Source: Chrysemys picta bellii (lineage: Eukaryota). From it: 64,000 nucleotides of DNA. Positions 1-64,000 of the stretch are shown in pieces. The stretch spans positions 32,488,001 to 32,552,000 of the forward strand of contig NC_088797.1 in NCBI RefSeq assembly GCF_011386835.1, given 5' to 3'. The position numbers and the translations under genes are program-made. The notes under the pieces are model-generated. The model saw only the letters and a list, made by a program, of their open reading frames with translations, did no database searches and had not been told where the DNA came from. How positions within the stretch are numbered: the first letter of the stretch is position 1; every line of letters begins with the position of its first letter.

Positions 1-1
1 G

Positions 2-361
2 AAGCCGTACACAGGCAGCCTGGACAGGAGTCAGGACCTGTTCAACTACAGGCTGAGCAAGTGCCGAATGGTGGTGGAATGTGCATTTGGACGTTTAAAA
101 GCGCGCTGGCGCAGCTTACTGACTCGCTCAGACCTCAGCGAAAAGAATATCCCCATTGTTATTGCTGCTTGCTGTGCGCTCCACAATATCTATGAGAGTA
201 AGGGGGAGACCTTTATGGCGGGGTGGGAGGTTGAGGCAACTCGCCTGGCCGCTGATTACGCGCAGCCAGACACCAGGGCGGTTAGAGGAGCACAGCAGGG
301 CGCGGTGCACATCAGAGAAGCTTTGAAAACGAGTTTTGTGACTGGCCAGGCTACTGTGTGA
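2..361 (+). CDS. Harbinger (HARBI1-like) DDE transposase, C-terminal part
   Basis: Frame from base 2 reads KPYTGSLDRSQDLFNYRLSKCRMVVECAFGRLKARWRSL...IAACCALHNIYE, the typical Harbinger transposase C-terminal motifs; no disruption up to the stop at 361. Confidence 0.92.
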   Translation, partial: KPYTGSLDRSQDLFNYRLSKCRMVVECAFGRLKARWRSLLTRSDLSEKNIPIVIAACCALHNIYESKGETFMAGWEVEATRLAADYAQPDTRAVRGAQQGAVHIREALKTSFVTGQATV

Positions 362-634
362 AACTTCTGTTTGTTTCTCCTTGATGAACCCTCCAAACTC
401 CCTCCCCCCCCCCCCCCCCCGACCCGGTTCACTCTACTTCCCTGTAAACCAACCACCCCACCCCACCCTCCCCTCCCTAATTCGAGCACCGCTTGCAGAG
501 GCAATAAAGTAATTGTTTTTTCACATTCATGCATTCTTTATTAGTTCCTCACAGAAGTAGGGGGATAATTGCCAAGGTAGCCTGGGATGGGTGGGGGAGG
601 AGGGATGAAAAAGGACACACTGCATTTTAAAACT

Positions 635-1417
635 TTAACTCTTATTGAAGGCCAGCCTTCTGATGCTTGGGCGATCATCTGCGGTGGAGTGACTGGGTGG
701 ACGGAGGCCCCCCCACCGTGTTCTTGGGCGTCTTGGTGAGGAGGCTATGGAACTTGGGGAGGAGGGCTGTTGGTTAAACAGGGGCTGTAGCGGCGGTCTC
801 TGCTCCTGCTGCCTTTCCTGCAGCTCAACCATACGCTCGAGCAGATCAGTTTGATGCTCCAGCAGACGGAGCATTGACTCTTGCCGTCTGTCTGCAAGCT
901 GACGCCACCTATCGTCTTCAGCCCGCCACTTGCTCTTTTCATCCCGCCATTCAGCCCGCCACCTCTCCTCTCGTTCATATTGTGCTTTTCTCATGTCCGA
1001 CATTGACTGCCTCCACGCATTCTGCTGTGCTCTATCAGCGTGGGAGGACATCTGCAGCTCCGTGAACATATCGTCCCTCGTCCTACGTTTTCTCTTTCTA
1101 ATGTTCACTAGCCTCTGCGAAGGAGAAACATTTGCAGCTGGTGGAGGAGAAGGGAGAGGTGGTTAAAAAAGACACATTTTAGAGAACAATGGGTACACTC
1201 TTTCATTACAAGGTCGCATATTTCGGCTTGCAGGCAGCCATGGTAGGCCACAGTGTTTTGGCTTTTTTAACCTTCTTAACATGCGGGAAAGGTTTCAAAC
1301 AGCAGCGCATTTCCCATATCAAGGATGAATTGCGTTGTCCATTTAAAATGGGTTTTCAATGTAAAAGGAGGGGCTGCAGTTTCCCGGTTAACATGTGGCA
1401 CAAACCCAAGTAAACCA

Positions 1418-1448
<31 letters not shown>

Positions 1449-2514
1449 ACATGATTCTCTGGGATGATCACTTCACCCTTCCCCTCCACCGCGTGGTTAA
1501 CAGCGGGGAACATTTCTGTTCAGAAGAGCAGGAACGGGCGCCTCTGAATGTCCCCTTAATAAAATCACCCCATTTCAACCAGGTGACCATGAATGATATC
1601 ACTCTCCTGAGGATAACAAAGAGAGATAAGGAATGGATATTGTCTGCATGCCAGCAAACACCGGGACCATACGCTGCCATGCTTTGTTATGCAATGATTC
1701 CAGACTACGTGCTACTGGCCTGGCGTGGTAAAGTGTCCTACCATGGCGGACGGGATAAGGCAGCCCTCCCCAGAAACCTTTTGCAAAGGCTTTGGGAGTA
1801 CATAAAGGAGAGCTTTCTGGAGATGTCCCTGGAGGATTTCCGCTCCATCCCCATACACGTTAACAGACTTTTCCAGTAGATGTACTGGCCGCGATTGCCA
1901 GGGCAAATTAATCATTAAACACGCTTGCTTTTAAACCATGTGTAATGTTTACAAATATTTACAAAGGTACAGTCACCAGAGGTCTCCTGTGTGCCCTGAG
2001 GGTCTTGGGTGAGTTCGGGGGTTACTGGTTCCAGGTCCAGGGTAACAAACATATCCTGGCTGTTGGGGAAACCGGTTTCTCCGCTTCCTTGCTGCTGTGA
2101 GCTACCTACAGTACCTCCATCCTCATCTTCCTCGTTCCCCGAACCGTCTTCCCTGTGTGTTTCTCCAGTGAGAGAGTCATAGCACACGGTTGGGGTAGTG
2201 GTGGCTGCACCCCCTAGGATCGCATGCAGCTCCGCGTAGAAGCGGCAAGTTTGCGGCTCTGCCCCGGACCTTCCGTTTGCTTCTCTGGCTTTGTGGTAAG
2301 CTTGCCGTAGCTCCTTAATTTTCACGCGGCACTGCCGTGTGTCCCTGTTATGGCCTCGGTCCTTCATGGCCTTGGAGACCTTTTCTAATACTTTGCCATT
2401 TCTTTTACTGCTACGGAGTTCAGCTAGCACTGATTCATCTCCCCATATGGCGAGCAGATCCCGTACCTCCTGTTCGGTCCATGCTGGAGCTCTTTTGCGA
2501 TCCTGGGACTCCAT
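635..2514 (-). CDS. Harbinger Myb/SANT-like (MADF/trihelix) DNA-binding protein, two exons: complement(join(635..1137,1977..2514)), ~346 aa
   Basis: Exon 1 MESQDRKRAPAWTEQEVRDLLAIWGDESVLAELRSSKRN...CRVKIKELRQAY (Myb/SANT-like). Phase-1 donor TCTG|GTGACT at 1977/1976 and acceptor CCACCAG|CTGCA at 1138/1137 join in frame to exon 2 (RKRKRRTRDDMF... coiled coil). No internal stops. Confidence 0.88.
1240..1879 (+). CDS. Third Harbinger gene, BEN-domain-like small protein: join(1240..1242,1583..1879), 99 aa
   Basis: GCCATG|GTAGGC donor at 1242/1243; acceptor CATTTCAACCAG|GTG at 1582/1583; ATTAAA at 1914-1919. Homologous gene with the same intron position in element B (36/98 identical, ungapped). 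BEN assignment is by visual motif match only. Confidence 0.75.
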
Positions 2515-3010
2515 CACGGTTACCTGTGCTGATGAGCTCTGCGTGGTCACCTGTGCTCTCCACGCTGAGCAAACAGGAAATGAAATTCAAACATTCGCGG
2601 GTCTTTTCCTGTCTACCTGGTCAGTGCATCTGAGTTGAAAGCGCTGTCCAGAGCGGTCACAATGAAGCACTGTGGGATAGCTCCCGGAGGCCAATAACGT
2701 CGAATTCCATCCACACTACCCCAATTCCGACCCGCAAAGGCCGGTTTTATCGCTAATCCCCTCGTCGGAGGTGGTGTAAAGAAACCAGTTTAAAGGACCC
2801 TTTAAGTCGAAAGAAAGGGCTTTGTCGTGTGGACGTGTCCAGGCTTAATTCGATTTAACGCTGCTAAAGTCGACCTAAACCCGTAGTGTAGACCAGGCCC
2901 AAGATTGGAGGGTCATTTTTCTGTGGTGCTGGGCACTGCACAGGCACCTACTGAGAGAGAATCCCTGTCCCAGAGAGCTCACAGGCTAAGTAGTCAAGCT
3001 TAGTGAGGGG

Positions 3011-4109
3011 TGACATTGTCTAGAGTGACTCATGACTGTGAGTGCTAACCTCAAGGCAGACACCCCACACTACTGGTGTTTTCTATAATTAAATTTCACC
3101 AACCGAGTAACAATTGTGAACTCCTGGATCACTGTAACGGTCTTACCATGGAGTCACAGATGGTCCCCTTAGACTCTACAGTCTATCTTGCCACCCACAC
3201 AAACTGGACATAGTGCTAAATGGTCACTTACCCCAAAAATCACACCACATTTAGATTGCTTCTGGTCCCAAGAGACCAGTCACTTAACCCCAGATCGATT
3301 GGTACCCTAGCTCTTACACCAAAGACAATGCCTATAGCCAGTCCTTTAATAAACTATCTGAAGGTTTATTAACTAGGCAAAAGAAATAAGAGTTATTTAC
3401 AGGCTAAAGCAAGCAAATATACACACAAATGAGTTACCATGTAAATCCTAAGAGTGACAGAATTAGTCATCTGTCAATTCAAAGTGTCTTTGAGGGTGGA
3501 CCCAGGAGGCAGACACTGGAGATCTTTGGCTTCAGTTTAGAGTCTCTGGCCCTGTCAGAGTTCAAACAGCCAAAAAGATGGAAAATTTTCCTGTGACGGT
3601 TTTCTTTCCTTCATTCAGCTTCCAAGTCCATAGGACAAGTTTCCTTATATGTAGCATTTTCCAGGTGCAATAGGGCCATTAACCAGTCCATTGTATTGTG
3701 ATATTCCTTGATGGCCTATCTGGGTGGGTGGGACAATTCCCTTGCTCTGAAATTGTAAACTCAGGCATGGGAATTGTCCCACCCACCCATCCAGAAGGGC
3801 TATCAAAATCAGATGGGCCATCAAGGAAGGGGGTGTTGCGGGGCAGCGATCAGCATCCAGGTGATCATTTTCAAAATTATAAAGTAAAACTTACATATTT
3901 TCTTATAGCATGGAAAACAGACATTGCAAGTGAGATTAATGAATGCAGCAATTTACAAGCATTTTATAGAGTCTAAACACTAAATACCTATTTTGAGCAA
4001 AACAAACATACAGGTGAACTGGTCTGGGTCTCGAGCTATGAGTTTGTTGAGTCTTAGCTTATGCCTGCAGCCTGGGCAGGAGCTGGCATCTGTGGCCTGC
4101 CAGTGTCAC
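3011..4109. mobile_element. Probable solo LTR (Gypsy/ERV-like)
   Basis: ~1.1-kb non-coding block with inverted-like termini (G)TGACA...TGTCACA and a possible 4-bp AGGG duplication; boundaries approximate. Confidence 0.45.
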
Positions 4110-4765
4110 AAGGGAACTGAGGCACTGAGAAAGGAAAGGACGTGCCTGTGGTGGCAGAGCAGGGACTAGAACCCAGGTATCCTTATTCTCAGTGTTCCAG
4201 TCACTAAACTACACTTCTGCCTGATTCTTGGAGTGGCCCAGTCAAACAACTTCTAATATGAGAGCAGTCAGATCGAGGGTTTATGGGAGTGTGGGGTGTG
4301 GTAAGCAAGGATCAAAGGGCAACAACCAACCATTAGCCATTTTGGCTTCTGTTAGTGACAGGGTCCTAGCTGAATTCCAGGTTAGACCAGTCCATTCTGC
4401 CTCACTAAATCTACTTTCCTCCTCCCCACACACACACTCTCATACTTGCATCTGAGTGTGGGATTCTTTTGCTGCTTGTACTAAATCATGGTGTGGTATT
4501 TTTGTGTGGGTCAACAGCTGTTGCGCTCCAGTACCATAGATAAACGATGAAGCACTTCAGGATGAAAGGAGCTGGGGAATTTTTTGAGTGCAGAAGAGAC
4601 CTCTCCATAATTCCTGGAGCTGAGGGACATGTATCCTTAGTTGTCAGAATGAAGACTGAAGCAGGAAGATTTCAACAAGACTTCCCCGGTGCCTTCTGAA
4701 CATACCTTTTCCACCTGGACCAGGCACCACATCTCTGATCTCTTCCTCTCCCCTGTGTCACACAG

Positions 4766-7700
4766 GAAAATGCAAAGCTCTACACCAACCTCCTGGAGAT
4801 AGAGTTCAGCGCTGATGTCAGGCAGAATGAAGGCAACACCATGAACTGCTTTGAGAGAGCCCTGAGCAGTGGCCTCCCTGAGGAGACGAAGATTGTCTTC
4901 TCACAGCGCAGAGTGGAGTTCCTTGAGGACTTTGGGTCCAGCATACACAGGTAAGAGAACACCCTGTCTGCGTGGGGCTGTTTCTGAGACCCTCACCCCT
5001 TGAGTACAAAAAGTCAGATAATACAGTAACTCCTCGCTTAACGTTGTAGTTATGTTCTTGAAAAATGCGACTTTAAGCGAAACGATGTTAAGCAAATCCA
5101 ATTTCCCCATAAGAATGAATGTAAATAGGGGGATTAGGTTTCAGGGAAATGTTTTTCGCCAGACAAAAGACACATACGTATACAGTACAAGTTTTAAACG
5201 ATTTAATACTGTACTTATCAATGCTGACTTTGAGAAGCTTGGTTGAGGTGGTGAAGTCAGGGTGAAAGAGGGTAGATCGTCTGGCTGCTCCTCTTGCTGT
5301 TCTTTCCAAAGTACCAGGGGGTGTTCAACCCCAGGCCCTGCCCCCACTCCACCCTTGTCCTACTTTTCCTGCCCCTGCATACACACACCCCCGAGCGCAT
5401 CGCGTCTTGCTCCTTCCCCTTTCCCCCCCAGCCTCCTGAACGTCGCAAAACAGCTGATTGCTGCGGGCAGGAGGCGCGGGGGGAGGGAGGGAGTTGCTGA
5501 TCCGCGGGGCTGCCAGAGGGCGGGGGGGCAAGGAGGGGAGTTGATTGGGGGGCTGCCGGCCCACCCTGCTTCCAAGCCCCCACGGCCAAACAAGCAGACA
5601 TTACGCAACTTTAAATGAGTATGTTCTCTAATAGAGCAGTGATGTAACAGCATTAACCGGGGTGATGTTAAGTGAGGAGTTACTGTACCTAACTCTTGTA
5701 CAGTGCTTTTAATCAGTACAGCCCAAAGCTGGCAGGTATAATTATCCCCATTTTACATATGGGGAAACTGAGGCATAGACAGTGGAAGTGACTTGCCCAA
5801 GGTCACCCAAAAGGCCAGTGGTAGAGTTGGTAATAGAACCAAGGTCTCCTGCATCCCAGTCCAGAGTACTATCCACTAGGCCATGCTGCCCCCTGTCCCA
5901 GTGTCCACAGAGGGGAATGTTTTGGGGGTTCTCCTTCTCTGGTGTAAGGTACCTGATTGATGGCTCTAGAGAATTAAGCCCTCTATTCTTACACCCAGAA
6001 TCCTCTAGCCTGGAACTGACTTTGGGTTAATTGCATCCACAAACATCAGATCAGTCACTGTGTGGCTAACACCAGCCCCTTGCCCTTGAATTACCACTAG
6101 GGATCGTAGTTGAGACTTGATGGCCTAATCTTCCATCTTTCAAATCTGCCAACAAGGGAGACAATCATTCTTTCATAGGTTATAAAGCCATAAGGGACCA
6201 CCAGTAAATACCCATTTTGTTGGGGGTAAAGATTTGGCTCAAGTGGTTGGAGTTTAGCATGCCACTTCTATTCCCACCTCTGCTAGGGAGCACCAGGGGC
6301 CAAACGAAACTTGGGGCAAAACAAAGCACGTTCAAAGTTAGAGGGACAAAGCTTTCTCTTCTCACCAGTGCAAACTTTGGTAAAATCACTGAAACACACA
6401 CAGCAAATTCTCCTGTTCTTAACCATCTGTCCCCTTCTGTCTTCCCAGCTTGCTGACAGCGTATGATGAACACCAAAAGTTCCTCAAACACCAGATGACC
6501 AGGAAAAGAGCCCCTGAAAATGGGTAAGGCACAGATGCTACCCGATTTTAAACAGTCTCTCATACATTGGGAAGTGTCATGAATAGAGAGGAGGGTCAGA
6601 ATATTATATAGGAAGAACTAGATCGGGGTGGCCAAACTTACTGACCCTCCGAGCCAAATATGACAATCTTCAGAAGTTCGAGAGCCAGGGAATGCCTCTT
6701 GGGGCTTCAGCCCCGCTCTTGTTGAAGCGCCAAGCCCTGGCAAGTGCGCCCCACAGCACTGAAGCCCCAAGAACCCCTCCCCGCTGGGCAGAAACCAGAG
6801 ACGATGCTCCTCCCCGCAGCTCCCATCTGTTTGCTACTGCCTCTCCACGTGGAGCTAACACCTGGGACCTGCGGGGAGGGGTTGCTGAGAGTAAGGGGGG
6901 ACATGCCTTGGGTGTGTGACTCAAGCTGTTGCGGGAGGGGAGGAAGAACCTTTAAATTGTGCCCCCAAATCTCTGCAGGCACCAGTTATCTTTGGCAGAA
7001 GCCCCTAGCCCCACCACCCCGACGCAGGGTAGGAGCCCCGAGCTCTCCCCCCAGCCTGGTAGGTGGAGAATAGGGGGGGAAGTAGGGGGCTCATTGAGGC
7101 ACATTTTAACTGTAAAAGAGCCACGCGTGGCTCGCGAGGAACAGTTTGTCTAGTTCAGGGATGGCCAATCTTGAGGACTGGAGTAATAGAAATGGGATGA
7201 AATTTAATAGTACAAAGTACAAGGTTGTGAATTTAGAAACTAATAATTTCTGCTATAAGCTGGGTGCTCATCAATTGGCAATGAGGAGGAAAAGATGTCA
7301 GTGTATTAGTCAATCACAGAATTACTGAGAGCAACCAACGTGATGCAGCCATGTAAAGGGCAAATGCAATACCATCAGGTGAGAGATTTACAGTAGAGAT
7401 AGGGAAGTAATAATGTCATTGGACAAGGCACTTATAAGACCTCATCTGGAATACTGTGTACAAGCCTGATCACCTGTGTTCAAGAAAGATGAATCCAAAG
7501 TGGAATGTATGCAGAGAAGGGCTCCTAGGATGATGGGAATGAGAGCCAGTCTTATGAGCGGAGACTGAAAGAACTGGGCTTGTCTAACGTGGCAAAACGA
7601 AGGCTGAGAAGGGATCTGATGGCTCTCTATCAATACACTGGGAGATAGACCTCAGGGAGGAAGAAGAGCTGTCGAGGCTAAAGGACAATGATGGCACAAG

Positions 7701-10533
7701 AACAAATGGATATAAACTGGCCAAGAATAAATTTAGGCTGGAAATTAGAAAGGTACTAACAATCAGAGGATTGATATTCTGGAACAGTCTGCCAGTAGAG
7801 GCAGTGGGGACAAACAACCAAACTAGTTTGAAGATGGACCTTGATAAGTTTATAAACAGGATTGTAACATGAGGTTGCCTGTGATAGCATGGATTGGATT
7901 TGACACAGGAGGCTCCTTCCAGTCCTGATTGCTTTATGGTGCACCAGAGCTGTCAGTATCTGATCTTGAATGCCACCTTGCTCAGTTAAGACTCCTCCTT
8001 GCCAATTGTTGTACGCAGACTAAAAAGCAGCATTTTTGATGATTGACTTCCTTAATGAAGTAATGCTCATCCCAGAGCCCAGACAAGAATGTACTGTGTA
8101 CCATACTAGGTTTCCTCTCTCTGATTCCAGTACCCTCTAGGTCCTGTGCTATGAATTGAGTTACTGATTGCATTTTAATTTTTTCCCCAGCTGCACTGAC
8201 GAACCAGAAGACAAAAAGCTGAGAGCTGAGGACTCTCCTGGGATGGTCAACCCTGCGGTCACTACTGCAGGCATCCCACCACTGATGGGTGGAGATATCA
8301 ATCCAACAGCCGCTTATAACTACAGCACCTGGTATCAGGTCAGCAGTGTGGCACTAATGCCGTTTTCTGAGCCCTGTATGCTAATGCATCTGGCAGAATT
8401 GAAATAAATGTGTGTGACATGCTTCCATGTCCATTCCCTGTTCTAGCAGAACAGCAGCTCTACTATAGTCCAGGTTGCGAGTTGCTTAACGGTTAAGATG
8501 ATTGTTCTAAAATCTGCATGGTGATTCAGATTGTCTTGAACTTGCTGTGTCTCACAGGGATGTGGGGATAGGGTTAGTGGGTCAAATTTGGATGTTGAAC
8601 AGTGGAGAAGTAGGCTGTGTTGCAAAGGTGCTGAGAGAGTATTTAAAAAAAAAAGGGGGGGGGGATTTAAATGCCTAAAAATGTCAAGGTTGCCTTTGTG
8701 GTGTCTTGTGCCCTTCCAGAATGTGGAGAATGGCTAAGTTTAAACCACAGAACATCAGGAAATGAAGATTTAAGGTACATCCCATGTCCTTCCCCACAAA
8801 GCAACCTTAACTCTTTCCTCTTTGAGCAATGCTCTACCATGCCAATAACACCCATACTGGCTCTCTCCCTTCACAGATGCTACAGAGCACATGAGCACTG
8901 TAGGACCCTGTCTGATAGCACCTTTTTGCTAAGGCAATCTTTGCATTTGGTCAGGTGTGCTGAACAAGAGGTACTTACACTCAAACACAACCTACTTCAC
9001 ACAAACCACTTCAGACTTGCTAAATGTTACCTCCTCTTCACTCTTGCCATAAGGATTCCTTCTGAGACATTGCCTTCATTTATCCCTCACAAAGCCTTAG
9101 AGACCACAGACTACCAACAAAATCCCTATGGCAAGAAGACACCCTTGTGTACCTCTGTTGACACAACCTGCAGAACTCAGCACTGAAAAGAGGCATACTT
9201 AATCCCTCAAGGTTCTGTGCACCTCTCATATCACAGTAACAGATCTCAAAGATGCTCCAACCAATCCCTTCACCATTCATTTAGCTACATCTAACACTGA
9301 ATGCAGGTGGCGTGCATACAGATAAATCCTGGAATTTGGATCTCTGGAAAACACAATGGCACTTTCTCTTAGAACTTCCTTGTATCTCCTTATTGTAAAT
9401 TCATAGCTTTTAAGACAAGCAATGAAAATTGGATCTTCTAGTCTAACCACCTGTACAACACAAGCCAGAGAATTTCACCCAGTTACCTCTATATTGAGCC
9501 CAATAACTTGTGATTGACTAAAGCATCCAGTCTGGATTCTAAGACCTGAAGAGAAAATCCACCATATCTCTTTGTAATTTTATTCTTCACCACTGCCCTT
9601 ACTGATCCATTCCTAGGAGCTATTGCCAGCTGTGGGGTAGTGGGCAGAGTTAAGTTTGCCTTGAAGAGGTAGTATGTGCCTTAGTCCTGTATTTTCTGGT
9701 TTTAAAAGGTTTTTGGTTAGTCACTTTGCACATTCTGGAAGACCACGAGGCAGGGCTGGGCAACCCTGAACTGTGTGTTAACGAAGTTCTGGGGTCTTTA
9801 ATAAAGAAGAGTGTGTGGTCTGGTAATCGGATCAAAGGGCTGGGGTTCGGGATTCCTGGGTTCTATTCCTAGCTGGGAGAGTTTTCTGGTGGTTAGCAGA
9901 GGGACTGAGAGTTAGCCCTCCTGTGTTCTAGTTCCAGTTCTGGAAGGGGAATGAGCTTTTGTGGCTAGAACAGGAAGTCAGGGCTCTCAGGTTTTATTCC
10001 CACCTCTACCACTGACTCACTGACCTTGGGCAAGTTACTTGCCCTGTTTTTCTCTTCCCCTTCTCCCCTCCCCCTTTTATTTGCATATGGGATTTGCTCC
10101 ACAACTACACATTCTTGGCCTTCATAAGATGTAAATCTCCCTTCTCCAGCCCCAATAACTGATTAGTGCTATTGCAGGATATGGGACTAGATGAATCATT
10201 GGTCTGATCCAGCATGGCAGACTCTTCACTTTCCTATCCTCATCCAGTGTTACTGTGAGCTGTTTGAGTGGTCATATTGACTCCAGAAGTGGATGAAGTG
10301 CTTCCTTTATGTATAGTGTTTGGATCCTTTGGGTTAAGGGTGCTATAGAAATTTAATTCTTTATGGTGGCCTCACTGTCAAAGGAATTTCCTTAATGCTG
10401 GGGGGAGAAGTTAGTCGCATGCTTCGCCCCACTCTGACAATAACTATGTTCTCTTCTGTTTCAAATGTAGAACTACGGTGTCTACGGGTATCAGAATCCA
10501 TGGAACTACAGCCAATATTACTCTCAGAGCTGA
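4766..10533 (+). CDS. PRPF39: Pre-mRNA processing factor 39-like, last four exons: 4766..4950, 6449..6523, 8191..8338, 10471..10533
   Basis: ENAKLYTNLLEIEFSADVRQNEGNTMNCFERAL...FSQRRVEFLEDFGS / LLTAYDEHQKFLKH / DEPEDKK...AAYNYSTWYQ / NYGVYGYQNPWNYSQYYSQS* matches the PRPF39 C-terminus. All GT-AG, phases 2,2,0 consistent. Probably a paralog rather than the ortholog (see findings). Confidence 0.88.
5024..5685. mobile_element. Tc1/mariner (Tigger-like) MITE
   Basis: TIR CAGTAACTCCTC(G/A)CTTAAC at both ends, flanked by TA dinucleotides (5022-23, 5686-87). Confidence 0.85.
5735..5890 (-). mobile_element. MIR/CORE-type SINE fragment
   Basis: CCCCATTTTACA..GGGGAAACTGAGGC..GTGACTTGCCCAAGGTCAC is the reverse complement of the CORE-SINE motif; similar copies near 28700-28900 and 58340-58480. 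Confidence 0.7.
6560..7935 (+). mobile_element. CR1 LINE 3' fragment interrupted by a hAT-like MITE (~6623..7150)
   Basis: Decayed CR1 RT motifs (LEDWSNRNGMKFNSTK...) and CR1 3' end ...CCTTCCAGTCCT; insert begins GGGGTGGCCAAACT. Confidence 0.7.
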
Positions 10534-11311
10534 AAGTGACTGTGTGAGATGCATGACCAGTTCAAAAGTTCAAGGAGTAGCCGCTTTACACTTGCTTCCA
10601 AGAAAACAAGAAGTGACAGGAAAGTGGCTGTTGACTCTCTTTGTAAGAGAGGGAAACTGAACTGCCTTGTTAAAAAGCCCCATTTCTCCTCTCATTGCAG
10701 TGAGCTGCCCTAACTCCTTCCTTAGCCCACATTACGAACCAGGTTAGATCATGTCTAGCCTTCACCTCCAATGGCAGCCACAGAGTGGGCACTGCCTCTT
10801 TGCACTGAACTGATCTCTTTCAGGTGGAAATGTCTAAGAATCCCTTCCTGTATACAGGACTCACACTGGCCTCACTGCAGACACAATGGGGATCCAAAAG
10901 CTGAACTCATTAGCAGCAGTAACAAAGGAACAATCCCTTATTGGAGCTCATAGAGCAGAACTTTTTTTTTTATTAATTTTATTGGAACAGGCACCCAGGG
11001 AAGGGTCATTTTGTAAACTTTTCCTGTACATTTCATGTGGTATAAATAAATGTGCAATTAATCAGACCTTGTTCTTCAGTGCAGCAGAGGATGGAGTTTT
11101 GTTCACTTTCACATGGATGTTATAGTACAGCTCCCTCTCTTGGCAAAAAGCATTGTGCTAATAGGACATTATGTGGACACTTGCTGCTGTTGCATAAAAA
11201 ATAAGACTGGTTCATCTGGGGCTAGGATAGATCTGAGCAAGAAAACACATCTTCCTCAGAAGGGGACAGATAGCATCCATCAGCACAAAGAAAACGGGAT
11301 AGTTGGTTTAT

Positions 11312-14300
11312 TTAAAAGCCCTTGTTCAACAACCACTCTTTCAGTTCATTGTCAAAATAGCCCTTGATACGGATGCTGCAGGTGATTTCGTTGACTTGAA
11401 TAGGTGGTGGTTTCCCAGCGAGCTGAGTGAGGAACTCCTTAACTTCCTCTTCCAGGGCCTGAGGTTAAAGAAACAGAACAAGAATAAAGTTTCAATGTAA
11501 CTATCAAATAATGACAGTCCAAAAGTTTATAGGCATCAAACACTAGGCCAGGCTTTCAGCAGTTAAGAGCTAGTTTGACTGTCTTGGTTTAAAGCTGGGC
11601 ATGTGTAAGGCATAACACTAAACAGTTCAGAGATGTTATGTTAATTATGTCTTGTAGGAGCTGCCAGAATAGCAGTGTCAGTGGTCCAGCTAGTCTGGTA
11701 TTTTGTTTCCTGGGGTGGTAGATGAGTCTAACAAATAGAACTCTCCATTTTCTGCATCCATGCAAGGAGGAAAGTGATCTCTCCTCAAGAAAGAAAGCTT
11801 TGCTCCTTATTCTGGACTAGTATAGCATCCCTATTAGCTTTTTCCTAACTAATATCACTGTAGTGGCTGTTACTCTGGGGAATATGTAACTGTCTTACAA
11901 AGCTGTATTTAGGGCCCTACCAAATTCTTGGCCATGAAAAACGTGTGTCAAACCATGAAATCTGGTCTTTTGTGTGCTTTTACCCTATACTATAGGGATT
12001 TCATGGGGGGGAGACTAGTGTTTCTCAAATTGGGGGTCCTGACCCAAAAGGCAGTTGCAGGGAGATCACAAGGTTATTTTAGGGGGCTACAGTATTGTCA
12101 CCTTTACTTCTGTGCTCATACTATACCATGTTATCCTTACTTTTGCACTGCTGGTGGCAGCGGCTCTGCCTTCAGAGCTCCGCTCCTGGCCAGCAGTTGC
12201 CATTCTCCAGCTGCTCAGCTCTGAAGGCCGTGCTGCTGTAAGAGTAGCAGTACCGCAACCAACCACCCCCCCACCTCCCAATAACTTTGACTCCCTCCCC
12301 TCACACTCCTTTTTGGGTCAGGACTCCTACAGTTACAACACCATGGGATTTCAAATTTAAATAGCTGAAATGAAATTTACCATTTTTAAAATTCTATGAC
12401 TGTGAATTTGACCAAAATGGGCTGTGAATTGGTAGGACCCTAGCTATATTTCTCTGATTGGCTGTGAAACTGACTTCTGCAGGATACATTCAATACACAT
12501 TCTCCTACTATTATTAAATTTTCATTCCCTTTTGGGGTAAGGAGAATCACTGAATATGCATTGTTTAAGAAGCTGTATCATCAGTGGTAGGCTGTTAGGA
12601 ATGAGTTGGAATGGTGCATACCCAGATATCTCCTTCGATTTTCCTGATAACAGTCATCCTCCTATTGCCACTGGTGATGTCCTTATAGACTGGAACGTTG
12701 TGCATGCGGGACCGTCTCACAAAGTAAGGAAGGGCAGGTGGAGTATCTAATAAAAAAAAAACTGATTTCAACTCTAGGTCAGACCACTGTCTGCTCTGCA
12801 TGCTCCACTAGTGAGCTCAGATCAGAAAAGTGACCCTGGTGACACTCAAGTCATCTCAGTTTGCAACTCTACTCTCCGTACCATAGACTCCCAGTACCAT
12901 CTAAAAATCCAACTGGGTTGTTCCTGGCAAAAATGCAATCAGAATTTAGCTGACTTATGCACAAAGGCAGAACTGATGCCTGCTCATATGCCGTAGCTTG
13001 GCTAAAAATCTGACGAATAAATTTTAGTCACTTTTCTGATGCCAACTGCTTAACAAGGCTTGTATTTCTCAAGCTTTAGAAGGCCTCTTTTCCTGGAATA
13101 GGCTTACAGAGGGGTAAGCCTATTCCAGGAAAAGAGGCAGCATACCCTGCTGGAAGGACTACTAGAAACCTTGATCACTTTGTATCTTACTCTTAAAACC
13201 ACAAATCCTTGAAATAAAAGATGCAAACAACAGTGACTAGCTCAAAATAAGTTACAGGAAGCGAGGCCAGAGTTTGGGGGCAGTTTGTGTTGTTAGAAGT
13301 CAGAGTACTGCAGGTTGGGTGCCTTCTGATCTGAGAAAATGTATCTTTTTTGCTGTAGGCTCATATACCCTTCAGGGTTATGCAGCACTATGGGGGTAAA
13401 CTTTCAAAGAGACAAATGGCACCCAGTCATAGGAATATATAGCACTGTGACCAAAACCCACCACTTTAAAATCACATGGAAAAACGTTTTAAGGAGCATA
13501 TGGGACTTGCTAACATTCAATGCACTTACTGCAGCATAACCCATAATCTAGTGGAAAAAATGTAGGTGTGACACTAATTCCCCTTCACTTAAGAGCATTG
13601 AATGTTCTAAAATACTGTGGAACAGCGGTCACCTCGATCCTAGATGATCTCCCAGTCAATTGTGATCTCTGGCAGTGCAGTGAGACTGCAACTAAAGCTT
13701 GCTCCCTGCCTGCCCTTGCCCCACACAGCTCCTGGAAATGGCCAGTGCAGGCCCCAGGGGGGAGCAGGGGTCTCCCTCTGCACACTGCTCCTGCCTGCAA
13801 GCAGCTCCCATTGGCCGGAAACAGGGAGCTGTGGCCAATGGTAGATGCAGGGAAAGTGCTTGCAGAGAGGGGCAGCAGGCAGGGGCACATTAGTCTGACC
13901 AGGAGCCACCCATGGTAAGTTCTGCCCAGCAGGAGGCTGCACCCCAGATCCAGCACCCTAAACCCCCTCCTGCACCCCAGCCCTGACCCCCCTGTACCAA
14001 AACTCCCTCCCAGAGCTTCCATCCCTCACCCCCTACTGCATGCGAACCCTCTACCCCAGGCTTAGCCCAGAACCCCTTCCCACACTGAAACCCACCAACC
14101 CAGAGCCTGCACCCTCTCCCGAACCTCAACCCTCTACCCAGGGCCATCCCTAGCTATTCTGGGGCATACACAGCCCCTCCCAAGGGGGGGGTCCCCAGGC
14201 CTCCATGGGGGCTGGCTTGGGGGGCAGGAGGGAACTACCCCCCAGCACTCACTGGCAGCACAGCTGGGTTGCTGCACTTCCAGCTACTGGTGAGTGCAGG

Positions 14301-15791
14301 CCCAGCCCTGCTGCAGTCCTCAGGAGAGTGGGGGCTGGGGTGGAGCAGGGCTGGGGCTTTGGGGAAAGTGCGGAGTTGGGGCAGGGCTGGGGTGGAAAGG
14401 GGCAGGGCTGGAGCAGCACACAGCTGCACAGGGCACCAGGAAATGTGGAGTCCCACACAGCTGCATACTTTGCATATGGGTAGGGACAGCCCTGCCCCTA
14501 CCCCAGGCCAGTGAAAATGAGTGAGGTTGGAGAAGAGCAAGCAAGGGGGGGGGCGGGGGTGATGATTCTGGGTTGCCCTTAAATTCAAAAAGTGATCTTG
14601 AGCATAAAAAGGTTGGAGATCACTCCTCTAGCTCAGGCCAAAGCTGGTCTTCCTCACAATAGCACCATCTTGGGCTCTTATCTCATTGGTGGGAGGAGCT
14701 AGTCAATGCAGAACTGGGATACAGGCACAGCATGCTAAATCAGCACTTAACAAAAACAAGGAGTCCAGTGGCACCGTAAAGACTAACAGATTTATTTGGG
14801 CATAAGCTTTTGTGGGGGGGAAAAAAACCCCACTTCTTCAGCTGCATGGAGTGAAAATTACAGATACAAGCATAAATATATATTGGCGCATGAAGAGAGT
14901 TACCTTACAAGTGGGGAACTTCCCTTCTCTTCATGTGCCAATATATATTTATGCTTGTATCTGTAATTTTCACTCCATGCAGCTGAAGAAGTGGGTTTTT
15001 TTCCCCCCCACAAAAGCTTATGCCCAAATAATTAGTCTTTACGGTGCCACTGGACTCCTCCTTGTTCTTGTGGATACAGACTAACACAGCTACCCCTCTG
15101 AAACTTGGCACTCAACAACAGTTGCTACAACTAGGCTTGGTAGAATTTGATTTTTGTTTTGATGGATAATGTTTTAAGCAGCTTTTTCAATTTAAATTTC
15201 CAGTTGTGAAAAATCATGGCTCTTAAGCATTTTGTTGATTTAAATATTCACAATTGTGGGAAGTTAGACATGTTGAATTGACCTTTACTGAGCCATGGAA
15301 TCCTTCCAAACCCAGCTCCAGGAGAGGGGCCCTATACTGTTACCTGATGGGGCTCTCCAGCCCGACGGGGTGGGGTACTCGGCGTGTTTGGGGGGAGCAG
15401 GAATTCTGGTGGGTGGAATGAGTCTCTCCACAAATTTATATTCTTCAGTGGATTCCACAATCCCGGGATAATGGGGGTGGTGGGTCTCAGGTTTGTCCCG
15501 GGACTGGCTCTGAAATGCAAGGGGGGAGGGTAAATAACCTTCAGGTGCTGTTCTCGTGCTATCCCGCCTGCGGGAGCCGAGCGCTGCCTGTCCCGCCCCA
15601 CGGCGGGCGCCGTTTCAGTGGGGCAGGAGAGCCACCCCCTAGCTGCGGGCGGGCGGTAAGGACGAACCGGCTACCTGAGCCCCCGTTACCGGTACCTGCC
15701 GGGCAGTCGCCTGCAGCAGCCGCCGGGCCCCCGCGCCCCACACGCCACCCGGCCGTCTCCTCAGCCCCGCTAAAGCTATGGCCGCCGCCAT
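11312..15791 (-). CDS. MRPL49: Mitochondrial ribosomal protein L49, 4 exons: 15791..15696, 15509..15344, 12746..12622, 11458..11312 (177 aa)
   Basis: [13 protein letters not shown]... presequence; [38 protein letters not shown]; [37 protein letters not shown]; [28 protein letters not shown]. Splice phases consistent; head-to-head with FAU as in mammals. Confidence 0.95.
11910..12442. mobile_element. hAT-type MITE
   Basis: TIR TAGGGCCCTACCAAATTC / GAATTGGTAGGACCCTA; 8-bp TSD GCTGTATT / GCTATATT. Confidence 0.8.
14754..15107. mobile_element. Penelope-like element pLTR fragment in inverted (palindromic) arrangement, MRPL49 intron 2
   Basis: Near-perfect inverted arms (~14757-14898 vs ~14922-15060); TSD GCACT(T/C)AACAA at 14743-53 and 15108-18; same family as the 3' end of the PLE at 40358..42066. 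Confidence 0.8.
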
Positions 15792-15960
15792 CTTGCTACC
15801 GCGTCCGGCTGGGACCGAGGGGTTGTGACGTAAAAATAGGACGCCTCCGCGGGCGACAGACGACCGTGTATGACGTAACGCTTTACGCACCGCGCGCGTC
15901 TCCCTGTACGTATATCAGCGTGCGCGCTCCCGCTCAACTCCTTTCTCTTTCCGGCTCCAT
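15785..15960. promoter_or_regulatory. MRPL49/FAU bidirectional CpG-island promoter
   Basis: YY1 motif AAGATGGCGG over the MRPL49 ATG (minus strand); two CRE/ATF-like TGACGTAA (15826, 15871); TATA-like TATAT at 15911; TCT/5'TOP tract CTCCTTTCTCTTTCC at ~15938-15952, typical of ribosomal-protein genes. Confidence 0.8.
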
Positions 15961-17448
15961 CTTGTACGGTGGTGGCGTCTCGTGGTGAGTGAGGCCCCGA
16001 TGTCCTGCCCGCCGGAGAGCGCGGCCTGGGAGGGGCTCTGGGGGGCTGGATCAGGCGGTGGGTGACGCCGGTGGGAGGGTGGTTTGGGGGCTGTGGGTGG
16101 GAGGTGTGAGGGGGGATTCAGAATGGGGCGGGACATGAAGCCCTCGCCTCACCCGTCTCCCGGGGCTCGTGGTGCGGGGCCACCCCTGGGCGGCATGGGG
16201 TGACTGGCAGTTGTGGTGCGGGGTGGAGATGGGTCTAGGGTGGCGGGTAGGAAACCCCTTGGGCGAGTGAAGGCAGGAGGTTCCACCACTCCAGTGGGCC
16301 AGGCGCCTCGCTGGCCTGTTCTGGAACAGGAGCCCAACGTGGGCAAGGAAGGGGCAGATGGGGCTCCCAGGCAAACTGTGAGACGGCTTGGGACTGGCTC
16401 ATGTCATGGATTGTGACTAGTGAGTAGATCCCTGGATGGTGCCGGGTGCCTTGTGTCTCTCCCAAGGTACCTGGTCATTGGGAAGTGGCTCCCCATTCTG
16501 CATCTCCTGCTAAAGTTGGCTAGCTCAGCTGGGCACTTTTAAGCCTCATTCCCTAGTGAACCACTTCTGGCTTCTATCTCCAGAGCTGCGAGGAAAGTGG
16601 AGTCTGTGGATTTTAGAGCAGGGGAGGACTGGGAGTCAGAACTCCTGGGTTCTGTTTGTGGCATACTAAGGATGCTGCTACTCAAGTGTATCCAAACTTC
16701 CACGTTACACAACCCTTCAGACTAATCCAGGCCCAGCAGGTGGCATTGACTTTTTACCAGTACTGTCTGTTGCCGGGGTTGCAGCAAAGTCTATCCGGGG
16801 AGGAGCATCAGTAAAGTTTCCTTGTTTATGCCCTAGCAGATCTGCTACCTGAAACCTCTGCCATTGTTGGGAAGGTGCAGAGACTGACTTTGGCTAGATT
16901 GTGCTTGATCTGAGGCAGTCAGAATTCCAGGGCCTTTGGAGATACCCAAACCCTGGCAAAGGCAGGTATCCTGATTGCATTGTGTAGGCAATGATTTACT
17001 GCTGCAGGCTAAGTCACTTGACTCATGTTTCGATATGGGGTTCATAGCTAGAGAAGGGGGCTGGGAGCCAGGTCTTCTGAGTTCCTTTACTTACTCTTCT
17101 GTTTAAGCCAGTGACAGAACTTCTGGGCACTCTTCCAGGGTTTGTCACTGGCTCTGGAAGTGGGGGTGAGGGGGGAGTGGATTACAGCAGGGGTGCTGGT
17201 AGTCAGGACTCCTGGGTTCTATTTGTAGGTGTTTCACTGGCTCATAATGTCTGCTTGTTTCCTGTTTGGGTTTTATCTGTAGAGCTCCCAGTAGGTTATT
17301 GGGTAGCTGCTTGTCTCTCTCAGCCAGTCTAGTGCAATGTAGCCATAGAATGCGAGACCTAATGTCTTTAGCCTGCTGGGGGAATGGCCTGGTCTCAGGT
17401 AAATTGCCTTAACACTTGTTGTTCTGTCCATTCAGCATAGCTGGAACC

Positions 17449-20068
<2,620 letters not shown>

Positions 20069-20084
20069 ATGGCACACTTCACCC

Positions 20085-20090
20085 AATAAA
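20085..20090 (+). terminator. FAU polyadenylation signal
   Basis: AATAAA 17 nt after the stop codon; short 3' UTR typical of ribosomal-protein mRNAs. Confidence 0.85.
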
Positions 20091-20682
20091 GCAGATGTCA
20101 CCTGAGCGTGCTGTCTTGTGGCTGCTTTCATTCCCAGAGTCCTGAAACCCAGGGGGCGGGGGGGCATTCTCTTCTCCCTCCCCTTGCATGTGAGCTGGCT
20201 CTGTTCAAGATGCCCTTGAGTCTCAGCCACTCTCAACCACTCCTGCCTGCCTGTGCTTCAGATTCCTCTGGGGGCACTTCAAGGGAGGGAACCAGCTGTG
20301 AGTGGCTGAGAAAGAGAGGTTGGGGAGGAGCTAGGTCCCAGACAACTGGGGTTGCCCTACCTGCTGTCTTCTGAGAGTTTACATACCACTGCATGTTCAC
20401 TGACGCCTCAGTGCATTCCATGTCCTGTAGGCAACCTGCATTACTGGCACTCCAAGCAGGAAGGGGAATGAGTGCTAGTTTTGTCTGCTCTGTGGGCTGA
20501 ATTCTGAACTCACTCTTTACAACAGTGCAGATTCTTTCTCCCAGTAGAAGTCTCCCCAGAGCTTCTCATTTTGGTGCCCAAAATCTAGGGGTGGAAAACC
20601 CTTCTGGAAGCTGTTGCTACAATGAGCAGGCAACTGTTTATCCTCTGCTTAAACAGATTAGTAGAAACAAAGAACAAAAAGA

Positions 20683-20919
20683 ACAAGGAGTCTGGTGGCA
20701 CCTTAAAGACGAACAGATTTATTTGGGCATAAGCTTTCGTGGGTAAAAACCTCCATGTGTCAGTATATAATGCCTGCATCTGTAACTTTCACTCTATGCA
20801 TCTGAAGAAGTGAGGTTTTTACCCAGGAAAGCTTATGCCCAAATAAATGTTAGTCTTTAAGGTGCCACCAGACTCCTTGTTGTTTTTGGAGATACAGACT
20901 AACACGGCTACCCCCTGAT
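20683..20919. mobile_element. Penelope-like pLTR palindromic insertion
   Basis: Inverted arms sharing GGCACCTTAAAGAC..ATTTATTTGGGCATAAGCTTTC; direct repeat AAAGAACAAAAAGA at 20669-82 and 20920-33. Confidence 0.78.
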
Positions 20920-21379
20920 AAAGAACAAAAAGATTGATCTAGTACTCTGAGCTGCATTGAGAACCTGGGTAGCTCAGTCCTGTTCCCCACTTCATGATTG
21001 AGGCCTTGGCTACACTTGCGAGTTACAGCACTGTAAAGGCTCCCCCAGCGCTGTAACTCACTCCCCGTCCACACTGGCAAGGCATTTGCAGCGCTGCATA
21101 TACTCCACCTCTCCGAGAGGAATAACAAGTGCAGCTCTGCCGCTGCAGCACCAGTGTGGCCGGCCACTGCTCTGTGAATGGCCTTCAGAATTATTCAGCA
21201 GTATCCCACAATGCCTGTTCTAGCCACTCTGGTCATCAGTTCAAACTCTACTGCCCTGGCCTCAGGTAACCAACCATGTGACTGACCCTTTACATTCCCT
21301 GGGAATTTTAAAAATCCCCTTCCTGTTTGCTCAGCCTGGCGTGGTGTGGAGTGCTATCAGCGAATCTTTCCAGGTGACC

Positions 21380-23140
21380 ATGCCTCCAAGCGAGCCCCAG
21401 CATGGAGCAATGGCGAGTTGCTGGACCTAAACAGTGTTTGCGGGGAGGAAGCTGTCCAGTCCCAGCTGCGCTCCAGACGTAGGAATTACGATACCTTCGG
21501 GAAGGTTATCAAAGGACATGTTGGAAAAGTGCCGTGACCGGGATGCCCTGCAGTACAGGATTAAAGTGAAGGAGCTGCGGAGTACCTACTGCAAAGCCCG
21601 CGACGCAAACGGCCGCTCGGGTGCACCCCCGTGACCTACCGATTCTACAAAGAGCTGGATGCGATACTTGGGGTTAACCCCACCTCCACTCCGAGCACCA
21701 CCATGGACACTTCAGAGTCGGGGGGGGGGGGGGGAGGGGGAGAGGAGGAAAACGGGAGTGATGGTGGTGTGCCAGATGGAGACATCCCAGGAGCTCTTCT
21801 CGAGCCAGATGGAAGGTAGCCAGTCGCAGCGGCCGGTACTTGGTAGAGGACAAACGGAAGAGCAGGTTCCCGGTAAGTGTGTTTTTTTTTGTTTGTTTGT
21901 TTTTTTCGGGAAGGAATTTTTTCAGTGCGGGCTCTTTGGGAGAGGAGGGTTAGGCATGCATGCCTAGATGCGGAATAGTGCATTGATGTGGTTCATCACA
22001 TCGTAATAATCGGCCTTGGTAATCTCCTCAAATGTCTCATCCAGAACGTGTGCAATGCGCTTGCGCAGGTTTATCGGGAGAACCACCATGGTCCTTGTCC
22101 CAGCCAGGCTAACGTGTCCGTGCCACTGTGCCACGAGGGGTGGGGGGACCATTGTTGCACACAGGCAAGCTGCATGGGGGCCAGGACAGAAGCCGTATTG
22201 CAGTAGAAGACCCTCCCTTGCTTCCCAGGTCACCCTCAGCAGCGAGATATCTTCCAGGACAAAGTCCTGTGGAAAATGTTGGAACAGTGTTTCAGTGTAG
22301 GTGCCCCCTGAAGCTGTTGGCTCTCCCCAAGGCACAGAAACCCAGAGGACAGTGCAGCCCTGAAACAATCAGTCCCTCTTACTCACCATTTTGAGGCTCC
22401 CATGGGATGTGTGTGCTCTGTTTTGGACGGGAAAATTATGCTATGTGTAGACCCTGTGTGTTTTCTACTCCTCAAGTGCGGGGGGGAATCATTACTCTGT
22501 CTGGTATAAACAATGCTGCCTCTGTTAAATGTTGCATTTTGCCTATACAGCTGCATCAAGCTTGAGACCTCAGCCATCCCTCTTATCGCCTGCTCAGAGA
22601 CTGCAAAGACTCAGGAAGAGACCGCGAAAAAGCAAAGAAGACATGCTGTGGCAATCTATTAAAGAGAATGAGAGAGCACAGGACTGGAGGGAGAGAGAAA
22701 GCAGGATCTGCCAGGAAAATGCAGCGCACCGGTGGCAAAGCACTGATAGGCTCATAAGCATCCTGGAGCACCAAGCAGACGCTATCCAGGAGCTGGCAGC
22801 CACGCAGAAAGAGGAGCAGTACCGCAAACGCCACCCCCACCCCCAAGCCCTTGTCCCAAAACTTTCCATTGTGCCCCACTGTCACCTCCAACCCACTTTC
22901 CCCAACTTCTGTGTTCTTCATGCCACCTGCTGCCTCCAACACCACTATCTTCACCATCCAGCCCTGAAAACCACGACCCTTACCCTCTGCACTCAACTGC
23001 CATCACCATGCCGTATAGCTATCCTGAAGTGCAGCACTCACTGCACAGCACACCACACAGGACATACGCGGATCTGTGATTGTACTGTTCCCCACTCCAC
23101 CCCCTTGTTTCTTTTCAATAAATGGATTCTTTGGCTTTGA
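21380..23140 (+). pseudogene. Harbinger B Myb/SANT-like gene, frameshifted; exon 1 21380..21872, exon 2 from 22551
   Basis: KRAPAWSNGELLDL..., QYRIKVKELRSTYCKA, RFYKELDAILG in shifting frames; donor CG|GTAAGT and acceptor TATACAG|CTGCA match element A; exon 2 RLQRLRKRPRKSKEDM. Confidence 0.85.
21964..22389 (-). CDS. Third Harbinger gene (BEN-domain-like) of element B: complement(join(21964..22266,22387..22389)), 101 aa
   Basis: AAAATG|GTGAGTAAG donor at 22387/22386; acceptor TTTTCCACAG|GAC at 22267/22266; open frame DFVLEDISLLRVT...PGPHAACLCATMVP...HINALFRI*, homologous to 1583..1879. Confidence 0.75.
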
Positions 23141-23276
23141 AAACATTCTTTATTATTGCATAAAGTAAAAGACTCCTTAGCCCAGGAAATAAACAGGCAC
23201 TGCAAGTCTGCTTAGCAAACACTGATTCCTAAAGATTGGAACTACTGCACTTCACTCCCGTGCAGGGCACCAGATA

Positions 23277-24522
23277 TCACTGCTGGTTTTCAGCCTCAAA
23301 TTGCTCCTTCAAGGCATCCCTAATCCTTACAGGGGGCCAGCGCGGGGCTGCAATAGGCCTGCTCTCTGGCTGTGCAAATTCAGCCTCCAGGTGTTGAACC
23401 TCGGAGGTCCATGCCTGAGTGAAGCTTTCACCCTTCCCTTCACAATATTATGGAGGGCACAGCACACGGATATAACCACAGGGATGCTGTTTTTGGCCAA
23501 ATCCAGCTTCCCATACAGAGATTGCCAGCGGCCCTTTAAACAGCCAAAAGCACACTCCACAGTCATTCAGCACCAGCTCAGCCTGTAGTTGAACTGTTCC
23601 TTGCTGCTGTCAAGGCTCCCTGTGTAGGGTTTCATGAGCCACAGCATTAACGGGTAAGTGGGATGTCCAAGGATCACAATAGGCATTTCAACTTCCCCTA
23701 CCATGATCTTCCGCTCTGGGAAAAAAGTCCCGGCCTGCATCTTCCTGAACAGCCAAGTGTTCTGAAAGATGCGTCCGTCATGCACCTTTCCGGGCCAGCC
23801 TGAGTTAATGTCAATTAAACGCCCATGGTGATCCACAAGTGCCTGGAGAACCATAGAGAAATACCCCTTCCGATTAACGTACTCGGATCCTAGGTGTGGT
23901 GGTGCCAGAATAGGAATGTGTGTCCCATCTATTGCCCCTCCACAGTTGGGGAACCCCATTTATGCAAAGCCATCCACTATTTCCTGCACGTTACCCAGAG
24001 TCATGGTTCTTCTGAGTAGGATGCGATTAATGGCCTTGCAAACTTGCATCAACGCGATTCCAACGGTCGACTTTCCCACTCCAAACTGGTTTGCGACTGA
24101 CTGGTAGCTGTCTGGAGTTGCCAGCTTCCAGATTGCAATAGCCACCTGCTTCTCCACTGGCAGGGCAGCTCTCAATCTCGTGTCCATGCGCCGCAGGGTG
24201 GGGGCAAGCTCCTCACACAGTCCCATGAAAGTGGCTTTTCTCATCCGAAAGTTCTGCAGCCACTGCTCGTCATCCCAGACTTCCATGACGATGTGATCCC
24301 ACCACTCGGTGCTTGTTTCCCGAAACAAAAGCGGCATTCCCCGGTGCTGAGCATGTCCGTGAATGCCACAAGCAATTTCGTGTCATACGCATTATGCGGC
24401 TCGATAGCATTGTCGGACTCCTCACTCTCACTGTCACTTTGGATCTTAAGGAATAGTTCAACAGCCAAACGTGACGTTCTGGCGAGACTCGTCAGCATAC
24501 GCCTCAGCAGTTCGGATTCCAT
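23277..24522 (-). pseudogene. Harbinger B transposase, disrupted
   Basis: Fragments WLQNFRMRKATF, GFPNCGGAIDGTHIPI (first catalytic D), GWPGKVHD, VECAFGCLKGRW, separated by frameshifts and stops. Confidence 0.92.
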
Positions 24523-25429
24523 TTCCCGCAGACAGATCGCGCTGCACAGAAACCGTTGAAAGATGGCGCCAAAGGTGGATGGAAACAAAGGGATTTCTGG
24601 GATGCGAAGCGATGCATCACGGGGGATTGGGACAGGACCCAGAATCCCCCGCACCCACGCCCACAACCCACGGCACCAGAATGGGAAGAGGTGCTCTGTG
24701 GGATAGCTGCCCATGATGCACTGCTCCCAATAGTGCTGCAATCGCTGCAAATGTGGCCACGACAGTGCGCTGGGCAGCGGTCTGTGTGGACAGACTGCAG
24801 TGCTTTCCCTATTCAGCTGCACGAAGTCAGGTTTAACTCACAGCGCTGTACATCTGCAAGTGTAGCCAAGGCCTTAGATTAAAGAGTGGAAGACATGAGC
24901 AGGGCTTTAGTGCTGCTCACTTCATATAGCTGAAATCTGTCGGTCTCTGCGCCAGTTTCTTTGTCTGTAATGTGGTGATGATACTTCTAAGGCAGTTATG
25001 GCTGAATGAGTCAATATTTGAGAAGTGCTGGGACATCCTTGCATGGAAGGCCCAAGTGTTATTTCCACCTGGCTTTACAGTGATGACTCGGTGTGTGAGG
25101 CAGGACTGTGCTGCTGCTTTGTTGTTACTGCACCTTTGAGGGTGTAGTGCTGGATCTGTAATTGTAGGAAGAAGCAAGATGCTTTTTAAGAGGAAATGTA
25201 CAGACTCTCCTGGGGCTCCATTCTGCAAGAACCCAAAGCAATTTCGGTGCAGCTGCCTTGGGGGTGGAGCAGGCTCATTTTTTAACAGATAGGGTAGTGC
25301 CCGAGTGGGAGGGGGTGATCAATGCAGGGATTATTCAGATATGGGTGCCAGCTTTGTAAAGGCAGGGGCGGCCACGCTGCCACAGACTTCGCATACCTTG
25401 GAACTGCGCGACCCTTATGCAGTGGTCGC

Positions 25430-25624
25430 CGGAAATAGCCGAAAGGGTGTGGAGTTCCGAAACTGAAGATGCGAAACGCCCGAGAGTTTCCGAATCTAAG
25501 GCGGAGTTACCCGAAGTTGTACGAGCGCTTCCGGCGCGAAGGCGGAAATAGCCGAACCAAACAGCTGCTGTGGCGGAAGGCGGAAATGCCCGAGTGGTGG
25601 CGGAAAGACCCGATCGCTGCCAAG
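25430..25624 (+). promoter_or_regulatory. ZNHIT2 CpG promoter with repeated CGGA-N5-CCGA motifs
   Basis: Five copies at 25430, 25502, 25543, 25581 and 25601, most with an ETS-like CGGAAA core. Confidence 0.6.
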
Positions 25625-26887
25625 ATGGAGGCGGCCGAGCCCTGCGGCCTGTGCCTGCAGGAGCGGGCCCCCTACACATGCCCCCGCTGTAACATGCGTT
25701 TCTGTTCGGTGCCGTGTTACCGGCGTCACGGGGCCTGCGCCGAGGCTTTCCACCGCCGGCAGCTGCTGCTCCGGCTCCAGGGCCAGCGGGGGGACCCGGC
25801 CTCCCGAACCCGCCTGAAAGAGGCGCTGCTCCGGCTGCGGGAGCTACGCGAGCTCGAGGACGCGGAGCCCCAGCTAGGCCGCGACCTGGAGGACCAGGAC
25901 GACGGTCTGTGGGAGCGGCTCAGTCCGGCCGAAAAGGCCGCCTTTCAGCGCCTGCTGAGCAGCGGGGAGATTGGAACCTTCCTGCCCCCCTGGAGGCCCT
26001 GGTGGCGGGGATGGGGCCGGGGGCTGGTCCAGGAGCTGGCGGGTACTGAGGGTGCCCAGGAAGCTGGGGATACCCAGCCCCCTGCAGGCACCCAGAAGCC
26101 AGAGAAGAAGATCCCAGACTCAGCACCTATCCACCAGCCACCGGTACCCCAAGGTTCTTACCCCCCCACGGGCACCCGGCAGCCAGAGGAGAGCTCAGGC
26201 ATGGCACCCACCCAGCAGCCTGAAGAAATGCCCAGCCCAGTGCCTGCTGTGCCTGCATCCATTCCACCACTGAGCTCCCTGACCTGCAGCCCAGCCTCAC
26301 CCCTGGTGTGCTTCCAGCTGCCTAATGTCCTCTATGCCTACGTCTTCGCCCTCACCCTCTACAATGGGGACTTGAGTGAAGATGAGCTGCTGCCTGAGTT
26401 CTCTGACATGGTCCTGGGTGTCTGCGGGGCATTGGGTGCCAGGCAGGTCTTCCACTCCACAGCAGAGGCGCTGCAGGCTGCTCTCCAGGCAGTGACAGCC
26501 AGACGGTACCCCGCGTGCCCCTTGGGGAATGCAGGTGCTATGATGGCAGTGGCCCAGATCCTGATGGGGGAGAATCAAAGCAAGCAGAAAGGCTACAGCT
26601 TGGCAGCCCTCTCCCATCTTGCCAGGCTGCTGGGCAAGGCTAAGAAACTGGTGCCCACAGAGGAACGGCCCAGGGTGTATGGTGCCAAGAAGAAGTGTGA
26701 ATTTCTGCTCTCCTGGGTCAATGAGAACCAGGAATCTTTGACTGTCTTGGCCCTAGAGGTACAAAGGGAATATAAAACCCATTTGGAGGCAGTCAAAGAG
26801 GTGGATGTAGTTACCAAAGAACTGCAGAAGATGTGGGGTGGGAAACTGCCCCCTGCAAAAAAGCCATTGATCGAGGAGTTGGACTGA
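25625..26887 (+). CDS. ZNHIT2: Zinc finger HIT-type containing 2, single exon (open frame extends upstream to an ATG at 25469)
   Basis: zf-HIT CGLC...YTCPRCNMRFCSVPCYRRHGAC; SPLVCFQLPNVLYAY; AKKKCEFLLSW; C-terminal KKPLIEELD*; intronless and next to FAU as in human; AATAAA at 27079. Confidence 0.95.
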   Translation: MEAAEPCGLCLQERAPYTCPRCNMRFCSVPCYRRHGACAEAFHRRQLLLRLQGQRGDPASRTRLKEALLRLRELRELEDAEPQLGRDLEDQDDGLWERLSPAEKAAFQRLLSSGEIGTFLPPWRPWWRGWGRGLVQELAGTEGAQEAGDTQPPAGTQKPEKKIPDSAPIHQPPVPQGSYPPTGTRQPEESSGMAPTQQPEEMPSPVPAVPASIPPLSSLTCSPASPLVCFQLPNVLYAYVFALTLYNGDLSEDELLPEFSDMVLGVCGALGARQVFHSTAEALQAALQAVTARRYPACPLGNAGAMMAVAQILMGENQSKQKGYSLAALSHLARLLGKAKKLVPTEERPRVYGAKKKCEFLLSWVNENQESLTVLALEVQREYKTHLEAVKEVDVVTKELQKMWGGKLPPAKKPLIEELD

Positions 26888-29800
26888 TGGCTGGAACTTA
26901 GTCACCCCTAAAACCATCCACACTTAAAACATTGGGGGATTTTAGTAGACTGGATTATTTTTTTAAGTGGGGGAAAAGTGAATGAACCCTCTCTTGGTCA
27001 ATAGCTATTTTGGATAAATCCACCACACTGAGTCTTGGCATAAATGTTGATTTGGTTTCTAGGGAGTTGACCTGTTGCAATAAAAAGAGCAAAACACCTG
27101 GCTGTGTACATTCCTGTCTTCCATTCAGCGGGACCCTTGGTGTGTTCCATGCACTTAAAGCATTTGCTGTCACTTTGGTGGTTTCAAAGTTGGTGTGTTT
27201 TCCACTGGTGCTGCAGAAACGGCTAGCTGGTCACACCATGAGACTCTTATGTGTTTTGTATCCCACTATATACAGATTTTTGCAGAAATCATCAATAAAA
27301 GGACAGCTAGACACCCTCATAGCTAGAGTTGCTGTAAACTAGAAAACGAGCATTTTAAGGACAAACATACTTTGCATTCTTACAGCTGTTATAAACCACT
27401 GTCAAATTAACAGCAGTAACAGAACATGAAAAGTCCTTGCTTTCCTATGCATTAATATGGGAGATGTATTCCCCCAAGTCCCAATCTGCATCATTAGACT
27501 GGAGCTTCAGCTGGAAATAACTAAAAAGACAGCTCCTGTTGAGAGACAGAGAGAGGCCAGACCCATTCACAGCTCAGGAGAGAGTGAGAGACAGTGGCAG
27601 GAGAGAGAATGAGTATCAGATATTTTTAAAATCTGATATTTTAATGTATGTAGTCTTATCTAGTTAATGTTTATTTAGCTCTCTAAACTATTCTAACTGA
27701 TCACTGTGGTAGGAATGTAAGAATAGCTGGCCTGGATGAGACCCATGGTCCATCTAGTTCAGTATCCTATCTGTGACTGGCCTGCCCCAAATGCTTCAGA
27801 GGAAGGTGTAAGAACCCCACAGTAGGCAGATCTAGTGTAATCTGCTCCTGCAGCTCTGTAGGAGTTAGATTGGCATTAAGACCTGAATAGCAAGGTTTAA
27901 TATTCCTTCCATAATGTTGTTTTGAATTATGTCAACTGGATATTCTTGATATCCATATAAATAGTTTATTCCTTTTTGAATCTTGCTGAATTCTTCACCT
28001 CAATGACTTCCTGTGGCAATGACTTCCACAGTCTAACAATATGTTGTCTGCAAAAGGTGTGTTTTGTTTTATCAGTGCACAGAATGCAAAGCACAGGGAT
28101 TCTGATTAAGGGTTTGCAGGATTGTTGGAAAATAGGCCCATTTCCAAATGGTCCTAGGGTGTCACCAGTGAATTTTGTGTGTCTCAAGGAGAGGGGTGTT
28201 GTCCCCTAAATATTTTTGGAAAGCTACTGATGTCCCTGAATCCCATTGGCTTGGTGTGATTAGTTAGAGTTCTAACACCTTAGTCTTACACTCTGTCCTA
28301 TGGGGCCAGTGATGAGTGTCAGGCTTCATAGAATGATACCCGAAGGTTTCAGTGTGAGAAAGCTTGAACTTGTAGCCCTTGCGGGCATGCAGCACAGCCC
28401 GTCTGTTCTTTTGCTTGGGACTGAGAGCCAGCTATGGATTGAGAATAATGGGGCATTTTATTTGCAGTGGGTTGGTTGAGTGAGGGAGGGAGAATTGGTG
28501 GGGAAGGGAGAAGTCATGGAAGGTCTGGGGCTCAATCCAATAGAATCTGTATGAATTTAAAATAATACCTAGCTCTTATACTGGTATCCCATTGACCGCA
28601 ACCCATCTCCTACCTCAAATTCTTTTGCCAAGCCAAAGAAGGGTTAGGGTGTAAGCTTCAAACTAGCATTAACTTATCCTGGGTGGAGTGTGGCCCTGTG
28701 ACCTGAGAACTCCATTTGGTTTGGGCACTAGCCTGTGACTCAGGAGACCTGGGTTCAACCCCCTGGTCTAACAGACTTCCTATGTGACCTTGGGCAAGTC
28801 ACTTAGCCTTTGTGCCTCAGTTTCCTCATAAGTAAAATAGGGATAATAGCACTGCCCTACCACATAGTGATGTTATGAGGATAAATACACTAAAGGTTGT
28901 AAGGTCCTTGGATAGACCACTACATCTACACTGTTATAAAAGATCTGTGGCACAGCTGCAGCTGGCCCAGGTCACCTGATTTGGAGTGGGGCTGTAGAGC
29001 TATAAAATTGCAGGGCAGATGTTCAGGCTAGGGCTGGAGCCTGTGCTCAGAGACCCTCCCCACTCACTAGGATCTCAGTGCCCAGGCTCCAGCCCAAGAG
29101 TCTACACGTAACTTTATTGCCCCGCAGCATAAGCGCTATGAATCAGTCAGCTGACCTAAGACACCGTGCCATGTTTTTTTTTTTTTTTTTAAATCACAGT
29201 GTAGCTGTACCTTAAGATACACAGAGGCACAAGGAGGGAAATGAGTCACTGAGGGTCATCCAGCAGGCCAGTGGCAGAGCTGGGAATAGAACCCCAATCT
29301 GCTGGGTACCAGTGCTCTAGCCTCTAAGCCACATGACCATAAACACCTAATCCTTGGCTATGGGCCCTCAGGGAATCAAAGTAACGTGTTCCATGCAGAT
29401 ACTGTTCTGTATCAGTCTGCAGAGTTTTTCTGACTGCTGCTGGCCCTGCCCTGGTTTCAGAGCCTGCAGCCTTTCTGAATGTCCCATACCCCACAAGCAC
29501 TTTGTGCAGTTGAAACTACACTATAGATATGCCCTTTTATGTTGGTACACAATTGAGCTCTGTGGGACTGTCATGGACCTAAGGCCTGAAGGGACCATTG
29601 TAATCATCCAGTCTGATTTTTCCCCACCCCCCACAGACAGGCTATAGAATTTTCCCCAGAAACTGGATTAAAACATGTGGTTTGGAAAGAGATCTAGTTT
29701 TGCTTTAAAGACTCCAGGTGGTGGCCAGACCACGCTCCCCTGGTGAGCTGTTCCAGTGTTTACTAACCCTCCCTGCTAGGAAATTGATTTATTTCAAGAT

Positions 29801-30742
29801 TACATTTGTCTAACTTCAACTTCCAGCCTTATGCCTTCCTCTGCTAGACTGAAAAGCCCTATCAGATATTCAAACAGCCCCAGGTACAGAAAAGAGCTCC
29901 TAGGCTGATGAATGGAGTGGCGAGGTGACCTTAGGAAAGGAGACTGAAAGAGCTGGGGTTGTTTAGCCTGGCCCTTAAAAGGTGAGGGGATTTAATCACT
30001 CTCTATAAATACACAAAAGGGGTAAATCCTGGGAGGGAGAAGAGCTACTGAAGCTAAAAGGACAATGTTGGCACAAGAACAAATAGGGATAAGATGTCCA
30101 GGAATCAACTGAAGCTGGAAATGAGAAGAAGGTTTCTACTCATCTGGGGAGGGAGGTTCTGGAGCAGACTCCCCCTAAAAAGGAGTATTGCCTATTTGGT
30201 TGATTGTTTCCTGTATTTCAGATCTGACACTTGCTCATCTAGCCCTCAAAAGCATCGCAAACAATTGACTTTGAACACAGATGGGGACTGCATTTAATAT
30301 ATTTTTAATAAAAATCATTGTCACATCAGTGCATTGTCCAAAACCACACTCCAGCACTCCCCAACAGGGGAATTTCCCCAGTCCTTAAAATTAATCAGTC
30401 CCTTACAAACACACCAATCCAAACTTGTATTCCACTTCAAGCCAAAACAGACTCCCAGCTGTGACACTCTCTCTTTGGGGCTGGTCTTCTTTTTGGTTTT
30501 CGCTCAAGGTTTAACTCAAGTTTTGCTCCTAACCTGACTCTTGTCCACACAGAAATCTCTAACATGAGTTAAGTAGTGCTTTAAAATCAAGCTAGCTGGT
30601 TTGCAAGGGGATGGAGGTTGAAGCTGGAGGGCTGCTGCCACTCAAGCTAGTCATGCAGCAGCTTGAGTTACAGCAGCACATCAACTGCTAATCCAATCAT
30701 TCTGTACAGTTCCAGTATTGTTTCATGGTGCAGTTGCTCTCA

Positions 30743-31961
30743 GCGTATGTCTACACTGCTTTCCGAGGCATGACTGCAGCCTGGGGGGGGGGGGGGGGGG
30801 GGGTGGAAGGCGCGCGGAGGCGACATACCTGCACTAGCTTTACTCTAGCTAGCATGGCTAAAAACAGTGAAGGTGCAGCAGCACATGCTGTACAAGCCTG
30901 TGCGATCCACACTACTATTTTTAGCCATGCTAGCTAGAGCAGGGGTAGGCAACCTTTCAGAAGTGTTGTGCCGAGTTTTCATTTATTCTCTTTAATTTAA
31001 GGTTTCGCGTGCCAGTAATACAGGTTAACGTTTTTTAGAAAGTCTCTCTCTATAAGTCTATATTATATAACTATTGTATGTAAAGTAAACAAGGTTCTCA
31101 AAATGTTTAAGCAGCTTCATTTAAAATGAAATTAAAATGCTGATCTTACGCCGCCAGCCTGCTCAGCCCGCTGCCAGCCTGGGGTTCTGTTCACCTAGGC
31201 CTGCAGTGGGCTGAGCAGGGCGACTCGAGGTCAAGGGTGTGTGTGAAGGTGCAGGGCAGAAGGCTGGGTGTTGGGGGAAGGTCAGGGCAGAGGGCTGGAG
31301 GGTGTGTGTGCGGGGTGCAGGGCAGAGGGCTGGGGTGCTCGGCTCATGGGGGTGCTCCCAGCCCCCTGCCCTGAGTGGCTCATGGCAGGGGGCTGGGAGG
31401 GATATGCCCTGTTCCACCCCCTTCCCCAAGGCCCGTCCCTACCTCTCTCTGCCTGCTCTACGGAGCTGTGTGCAGGCTGCCGCTCTTCCCCCTCCCCCTC
31501 GCAAGGGCCATCACGGGCAGGGAGAGGGAGGAGGAGGGGCGGAGAGGCTGGAAAGTGAGCTGGGGAGAGGGGAAGCTTGGCTGCGGCAGGACCAAGCTTC
31601 TGCCTCCTGCCCCCACAGGGGAGAGCGGTGGGCAGGGGGCCTGAGTGGGGCAGGGGGCTGGGACCCTCCTCCCCCCCCCCCCCAACTGCTCTCCCCTGCC
31701 GGGGCAGGAGGCAGAAGCTTGGTCCTGCCCCAGCCAAGCTTCTCCCCTCCCCAGCTTCTTCCCCCAGCGTGGCACTTTCCAGCCTCTCCGCCCCTCCTCC
31801 TCCTCCTCTCACCAGGCAGGCAGCGTGCCATTCAGAATCGGCTCGCGTGCCATGTTTGGCCCGTGTGCCATAGGTTGCTGACCCCTGAGCTAGAGTAAAG
31901 TTAATGTGGCTATGCCAGTCTAGGCTGCACTCATACGTCCGCTTGCAGTGTAGACATACTC
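30743..31961. mobile_element. Harbinger-type MITE carrying a nested hAT MITE
   Basis: TIR G(C/A)GTATGTCTACACTGC at both ends. Confidence 0.75.
30940..31887. mobile_element. hAT-type MITE nested in the Harbinger MITE
   Basis: Termini CAGGGGTAGGCAACC / GGTTGCTGACCCCTG; perfect 8-bp TSD AGCTAGAG (30932-39, 31888-95). Confidence 0.88.
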
Positions 31962-32340
31962 TAGCCGAGTTCAAGTGAGAGTAACTCCAGTGTACTCATT
32001 TGAGCTAACTGTTGCAGTGAAGACAAACCCTCCATCTCATCATGACCCATGCATCTGTCGGGCAGACCTTTCTGCTGTGGGCTTGCACCTCCTTACAGCA
32101 GCAGAGGAGAATTCAGGCACGCTCCATTCTCAGATGTCCAGGGTGAAGCCTGCAATGAGCTTGCAGCCAACTGTAGTGGTTGCGATCTTGTTAGACTCTT
32201 TCGTTAAAGCATTACCAATCATGCAGTAAGCTCCATTGTGGTCCCTCATGGAAGGCAATGCTTTAAGCTCGAGTGACGCACAGAGGAATGCAGCTCAGAC
32301 ATCTATTGCTGATATGAAAACATTGTGGGTTTTGTTATAC

Positions 32341-33055
32341 ACAAGAATGGCCATACTGAGTCAGACCAGAGGTCCATCTAGCCCAGTATTCTGTCTTCCA
32401 ACAGTGGCCAATGCCAAGTGCCCCAGAGGGAATAAACAGAACTGGTAATCATCAAATGATCAATCCCCTGTCGCCCATTCCCAGCTTCTGGCAAAGAGAG
32501 GCTAGGGACACCGTCCCTGGCCATCCTGGCTAATAGCCATTAATGGACCTATCCTCCAGGAACTTACCTAGTTCTTTTTTGAACCTGTTACAGTGTTACC
32601 TTTCACAACATCTTCTGTCAAGGAGTTCCACAGGTTGACTGTGTTGTGTGGAAAAAATACTTCCTTTTGTTTGTTTTAAACCTGCTGCCTATTAATTTCA
32701 TTTAGTGACCCCTAGTTCGTGTGTTATGAGAAGGAATAAATAACACTTCCTTATTCACTTTCTCCACACAAGTCATGATTTTATAGACCTCTATCATATC
32801 CCCCTTCGTGGGCTCTTTTCCAAGCTGAAAAGTCCCAGTTTTATTAATCTCTGCTCACATGGCAGCCATTCCATACCCTTAATCATTTTTGTTGCCTTTT
32901 CTGAACCTTTTCCAATTCCTATCTATCTTTTTTGAGATGAGGTGACCGCATCTGCACACAATATTCAAGAGGTGGATGTACCATGGATTTATCTAGAGGC
33001 AATATGATATTTCTTGTCTTATTATCTATCCCTTTCTTAATGATTCCCAACATTC
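32341..33055 (-). mobile_element. CR1 LINE 3' fragment
   Basis: Minus strand encodes [13 protein letters not shown]...HPPLEYCVQMRSPHLKKD (CR1 RT C-terminus); same family as 53742..57310. Confidence 0.88.
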
Positions 33056-33388
33056 TGCACCCCAAACCCCTCATCCCCAGCTCCACCCCAGAACCTGAAC
33101 CCCCGGCCGGAGCCCTCACCCCGTGTCCCAATTCCCTGCCCCAGCCTGGAGTCCCCTCCCACACTCCAAATCTCTCTGTCCCAACCTGAAACACCCTCCT
33201 ACACTCCAAACCCCTCATCCCCAGCCCCACCCCAGAGCCCGCACCTCCATCTGGAGCCCTCTGGGGATGACAACGTGCCCCAGTGGGGAGGACAGAGGCT
33301 AGCGCCCTGCCAGCCTATGGAGCAGTGGTGGGCAGATGTGAGCTGTCATGCCTGGGTCTGCATGGGGCATGGTGTGCTGGGCCACATC

Positions 33389-45105
<11,717 letters not shown>

Positions 45106-45320
45106 CCTCGTGCTCCAGCCTTCTCTGCCGAGACACAAAGCTCTTCCCACAGGAAGCCTCTCTAACCACAGACACTTCCTCCTTCAGGAGAGGCTCTTGT
45201 GGATCCCGGACCTTTGGGACAGAACATGGGTCATTAGAGCCTGCCACTTTCAGCTGACAGTAGTTGCGGTGGAAGGGTCAGAGACAGCCTGCTCTGATCT
45301 GGGTTGGGTGTTTAGCCTAT

Positions 45321-45695
45321 GGCCATGTCTATACTACACAATTATGTCTACCTAACTTACATCTGCATAAGCCACCACAGGTATTAAATCACTTGTGTCG
45401 GCAGTATGCGTCCTCACCAGGACGCGTGTATCGATCGTACTGTCAGTGAGGAGCATTGTGGGACGGCTCCTGAAAGCCAGTCACAATCAATGAAAGCAAT
45501 GCAGGGTCCGCACGGACACTGCATCAATCTAATTACATCGACCTTGGCTCTCCACCGCTTGGGGAGGTGGTGTTACTAAAGCGCCGCAGAGAGGAACTTA
45601 CGTCAGTGGGAGCCAAACGTAAATGAAGAGATTTCCACAGCTAGGTCGACGCAAAGCATCTTACATCAACCTAACAGTGTAGTGTAGACCAGGCC
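45321..45695. mobile_element. Harbinger-type MITE
   Basis: Termini GGCCATGTCTATACTAC / GTAGTGTAGACCAGGCC; 3-bp TSD TAT; right end identical to that of Harbinger A. Confidence 0.85.
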
Positions 45696-46229
45696 TATGT
45701 TACGCTGCTGGGGCTGGAGTTGTCACAGGACTACAAAGAGGTGAACGGCGTCTGAGGTTTCCAGCCCGTGTATGCAGCGATCATGGGAAGGGAACAGGGC
45801 ATGAATGACTCATGTTGCTTAGCCTGGATTGTTTTTCTCTTGCTGGCAACCCACCCCTTGTCAGGACCAGGATGTGGGCAGTCTGCCCTAGAGGTTAGAC
45901 TTTGGAACAGGCTTGGAAGCCAGAGCCAAATGTCAGAGTCAGAAGCCACTACCCAGAGCCAATGGTCAGAGCTAGAATCTGAAGCCAATAATCAGAGCCA
46001 GGAGTCAGAAGCCAGGCAAGGATGCAGGGTCGGGTGGGCAGGAGGAGGACCAGAACAGGGCAGGAGCAAGCAGGCACAGGAGCAATTGCACCTATTAAAG
46101 CTCTGGGGGGCGCCTGCCCACATCTAAAGGCCCCTCACCCCAGCCTAAGAGGAGGAGCTACTAGACCCAGGTCTCAACTGAATTCAGGGGACCACAAATG
46201 AAAAAACAGGGATGAGAGTGAGGGTCACA

Positions 46230-46680
46230 GGGTCAACAGCAGGGATCCAGAGGGGAACACTAAGCAGAGAACCTTGGACAATGCCCACTGCTCCTCAAAG
46301 GTGTCCAGTGGATGTGGCCCAGAGGAACTCTGTCTGGAGATGTGACTTAATGGAGGATTGGAAATAGACCGCACACTCACAGAGCACCTCCCCGTCCACC
46401 TTCCTCCTCCTGGTATGGTGAACAGCCACCGTGGACAATGCCAGAAGGAGGTCAACGAGGAGGTCTTGCGACTTCATGGGGCCACGGATGGCCATAGATC
46501 CAGAGGTGTGGGGAAAAGTGCAGCCAGAACCTGAGGAGGAGGTTCCGGAGGAGCCGGAAAAGGGGCTGCAACCTGGTGCACTCGAAGAAGATGTGCACCA
46601 GGGTCTCCCTCTCGCCGCAGAAGGGGCAGGTGTCGGGGGAGGTGGTGAACCATGCCAGGTACATGCCCATGCTCACCGCT
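46230..46680 (-). mobile_element. Tx1/L1-clade LINE ORF2 3' fragment
   Basis: CPFCGERETLVHIFFECTRLQP (CCHC zinc knuckle after RT), followed by ...DLLVDLLLAL...FEEQWAL in shifted frames. Confidence 0.8.
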
Positions 46681-47915
46681 CCATGAAGGTGCCACCAACT
46701 AATATCCCCGGCGAGCTGTGCACAAGAGCAATTGCAGCTGCAGGTATAAGGGTTAAGCTGTGCTGCTGTTGAGCATAAATGCAGAGTTGTTGGCTTCTTT
46801 CAGACAATTGGATGGACTGGTCAATCAGGTGATTCTGCTGAAGCCCAGCTGGGCTCATTAACCTGTCCAAAGGCTAAACCCACTAGCCCCAGCCTCAGCT
46901 AGGGAACTCAGCCCCATGGTTCTTGACAGTCCCCTCCCGGTCATTCATATCTCCCACTCATTTTTCTTTTAATCTTACTGGTTGCTTCAGTAAAATCCAG
47001 TAGCATGGAGTTCCATAGGTTTAAGATAGGAGCAGCATCAAACCCTTGTGCGGTGATGGATGACAGATTATGACAATGGGAGTTAGGCACCTAAATACTG
47101 TTGAGGGTCTGGGCCTAAGCAACTTGCCCAAGGTCCCACAGGGAGTCTATGGCAGAGCAGGGCACTGAATGTGGGTCTATAGCTATGGGAAAGATGAGAT
47201 TGCTGGATCAGAGAAGACCTGGAAGTACTTCCAGCAATAGAGTTAAAGACAGAAAACAGCCCTGTCTGCTCTGGAGTTCTTAGTCATCTGGCAGAACATT
47301 TTTTTGTTTTTAAGTACGTTTGTAGAAAGGTCCAGGGCTGGGAGAGCAGGGAGGCTGCGTGTCAGGATTGAGAGGGAGGAACCCATAATGGGAACAGTAG
47401 GTTGGGTTGCAGGTCAGGACTGAGGGCCATTAGCAGAGCTGCGAGGGGGGTGCAGACACCAGGAATGGAATAGCAGGGGGCTGCAGGCCAGGACAGAGGG
47501 GCATTGGCAGAGCTGTGGGGGGGGGGAAAGGCCAGAACCGGAAAAGCAGGTGAGGCTGCAGGTTGATATGGAGAAGCACCAACAGAGCATGTGAGGGGAG
47601 TCCAGGATTGCAACGCAGGTTGGGATTAAGGGGCATCACTGCACAAAGGGGAAAGTTTGGGCGATGTGCAGCTCAGGCCTCCAAATTCACAAAAGGGGAA
47701 GAATTTCCAACTCTTCCAGAAACCCCCTTCCTGGCGGGGATCTCTCGGTTTCACAGGCTGTTACCGGTGGCTGTACAAGACCACGCTGCCTTGTCAGCCC
47801 TATGAAATGCTGCAGCACCGGTCACTTCTAACGCTCTGAGCAATGTTGAGCTGCGGCTTTGCCTGCTGCCCACCTCTGTGTGATTAACCGGTTCCCCCTT
47901 GCCGCACTGCCCTAC

Positions 47916-48160
47916 CTGACAGCCCGGTATCCGTCTCTCCAAAGCACACACAGCACGTACTAGCAGTGGCTCCACAATCCTCCCATCCATACGCTCCACC
48001 CCCTGTCCCTTTAACCCACAGCAGCTGTTGTCGCACCAGCTAATCGTAGCTCGTCCCCTCGTCCCAGCCTGTTACTATCACCAAACATCCAATCTGAGAG
48101 CAGGGAGTTTTGCCGAACGAGGGGCAAAGCCCGAGTTTCTGGCCTATCACGATGACTCTG
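47916..48160 (-). promoter_or_regulatory. Candidate TM7SF2 non-coding exon 1 and promoter
   Basis: Donor CAG|GTAGGG at 47916/47915; CCAAT at 48089; SRE-like ATCACCAAAC (48077) and ATCACGATGAC (48146); the first coding exon starts at an acceptor (45211), so an upstream exon is needed. Confidence 0.45.
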
Positions 48161-50660
48161 AGACTCTTACTAAGTGGGTGGATCAAGCTCCCTAAGCTCT
48201 CTTCTTACTGGCCTGGAGCTGTGGTCATGGCAATGGCTGCCTTGCCCATCCCAGGAGCCCTGCAGCACTGAAAGCTGCCTGGGATCAGGCAATGGGCGGT
48301 ACAGAAGTGTTTGTGTGTGCAGAGCAAATGACTAGGGCCCTACCAAATTCACGGCCATTCACGTGTTACAGCGGGATAACTAATGAGCATTTGCCGCCTT
48401 GCTGCAAAATCGTAGTGGAGACAAGGCACAGCCAGTTTTTGCCAATGTAGCAACATCATCCCCCCAATCTGGTGTGACCCCACCTATCTGTGTTACAGTG
48501 AAAGTTACAGAGCCTTGTCCCCATAGCGTTTTACAGCAAACGAGGGGGTTGTTGAGGGGCATTCAAGAGGTGTGGCTGGCAGCAAGTGCCTGAAATTGAC
48601 AAGAGAGACATTCAGGGCTGAATAGCAGGAACCTATTCTTAGCAGCGAGAGAAGGTTTTCTGTTCTACACAGGCTCTTATCCCACTCTCATCACTGCAGG
48701 ATCTTTGCATTATGCAATAAGACTAACATCTGCCCCATGGCGGTCATTCTTTCTCTTATCCTCTACCAAGGGGGAGAATCCTGCATGCCGTGGTTTGTTT
48801 AGGTAGGGTTGTGTCTATGTCCACACTGTTCTGTGTTTATGTCAGAGAAGTCAAGCAGGGTTGGGATGTTCCTTGTTTCCCAGAGGATTTTGTTCCACAT
48901 TTTCGGACCAGCCGCCGAGAAAGTTTGGTCTCCTGCACAGACAAACTTGGTCTCCTGCTGGCTTTCCCCCCATTTGATTTTCCTCTCCTTTCTTTCACCC
49001 TTGTACTCCCATGTCTTTGTAGATCTCCCTGCAAGCCTGGCACATTCCAGGGTTCTATGAATACAGACTATTGTGTTCTTTTAAAATTGCATTTAAGAAG
49101 TTGAGGTTTTATTAGCACAGGTAATAACAACAAATCAACACTGCTATTTCAGAGAGACCATTTAGGAAACAGCACTCATACGAAATCCCAGCTCCCGTCC
49201 ACAAGCCCCAACCATGTCTACATACATTGTTATTAATTATGTTGTGTATTGTGATGACGTCTAGAGTCCCAGTCATGGACCCCCATTGTGTTAGGTGCTG
49301 TACACATGCAGAACTGAAAGATGGTCCCTGCCCCAAAGAGCTTGCAATCTAAGGCCACATCTACTCTCAAAAGTTTTGCCAATAGTATTTTTGCCAGCAT
49401 ACGCGGCTGCTGTTCCAATGTCACCAGCATGGCCTTTGCCAGTACCGCGCAGCCTCACTGTGAGAGACTGTGTCAGCAAATGACACGCTGCACTGTGAGT
49501 AGGTACCTGTGCCTCCTGTGTCACTGTCCAGCACACTGCCTTGTGGGTCATTTTTGAAGTAGGGGCAGGGACTTTTTGTTCTGTTTGTAGAGCACCGAGC
49601 ACCCAGGGGTCCTGTCTAAGGTCCCTAGGTACTACGGTAACACAATATAAGAATAATGAATAATGCCAGCACTCCCTTGGGTGAGCACATCCCTTGGTCT
49701 AAATAAGGATAAAAGGTGTGTTTTTAACACGTTAAAATCCTAGTATAGACAAAGTGGCTGTAGGTTTAATATGGGTTTACCTTGACAAGCTAACGTGTTA
49801 AAACTGCATCTCACCTGGTCTGCACTATGATTCCACCATGTTAGTTAACAGATATGGGCTAACACGTGTTAAAATCACACCTTGTTCCCTAGGAAAGACA
49901 AGACTGGAGTGTAGCTAGTGATTTAACCTGCATCTGTGCTAAACAGACTCTGCCTAATGCCCATAGTGTACCCATCAGCTCCAGGGTTAAGAAAGGATAG
50001 TTCATGCCATGCCAGGAGCCGTAAGGGAGGTCAACCCATTATACTGGCATTAGAAGAATAAAGGTGATGACACTGAGCACTTTATAACACCCCAGAGATT
50101 TATGAAATCTCCCAATGCCTCTACTGTACTGTTGTACAGCCAGGGGCAAGACTGTGCATAGAACCCAGGAGTCCTGACTCCCAACACCCCTGCTTTAACC
50201 ACTAGACATCTCTCCTCCTGGAGCTGGAAACCAGGGAGCCTGACTCCCAGCCCTCTGCTCCAACCCACTAGACCCCACAGAATGAAAATAGATCTCAGGA
50301 GTCATGACTCTGAGCCCCCCTATTCTGATCCATGAGATCCCACTCACAGAACCAGGAATACACCTGAACCCCCACCCTATCCCCATCCTTCTAACCACTA
50401 GACCCCACTTCCTGCCCCTTGCTCTAACTACTAGACTCCATTCCCAGAACTAGGAGTCAAACCAAGACGCCTTGACTCCTAGTCCAGGCTATGCTTATGC
50501 CTTTGGGAAACTGGTTCACAGCTGAAGGTGACTGGGCATCGCTGCCTGTGATTGCATAAGTATCACAGTTCAGTGCCAAGCACACGGCATATGGAACAGC
50601 TTTTAAAGCCACACAGGTGGGATCCTATGCTGGGGAAAGCTGGACACAGCATGGGCTGTG

Positions 50661-52625
50661 CTACTGGACACAGCTGTTTTGGATGAAGAAAAGGAGGGGT
50701 ATTCCTGGGAAGGGAGGCGTGGGCATAAAACAGGTAACCCCTTCCTTCCCACCACTCAGGGTCACGTTGGTGGAGTGCAGCCAAGCCTCTAGGTCCTGCA
50801 AGCTGCAGTGGCAAAGCAGAGAGACCTCCTGGAGATTCAGGAATGCTAGTGCCTGGAGCGGCTGAAGAACAGATGGTGACAGGGTCACCAAGGGGTTACC
50901 CTGCAGCCCTAGCACCTGCAGGGAGTGCAGGTCCCGGAACAGCCCATCAGGAAGCATGGCCATGAGGTTCCCAGATAGGTCCAGAGCCTGGAGAGACACC
51001 AGACCCTGGAAGAGGCCCTCAGGTAAGGTCTGGAGATTGTTTCTGCTGAGGTTCAAGGCTGCCAGCCTGTCTAGATGGTGGAAGACATCCACACAGCCCC
51101 CTGCATTCCAGACGATATTCAGGGAGTTCTCGGAAAGGTCCAGCACCCTGAGCTGGCTGTGCCTGGGCATGGCTCTGTCCTGGTGCTCAGAGCACCTTGA
51201 GATCAGGTTGTGTGAAAGGTTCAGGAACTGCAAGGCAGGGATGCCCCTCAGCTCGTTCCAGAGCCCTCTCAGGTCTTGCATGCGGTTGGAAGACAAGTCG
51301 AGGAAGGTCAGATTCGTGGAAAGCTTCCCGATTCCCCAGGTGTCCTTGATCCTGTTCTGGCCCAGCAGCAGGCGCTCCAGGACAGGGAGCCGCCCTGGCA
51401 GCACGCGCGAGAGGGCATTGTCCTGCAGATTCAGCGTCCGCAGGGTCCTCAGTCCCTCCAGGGCATTGTGCTGGATGGCCCCAATGTGGTTGGACTTGAG
51501 GTTGAGGTGCAGCAGTGGGGAAGAGCTTAGGCTCTGGAGAGCCTCCATGTTCAGCTCCCCCAGCAGATTGTGGGAGAGGTCCAGGGTCCAGAGGTGCTGC
51601 AGTCCAGCAAAGGCCTCCCCACGGATCTCGTGGATCTGATTGGATGCCAGGCGCAGTGCACGCAGCTCAGGGAGACCCGAGAAGACCAAAGGCCCCAGCT
51701 TGGAGAGGAAGCCATGAGACATGTCGAAAGAGAGGACTCTGCTCTGGCTGAGCCCTGAGAAGGTGCTGGCAGAGAGGCCCCGCAGGTTATTGAACCCGAA
51801 CCCCCTCCCAATGGCCCCCGAGTGCTGCAACTTCAGATGCCGTATCTGGGCACCTGCCATGACCTTAAAGAACCGTTCAGCACTACCCACATCCCATGGA
51901 TTGGAGGATACATCCAGGGTTTCCACTGTGATGTTGTGGAAGGGACTGGGGCAGGAGTGGTTGTACCGAGGGTCCCTATAGGACAGCAGATTGGATGAGA
52001 GATCTAGGAGGGACAGGTGTTGTCCCCCGAGGTGGGTCAGATCCTTCCCGCAGATTGTCTTGATCTTGTTAAGCCGGAGCTGGAGGACAGCCAGCAGCTT
52101 TAAGCCTTGAAAAGAGGAATCGGGTCTCAGCCTCTTTATCTGGTTCCCTGTGAGATCCAGCCTTTTGAGGGACACTAAATCCTGGAAGTAGCCACCCTCC
52201 AGCACAGTCTCATCAAGGCCATTGGCATCCAGCAGGAGCACCTCGAGCTGCCGCAAGCCTGCCAAGGCCATGGGTTGGAGGCTCAGCTTCCTGTTGCCCC
52301 CGAGGTCCAGGAACGTGATGTTGGCCACCTTCTCAAAGGCCTTCTCTCCAATGGAGAGTGATCCCCCCAGCTGACATCCCAGAGACAGCTTCCTGAGCCT
52401 CTCCAGCCTGGGGAAGGAGGAGGCCGAGATGTTGGAGAGGAGGTTGAAATTCAGCAGAAGGATCTGGGTGGATGGGTCAATTTCTGGCAGTGTCTCATGG
52501 TGTTGAGCTTGGCAGCTGGAGACCACAGAAGACTGGACCCTGGAGGCGTGACAGCTCTGAACTTCAGCCAGGGCAGGACTAGATCCCAGCAACCAGAGCG
52601 CTAGGAGCCAAAGTTGTCTGAGCAT
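50661..52625 (-). CDS. TLR5: Toll-like receptor 5-like, soluble type (signal peptide + LRRs + LRRCT; no TM, no TIR), 654 aa
   Basis: Signal MLRQLWLLALWLLGSSPALA; TLR5-type LRRs LLLNFNLLSNISASSFPRLERL, GRGFGFNNL, FDMSHGFL, LDLSHNLLGEL; LRRCT CHCSL...TCFMP..SCVQ* with the stop right after the last Cys. Single coding exon after an acceptor at 52634. Confidence 0.9.
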   Translation of the reverse strand: MLRQLWLLALWLLGSSPALAEVQSCHASRVQSSVVSSCQAQHHETLPEIDPSTQILLLNFNLLSNISASSFPRLERLRKLSLGCQLGGSLSIGEKAFEKVANITFLDLGGNRKLSLQPMALAGLRQLEVLLLDANGLDETVLEGGYFQDLVSLKRLDLTGNQIKRLRPDSSFQGLKLLAVLQLRLNKIKTICGKDLTHLGGQHLSLLDLSSNLLSYRDPRYNHSCPSPFHNITVETLDVSSNPWDVGSAERFFKVMAGAQIRHLKLQHSGAIGRGFGFNNLRGLSASTFSGLSQSRVLSFDMSHGFLSKLGPLVFSGLPELRALRLASNQIHEIRGEAFAGLQHLWTLDLSHNLLGELNMEALQSLSSSPLLHLNLKSNHIGAIQHNALEGLRTLRTLNLQDNALSRVLPGRLPVLERLLLGQNRIKDTWGIGKLSTNLTFLDLSSNRMQDLRGLWNELRGIPALQFLNLSHNLISRCSEHQDRAMPRHSQLRVLDLSENSLNIVWNAGGCVDVFHHLDRLAALNLSRNNLQTLPEGLFQGLVSLQALDLSGNLMAMLPDGLFRDLHSLQVLGLQGNPLVTLSPSVLQPLQALAFLNLQEVSLLCHCSLQDLEAWLHSTNVTLSGGKEGVTCFMPTPPFPGIPLLFFIQNSCVQ

Positions 52626-53741
52626 AGTGGAACCTGCCAAAGAATAAGAACGATGTTACTCCACAGCACCCACTCCTGTAATGGGACATTTATACTGTGC
52701 CTGCTAGTGGTGCTAAGTGCAGGTACAACCCACACCCATTCTGTGCAGCATGCTAGCCCCCACCAGTGACGGCTGGGAGATATATAGTGGTTGATGAGGC
52801 TGCTACAGGCATAATAAAGCTGTCTCTCTTAGCCCAGGCAGTAGAGGTTCTTGCTTGAGATCCCAGGTTTGATTCCTACTACTAACAACCCACCCAGAGG
52901 ACTGGTGTTATACAGAGATAGCAAGATATCTAAAAGGGGACTGGTCTACTGCTATTGATTTTAGCTGGAAGGTGCTCAGACACCACTGTGATGGGCGGCA
53001 AGATAAAACCCATAGATAGTGGGCTTCTGCCTCTCCCTGGGACAGCAAGAAGGGTCTCCAGAGCTGGTAAGACTCTGTCAAAACATATGTTTTTTCTGAC
53101 AAAACGTGGCTTTTTGTCCAAGACTGAGTACTTTGTGGAAAATTTTCATTTCATGGAAAAATTTCCACTTGTCTGATTAAAAAACCTGGAAACTAAAAAA
53201 TGTTTCAGTAAAATAATGTTGGTTTTGGGTAAAAGTTGTTCATCTTTTGGTTAAAAATCAACTTTTTATCTTCAGTGTGTTTTCTTGGGTAATAATTTTT
53301 GGTTTTTGAAAAACAATATTTTTTAATGGAAAACTGGAAAAAATTGCCCCCCGTTTTCGTATAAATTTTTTCCTCACAGAAACAAGAACTTCCCACAGGA
53401 GCTGTAATTTATTAAAATAATAAAGACACTTGGCATTTTCTGAGCAGCTCTGCCTCTAACAGAGCCTGGGCTTGGGTCGAATATGGAGAGAGAGGGCCAT
53501 CCCAGGTGCTATGGGGCTAGTAACTGGACTCTTTGTGGGCTGGATAGGGTCTCAAGTGAGGTGTTTGTACAGCACCGGGCACAATGGGGCCCTGGGCCAT
53601 GACCGGGGCTCCTAGGTACTACTTTGATACAGATCATTAAGGTGGAAGAGGGTCTGTCTGTGATCCCTGCCCTGAGCAGGTTGCAGGGCAGGAGATCTTA
53701 ATCTGGGGGTCACAAGCAGGTGACTTCTCTTTCTTTCCCAA

Positions 53742-56700
53742 TTTAAGAACATAAGAACATAAGAATGGCTTTACTGGGTCAGACCAAAGGTCCATCTAGC
53801 CCAGAATCCTGTCTTCCGACAGTGGCCAATGCCAGGTGCCCCAGAAGGAATGAACAGAAACTCATCAAGCTCTGTCCCCTGTCGCTCATTCCCAGCTTCT
53901 GGCAAACTGAAGCTAGAGACACCATTCCTGTCCATCCTGGCTAATAGCCATTGATGGACCTATCCTCCATGAATCTATCTAATTCTTTTTTGAACCCTGT
54001 TATGGTCTTGGCCTTCACAACATCCTCTGGTAAGGAGTTCCACAGGTTGACTATGCGTTGTGTGAAGAAATACTTGCTTTTATTTGTTTTAAACCTGCTG
54101 CCTATTAATTTAATTTGGCGACCCCTAGTTCTTTTGTTATGAGAAGTAGTAAACAACACTTCCTTATCTACTTTCTCTACACCAGTCATGACTGTATAGA
54201 CCTCAATCATATCTCCCCTTAGACATCTCTTTTCCAAGCTGAAAAGTCCCAGTCTTATTAATCTCTCCTCATACGGAAGCCATTCCATACCCCTGATAAT
54301 TTTTTTTGCCCTTTTCTGAACCTTTTCCAATTCCAATATATCTTTTTTGAGATGGCACGACCACATCTGCACACAGTATTCAAGATGTGGGCGTACAATG
54401 GATTTATATAGAGGCAACATGATATTTTCTGTCCTATTATCTATCCCTTTCTTAATTATTCCCAGCATTCTGTTCGCTTTTTTGACTGCCGCTGCACATT
54501 GAGTGGATGTTTTCAGAGAACTATCCACAATGACTCCAAGATCTCATTCTTGAGTGGTAACAGCTAATTTAGACCCCATCATTTTATATGTATAGTTGGG
54601 ATTATGCTTTCCAATGTGCATTACCTTTGCATTTATCAACATTAAATTTCATCTGCCATTTTGTTGCCCAGTCACCCAGTTTTGAGAGATCCTTTTGTAG
54701 CTCTTCATAGTCTGCCTGGGTCTTAACTATCTTTAGTAATTTTGTATCATCTGCAAATTTTGCCATCTCACTGTTTACCCCTTTTTCCAGATCATTTATG
54801 AATATGTTGAATAGGACTGGTCCAAGTACCTACCCCTGGGGGACACCACTATTTACCTCTCTCCATTCTGAAAACTGATCATTTATACCTTCCCTTTGTT
54901 TCCTATCTTTTAACCAGCTAACAATCCATGAATGCACCTTCCCTCTTATCCCATGGCAGCTTACTTTGAATAAGAGCTTTTGGTGAGGGACCTTGTCAAA
55001 GGCTTTCTGAAAATCTAAGTACACTATATCCACTGGATTCCCTTGGTCCACATGCTTGTTGACCCCCTCAAAGAATTCTAGTAGATTGGTGAGGCATGAT
55101 TTCCCTTTACTAAAACCATAATTTGTTGACTCTTCCTCAACAAATTATGTTCATCTATATGTCTGACAATATTGTTCTTTATTATAGTTTCAACCAGTTT
55201 GCCTGGTACTGAAGTCCGTTTTACAGGCCTGTAATTGCCGGGATTACCTCTGGAGCCCTTTTTAAAAATTGGCGTCACATTAGCTATCCTCCAGTCATCT
55301 GGTACAGAAGCTGATTTAAATGATAGGTTACATACTACAGTTAGTAGTTCTGCAATTTCACATTTGAGTTCCTTCAGAACTCTTGGGTGAATACCATCTG
55401 ATCCTGGTGACTTATTGCTGTTTAATTTATCAATTTGTTCCAAAACCTCCTCTAATGATACCTCAATCTGGGACAATTCCTCAGATCTGTCACCTAAAAA
55501 GAATGGCTCAGGCTCGGGAATTTCCCTCACATCCTCAACCATGAAGACCGATGCAGAGAATTCATTTAGTTTCTCTGCAATGGCCTTATTGTCCCTTATT
55601 GTCTCCTTTAGCACCTCGATCGTCCAGTGACCCCACTGGCTGTTTAGCAGGCTTCTTGCTTCTGATGTACTTAATTGCTATTACTTTTTGAGTCTTTGGC
55701 TAGCTGTTCCTCAAATTCTTTTTTGGCCTTCCTAATTGTATTTTTACACTTCATTTGTCAGTGTTTATGCTCCTTTCTATTTTCCTCACTAGGATTTAAC
55801 TTCTACTTTTTAAAGGATGCCTTTTTGCCTCTCACTGATTCTTTTACTTTGTTGTTTAGCCACGGTGGCTCTTTTTTGGTTCTCTATGTTTTTTTATTTG
55901 GGGTATACATTTAAGTTGAGCCGCTAGTATGGTGTCTTTAAAAAGTTTCCACGCAGCTTGCAGAGATTTCACTTTTGGTGCTGTACCTTTTAATTTCTGT
56001 TTAACTAACCTCCTCATTTTTGTGTAGTTCCCCTTTCTGAAATGAAATGCTACTGTGTTGGGCTGCTGTGGTGGATATTACATTTAATTATATTATGGTC
56101 AATATTACCAAGCGGTCCAGCTATATTCACCTCTTGGACCAGATCCTGTGCTCCACTTAGGACTAAATCAAGAATTGCCTCTCCTCTGGTGGGTTCCAGG
56201 ACCAGCTGCTCCAAGAAGCAGTCATTTAAGGTGTCAAGAAACTTTATCTCTGCATCCCGTCCTGAAGTGACATGTACCCAGTCAATATGGGGATAATTTA
56301 AATCCCGCATTATTATTATTGAGTTTTTTATTTTAATAGCCTCTCTAATCTCCCTGAGCATTTCACAGTCACTATCACCGTCCTGGTCAGGTGGTTGGTA
56401 ATATATCCCTACCGCTATATTCTTATTATTAGAGCATGGAATTTCTATCCATAGAGATTCTATGGTACAGTTTGATTAATTTACGATTTTTACTTCATTT
56501 GATTCTACGTTTTCTTTCACATATAGTGCCACTCCCCCACCAGCACGACCTATTCTGTCCTTCCGATATATTTTGTACCCTGGTATTACTGACTTCAGAG
56601 TAACAGCCGTGTTAGTCTGTATCCGCAAAAAGAAGAACAGGAGTACTTGTGGCACCTTAGAGACTAACAAATTTATTAGAGCATAAGCTTTCGTGGACTA

Positions 56701-57310
56701 CAGCCCACTTCTTCGGATGCATATAGAATGGAACATATATTGAGGAGATATATATACACACATACAGAGAGCATAAACAGGTGGGAGTTGTCTTACCAAC
56801 TCTGAGAGGCCAATTAATTAAGAGAAAAAAAAAACTTTTGAAGTGATAATCAAGCTAGGCCAGTACAGACAGTTTGATAATAGGTGTGAGAGTACTTACA
56901 AGGGGAGATAGAGTCAATGTTTGTAATGGCTCAGCCATTCCCAGTCCTTATTCAAACCGGAGTTGATTGTGTCTAGTTTGCATATCAATTCTAGCTCTGC
57001 AGTCTCTCTTTGGAGTCTGTTTTTGAAGTTTTTCTGTGTATATATATCTCTTCAATATATGTTCCATTCTATATGCATCCGAAGAAGTGGGCTGTAGTCC
57101 ACGAAAGCTTATGCTCTAATAAATTTGTTAGTCTTTAAGGTGCCACAAGTACTCCTGGTATTACTGTATCCCACTGATTATCCTTATTCCACCAAGTTTC
57201 TGTGATGCCTATTATATCAATATCCTCATTTAATACGAGGCACTCCACTTCACCCATTTTATTCTTTAGACTTCTAGCAATTCTATTCTAGAAATACCAA
57301 TTTCTATTGT
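53742..57310 (-). mobile_element. Long CR1 LINE (endonuclease + RT, disrupted) with (TTCTTATG)n-type 3' tail
   Basis: ORF pieces DLNYPHIDW..EPTRGEAILDLVL (APE), [51 protein letters not shown]; tail AAGAACATAAGAACATAAG at 53742-63. Confidence 0.95.
56592..57155 (-). mobile_element. Young Penelope-like insertion (3' end plus inverted pLTR) inside the CR1
   Basis: TSD TGGTATTACTG (56581-91, 57156-66); ~120-bp inverted arms with 2 mismatches; spacer encodes the PLE C-terminus (KNRLQRETAELELICKLDTINSGLNKDWEWLSHY) on -. Confidence 0.9.
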
Positions 57311-57731
57311 GCTGTAAGGTGCAGGCACAAGTAAAGCCAGGAGGCTCCCCAGGGTAGCTGAGCATGCCTTTCTCTCCCATCAGTGTCCTCATATCCTGGC
57401 TACCTCAGGGACTGGGTACAGGGCACTGATCACTGGATTCCCTCTCCAGGGCAGTGACTGCTCGCAGTAACCAACAACTGCCCAGTAGCATATGAGAAAT
57501 GAGCGTGACCAGTCTCAGCTCAGCTCCCAGGGAACCAGGTGACCAGAACTGGCCCCTTCATCTCAGTAGAGGGCCGCAGGGACAGTGCTCCCCTCTAGCA
57601 GCCATACTCAAAAGGCAGCACCCAGGCATGCTGGCCGGGAAGCTTGCACCACAGGCATCCTGCTCTATCCCTTTGCAGAACTCCCCCTCCCACCCAGCAT
57701 CTCCCCCATCCCTACCAGACCCTCTACTCAC

Positions 57732-57945
57732 CCCCAGGGAGCGAAGATTTGTGCTGGAGACACCGCACAGCAGCCACGTTCACCACCTGCGCCCTCTGCC
57801 ATCCACCCGTCTGCTCCGGCTTTATTTAAGCCCCCACCACGGAAGAAGACAGCTGCTCCCAGAAGGCTCCGGCCCCCACCTCAGCTGCTGTTTACTCAGC
57901 GGGTGTTCAGGAACTTGCGAAATGGGAAGTTGGGGGAAATTCCCC
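57732..57945 (-). promoter_or_regulatory. Candidate soluble-TLR5 promoter and non-coding exon 1
   Basis: NF-kB GGGGAAATTCCCC 57933-45; C/EBP TTGCGAAAT 57915-23; TATA-like TTAAATAAA (minus) 57829-21; strong donor GG|GTGAGT at 57732/57731. Confidence 0.55.
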
Positions 57946-58485
57946 TCCTGGTCCCCTCCTGCAGTTATTGCTTCCTCGGGCCTTTGCGGTGAACGGTCGC
58001 GGGTCACCCTAGCAAGCTGGTGTGAGCGGCCTTACATCTTCTTGAGTCAATGAGCCGCAACCCTACTCTCAGCCCTGCTGCTCTAACCACTAGACATCAC
58101 TCCCCACCCAGAGCTGGAACAGAACCCAGGAGTCCTGACTCCCAGTCTCCTACTTATACCAGTAAACGTGGGAAAAGCTGGCCACTTGGACGGGGGCTCT
58201 TGTGACCTCCGGATGCTTCAGACCAAAACCTTGTGCAATCTTGGCCCCTCAGGCAGATTCCTTCTTCATTCCCACTGGTGACCAGCTCCAAGCTGGAAGA
58301 GTGAGGCTGGAGAACCCCTGGGTTGTTGCTGGTTTGGACACACCCTCCCTGTGTGTGCATGAGCAGATCACTGAACCTCTCTGGGCCTCAGTTTCCCATC
58401 TGTGAAATGGGAAGAATAATTGTTCCTCTGCCTTGTCTATTTAGATTGTCCTGGGACAGGGGCTGACTCTTATTGTGTGTCTGTG

Positions 58486-58760
58486 CAGCACCTGGCACAA
58501 TGGGGCCCCAATCTTGATCAAGCATAGGCAGCCCCCAGCACAATGGGGGCCCCACTCTTGGTCAGGGTCTGTGAAGCACCTGGCACAATGCAGGCCCTAA
58601 TCTTGATCAGGGTTTGTGCAGCACTCCATACAATGGGGCTCTGATTTCCGTCACCATCTGTGCTACAATGGGGCCCAAGTCTCAGTGAAGGACTGTGCAG
58701 TGCCTGGCCCAATGGAGCCCGATCTCATCGGGGCTCTGTAGGAGCTACTGCAATGCCAAA
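58486..58760. repeat. Degenerate ~43-bp tandem repeat (about 6 units) derived from a SINE 3' tail
   Basis: Recurrent CAGCACCTGGCACAATGGGGCCC..TCTTG.TCAG..TCTGTG directly after a CORE-SINE. Confidence 0.7.
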
Positions 58761-60894
58761 GGTAAATGCTGCTCCAACACTGAAATGGTAACCGGGGGCC
58801 CTAGCCAGGACCACGTTTTGGCGCTATGTTAGGAGGGAGGAAAAGGAGACAAGACTCGCAGCTGGAACTGCTCTGTGACGACACTTGACATTTCAACCAT
58901 GCCAGGAGAGAACCTAGCCAGGGAGAACCAAACTCCCACACCACTGCCTCCTTGAACTGGTATTTTCCCAGGTTGTGATTTACCTCCGTGTCAGAGCCTG
59001 TTCGCTTGCCCAACCCTGGAATCTCCCTGAGCAGCGCTGCAGAGCACAAGGGGTTAAACTCTTTGGGCACAGAGTGTCCCAGGACCCCGGGTAACTACAG
59101 GGTGCTCGGGAGTGTTACCCAACTGTGGCCCTTTCATCACAGCCCGAACTAGTGCCAGGTCATGGGGCACATGCTGTCCTCTGAAGCAAACAGGATCGGT
59201 CCAAGTTATGAAACCAGGGTTGTTCTGACTGCATAGGGGCCCAGCGTTGGGGATGCAGGAAGCACCACGCAGCTGTGAAAAGGCCCCTTCTAAGCAAGAA
59301 GCTCTTGCTGCCCTTGGGGTGAGTAGTAAAGAAAGAGCTGATTGCTGTGAGCTGGTTACCCCTAGAGTTAAGCCTGGCTAGGATGTAGATGGGAGATCGG
59401 GTAGAGGTGTTGCAGGGAGTGGTGTAGGTTGCCTCTCCTTGGGATCAGTGCAGATGCCCCCATGTGTTGCGAGGAGGCACTGTGGTACAGGGAGTGGGGT
59501 GGGGGCTCAGTAAGGGGGCACTGTCCCCTCAGAGTCAGTGCTGGCACCAGTGTGGCATTAAGGAGCGCTGTGCTGCATGGAGCAGGGTAGGGGGCACACT
59601 CCCCTCAGCAGCAGTGCTGATACTACCAGGGCACTGTGTGGTGGGATACCCTGCTGGTTGGTGTGGCGCCCGCTGCTCTGCTGTAGTTTTTTGGCAGACA
59701 CACAATGCTGTGGTTCTAACCCCTCGTGCAGATTAAAGACATTTTTCCCAAGCGCAGAAGCATTAAAAGCACCTCACTACCCAAATGCCAGCCTAGGTCA
59801 GTTCTGTCATCAGTTGCCCCTGATAGTCCCAGGTAGATCAGGGGTGGGGGCTGTCCCTCCTCTTTTACTCCCTGTCCTAAACTGATGCTTTGGCACAGTG
59901 TTAATGCTTGCTACACTCTACACCAGAAACAGGTAAATTTCAGCAAGTGGTGAGCAGTCTTTGTATAAACAGCGGTGGTGTCCCACCCCAGAGGCAGCTG
60001 AACCTAAAGGTATATGTACACCGCTGATTAAGGTGTAAGTGTAGCAAGCGTAGACATACGCCTCTAGCTTTCATATAGCTAGCACGGGTAACAACAGCAA
60101 TGACGCTGTGGTGGCACAGGCATCAGCATGGGCTAGCAATCCCAGGAGAAGCCTGCCAGGGACCATGGCTACTTATCTGAGTGGCTAGCCCGAGTTGAAG
60201 TCTATGATGCCACATCTGCACGGGTGTCGTTACCTGCACCCTCTAGACTAAAGCTAGCAGCGGTATGCTCTCTTACACTAGTCACACCTTCATCTGCGGT
60301 ACAGACATACCCTTGGCACTGGGTGAGTGGTCTTTGTATAAACAGCTGCCATGCCCCACCCAAGAGGCAGGTGCAAGTGAGGCTTAGGGTATGTCTACAC
60401 TTAAACCATTACAGCTACAGCCGCGCCACTGTAGCGCTTCAGTGCAGAGAGTACCTGCGCCGACAGGAAGGTTCTCCCATCTGTGTAGATAATCCACCTC
60501 CCGAGAGGCAGTCGCTAGGGTAACAGAAGAATTCTTCCATCAACCTAGCGCCATCTACACCGGAGATTAGGTCAGCATAGCTGCATCTCTCTCCATGTAG
60601 TTATACAGCTGTAAGTTCCCAGTGTAAACCACCCCTTTGTCTCTCTCTGAAGGATATGACAAACCAATCCCATTTATTGGTAGAATCTGCCCCAGGCAAT
60701 TACCTCTGACCTGGATGAAAAGTGGGTTTAAATTCCTGCACACACAGTGCTATTACAAAAACAGTGACACTCCACCGCTCCCACCCTGAAGAGTGAAGAT
60801 GGGAGAATCCTGTGGTTTCAGGCCATGGTCACTGCAGGCATTTTCCCTTGTGCATGGCAACCGTACTGTGGTCAGCATCTCCCTTCCTGCAAAA

Positions 60895-62450
60895 ACAGAA
60901 GAGAAAGACAAAGGAAAGTGCAGGGCCACTACTTAATGGGGAAGGAGAGCAAATAATGGCTGACACAGGGAAGGCTGAAGTGTTTAATGCCTTTTTTGAT
61001 TCAGTCTTCACTAAAAAGGTTAGTTGGGACCAGATACTTAATACAGTTACTATTAAAAAGGGAGAAGGAAGAACACATTCCAGAATAGAGAAAGAACAGG
61101 TTAAAGAATATGTAGCTAAGTTAGATATATTCAAGTCAGCAGGGCCTTCTTAAATGCACCATAGGGTAGTTAAGGAACATGCTGAAGCAATCTGCAAACC
61201 AGTAGTGGTTATCTTCAAGAACTCCGGGAGAATGGGTGAAGTCCCAGAGGACTTGGGATAACACCTATCATCTTCCAAAAGGGGGGAAATGGAGGACCCG
61301 GGGAATTATAGACTCAGTCTGCCTAACTTTGATACCCAGAAAAAGATACAGGCACAAAATATTAGACAATCGGTTTGTAAGCCCCTAGAGGATAATAAGG
61401 TTATAAGGAATAGCCAATGTGGATTTGTCAAGAACAAATCATGCCAAACCAACCTAATTTCCTTCTTTGACAGGATAACTAGCCTAGGGGATAGAGGAGA
61501 AGCAGTAGATGTGATATATCTGGACTTGAGTAAGACTTCTGACAGTCCGACATGACAGTCTCAGAAGCAAACTAGGAAAATATGAAATTACTAAAAAATG
61601 GGTGCATAACTATTCAAACACTGTTCTCAAAGGGTAGTTATCAATGGTTTGCTGTAAACTGGGAGGATGTATCTATTTAATATTTCCATTCATGACTTGG
61701 ATGATGCAGTAGAGAGTATGCTTATAAAAATGCAGATGACACAAAGCTGAAGGGGGTTGCTAGCACTTGGAGGACAGGATTAGAATTCAAAATTACCTTG
61801 GATGAATTCGTCTGAAATCAATAGGATGAAAGTCAATAAAAACCTGAATTGGTCTGAAATCAATAGGATGAAAGTCAATAAAAACCAAGTGCAAAACACT
61901 ACACTGGGGAAGGAAAAACAAACACACAAGTACAAAATAGGAAATAACTGGCTAGGCAGCAGTACTGCAGAAAAGGAACTGGAGGGTGACATCGTGGATC
62001 TCAAGTTGAATATGATTCAAGGCTGTGATGCTGTTGCAAAAACAGCAAATGTCACGTGGGATGTAGTAACAGGAGCATTGTATGTAAGACACAGGCTGTA
62101 ATTGTACTTGCTGTACTTGAGGTGAGGCCTCAACTGGAGCCCTGTGTTGTTTTGGGCACCACACTTACATGCAAAAGGTTGTTATAAAGATTAGTTGTTA
62201 TCCATGTCCACATAGAGTAGGAAGAGAAGTAAGTGGATTAGATTGCAGCATGGGAGATTCAAGTTAGACTTTCTAACCCCAACAATAGGTAAGGACTAGA
62301 ACACGTTACACTGGGAGCAGGCAGAATCCCCTTATTGGATAGACACCTGGCAGGGATAGTCAAGGTATACTTGATCCTGCCTCAGTGCAGGGGGATGGAC
62401 CAGATCACCTTTGGGGTCCCTTCCAGTCCTACGTTGCTATGTTTCTATAA
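60895..62450 (+). mobile_element. Old CR1 LINE fragment
   Basis: KAEVFNAFFDSVFT, EDPGNYR, GFVKNKSCQTNLISFFD, VDVIYLDLSK motifs with many disruptions; CR1 3' end GGTCCCTTCCAGTCCT. Confidence 0.85.
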
Positions 62451-63007
62451 ACCGCGCAAAGGGAAACAACAGGAGGGAGAGAAGGGATAGGAAAAGGGAT
62501 GATATGGAGAAATACAGAGAGGCAGTTGCACATGGCAGCTTGCAAAGGCAAAAGCTCTTGCGCCCACATCCAGGAAAGACAGAGGAGGAGCTAGTGCTAG
62601 ATGGGAGGGGAAGTTCAGACCCTGCAAGTAACAAGGCCCCAGGGAAGTCGTACATGACATGGGGTCTCTGAAATTGAGGCCAATAGAGGGGAGCCAACCC
62701 CAGAGCTTGCAATGAGCAGCAGAGACATGATCAGATCATGGTATGTTTTATTCAGCACATTCCCCTCCCTGCCCAATAAGATCCAGGCTAGCAGCAGTGA
62801 GAATGTTCACAGGGCGTTCACAGGGCATTACCCCCAACCCCCCAATATGTTCACAGGCCATTCTCCGCCATGCTCTCAGGCACCCCTCACAACCATCTGG
62901 TGTGGGAAAGATATGGTGAAACGGATGAGTCTGAGGGGGACACGTGTCCACTCCCCGCATAGGAGCAAGCCAGCGTCTGCCTCAAGGCTGGGCTGACTCC
63001 CCTCATA

Positions 63008-63853
63008 TCAGCCCCTCTCACAGATGACCTCAATGACACTCTGCTCCATGGGCACAGGGTCCAGGCAGCGGTGGGCTGTGCTGCCCACGATTTCATCTAG
63101 CAGGAAGTGCACCAGGTTCTCATCGCAGACAAAGCGCCACAGGTAGAGCTGTAGATAGTAGCAGTCCACCTGGATCTGCTGCAGGCCGTAGCGCCCGAAG
63201 GTCCGCAGCCGCACGCACTCCAGGAAGGTCTTCAGGCTGATCTTGATGATGCCGGTCAGGACGGAGACCTGGGGGGTGGGTGGGGAGGTCATTCAAGCAC
63301 TGTCCCCTATGGGCTTGGAGGACACAGAGGGGAAGAATCACCCCCAGAACTCCCTATGTGGCAGAAGTCTCTTGTGGAGGAATGAGGCCAGGTCTGGGCT
63401 GCACCCCCAGCCGGAGGGGCAAGGGGGTCAGTGGCAGCTAGGGAACAGGGAAGTGTGAGTGAACATGGAGTGGGTGTGTGACAGCTCTGGAGGGAAGGGT
63501 CCCCAGAGGACGGGGGAGGTGTGTGGGGAGCTCTGTTTCTCCTTTAATGCACTGGTGGTGGGGGGGGGGGGGGGGCACTGAAGATTAATAGAGCCTAAGG
63601 CCAGAAGAGACCACTGTGATCAGATGGAGTGAGTGTTGGGAGTTGTGTCCCTGCTCTGATGTACTGGGGGGGAGGGGAGGGGGAGAACTAGAGGACAAGC
63701 TGAGTTTAGGGGGCTCTGATCTGTGGGGGGCTCTCCCCCACCCCCAGGGTGGCAGCTCTGCTCACCTTGTTGAACTCCACGGGGCTGAAGATGTCGATGC
63801 GCTCAGAGAACAGCTTCTGAATGTTACTCAGGAGGTTAGTGTCCAGGGGGGCA
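63008..63853 (-). CDS. VPS51: VPS51 (GARP/EARP subunit), last two exons: 63853..63766 and 63268..63008
   Basis: [29 protein letters not shown] / [36 protein letters not shown]...VIEVICERG*; AATAAA on minus at 62752-47. Confidence 0.95.
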
Positions 63854-64000
63854 CTGCACGGGGAGGGGTGGGGGGAGAGGCAGAGACAAGGGGTTACACA
63901 CTCACCAGCAGCCAGGAACCCCATTGCACAGCAGGGGATTGGATCTGGGCAGCCCTCCTCACCTGAGGCTGCGCCTGGGAGTGAAACACTGGGTCAAAGC

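What the first reader, a model, noticed from the sequence alone, without database searches (positions are those of the whole stretch)
1240..1919. Hidden third gene in a Harbinger transposon: a spliced BEN-domain-like protein nested antisense in the Myb-gene intron
Seen: the intron of the element A Myb gene (1138..1976) holds a gene on the opposite strand. GCCATG|GTAGGC (1240-1248) splices via acceptor CATTTCAACCAG| (1582) to a 98-codon exon, followed by ATTAAA (1914). Element B has the same layout (ATG|GTGAGT, phase-0 acceptor). The two proteins align without gaps at 36/98 identities (manual count), with many conservative changes. Similarity starts at the acceptors; upstream intron sequence is unrelated. 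That pattern indicates protein-level constraint. Established: Harbinger elements are classically two-gene (DDE transposase plus Myb/SANT-like protein); BEN domains (BANP, BEND3, Insensitive) are small helical DNA-binding, chromatin-repressor modules. Inference: PGPYAAMLCYAMIP...KVSYHG..DKAALP..LLQRLWEYIKESF....F..I...VNRLF follows the BEN pattern (xGxFAxxLxxxLFP...xxxG..KxxLD..xLxxIxxYVxxxF...W..I..IN). This would be a three-component Harbinger system with a possible autoregulator or anti-silencing factor. I know of no description of it but cannot check the literature.
Basis: partly seen in the sequence, partly recalled or inferred. Interest (0 to 1): 0.92.

Follow-up and report, generated by a model that had tools for sequence, protein, structure and literature searches.

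The report
Harbinger transposon's hidden BEN-domain gene
A turtle Harbinger "jumping gene", a kind long described as carrying two genes, carries a small spliced third gene hidden backwards inside an intron of one of them; selection has kept it, and its 99-residue protein folds like a BEN DNA-binding domain.

Summary
Both Harbinger copies in the window (A: 1-2899; B: 21002-24873, opposite strand) carry a 98-100-codon exon on the transposase strand, inside the intron of the convergent Myb-like gene.

- **Conservation:** A and B share 37% residues (tblastn E 4e-19). Only this frame is open in all six diverged copies compared. dN/dS is 0.21-0.45, similar to the element's own transposase and Myb genes.
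- **Splice signals:** homology starts at an AG acceptor in the four copies compared at the acceptor. A single ATG|GTR donor with a Kozak-type context lies upstream in five.
- **RNA:** assembled contigs of runs guessed to be RNA show the Myb intron removed in 4 of 4 runs. One contig shows the predicted 1242^1583 joint.
- **Fold:** Pfam BEN is not reached by the window's protein. Its AlphaFold model (pLDDT 95.5) matches BEN domains only: Z 11.9 to BEND3 BEN4, and in an unbiased search all five chains with Z>=5 are BEN, the next at 4.1.

New here: gene models splice the exon to the transposase N-terminus or to host genes. Distant relatives end many fish, amphibian and lungfish proteins.

DNA binding and any role in transposition are inferred. 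The scan noted the same gene in other windows of this genome. I found no paper describing it.

The parts
1..2899 (+). Harbinger element A, cut at its 5' side by the window start; its right end is the terminal inverted repeat ...GTGTAGACCAGGCC at 2886-2899
   Evidence: Pfam hits DDE_Tnp_4 and Myb_DNA-bind_4; terminal repeat located
2..361 (+). C-terminal 119 codons of the Harbinger DDE transposase, stop at 359-361
   Evidence: PF13359 DDE_Tnp_4, E 2.9e-12
1977..2514 (-). Myb/SANT-like gene, exon 1 (ATG at 2514..2512)
   Evidence: PF13837, E 7.7e-19; spliced product is 346 aa without an internal stop
1138..1976 (-). Intron of the Myb-like gene, which hosts the third gene on the other strand
   Evidence: Joint 1137^1977 (CT..AC) in contigs of all four runs
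635..1137 (-). Myb-like gene, exon 2 (charged, helix-rich C-terminal part; stop at 637..635)
   Evidence: ORF list; in frame with exon 1
1178..1242 (+). Third gene, exon 1. Its 5' limit is unknown and is placed here where conservation with L002 begins. It ends with the start codon ATG at 1240-1242, in the context GCCATG|GTAGGC
   Evidence: 80-88% identity to L002 here against 40-55% in the 5' part of the following intron; ATG|GTR found in five copies
1243..1582 (+). Third gene, intron (GT..AG, 340 nt, holds a C-run and a CA microsatellite)
   Evidence: Joint 1241^1582, which also fits one place to the right as GT..AG, in one contig of run X4
1583..1879 (+). Third gene, exon 2: 98 codons plus stop. 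With the initiator Met this gives a 99-aa protein that is a BEN-fold domain and nothing else
   Evidence: Conservation; AlphaFold model pLDDT 95.5; BEN structural matches
1914..1919 (+). ATTAAA polyadenylation-type signal, 35 nt after the stop; conserved in L002
21002..24873 (-). Harbinger element B, complete between terminal repeats. Its transposase and Myb exon 1 are broken by stops and frameshifts
21964..22266 (-). Element B third gene, exon 2 (100 codons plus stop), intact
22387..22389 (-). Element B third gene, start codon directly followed by the donor GTGAGT; the intron is 22386..22267

Best explanation
This is a real third protein-coding gene of a clade of reptile Harbinger (PIF/Harbinger) DNA transposons.

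**Gene structure.** It lies on the transposase strand, nested in the single intron of the convergently transcribed Myb-like gene. It has two exons. Exon 1 ends exactly with the initiator ATG. A 120-445-nt intron is removed, and a phase-0 acceptor joins 98-100 codons followed by a poly(A) signal. The product, 99 aa in element A, is a single BEN-fold domain with no other module.

**What is shown.** The structure, its conservation under purifying selection across diverged element lineages, the BEN fold of the model, use of the Myb intron, and one contig with the predicted splice.

**What is inferred.** By analogy with single-BEN ('BEN-solo') factors, the protein would bind specific DNA. The most likely targets are sites in the element itself (ends or internal promoters) or in host chromatin. 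It would tune expression or transposition of the element, most likely as a repressor or architectural factor, because it carries no effector domain.

**Further consequences.** The nested antisense position may make its transcription and that of the Myb-like gene interfere with each other (inferred). The strong acceptor plus poly(A) signal also makes the exon a ready-made terminal exon. Annotators' gene models join it to the transposase N-terminus and to host genes.
For: - Layout and homology in two elements of the window: 37.5% identity, E 3.8e-19.
- The same layout, with the Myb exon antisense just downstream, occurs in independent contigs L001, L002, L004 and L008.
- 108 database relatives at E<=1e-3.
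- dN/dS is 0.21-0.45 for all ORF pairs with computable dS. In the same element pair the transposase gives 0.29 and Myb 0.38-0.44. Only frame +1 is open in 6 of 6 copies.
- An AG acceptor sits exactly where homology starts in the four copies compared there, and a fifth (L004) has one 6 nt upstream, in frame.
- One ATG|GTR, with a purine at -3 and G at +4, lies upstream in five copies. The chance of at least one per copy is about 0.16.
- There is an island of conservation around it.
- RNA-type contigs show the Myb intron joint in 4 of 4 runs and the 1242^1583 joint in one contig, at depth 74.
- Fold: pLDDT 95.5. BEN domains fill the top of Foldseek's list. Z is 11.9, 11.8 and 10.5 to BEND3 BEN4 and BEN3, and 8.8 to BANP. 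In the unbiased search only BEN chains reach Z>=5.
- PF10523 is the only family hit by more than 2 of the 55 members, namely 14. BEN clusters top the Atlas search.
Against: - The window's own protein gets no Pfam BEN hit, and no family member reaches the gathering score. A sequence profile finds no BEN chain in the PDB.
- The splice is seen in one short contig of one run. That run is only guessed to be RNA, and just 22 letters lie on the shorter side of the joint.
- The transcription start is unknown.
- Two Malaclemys gene models reach the exon from other upstream exons rather than from the ATG mini-exon.
- Element B's product is acidic (pI 5.9, against 9.0 for A), although B is a decayed copy.
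- The intact state of B's exon is not itself evidence. With at least 6 disruptions in about 2.1 kb of B's other coding sequence, about 0.9 would be expected in 303 nt, so P(none) is about 0.4 (my count).
- DNA binding, targets and any effect on transposition are untested. The homodimer prediction gave no verdict.
Confidence: 0.75

Rival explanations
1. The exon is not a gene of its own but an alternative last exon of the transposase gene. A donor inside the transposase coding region (CAG|GTR after '...WWDRIVLQ') would splice in phase to the same acceptor. The product would be a truncated transposase N-terminus fused to BEN, for example a regulator that competes with the full transposase.
For: - The exon is on the same strand as the transposase and downstream of it.
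- NCBI models LOC128825970 X1 and X2 of Malaclemys join 'IVLQ' to the exon.
- The donor CAG|GTATGG / CAG|GTGTGG is present in L008 and L002, and both sites are phase 0.
- Other predicted proteins (P0005, P0006) also join transposase N-terminal sequence to the exon.
Against: - The models use different donors, after 'IVLQ', 'DIMV' and 'AAVGQ', which suggests predictor choice.
- Element B has only GAA|GTCTGG at that place.
- The conserved ATG|GT island with a Kozak-type context, and the contig carrying 1242^1583, are not explained by this rival.
- The two modes could coexist.
Confidence: 0.12
2. The exon is a passenger: a host BEN exon once captured by a Harbinger and carried along without any use to the element. 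On this reading the similarity reflects descent, and the gene models are exon-trap artefacts.
For: - DNA transposons do capture host fragments (general knowledge).
- Distant relatives are C-terminal domains of many cellular proteins in fish, amphibians and lungfish.
- Many turtle hits are chimeric gene models.
Against: - Synonymous sites between lineages are saturated (pS 0.59-0.87) while pN is 0.27-0.51.
- The frame is open in 6 of 6 copies, and dN/dS equals that of the element's essential genes.
- Splice sites, start codon and poly(A) signal are kept across lineages whose introns no longer align.
Confidence: 0.08
3. The conserved stretch is not coding on the + strand. It would instead be an intronic control element of the Myb-like gene, or an exon on the - strand.
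For: It lies inside the Myb intron. One antisense frame is open in one copy, L002.
Against: - All - strand frames carry stops in 5 of 6 copies.
- Codon-position identity follows 2nd > 1st > 3rd for the + frame.
- A confident globular fold is predicted from the + frame.
- The Myb splice skips the whole region in 4 of 4 runs.
Confidence: 0.02

Closest known systems
Canonical two-gene Harbinger/PIF elements (Harbinger3_DR of zebrafish; PIF and Pong of plants)
   Same: DDE_Tnp_4 transposase plus a Myb/SANT-like DNA-binding protein, short terminal inverted repeats, and separate genes within one element. Reviews of vertebrate Harbingers describe two genes (PMC9179366, PMC9392472).
   Different: Here a third, spliced gene is nested antisense in the Myb-gene intron and encodes a BEN-fold protein. 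The papers I could search describe nothing of the kind.
BEN-solo factors (Drosophila Insensitive, Elba1/2; mammalian BEND5/BEND6)
   Same: One BEN domain and no other recognised domain. BEN is established as a sequence-specific DNA-binding domain (Dai et al. 2013, cited in PMC11601247). The model aligns to BEND6 (Z 7.4), Insensitive (Z 6.9) and Bsg25A/Elba1 (Z 6.8).
   Different: The protein is much shorter, at 99 aa, with no N-terminal region. It is encoded by a transposon in many copies. Identity to any solved BEN is below 20%. DNA binding, dimerisation and repression are untested; the dimer prediction gave no verdict.
BEND3 BEN4 domain (PDB 7w27, 7v9i)
   Same: It is the best structural match: Z 11.8-11.9, rmsd 2.2-2.4 A over 87-90 of 98 residues.
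   Different: 14% sequence identity. BEND3 is a four-BEN host chromatin repressor. No evidence links the two beyond the fold.
Host-transposase fusion genes formed by exon capture (Cosby et al. 2021, from my own knowledge; not read here)
   Same: A transposon-borne exon with a strong acceptor becomes the last exon of host transcripts. Gene models end in this exon after kinase, TEDC1, PFKFB, Rab-like, glycine-transporter and (in Gekko) KDM4B-like parts.
   Different: The captured module is an accessory BEN gene, not the transposase's DNA-binding domain. Most of these fusions are unverified predictions.

Membership tests
BEN domain (Pfam PF10523) | Match to the PF10523 profile at or above its gathering score (23.2 bits) | tested here: not met
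   No hit for the window's protein even at E<=1. 14 of 55 family members hit BEN below threshold, best E 0.0026. Full-length relative P0039 scores 20.8 bits, E 4.7e-4.
BEN domain (Pfam PF10523) | BEN fold: compact, mostly helical domain of about 90-100 residues with a short beta element | tested here: met
   Model pLDDT 95.5, five helices and one short strand. Z 11.9 / rmsd 2.2 A / 87 residues to BEND3 BEN4, and all 13 entries listed are BEN. Of 48,161 chains, only five reach Z>=5, all BEN, and the next is at 4.1.
BEN domain (Pfam PF10523) | Sequence-specific DNA binding | not testable with these tools
   Needs SELEX, PBM, DAP-seq or EMSA. pI is 9.0 for copy A and 5.9 for decayed copy B.
PIF/Harbinger superfamily | DDE transposase of the DDE_Tnp_4 / Plant_tran type | tested here: met
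   PF13359, E 2.9e-12. Element B and L002 carry the rest of the protein.
PIF/Harbinger superfamily | Second gene encoding a Myb/SANT-like DNA-binding protein | tested here: met
   PF13837, E 7.7e-19. Spliced product is 346 aa, intact. The splice is seen in 4 of 4 runs.
PIF/Harbinger superfamily | Short terminal inverted repeats and a 3-bp target-site duplication (TAA/TWA) | tested here: inconclusive
   Element B has inverted ends GGCCTTGGCTACAC (21002-21015) and GTGTAGCCAAGGCC (24860-24873). Its flanking triplets read TCA and TAA in the element's orientation, one mismatch. Element A shows only its right end.
BEN-solo transcription factors | A single BEN domain as the only recognisable domain | tested here: met
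   The 99-aa product is covered by the BEN model from residue 7 to 98.
BEN-solo transcription factors | Homodimer binding to palindromic sites, and transcriptional repression | tested here: inconclusive
   The two-copy prediction scored 0.01 and the verdict was 'no answer'. No binding data.

The most novel reading that the evidence does not exclude
The Harbinger BEN exon is a mobile terminal-exon cassette (acceptor + BEN domain + poly(A) signal). Besides serving the transposon, it would have repeatedly seeded new BEN-tailed host genes in vertebrates. Candidates are the gecko KDM4B-like-BEN, the fish ATF7IP-BEN and hnRNPUL1-BEN, the lungfish KNOP1-BEN and the zebrafish LOC541387 family. On this reading, a whole subfamily of vertebrate BEN proteins descends from a transposon accessory gene, as HARBI1, NAIF1 and the MSANTD genes descend from the other two Harbinger genes.
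Probability: 0.3. Interest if true: 0.8.

Novelty: new variant of a known kind. Interest (0 to 1): 0.7.

Why it matters
- Harbinger/PIF elements are the textbook two-component DNA transposons, and both of their genes have been domesticated in vertebrates (HARBI1; NAIF1 and the MSANTD genes).
- A conserved third gene means the functional unit of at least one vertebrate Harbinger clade has been incompletely described. Reconstituted two-gene systems may therefore lack a regulator.
- It would also be a clear case of a BEN domain encoded by a cut-and-paste transposon. That gives a testable source for BEN-domain spread and for BEN-tailed fusion genes.
- The gene architecture is an unusual piece of genome compaction: a start codon as the last three bases of exon 1, with the gene nested antisense in a partner gene's intron.
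- All of this can be tested directly with a 99-residue protein and natural element copies.

Tried and rejected
- **Pfam on the ORF and on the longer 184-aa ORF:** only chance-level hits (E > 0.1) for the 98-aa exon and none for the 184-aa ORF.
- **Sequence profile of 55 members against PDB sequences:** no BEN chain, only chance-level hits.
- **Homodimer prediction of the BEN protein:** score 0.01, verdict 'no answer', so no evidence either way.
- **The upstream in-frame ATG at 1189 as the true start:** rejected. In L002 the same ATG runs into a stop before the donor.
- **A coding exon on the - strand:** rejected on stop counts.
- **'Intact in a decayed element' as evidence of selection on copy B:** rejected as not significant, P about 0.4 by my count.
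- **Linking the distant fish, amphibian and gecko relatives to Harbinger context:** this failed. The gene range was too long, or the product was not on record. One 3.9-kb contig (L009) has neighbouring ORFs without any Pfam family.
- **Literature searches** (Harbinger + BEN domain; BEN domain + transposon or transposase; Harbinger + third ORF or ORF3; turtle Harbinger) found no description.
- **My first local alignment** suggested that only about 45 nt around the ATG|GT is conserved between A and L002. A global alignment showed longer conserved blocks interrupted by insertions in L002.
Full report
**1. What is in the window**

Positions 1-2899 are the 3' two-thirds of a Harbinger element (A).
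- The last 119 codons of a DDE_Tnp_4 transposase lie on the + strand and end at 361.
- A Myb/SANT-like gene lies on the - strand (PF13837, E 7.7e-19).
- The right terminal repeat ends at 2899.
- The Myb-like gene has two exons, 2514..1977 and 1137..635. Their spliced product is an intact 346-aa protein.

A second, diverged and decayed element (B) lies at 21002-24873 in the opposite orientation. It sits between inverted ends GGCCTTGGCTACAC and GTGTAGCCAAGGCC.

**2.

- On the + strand inside the Myb intron of A, GCCATG|GTAGGC (ATG at 1240-1242) is followed 340 nt later by CATTTCAACCAG| (1582).
- Then come 98 open codons, a stop at 1877-1879, and ATTAAA at 1914-1919.
- Element B has ATG|GTGAGT (22389..22381), a 120-nt intron, a phase-0 acceptor and 100 open codons.
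- The two exons align without gaps at 37.5% identity, tblastn E 3.8e-19.
- The sequence upstream of the acceptors is unrelated between A and B.

**3. It is a constrained coding exon**

I compared six diverged copies: A, B, an ENA contig (L001), Malaclemys L002, and Logan contigs L004 and L005.
- Only the proposed frame is free of stops in all six. The other five frames carry 1-8 stops each, apart from one antisense frame that is open in L002 alone.
- Codon-position identity between A and B is 0.47/0.58/0.37.
- Nei-Gojobori dN/dS is 0.21-0.45 in all pairs where dS can be computed. Synonymous sites are near saturation between lineages.
- In the A-L002 pair, the exon gives 0.45. The transposase gives 0.29 and the Myb exons 0.38-0.44, so the constraint is of the same order as on the element's known genes.
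- L001, L002, L004 and L008 all show the same layout, with Myb exon 1 antisense just downstream.

**4. The splice signals are conserved**

- In the four copies compared at the acceptor, homology begins at an AG acceptor. L004 has one 6 nt upstream, in frame.
- In five copies (A, B, L001, L002, L004), exactly one ATGGTR lies between the Myb exon 2 side and the acceptor. Each has a purine at -3 and G at +4.
- A shuffled 445-nt stretch holds at least one such hexamer 16% of the time. Four independent lineages all having one is therefore unlikely by chance, roughly 7e-4.
- The A-L002 identity profile is 80-88% over 1178-1257. It falls to 40-55% over 1258-1457, recovers before the acceptor, and is 78-97% through the exon and 3' UTR to 1937.
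- This is the profile expected for exon 1 / intron / exon 2.
- An upstream in-frame ATG at 1189 is not a conserved start, because in L002 it runs into a stop.

**5. RNA-type evidence**

I laid Logan contigs of four runs from four studies on 1-3000. Their RNA nature is a guess by the tool.
- All four contain a contig joining 1137 to 1977 (CT..AC). That is the Myb intron removed, which indicates spliced RNA.
- One contig of run X4 (depth 74, 22 letters on the shorter side) joins 1241 to 1582. The cut also fits one base to the right, giving GT..AG. This is exactly the predicted 1242^1583 splice.
- This is thin but specific support. Contigs cannot give the strand, the transcript start or the expression level.

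**6. The fold is BEN**

- Pfam does not recognise the window's protein.
- A profile search of 1.84 billion representatives found 108 relatives.
- In an alignment of 55 of them (A2), PF10523 BEN is the only family hit by more than two members: 14 hits, all sub-threshold, best E 0.0026.
- AlphaFold2 on that alignment gives pLDDT 95.5 and pTM 0.87, with five helices and a short strand.
- Foldseek's best matches are BEND3, BEND6, NACC1, BANP and Insensitive BEN domains. Their E-values are weak, 0.08 or higher, but TM-scores reach up to 0.67.
- VIA-align gives Z 11.9 (rmsd 2.2 A, 87 residues) and 11.8 to BEND3 BEN4, 10.5 to BEN3, and 8.8 to BANP.
- An exhaustive alignment to 48,161 representative chains finds five with Z>=5, all BEN (BANP, BEND6, Bsg25A, NACC1, BEND3 BD1). 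The next chain is at 4.1.
- A language-model search puts BEN-carrying clusters on top, with score 0.94 and 200 of 256 features shared.
- My conclusion: membership by the Pfam threshold is not met, but membership by fold is met. I file it as a divergent BEN domain.

**7. How the exon is used**

Besides the ATG mini-exon, annotators' models reach the same acceptor from elsewhere.
- *From the transposase:* in Malaclemys, LOC128825970 X1 and X2 splice from a CAG|GTR donor inside the transposase N-terminal coding region ('...WWDRIVLQ|') into the exon. The locus is an internally deleted element, L008.
- *From outside the element:* LOC128826488 X2 splices from an exon about 1.8 kb upstream of the transposase-coding region of L002.
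- *From host genes:* other models end in the exon after kinase, TEDC1, PFKFB, Rab-like and glycine-transporter sequence in turtles (organism confirmed by look-up only for the glycine-transporter model, Mauremys reevesii). Two Gekko species have models ending in it after KDM4B-like sequence.
- Whether these are real isoforms is unverified. They do fit a strong acceptor followed by a poly(A) signal.
- A squamate-type copy (L005) has a transposase remnant just upstream on the same strand. The match is weak, E 0.003.

**8. Wider family**

- Close relatives come from turtles (Chelonia, Malaclemys, Mauremys) and geckos.
- Relatives at 23-29% identity come from zebrafish and other teleosts, sturgeon, lungfish and frogs. 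There they form the C-terminal domain of otherwise unrelated proteins, named ATF7IP, hnRNPUL1-like, KNOP1, ZMYM4, and pyrin-like or zinc-finger proteins.
- I could not obtain their genomic context. The direction of transfer, transposon to host or host to transposon, therefore stays open.

**9. Mechanism**

*Shown:* a conserved, spliced, 99-aa BEN-only protein is encoded by the element.

*Inferred:* BEN domains are sequence-specific DNA binders, and single-BEN factors act as repressors or insulator proteins (established knowledge; Dai et al. 2013 and Aoki et al. 2012, as cited in PMC11601247).
- The most likely role is therefore a DNA-binding regulator of the element. It would bind the element's ends or promoters, or act at host chromatin.
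- The antisense nesting could couple its expression inversely to that of the Myb-like gene.
- I put about 0.75 on 'real selected BEN-fold gene' and about 0.4 on the specific DNA-binding-regulator mechanism.

**10. Novelty**

- Reviews of vertebrate Harbingers describe two genes (PMC9179366, PMC9392472).
- None of my searches found a BEN gene in a Harbinger. Repbase and Dfam could not be consulted.
- The scan's own notes show the same gene was flagged in other windows of this genome, and two follow-up agents reached the same reading. Those are not independent evidence.
- Copy B being intact in a decayed element (note s1-318382) is not significant by my estimate, P about 0.4.

Noticed in passing
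window 45682-45695: A third exact copy of the Harbinger end motif GTGTAGACCAGGCC, with no transposase, Myb or BEN match nearby in my tblastn. It may be the end of a non-autonomous derivative or MITE.
   Followed up: no
window 25469-26887 (+): A 472-codon single ORF with a HIT zinc finger (PF04438, E 7e-9), GC-rich. It starts about 600 bp beyond the transposase-side end of element B and looks like a host ZNHIT-type gene.
   Followed up: partly
window 635-2550 compared with L002 13221-15251: Within one element pair, synonymous divergence differs strongly by gene. It is 0.24 for the BEN exon, 0.35 for the transposase, and 0.78-0.82 for the Myb exons that surround the BEN exon. This suggests recombination or mosaicism between Harbinger lineages.
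   Followed up: no
L008 7963-10471 (Malaclemys): An internally deleted Harbinger keeps the transposase N-terminus, the whole Myb-like gene and the BEN exon. NCBI annotates it as a two-isoform gene joining the transposase N-terminus to BEN.
   Followed up: partly
P0114 / P0035 (Gekko japonicus, G. kuhli): A KDM4B-like JmjN/JmjC protein model ends in a BEN exon of this family in two gecko species. This is a candidate conserved host-transposon fusion gene.
   Followed up: partly
L009 1-3942 (Logan contig): A 189-aa ORF with a fish-type BEN domain is followed on the same strand by ORFs of 412 aa and at least 196 aa that match no Pfam family.
   Followed up: partly
window 1407-1452 and 400-420: A C-run plus (CA)n microsatellite lies inside the BEN-gene intron, and a long C-run lies in the transposase 3' UTR. 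Assembled contigs break there.
   Followed up: no
window 1581/1582: One contig of run X1 carries unrelated sequence directly before the acceptor (loose end ATATCCTAAATGTAAGAGAAA). This would fit use of the acceptor from another upstream exon, or a different copy.
   Followed up: no

What the first reader, a model, noticed from the sequence alone, without database searches (positions are those of the whole stretch)
21964..22389. Second, divergent copy of the BEN-like nested gene is intact in an otherwise decayed Harbinger
Seen: in element B the transposase (23277..24522) and the Myb gene both carry frameshifts or stops. The nested gene keeps a consensus donor (AAAATG|GTGAGTAAG), a 120-nt intron, a good acceptor and an open 100-codon exon. 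Independent replication in a family with a different TIR (GGCCTTGGCTACAC vs GGCCTGGTCTACAC) shows the third gene is older than the split of the two families. Inference: its intactness could reflect selection on this copy (incipient domestication), but a 300-nt ORF can survive by chance.
Basis: partly seen in the sequence, partly recalled or inferred. Interest (0 to 1): 0.8.

Follow-up and report, generated by a model that had tools for sequence, protein, structure and literature searches.

The report
Neutral relic of Harbinger's third gene
The open 100-codon reading frame is a real, spliced third gene of turtle Harbinger transposons that encodes a BEN-fold domain, but this copy is a young insertion decaying neutrally, and its intactness is chance rather than the start of domestication.

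Summary
Element B (21002-24873) is a Harbinger with a broken DDE transposase and a broken Myb gene. Antisense in the Myb intron lies a two-exon gene. Its start codon (22389-22387) ends exon 1. A GTGAGT donor and a 120-nt intron follow, then an open 100-codon exon (22266-21964).

The donor, the acceptor and a downstream AATAAA are conserved in independent family-B copies from Chelonia. The family-A protein is 37% identical without gaps. The gene is therefore older than the split of the two families.

The protein has a BEN fold: pLDDT 96, Z 12.4 against BEND3 BEN4. Its nearest named relative is the C-terminal domain of the Xenopus germ-plasm protein Pat. No window copy matches Pfam BEN.

Selection on this copy is not supported:
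- The insertion is present in Trachemys. Emys, Chelonoidis and Eretmochelys have a clean TTA empty site.
- Window versus Trachemys, the exon differs at 13 sites, 11 of them nonsynonymous. That is 4.3%, the same rate as the whole element.
- The AATAAA is lost in both species.
- The broken transposase itself keeps open stretches of 125 and 130 codons.

First readers of this scan noted the same gene on other pieces of this genome. No RNA evidence was obtained.

The parts
21002..24873 (.). Harbinger element B (family with TIR GGCCTTGGCTACAC), a lineage-specific insertion between FAU and ZNHIT2
   Evidence: Identical 14-nt TIRs at both ends. DDE_Tnp_4 match. Collinear with Trachemys L009; clean empty site in Emys, Chelonoidis and Eretmochelys.
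20999..21001 (.). Left copy of the target-site duplication. It reads TGA, mutated from TTA; the right copy, TTA, is at 24874-24876.
   Evidence: The empty sites of Emys, Chelonoidis and Eretmochelys carry a single TTA here.
22387..22389 (-). Start codon that forms the last three bases of exon 1 of the third gene (context CAAAATG|GTGAGTAAG). The 5' limit of exon 1 is not known.
   Evidence: Read directly. The motif is identical in the window copy, the Trachemys ortholog and three Chelonia copies.
22267..22386 (-). 120-nt GT-AG intron of the third gene
   Evidence: Donor GTGAGTAAG and acceptor TTTTCCACAG are conserved in all family-B copies read. The window copy carries a private 12-nt deletion and a 1-nt insertion inside it.
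21964..22266 (-). Exon 2 of the third gene: 100 codons plus TAG, encoding a single BEN-fold domain
   Evidence: Translation. AF2 model pLDDT 96.1. Z 12.4 to BEND3 BEN4. TM 0.91 to Xenopus Pat residues 186-282.
21900..21905 (-). Position of the family's AATAAA polyadenylation signal, lost in this copy (it reads AAAAAA inside an expanded A/C-rich run)
   Evidence: Three Chelonia copies have AATAAA 65 nt after the stop. Window and Trachemys have no AATAAA or ATTAAA after the stop.
23277..24522 (-). Transposase pseudogene (DDE_Tnp_4)
   Evidence: Two frameshifts: near 24327, shared with Trachemys, and near 23446, private. Two private stops: 23962-23960 and 23566-23564. Pfam E 2e-17.
21391..21875 (+). 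Myb/SANT-like gene, exon 1, broken
   Evidence: The frame changes near 21506, 21632 and 21750 when tracked against the intact Myb of element A.
22551..23080 (+). Myb/SANT-like gene, exon 2, broken. The intron between the two exons (21876-22550) holds the third gene on the other strand.
   Evidence: The N-terminal and C-terminal parts of the exon lie in different frames.
1..2899 (.). Harbinger element A (TIR GGCCTGGTCTACAC), cut by the window start and lying in the opposite orientation
   Evidence: TIR at 2886-2899. DDE_Tnp_4 C-terminus and Myb_DNA-bind_4.
1583..1879 (+). Exon 2 of the third gene in element A (acceptor TTTCAACCAG|GTGACCATG). A possible ATG-ending first exon lies at 1240-1242 (GCAGCCATG|GTAGGC).
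   Evidence: The Malaclemys Gnomon model LOC128826488 X2 splices exactly into this acceptor.

Best explanation
The region 21964-22389 (minus strand) is a copy of a third gene carried by turtle Harbinger transposons. The gene has two exons. Exon 1 ends with the start codon. A short GT-AG intron follows. A single 100-codon exon then encodes a small protein that consists of one BEN-fold domain. In intact family members the exon is followed by AATAAA. The whole gene sits antisense inside the intron of the element's Myb/SANT gene.

The gene was kept by purifying selection in the active transposon lineages: families A and B, at least one more turtle family, and relatives in geckos, amphibians, fish and coelacanth.

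By inference from the BEN fold, the protein is a nucleic-acid or chromatin-binding accessory factor of the transposon. It would most likely regulate transposition or transcription of the element.

This particular copy is a neutral relic. It inserted at a TTA site between FAU and ZNHIT2, in the emydid lineage that includes Trachemys, after that lineage split from Emys. Since then it has decayed at the same rate as the rest of the element. Its reading frame is still open by chance.
For: Gene anatomy:
- The ATG-ending exon, donor GTGAGTAAG, acceptor and AATAAA are conserved in independent family-B copies.
- The acceptor is conserved in family A and is used by a Gnomon model.

Coding constraint between families:
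- 37% identity, no gaps, E 1e-23.
- 111 profile hits, with W, G, P and N nearly invariant.

Fold:
- pLDDT 96.1.
- All chains with Z of 5 or more are BEN domains. The best is BEND3 BEN4: Z 12.4, rmsd 2.0 A, 88 residues aligned.
- AFDB clusters return BEN-domain proteins.
- An Atlas cluster in which 33% of members carry Pfam BEN matches at TM 0.86.
- Weak Pfam BEN hits occur in 15 of 58 relatives.

Neutrality of this copy:
- The insertion is present in Trachemys. The site is empty, with a single TTA, in Emys, Chelonoidis and Eretmochelys.
- Exon 2 differs from Trachemys at 13 of 303 sites, 11 nonsynonymous and 2 synonymous. The chance of 11 or more is 0.28 under neutrality, 0.004 at omega 0.3 and 0.04 at omega 0.5.
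- Divergence is 4.3% in the exon, 4.2% in the element and 2.1% in the flanks.
- The window copy has changed the conserved Tyr of PGPY to His.
- The polyA signal is lost.
- There are at least 8 disabling lesions in 2257 nt of the other two genes. That predicts about 1.1 in 306 nt, so the chance of none is about 0.33.
- 16.5% of the 303-nt windows in the transposase are free of lesions.
- No annotated turtle protein is more than 80% identical to this ORF.
Against: - No RNA evidence was obtained. The single read-laying run was swamped by paralogous copies. Splicing of this copy, and a transcription start for the gene, are therefore inferred, not shown.
- The ORF, the ATG and both splice sites are open in both species that carry the insertion. 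That is what weak selection would also give.
- Thirteen substitutions give limited power. Omega near 0.7-1 cannot be told from 1.
- The DNA-binding role is inferred from fold only. The nearest named relative, Xenopus Pat, is described as a cytoplasmic germ-plasm protein (PMC3827131).
Confidence: 0.85

Rival explanations
1. Incipient domestication: the host keeps this copy's BEN-like ORF under selection while the transposase and the Myb gene decay.
For: The ORF, the ATG, the donor and the acceptor are intact in both the window species and Trachemys. The transposase and the Myb gene carry at least 8 lesions. The copy lies about 750 bp upstream of the ZNHIT2 start codon, near a promoter.
Against: - 11 of 13 substitutions since the split from Trachemys change the amino acid. 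Omega of 0.3 or less is rejected at P 0.004.
- The exon diverges as fast as the rest of the element and twice as fast as the flanks.
- The family's AATAAA is lost.
- Both TIRs are still intact.
- The insertion is absent from Emys, Chelonoidis and Eretmochelys.
- No annotated ortholog exists in any turtle proteome searched.
- The chance of survival is about 0.3.
Confidence: 0.04
2. The exon is not an independent gene. It is an alternative 3' exon of the transposase transcript, or of any read-through transcript. The natural product would then be an N-terminal piece of the transposase fused to the BEN-like domain.
For: - It lies on the same strand as the transposase and downstream of it.
- Its acceptor is in phase 0.
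- Chelonia gene models join the transposase N-terminus to it: P0006 on the full-length element L003, and also P0004 and P0015.
- Gnomon isoforms of host genes (TEDC1 X5, PFKFB4 X4/X7, Malaclemys LOC128826488 X2) splice into the same acceptor.
Against: - An ATG-ending first exon with a Kozak-like context and a consensus donor lies 120-133 nt upstream. It is conserved in the window copy, its Trachemys ortholog and three Chelonia copies.
- A similar GCAGCCATG|GTAAGC lies upstream in family A.
- Family A keeps an in-exon ATG at codon 3.
- The transposase has its own stop, and an AATAAA follows it.
- The Chelonia models may be purely ab initio.
Confidence: 0.12
3. The nested ORF is a host gene fragment (a Pat-like or BEN-like exon) that an ancestral Harbinger picked up. 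It rides along without any function for the transposon.
For: The same domain ends many non-transposon gene models in fish, amphibians and coelacanth, including Xenopus Pat.
Against: - Protein-level conservation persists across at least three Harbinger families whose DNA is otherwise unalignable.
- The position, the strand, the splice phase and the polyA signal are all conserved. A passenger without function would not keep these.
- Many of the host models are alternative C-terminal isoforms, which look like exon capture from the transposon rather than its source.
Confidence: 0.1

Closest known systems
Xenopus laevis Protein Pat (Xpat, UniProt O73622), C-terminal domain, and the 'protein Pat-like' paralogs
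   Same: It is the best match outside the turtle family. TM is 0.91, rmsd 1.3 A and identity 26% over residues 186-282. Pat-like proteins are hit by the sequence profile at E 7e-7. The motif W..VN.DGSRGK.ALP.NL is shared, and the domain is C-terminal in both.
   Different: Pat is a 293-aa host protein of germ plasm particles (PMC3827131). It is not known to be part of a transposon. It has a long N-terminal part, which the 101-aa Harbinger protein lacks. It also keeps the basic tail (LR.PRK) that the turtle copies lack.
BEN domains of BEND3 (BEN4, PDB 7W27/7V9I; BEN3, 7V9H), BANP (7YUG/7YUK) and BEND6 (7YUL)
   Same: The fold is the same, five helices with a loop and hairpin. Z is 12.4, 11.1, 9.3 and 8.0, with 84-91 residues aligned at 2.0-3.0 A. 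Foldseek probability is 0.99 and TM 0.71.
   Different: Identity is only 11-16%. No window copy matches Pfam BEN at E up to 10. A profile of 58 relatives finds no BEN chain in the PDB by sequence. Those BEN domains are shown to bind specific DNA; nothing of the kind is shown here.
Canonical PIF/Harbinger elements (e.g. Harbinger3_DR) and their domesticated pair HARBI1/NAIF1
   Same: DDE_Tnp_4 transposase, Myb/SANT-like second gene, short TIRs and a 3-bp TWA target duplication.
   Different: Surveys describe two ORFs only (PMC4482050; nothing on a third ORF in PMC9179366). Here a third, spliced gene lies antisense in the Myb intron.

Membership tests
PIF/Harbinger DNA transposon | DDE transposase of the DDE_Tnp_4 type | tested here: met
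   PF13359 E 2.1e-17 on the B fragment 23570-23959 and E 2.9e-12 on the A C-terminus.
PIF/Harbinger DNA transposon | Second gene with a Myb/SANT-like DNA-binding domain | tested here: met
   PF13837 E 9e-19 on element A exon 1. B exon 1 aligns to it through frameshifts.
PIF/Harbinger DNA transposon | Terminal inverted repeats and a 3-bp TWA target-site duplication | tested here: met
   Identical 14-nt TIRs. A single TTA stands at the empty site in three species, and TGA/TTA flank the element.
BEN domain (Pfam PF10523) | Sequence match to the Pfam model at its gathering score | tested here: not met
   The window copies give no hit at E up to 10. 15 of 58 relatives give sub-threshold hits, best E 0.0026 on the domain alone. 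On a full-length relative the best hit is 20.8 bits against a cut-off of 23.2.
BEN domain (Pfam PF10523) | BEN fold | tested here: met
   Z 12.4, rmsd 2.0 A and 88 residues aligned to BEND3 BEN4; every chain with Z of 5 or more is a BEN domain. BEN proteins dominate the AFDB cluster hits. An Atlas BEN cluster matches at TM 0.86.
BEN domain (Pfam PF10523) | Sequence-specific DNA binding | not testable with these tools
The nearest named relative, Pat, is described as cytoplasmic (PMC3827131).
Domesticated transposon gene | Purifying selection on the orthologous copy (dN/dS below 1) | tested here: not met
   11 nonsynonymous against 2 synonymous differences from Trachemys. Omega of 0.3 or less is rejected at P 0.004.
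Domesticated transposon gene | Slower evolution than the neighbouring neutral sequence | tested here: not met
   Exon 4.3%, element 4.2%, flanks 2.1%.
Domesticated transposon gene | Retention at the orthologous locus over a wide range of species | tested here: not met
   Present only in the window species and Trachemys. Emys, Chelonoidis and Eretmochelys have the empty site.
Domesticated transposon gene | Expression of this copy as a spliced mRNA | tested here: inconclusive
   Read laying was swamped by paralogs, and no joint at 22387^22266 could be read. No holder of the stretch is on record as RNA.

The most novel reading that the evidence does not exclude
Vertebrate Harbingers include a three-gene clade. 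Its third gene ends in a self-contained terminal exon with a strong phase-0 acceptor, a BEN-fold ORF and a polyA signal. This exon works as a natural gene trap. It has repeatedly been spliced onto host transcripts (TEDC1, PFKFB4 and GTPBP1 isoforms in turtles; HNRNPUL1, ATF7IP and PYRIN-domain fusions in fish and frogs). It is also the evolutionary source of host proteins such as the Xenopus germ-plasm protein Pat.
Probability: 0.3. Interest if true: 0.75.

Novelty: new variant of a known kind. Interest (0 to 1): 0.45.

Why it matters
- For this locus, the result closes a question. The open frame is not a gene in the making, so it should not be annotated as one.
- For the family, it gives the first tool-based support that some vertebrate Harbingers carry three genes, not two. 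It defines the anatomy of the third gene: an ATG-ending exon, a short intron, a 100-codon exon and AATAAA.
- It assigns the protein a BEN fold and links it to Xenopus Pat, whose C-terminal domain had no family in what I read.
- It shows that the exon is picked up by host transcripts as an alternative C-terminus. This is a route by which a transposon could spread a chromatin- or DNA-binding domain through host proteomes.
- The full-text searches run here found no paper describing a third Harbinger gene. Repbase entries could not be checked.

Tried and rejected
- **Pfam on the window ORFs:** no BEN, only noise.
- **First AF2 model:** built on a 10-sequence alignment, pLDDT 57, unusable. It was replaced by the 58-sequence model.
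- **Profile search of PDB sequences:** only spurious TFIIA-gamma matches at E 0.09.
- **The protein-atlas search by features:** no usable hit.
- **Read laying at 90% likeness on 20700-25200 with two presumed RNA and two DNA runs:** tens of thousands of paralogous contigs were laid. The joints shown all lie in the hairpin repeat at 20.7-20.9 kb. Nothing could be read about 22387^22266. The call did reveal window-private differences that later checks confirmed. The depth peaks over 21908-22209 in run X25 were not used, because contig depth is not a measure of expression.
- **Lesion tally in the Chelonia copies L001, L003 and L004:** rejected as biased, because these copies were found through their intact nested ORF.
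- **Four-way alignment for the Myb exons:** unreliable. Two copies lack data and the frame was mis-set. It was replaced by frame tracking against the intact Myb of element A.
- **Logan contigs L005 and L006:** hoped to be cDNA, but they are collinear with genomic DNA. Their 'M' starts come from a prokaryote-style gene caller.
- **Look-ups of the Latimeria and Danio homologs for Harbinger neighbours:** not on record.

Full report
**1. What is at the coordinates**

Element B runs from 21002 to 24873. It has identical 14-nt TIRs (GGCCTTGGCTACAC) at both ends. The second family's TIR (GGCCTGGTCTACAC) occurs at 2886-2899 and 45682-45695.

The minus strand reads CAAAATG|GTGAGTAAG, with the ATG at 22389-22387. 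The intron is 22386-22267 (120 nt). The acceptor is TTTTCCACAG|, so exon 2 starts at 22266. Exon 2 has 100 sense codons and a TAG at 21966-21964.

Fragments of the minus-strand transposase match DDE_Tnp_4 (E 2e-17). Element A's plus-orientation partner gene matches Myb_DNA-bind_4 (E 9e-19).

**2. State of the other two genes**

I projected the transposase onto the frame shared with three Chelonia mydas copies and the Trachemys ortholog. It has four lesions:
- a 1-nt deletion near 24327;
- a 1-nt deletion near 23446;
- an in-frame stop at 23962-23960;
- an in-frame stop at 23566-23564.

Myb exon 1 changes frame near 21506, 21632 and 21750 when tracked against the intact Myb of element A. The two ends of exon 2 lie in different frames. 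That makes at least 8 disabling lesions in 2257 nt.

**3. The nested ORF is a real gene of the transposon family**

The A copy (1583-1879, + strand) and the B copy give proteins that are 37% identical over 97 residues, without a gap, E 1e-23. The DNA of the two elements is alignable only over 110 nt of the transposase.

For comparison, the transposase C-termini are 63% and 42% identical in two segments. The Myb exons are 29-56% identical. The third protein has therefore diverged about as much as Myb.

In family B the following are conserved in the window copy, its Trachemys ortholog and three independent Chelonia copies:
- the ATG-ending first exon (CCCAAAATG|GTGAGTAAG);
- the 120-133 nt intron;
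- the acceptor.

The three Chelonia copies also carry AATAAA 65 nt after the stop.

In family A the acceptor TTTCAACCAG|GTGACCATG is conserved in three copies. A GCAGCCATG|GTAGGC (GTAAGC in Malaclemys) lies about 340 nt upstream in two of them. A third family (L006) has CCCACAG|GTGACC at the same place, and AATAAA after the stop.

**4. The acceptor is used**

The Gnomon model Malaclemys LOC128826488 X2 joins an exon 4.2 kb upstream, outside the element, exactly to this acceptor. Protein models of TEDC1 isoform X5 (Chrysemys), PFKFB4 isoforms (Trachemys, Chrysemys) and others end in this exon, always from its first codon. An Atlas cluster named GTPBP1 isoform X4 matches the model at TM 0.92. 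Chelonia models also join the transposase N-terminus to the exon, on a full-length element. This keeps alive the rival that the exon can serve as an alternative 3' exon.

**5. What the protein is**

An exhaustive profile search found 111 relatives, 43 of them at E of 1e-10 or better. They come from turtles, geckos, Xenopus and Bombina, teleosts and Latimeria. They share the motif PDI.L...YA..LF...VP...Y..W...VN.DGSRGK.ALP.NL...I......F......D...I...INE.LR.PRK.

The window copies do not match Pfam BEN. Fifteen of 58 relatives do so weakly, and no other family recurs.

With the 58-sequence alignment the window-B protein folds at pLDDT 96.1. The structural matches are:
- VIA-align: all 13 chains with Z of 5 or more are BEN domains. 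The best is BEND3 BEN4, at Z 12.4, 2.0 A and 88 residues.
- Foldseek on the PDB: probability 0.99 and TM 0.71 for the same chain.
- AFDB clusters: mostly BEN-domain proteins after the family's own members.
- Swiss-Prot models: the best match is Xenopus Protein Pat, residues 186-282, at TM 0.91 and E 5e-7.

I therefore call it a divergent BEN-fold domain of the Pat C-terminal family. I do not call it a Pfam-BEN member.

**6. Is this copy under selection?**

I used the neighbouring ZNHIT2 gene to fetch the orthologous interval from four turtles.

- Trachemys scripta is collinear over the whole 6.5 kb and carries the element.
- Emys orbicularis, Chelonoidis abingdonii and Eretmochelys imbricata have an uninterrupted site with a single TTA. 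In the window, TGA and TTA flank the element.

The insertion therefore postdates the split of the window lineage from Emys. The window's own ZNHIT2 model is the masked 472-aa member of the same cluster as the Trachemys model. By inference, the window is from a deirochelyine emydid.

Between the window and Trachemys, divergence is as follows:

| Region | Divergence |
|---|---|
| Flanks | 2.1-2.2% |
| Whole element | 4.2% |
| Nested exon 2 | 4.3% (13 of 303 sites) |

The element's excess over the flanks is largely CpG transitions, 62 of 162 differences.

Of the 13 differences in the exon, 11 are nonsynonymous and 2 synonymous. Six arose on the window branch and six on the Trachemys branch. Under neutrality, with 73% nonsynonymous sites, the chance of 11 or more is 0.28. 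At omega 0.5 it is 0.04, and at omega 0.3 it is 0.004.

The window branch changed the conserved Tyr of PGPY to His. Both species lack the AATAAA.

Since the split from Trachemys, the window's transposase gained three lesions and the Trachemys transposase gained one. The element is therefore decaying in place.

With at least 8 lesions in 2257 nt, about 1.1 are expected in 306 nt, so the chance of none is about 0.33. 16.5% of the 303-nt windows in the transposase are free of lesions. The transposase keeps ORFs of 125 and 130 codons. No annotated turtle protein is closer than 80% to this ORF.

**7. Mechanism: shown and inferred**

Shown:
- the gene anatomy;
- protein conservation across families;
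- the BEN fold;
- use of the acceptor in gene models;
- neutral evolution of this copy.

Inferred:
- The protein binds DNA or chromatin and regulates the element. This rests on fold alone. It is weakened by the cytoplasmic germ-plasm location reported for Pat (PMC3827131).
- The gene has its own promoter in the Myb intron.

**8. Literature and earlier notes**

Surveys of PIF/Harbinger describe two ORFs (PMC4482050; PMC9179366). Full-text searches for Harbinger with BEN or with a third ORF found nothing relevant.

First readers of this scan noted the same nested gene on other pieces of this genome, and at 1240-1919 of this window. None of these notes was followed up.

**9. Verdict**

The antiquity of the third gene is supported, and the BEN-like call is supported at the level of fold. 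Copy-specific selection is not supported. This copy is an ordinary decaying insertion of an unusual three-gene Harbinger.

Noticed in passing
window 21002-24873 compared with L009 (Trachemys): The element diverges twice as fast as its flanks (4.2% against 2.1%). 62 of the 162 differences are CpG transitions, as expected for a methylated transposon. The non-CpG rate is also somewhat higher (2.6% against 1.85%).
   Followed up: partly
window 20676-20914 (also 14749-15096, 41992-42056, 56630-57162): A hairpin-like repeat family (AACAAGGAGTC.GGTGGCACCTTAAAGAC...). The copy at 20.7-20.9 kb is present in Trachemys and Emys but absent at this site in Chelonoidis and Eretmochelys. It also produced most of the spurious joints in read laying.
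   Followed up: partly
L007 (Chelonoidis) 5201-5945, opposite window ~20372: Chelonoidis has its own insertion of about 740 bp in the FAU-ZNHIT2 interval. It starts with a sequence 80% identical to the left end of element B, probably a Harbinger-derived MITE.
   Followed up: no
window 39364-39377 and 45682-45695: Further matches to the Harbinger TIR: one exact family-A TIR and one with a single mismatch. They suggest more Harbinger-related elements or MITEs in the window.
   Followed up: no
window 25469-26887: The intronless ZNHIT2 ORF is open from 25469, and the 472-aa model is used for this genome and for Trachemys. The start conserved in other turtles is at or near 25625, giving 420-433 aa. 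The longer model may be an annotation artefact.
   Followed up: partly
P0018, P0028, P0114-P0117, P0027, P0126 (proteins): The Harbinger BEN-like exon appears as an alternative C-terminal exon in predicted isoforms of host genes: TEDC1, PFKFB4 and a glycine-transporter-like gene in turtles, and a KDM4B-like gene in gecko.
   Followed up: partly
window 1-2899 (element A): In contrast to B, element A has open reading frames for Myb exon 1 (211 aa), Myb exon 2 (157 aa), the part of the transposase in the window, and the third gene. It looks younger or better preserved.
   Followed up: partly
window 32339-33057 and 53757-54472: Two copies of another repeat of about 700 bp, 77-89% identical, 21.4 kb apart.
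   Followed up: no

Follow-up and report, generated by a model that had tools for sequence, protein, structure and literature searches.

Turtle TLR5L, an anchor-less TLR5 paralogue next to TM7SF2 and probable secreted flagellin binder

Introduction

Does a reptile genome hold an intact gene for a soluble TLR5, and if it does, where does that gene come from and what might its product do? The question is raised by a stretch of 64,000 nucleotides of Chrysemys picta bellii (NC_088797.1, positions 32,488,001 to 32,552,000), which we call the window and number from its first letter. An initial annotation of the window, made from the letters alone, described an open reading frame for a soluble TLR5 and, by implication, treated it as new and as related to the soluble TLR5 (TLR5S) of teleosts.

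The gene is turtle TLR5L, a predicted secreted relative of TLR5 without a membrane anchor; TLR5L is already published and annotated in turtles, lizards, and amphibians, and the gene is not a discovery. Liu et al. (2019; PMC6946030) described soluble "TLR5L" in amphibians and reptiles, with a TLR5L_Chpi of 654 aa; their references include painted-turtle XM_005307990.1 (654 aa) and Xenopus XM_002937504.4 (653 aa). Turtles and the anole are named in the literature as TLR5L carriers, and the implied novelty does not hold, since the exact window protein is also on record in NCBI/UniRef. RefSeq carries the 654-aa protein for many turtles, and the 654-aa proteins of sister turtles are named "toll-like receptor 5." The study of anole TLR5 by Voogdt (2016) makes no mention of a soluble form. 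We also considered the published Pelodiscus "PsTLR5" as a record of the window gene and rejected it, because the protein in that paper is the 889-aa membrane form.

Results

The TLR5L coding sequence lies on the minus strand at 50661..52625, with the ATG at 52625 and a TAG at 50663-50661, and encodes 654 aa. The initial annotation had placed its 654-aa frame at precisely this coding sequence, stop codon included, and the signal peptide, TLR5-type LRRs and complete LRRCT that it described were all found in the frame. Residues 1-20 (52566..52625, minus strand) read as a putative signal peptide, with a basic start, a hydrophobic core and Ala-Leu-Ala before Glu21; in the AF2 model, this segment forms an N-terminal helix (residues 2-13) followed by a low-confidence linker. 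Pfam assigned the protein to LRR families only. The LRRCT cap extends from Cys605 to Cys652 (50670..50813, minus strand) and retains all of its cysteines (605, 607, 632, and 652). The protein had been said to end right after the last of these, and it does so two residues on, as Cys652-Val-Gln-stop; in our alignment, the position of the stop is kept to within a few residues across tetrapod orthologues. Among solved relatives, the human TLR5 ectodomain ranks first (3j0a, E 2e-96), in an alignment that reaches the last LRRCT cysteine, and zebrafish TLR5b second (3v47, E 4e-59). The AF2 model has a pLDDT of 89.6; in Foldseek, its highest-ranking match is 3v47, a complex of zebrafish TLR5 with flagellin (target-normalised TM 0.83).

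We searched for a membrane anchor and a TIR domain in several ways. The highest 19-residue Kyte-Doolittle mean in TLR5L is 1.4, compared to 2.6 for the TM helix of a turtle TLR5M, and a search of the window with full-length TLR5 proteins returned matches to the ectodomain only. The TM and TIR tails of 27 TLR5 proteins gave only noise against the whole 64-kb window, with the best match (E 0.016) on the opposite strand and 39 kb away. TIR-like coding sequence was likewise absent from the window and from up to 10 kb downstream at seven orthologous loci. The initial annotation had reported no TM or TIR coding sequence between the gene and TM7SF2; the absence extends over the entire window.

Transcript structure was read from assembled contigs, in which rare isoforms could be missed. 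Spliced RNA contigs came from two studies of organism A, one study of organism C, and a related turtle (Logan contig L001); three of these four runs were taken as RNA because of splicing and an empty intron. Contigs from three runs give a two-exon mRNA in which exon 1 ends at 57732 and exon 2 starts at 52633. Exon 1 is a 5'UTR exon that spans at least 57732..57858 (minus strand), with the donor gtgagt from 57731; nucleotides 1-129 of L001 align to it, and the loose ends at 52634 of RNA contigs from runs X1, X5, and X13 are the reverse complement of its last 30 nt. The spliced contigs define intron 1 (52634..57731, minus strand; GT..AG, 5.1 kb), within which RNA depth is zero at 52678-52791. 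Exon 2 (49090..52633, minus strand) comprises 8 nt of 5'UTR, the whole coding sequence, and about 1.55 kb of 3'UTR. In runs X1, X5, and X13, single contigs of 2.6-3.6 kb follow the genome without a break between 52634 and 49600; those of X1 and X5 continue for another 468-510 nt, and an AATAAA lies at 49113-49108, at the end of the unspliced 3'UTR. Overall, the TLR5L mRNA is abundant, spliced, and polyadenylated, and the contigs run unspliced through the stop to the AATAAA, with neither the lack of expression nor the splicing to a TM/TIR exon that the initial annotation had raised as objections.

An insertion of roughly 3.6 kb that is not in three other turtle genomes occupies 53740-57311 within intron 1. 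Judging by their translations, two open reading frames inside it (53941-54528 and 55078-55614) resemble reverse transcriptase. The 3'UTR contains an interspersed repeat (50150..50410, minus strand), marked by a pile-up of very many unrelated contigs. Contig "joints" at 50160-50410 were considered as splicing and rejected on the basis of their non-canonical ends, the unrelated contigs, and repeat-like depth. A promoter block at 57907..57950 (minus strand) is near-identical in four turtles from the three major turtle lineages, compared to 81-87% identity region-wide, and includes a putative kappaB-like site (GGGGAATTTCCCC) and a putative C/EBP-like site (TTTYGCAAG).

Both neighbours of TLR5L were located by tblastn and are on the same strand. 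The downstream neighbour is TM7SF2, a sterol reductase of the ERG4_ERG24 family (33392..44794, minus strand), found with the C-terminal part of a fused Lerista model (P0021). The last two coding exons of the upstream neighbour, VPS51 (63011..63876, minus strand), were found with residues 665-786 of a sea-turtle protein (P0122). The order VPS51, TLR5L, TM7SF2 on one strand is shared by the window, Emydura, Carettochelys, and Lacerta; TLR5L precedes TM7SF2 in Pelodiscus and the frog Ascaphus, and the sturgeon Huso has TLR5L, TM7SF2, and a zf-HIT gene in that order. Positional orthologues of TLR5L were therefore found from sturgeon to squamates. Three shark TLR5 loci (P0063, P0100, and P0064) have no neighbour gene within 10 kb and are uninformative for synteny.

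Orthologues of about 650 aa occur in turtles (85-96% identity), squamates, tuatara, caecilians, axolotl, frogs, and sturgeon and paddlefish. In a gene tree with TLR5M and TLR5S, the TLR5L clade (22 rows, SH-aLRT 100) stands apart from both, includes the short sturgeon and paddlefish genes, and places another turtle as sister to the window protein. The stem branch of the clade is long, at about 0.43 changes per column. The tree is unrooted, and a duplication before the gnathostomes and one on the bony-vertebrate stem share a single unrooted shape. Among turtles, pairwise dN/dS is 0.23-0.38 (binomial p for the deficit of non-synonymous changes, 7e-7 to 3e-25), which indicates purifying selection rather than the ratio near 1 that had been raised as a concern. 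Five aligned turtle coding sequences, sampled across the deepest splits among turtles, each keep an open frame of 653-654 codons, and intact proteins from further turtles are in RefSeq.

In TLR5, the loop of LRR9 forms a pocket for flagellin Arg89/90, and its contact residues have been given (PMC5247705). By alignment to zebrafish TLR5b and human TLR5, the corresponding loop of the window protein is residues 269-282 (SGAIGRGFGFNNLR; 51780..51821, minus strand). It has the same length as the human loop and a GxGFGFxN core close to it, with 6 of 10 positions identical and two conservative changes. Outside the framework, no element is as strikingly invariant over 37 TLR5L orthologues as this loop, in which all 37 share G273, F276, F278, and N280; the pLDDT of the loop is low, as expected of a flexible one. 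Nearly all aligned TLR5M, shark, sturgeon, and frog sequences have Asp-Pro-Asp after the loop, with a few close variants, whereas this motif is replaced in the TLR5L of amniotes (GLS in turtles), caecilians, and salamanders, and the loop stem of amniote TLR5L has one residue extra. TLR5 interface A is unconserved even between zebrafish and human (PMC5247705) and so offers no score for TLR5L.

Discussion

We estimate a probability of roughly 75% that turtle TLR5L is an old TLR5 paralogue, consisting of a signal peptide and an LRR ectodomain only, whose product is a secreted flagellin binder that modulates TLR5M. A secreted flagellin sensor or decoy, as the initial annotation proposed, is the most reasonable reading. 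The invariance of the LRR9 loop in 37 orthologues makes flagellin binding likely, as far as sequence can tell, and because TLR5L has neither a TM helix nor a TIR domain, it would not signal on its own. The protein would be secreted, would bind flagellin monomers through the LRR9-loop pocket as membrane TLR5 does, and would modulate signalling by TLR5M from the extracellular side. It might pass flagellin on to TLR5M and so amplify the NF-kB response, like trout TLR5S, or it might sequester flagellin as a decoy. The conserved kappaB-like and C/EBP-like sites in the promoter may make transcription inducible; frog TLR5L goes up after bacterial infection (PMC12179096). Selection has kept TLR5L for hundreds of millions of years, and the gene is well expressed in turtles.

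Other explanations of the locus were weighed against this one. Given that assembled contigs lose rare isoforms, there is room for a minor splice form, and the gene could in principle be a membrane TLR5 whose TM and TIR segments lie further downstream, on exons of their own that the search of the window missed. We regard this as very improbable: no TIR-like coding sequence occurs in the window or in the 10 kb downstream at the seven orthologous loci, the mRNA continues unspliced past the stop for about 1.55 kb, the exons of TM7SF2 start 5.9 kb downstream of that stop, and the LRRCT is the end of the protein in all of the dozens of annotated orthologues. A gene without the signalling half of a TLR could also be a truncated, decaying TLR5 duplicate, that is, a pseudogene whose open frame has survived by chance. 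This explanation has practically no chance of being correct, as it is refuted by the selection measured among turtles (p down to 3e-25) and by the abundant spliced mRNA; in addition, the frames are intact in the five aligned turtles and in the RefSeq proteins of more, the stop site is conserved across tetrapods, and orthologues have been retained from a time before ray-finned and lobe-finned fishes diverged.

Because TLR5L shares the architecture of teleost TLR5S, and one frog paper showed the two as sisters, it could be taken for a TLR5S orthologue retained in reptiles. Such orthology is exceedingly improbable, as teleost TLR5S is nested within teleost TLR5M in two places, teleost tlr5S is not beside TM7SF2, and constraining TLR5L and TLR5S to group together costs 393.6 lnL units (AU p 2e-51, in one of two tests whose groups were named after tree inspection). 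The turtle gene thus belongs to a different, older lineage than the teleost genes to which it had been linked by implication. It is unlikely, but deserves consideration, that TLR5L is a conserved secreted protein that no longer recognises flagellin and instead has another microbial or host ligand, or serves membrane TLR5 solely as partner or inhibitor. Liu et al. call the ligand unknown (PMC6946030). The long stem branch, the loss of Asp-Pro-Asp beside the LRR9 loop in amniotes, and the extra residue in the loop stem are consistent with a changed ligand. So is the response that infection with E. miricola, which is believed to be non-motile, raised in frog TLR5L. Against these points, the loop that forms the flagellin arginine pocket is invariant in the 37 orthologues and matches human TLR5 at 6 of 10 positions, and the best sequence and fold matches overall are TLR5. 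A secreted flagellin binder remains our preferred reading.

The divergence of ray-finned from lobe-finned fishes dates to more than about 430 million years ago. Since sturgeon and paddlefish have positional orthologues, the TLR5L lineage predates tetrapods, and the conservation of the VPS51, TLR5L, TM7SF2 order from sturgeon to turtles makes TLR5L older than the literature states. Liu et al. put its origin within amphibian history (PMC6946030); we place it no later than the common ancestor of bony vertebrates, which corrects both that paper and PMC9857387. More tentatively, and with somewhat less confidence than not, we suggest that TLR5L was anchor-less before the ray-finned/lobe-finned split, rather than being a late amphibian copy, and that it may be the twin of TLR5 from the 2R whole-genome duplications. 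The region where TLR5L adjoins TM7SF2 is one that we take to be of the 11q13 type on the human map. Human TLR5 is in 1q41-q42, near the TM7SF2 paralogue LBR and near members of the paralogue pairs CAPN2/CAPN1, ESRRG/ESRRA, and MARK1/MARK2. The twin reading is drawn from this arrangement; our literature search found no publication on LBR and TM7SF2 as ohnologues. If the gene is this ancient, mammals, archosaurs, and teleosts each lost it on their own, and soluble TLR5 evolved anew, and separately, in teleosts and in sharks. To our knowledge, mammals and birds have no gene of the TLR5L kind.

Compared to known systems, the window gene is a member of published TLR5L, from which it shows no substantive difference: length, architecture (signal peptide, LRRs, and LRRCT), clade, and neighbours are the same, and purifying selection is comparable (dN/dS of 0.236 for reptile TLR5L in Liu et al., PMC6946030, and 0.23-0.38 for the turtles here). 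Membrane TLR5 (human model 3j0a; zebrafish TLR5b-flagellin structures 3v47 and 5gy2) has an ectodomain fold of similar size with LRRNT and LRRCT caps, and TLR5M and TLR5L both carry the GxGFGFxN core in LRR9 and an SHGF motif in LRR10, at about 38-40% identity. Unlike TLR5M, TLR5L has no TM helix or TIR domain, lies at the VPS51/TM7SF2 locus, and has Asp-Pro-Asp after the loop replaced.

Teleost TLR5S, also a TLR5 ectodomain that lacks both TM and TIR, provides a functional model for TLR5L: trout TLR5S is a secreted, flagellin-binding acute-phase protein, made mainly in the liver, that augments NF-kB activation (Tsujita 2004, Tsukada 2005; PMC6043800). The tlr5S gene arose during the teleost radiation and shares a chromosome with tlr5 (PMC8882821, PMC9857387). 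In contrast to TLR5L, it is an independent truncation of teleost TLR5M that is located near TLR5M, and it has about 35% identity to the turtle protein. Elasmobranchs have short forms as well, termed "incomplete TLR5-like" or TLR5S (bioRxiv 10.64898/2026.03.23.713620). The short Scyliorhinus TLR5 (P0064, 648 aa) resembles TLR5L in being an anchor-less ectodomain that ends just past the LRRCT, but it is nested among full-length shark TLR5 genes and is therefore a third, independent truncation. Considering TLR5L together with teleost TLR5S and the short forms of sharks, soluble TLR5 has evolved at least three times, and this repeated origin suggests that an extracellular flagellin binder has been repeatedly advantageous.

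Structure and expression of the turtle gene

The minus strand carries an uninterrupted ORF of 654 codons (ATG at 52625, TAG at 50663 to 50661), exactly where the initial annotation had placed an intact soluble TLR5. The CDS is contained in a single exon, and the window holds no runs of N. LRR families are the sole Pfam matches in the 654-aa protein, which begins with a signal peptide predicted by sequence reading (residues 1 to 20, minus strand), has eight N-glycosylation sequons, and ends in a complete LRRCT (Cys605, Cys607, Cys632, and Cys652), with the stop two residues later (Cys652-Val-Gln). Among solved structures, the human TLR5 ectodomain is closest (3j0a, E 2e-96), aligned up to the last LRRCT cysteine, followed by zebrafish TLR5b (3v47, E 4e-59), with TLR3 and other LRR proteins far weaker. 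An AlphaFold2 model with 37 orthologues as input had a mean pLDDT of 89.6, and its top structural match was the zebrafish TLR5-flagellin complex. The initial annotation's description of the ORF is confirmed, with the signal peptide as a prediction.

We found no TM-like stretch in this protein, in which the maximum 19-residue hydropathy mean is 1.4, compared to 2.6 in a turtle membrane TLR5 (TLR5M). Three full-length TLR5 protein queries matched the window only at 52514 to 50670, and the TM and TIR tails (last 250 residues) of 27 TLR5 proteins returned only noise across the whole window, the best match (E 0.016) being on the opposite strand and 39 kb away. TM7SF2 exons, located by protein matches, lie downstream on the minus strand (44794 to 33392). 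As claimed, the tail search of the window detected no TM or TIR sequence between the two genes, and in seven other species the first 10 kb downstream of the orthologue yielded none either. A very G+C-rich segment with long ORFs overlapping on both strands (38576 to 39232) lies in the gap that separates the TM7SF2 exon matches at 42970 and 36974, and is possibly a CpG island or low-complexity sequence.

One Logan RNA contig (L001, 2287 nt), derived from a related turtle, aligns to the window in spliced form, with nt 1 to 129 at 57858 to 57730 and the remainder at 52634 to 50474. A gtgagt donor begins at 57731, and an acceptor with a pyrimidine tract and cag ends at 52634; together with L001, these sequences place the end of exon 1 at 57732 and the start of exon 2 at 52633, which leaves 8 nt ahead of the ATG. 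Contigs of four runs were compared with 49600 to 53000; among these runs, X1 and X5 come from two studies of organism A, and X13 is an RNA library of organism C. Single contigs of 2.6 to 3.6 kb from these three runs are colinear with the genome between 52634 and 49600, stop codon included, and those of X1 and X5 extend 468 to 510 nt farther. Each has a loose end at 52634 that matches the end of exon 1 in reverse complement, and intron depth is zero at 52678 to 52791; splicing and the empty intron together show that the runs only guessed to be RNA really are RNA. An AATAAA at 49113 to 49108, 1547 nt past the stop, agrees with the contig ends. Thus, the mRNA consists of two exons, with the entire CDS in exon 2 and no further coding exon reached, as far as contigs that may miss rare isoforms can tell. 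Apparent joints at 50160 to 50410 were rejected as splicing, because they belong to a 3'UTR repeat. This interspersed repeat (50150 to 50410) attracts very many unrelated transcript contigs, and X5 has a 26-nt deletion within it at 50367.

The initial annotation had named splicing to a TM or TIR exon, lack of expression, and dN/dS near 1 as results that would count against it. The first two are contradicted by the spliced RNA contigs, which end without another coding exon. As to the third, five turtle CDSs sampled across the deepest turtle splits are intact (653 to 654 codons), with pairwise dN/dS of 0.23 to 0.38 and a nonsynonymous deficit at binomial p of 7e-7 to 3e-25. At 51341 (and 51342), C stands in place of the window's T in each of the four RNA runs, giving Ala in the reads versus Thr in the window at codon 429; Ala is also found in Emydura, Pelodiscus, and Carettochelys, whereas L001, which is tortoise-like, shares Thr with the window. 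Either the site is polymorphic or the reference individual carries a private allele.

RefSeq models of 683 to 686 aa (Malaclemys, Gopherus, and Chelydra) start in exon 1, in frame through the splice, placing at least 29 residues before the signal peptide. In the window, their start codon is replaced by ACG (57810 to 57808), which leaves the 654-aa form as the only one possible there. If transcription starts upstream of it, an out-of-frame ATG at 57802 to 57800, not conserved in Pelodiscus or Carettochelys, would give a short uORF that overlaps the main start. Upstream of exon 1 on the minus strand, a 44-nt block (57950 to 57907) that is near-identical in four distant turtles contains kappaB-like and C/EBP-like sites; as candidate promoter sites, these would fit inducible expression. 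Intron 1 contains an insertion of ~3.6 kb (53740 to 57311) that enlarges it from ~1.5 to 5.1 kb, and whose minus-strand ORFs (53941 to 54528 and 55078 to 55614) appear, by reading, to resemble LINE reverse transcriptase. Emydura, Pelodiscus, and Carettochelys lack the insertion in this intron, and it is therefore lineage-specific.

Relationships and age of TLR5L

This gene is the already known TLR5L and not a new find. TLR5L was defined, in amphibians and reptiles, as a short soluble form of TLR5, with painted turtle TLR5L (654 aa) as a reference in the supplement, none in alligator, a reptile dN/dS of 0.236 (9 sequences), and a ligand called unknown (PMC6946030). Turtles and anole carry TLR5L, and frog TLR5L rises after infection (PMC12179096). 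The window's exact protein is present in NCBI/UniRef, as are 654-aa "toll-like receptor 5" entries from Caretta, Natator, Lepidochelys, Chelonoidis, and others.

Relatives of ~650 aa without TIR were gathered by word search. Identity to the window protein is 85 to 94% in turtles, 51 to 59% in squamates, 52 to 55% in caecilians and axolotl, 44 to 50% in frogs, and 44 to 47% in sturgeons and paddlefish, compared to about 38% for membrane TLR5 and about 35% for the soluble TLR5 of teleosts (TLR5S); the tuatara relative is a partial sequence. Several are misannotated: Rhinatrema TLR5L is named a VPS51 isoform, one from Platysternon "activating signal cointegrator 1 complex subunit 1," TM7SF2 is joined to TLR5L in the Lerista model, and the window protein's 90% cluster also includes VPS51 proteins.

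The initial annotation was correct that teleosts have TLR5S and mammals only membrane TLR5, and the gene tree it proposed recovers a soluble clade, although not one that includes teleost TLR5S. In an unrooted 51-row maximum-likelihood tree, the short proteins of tetrapods group with those of sturgeons and paddlefish in a single clade (SH-aLRT 100), whereas teleost TLR5S is nested in teleost TLR5M, at two positions. In two AU tests, whose groups were named once the tree had been seen, forcing TLR5L and TLR5S together cost 393.6 lnL (p-AU 2e-51), and constraining the short sturgeon proteins to join teleost TLR5 cost 70.8 lnL (p-AU 1e-7). We therefore reject orthology of the turtle gene with teleost TLR5S. 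Microsynteny agrees with the gene tree: the window shares with Emydura, Carettochelys, and Lacerta the order VPS51, TLR5L, and TM7SF2, all on one strand; in Pelodiscus and a frog (Ascaphus), TLR5L precedes TM7SF2; and the order in the sturgeon Huso huso is TLR5L, TM7SF2, and a zf-HIT gene. The stop falls 0 to 4 residues past the last LRRCT cysteine in all tetrapod members and a few residues short of that position in sturgeon members. An anchor-less catshark protein (Scyliorhinus canicula P0064, 648 aa) is placed among full-length shark TLR5; with TLR5L and teleost TLR5S, this makes three independent origins of soluble TLR5.

The literature dates the origin of TLR5L to amphibian history (PMC6946030), and non-teleost fishes are said to have one TLR5M only (PMC9857387). 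Sturgeons and paddlefish have a positional orthologue, given the tree, AU test, and conserved neighbors, which indicates that anchor-less TLR5L predates the ray-finned/lobe-finned split. TLR5L is thus older than the literature states, a modest new point. Human TLR5 lies at 1q41 near LBR, the TM7SF2 paralogue, in a region paralogous to 11q13; this map offers a positional hint of an origin that may reach as far back as the 2R genome duplications, although the unrooted tree fits a later origin equally well. The word search of annotated proteins yielded no bird, crocodilian, or mammal protein among the TLR5L-type matches, an absence among annotated proteins that does not imply loss.

Predicted flagellin binding and mode of action

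In TLR5, flagellin D1 places its hot-spot arginine in a cavity formed by the LRR9 loop (PMC5247705). The turtle loop is nearly the same length, with the core GRGFGFNNLR compared to GAGFGFHNIK in human TLR5, and SHGF in LRR10, at the zebrafish K303 position, is as in human TLR5. Across 37 TLR5L sequences from sturgeon to turtle, there is no variation at G273, F276, F278, and N280 and almost none at G277. The loop is the sole low-confidence internal stretch of the AlphaFold2 model, consistent with its description as flexible until flagellin binds. Nearly all of the aligned TLR5M, shark, sturgeon, and frog sequences have DPD after the loop, but amniote, caecilian, and salamander TLR5L have other residues there. 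Despite this replacement, the conserved loop makes it likely that turtle TLR5L binds flagellin.

The initial annotation had proposed a functional secreted flagellin sensor or decoy retained in a reptile. This proposal is partly supported: the gene is functional, and its product is probably a secreted flagellin binder, whereas the novelty and the link to the teleost gene that it implied are not supported. Without TM and TIR, TLR5L can act only outside the cell. A decoy role would be equally compatible with the data as an extracellular amplifier role, in which TLR5L would act like the tested precedent, trout TLR5S, a flagellin binder that augments NF-kB activation (PMC6043800).
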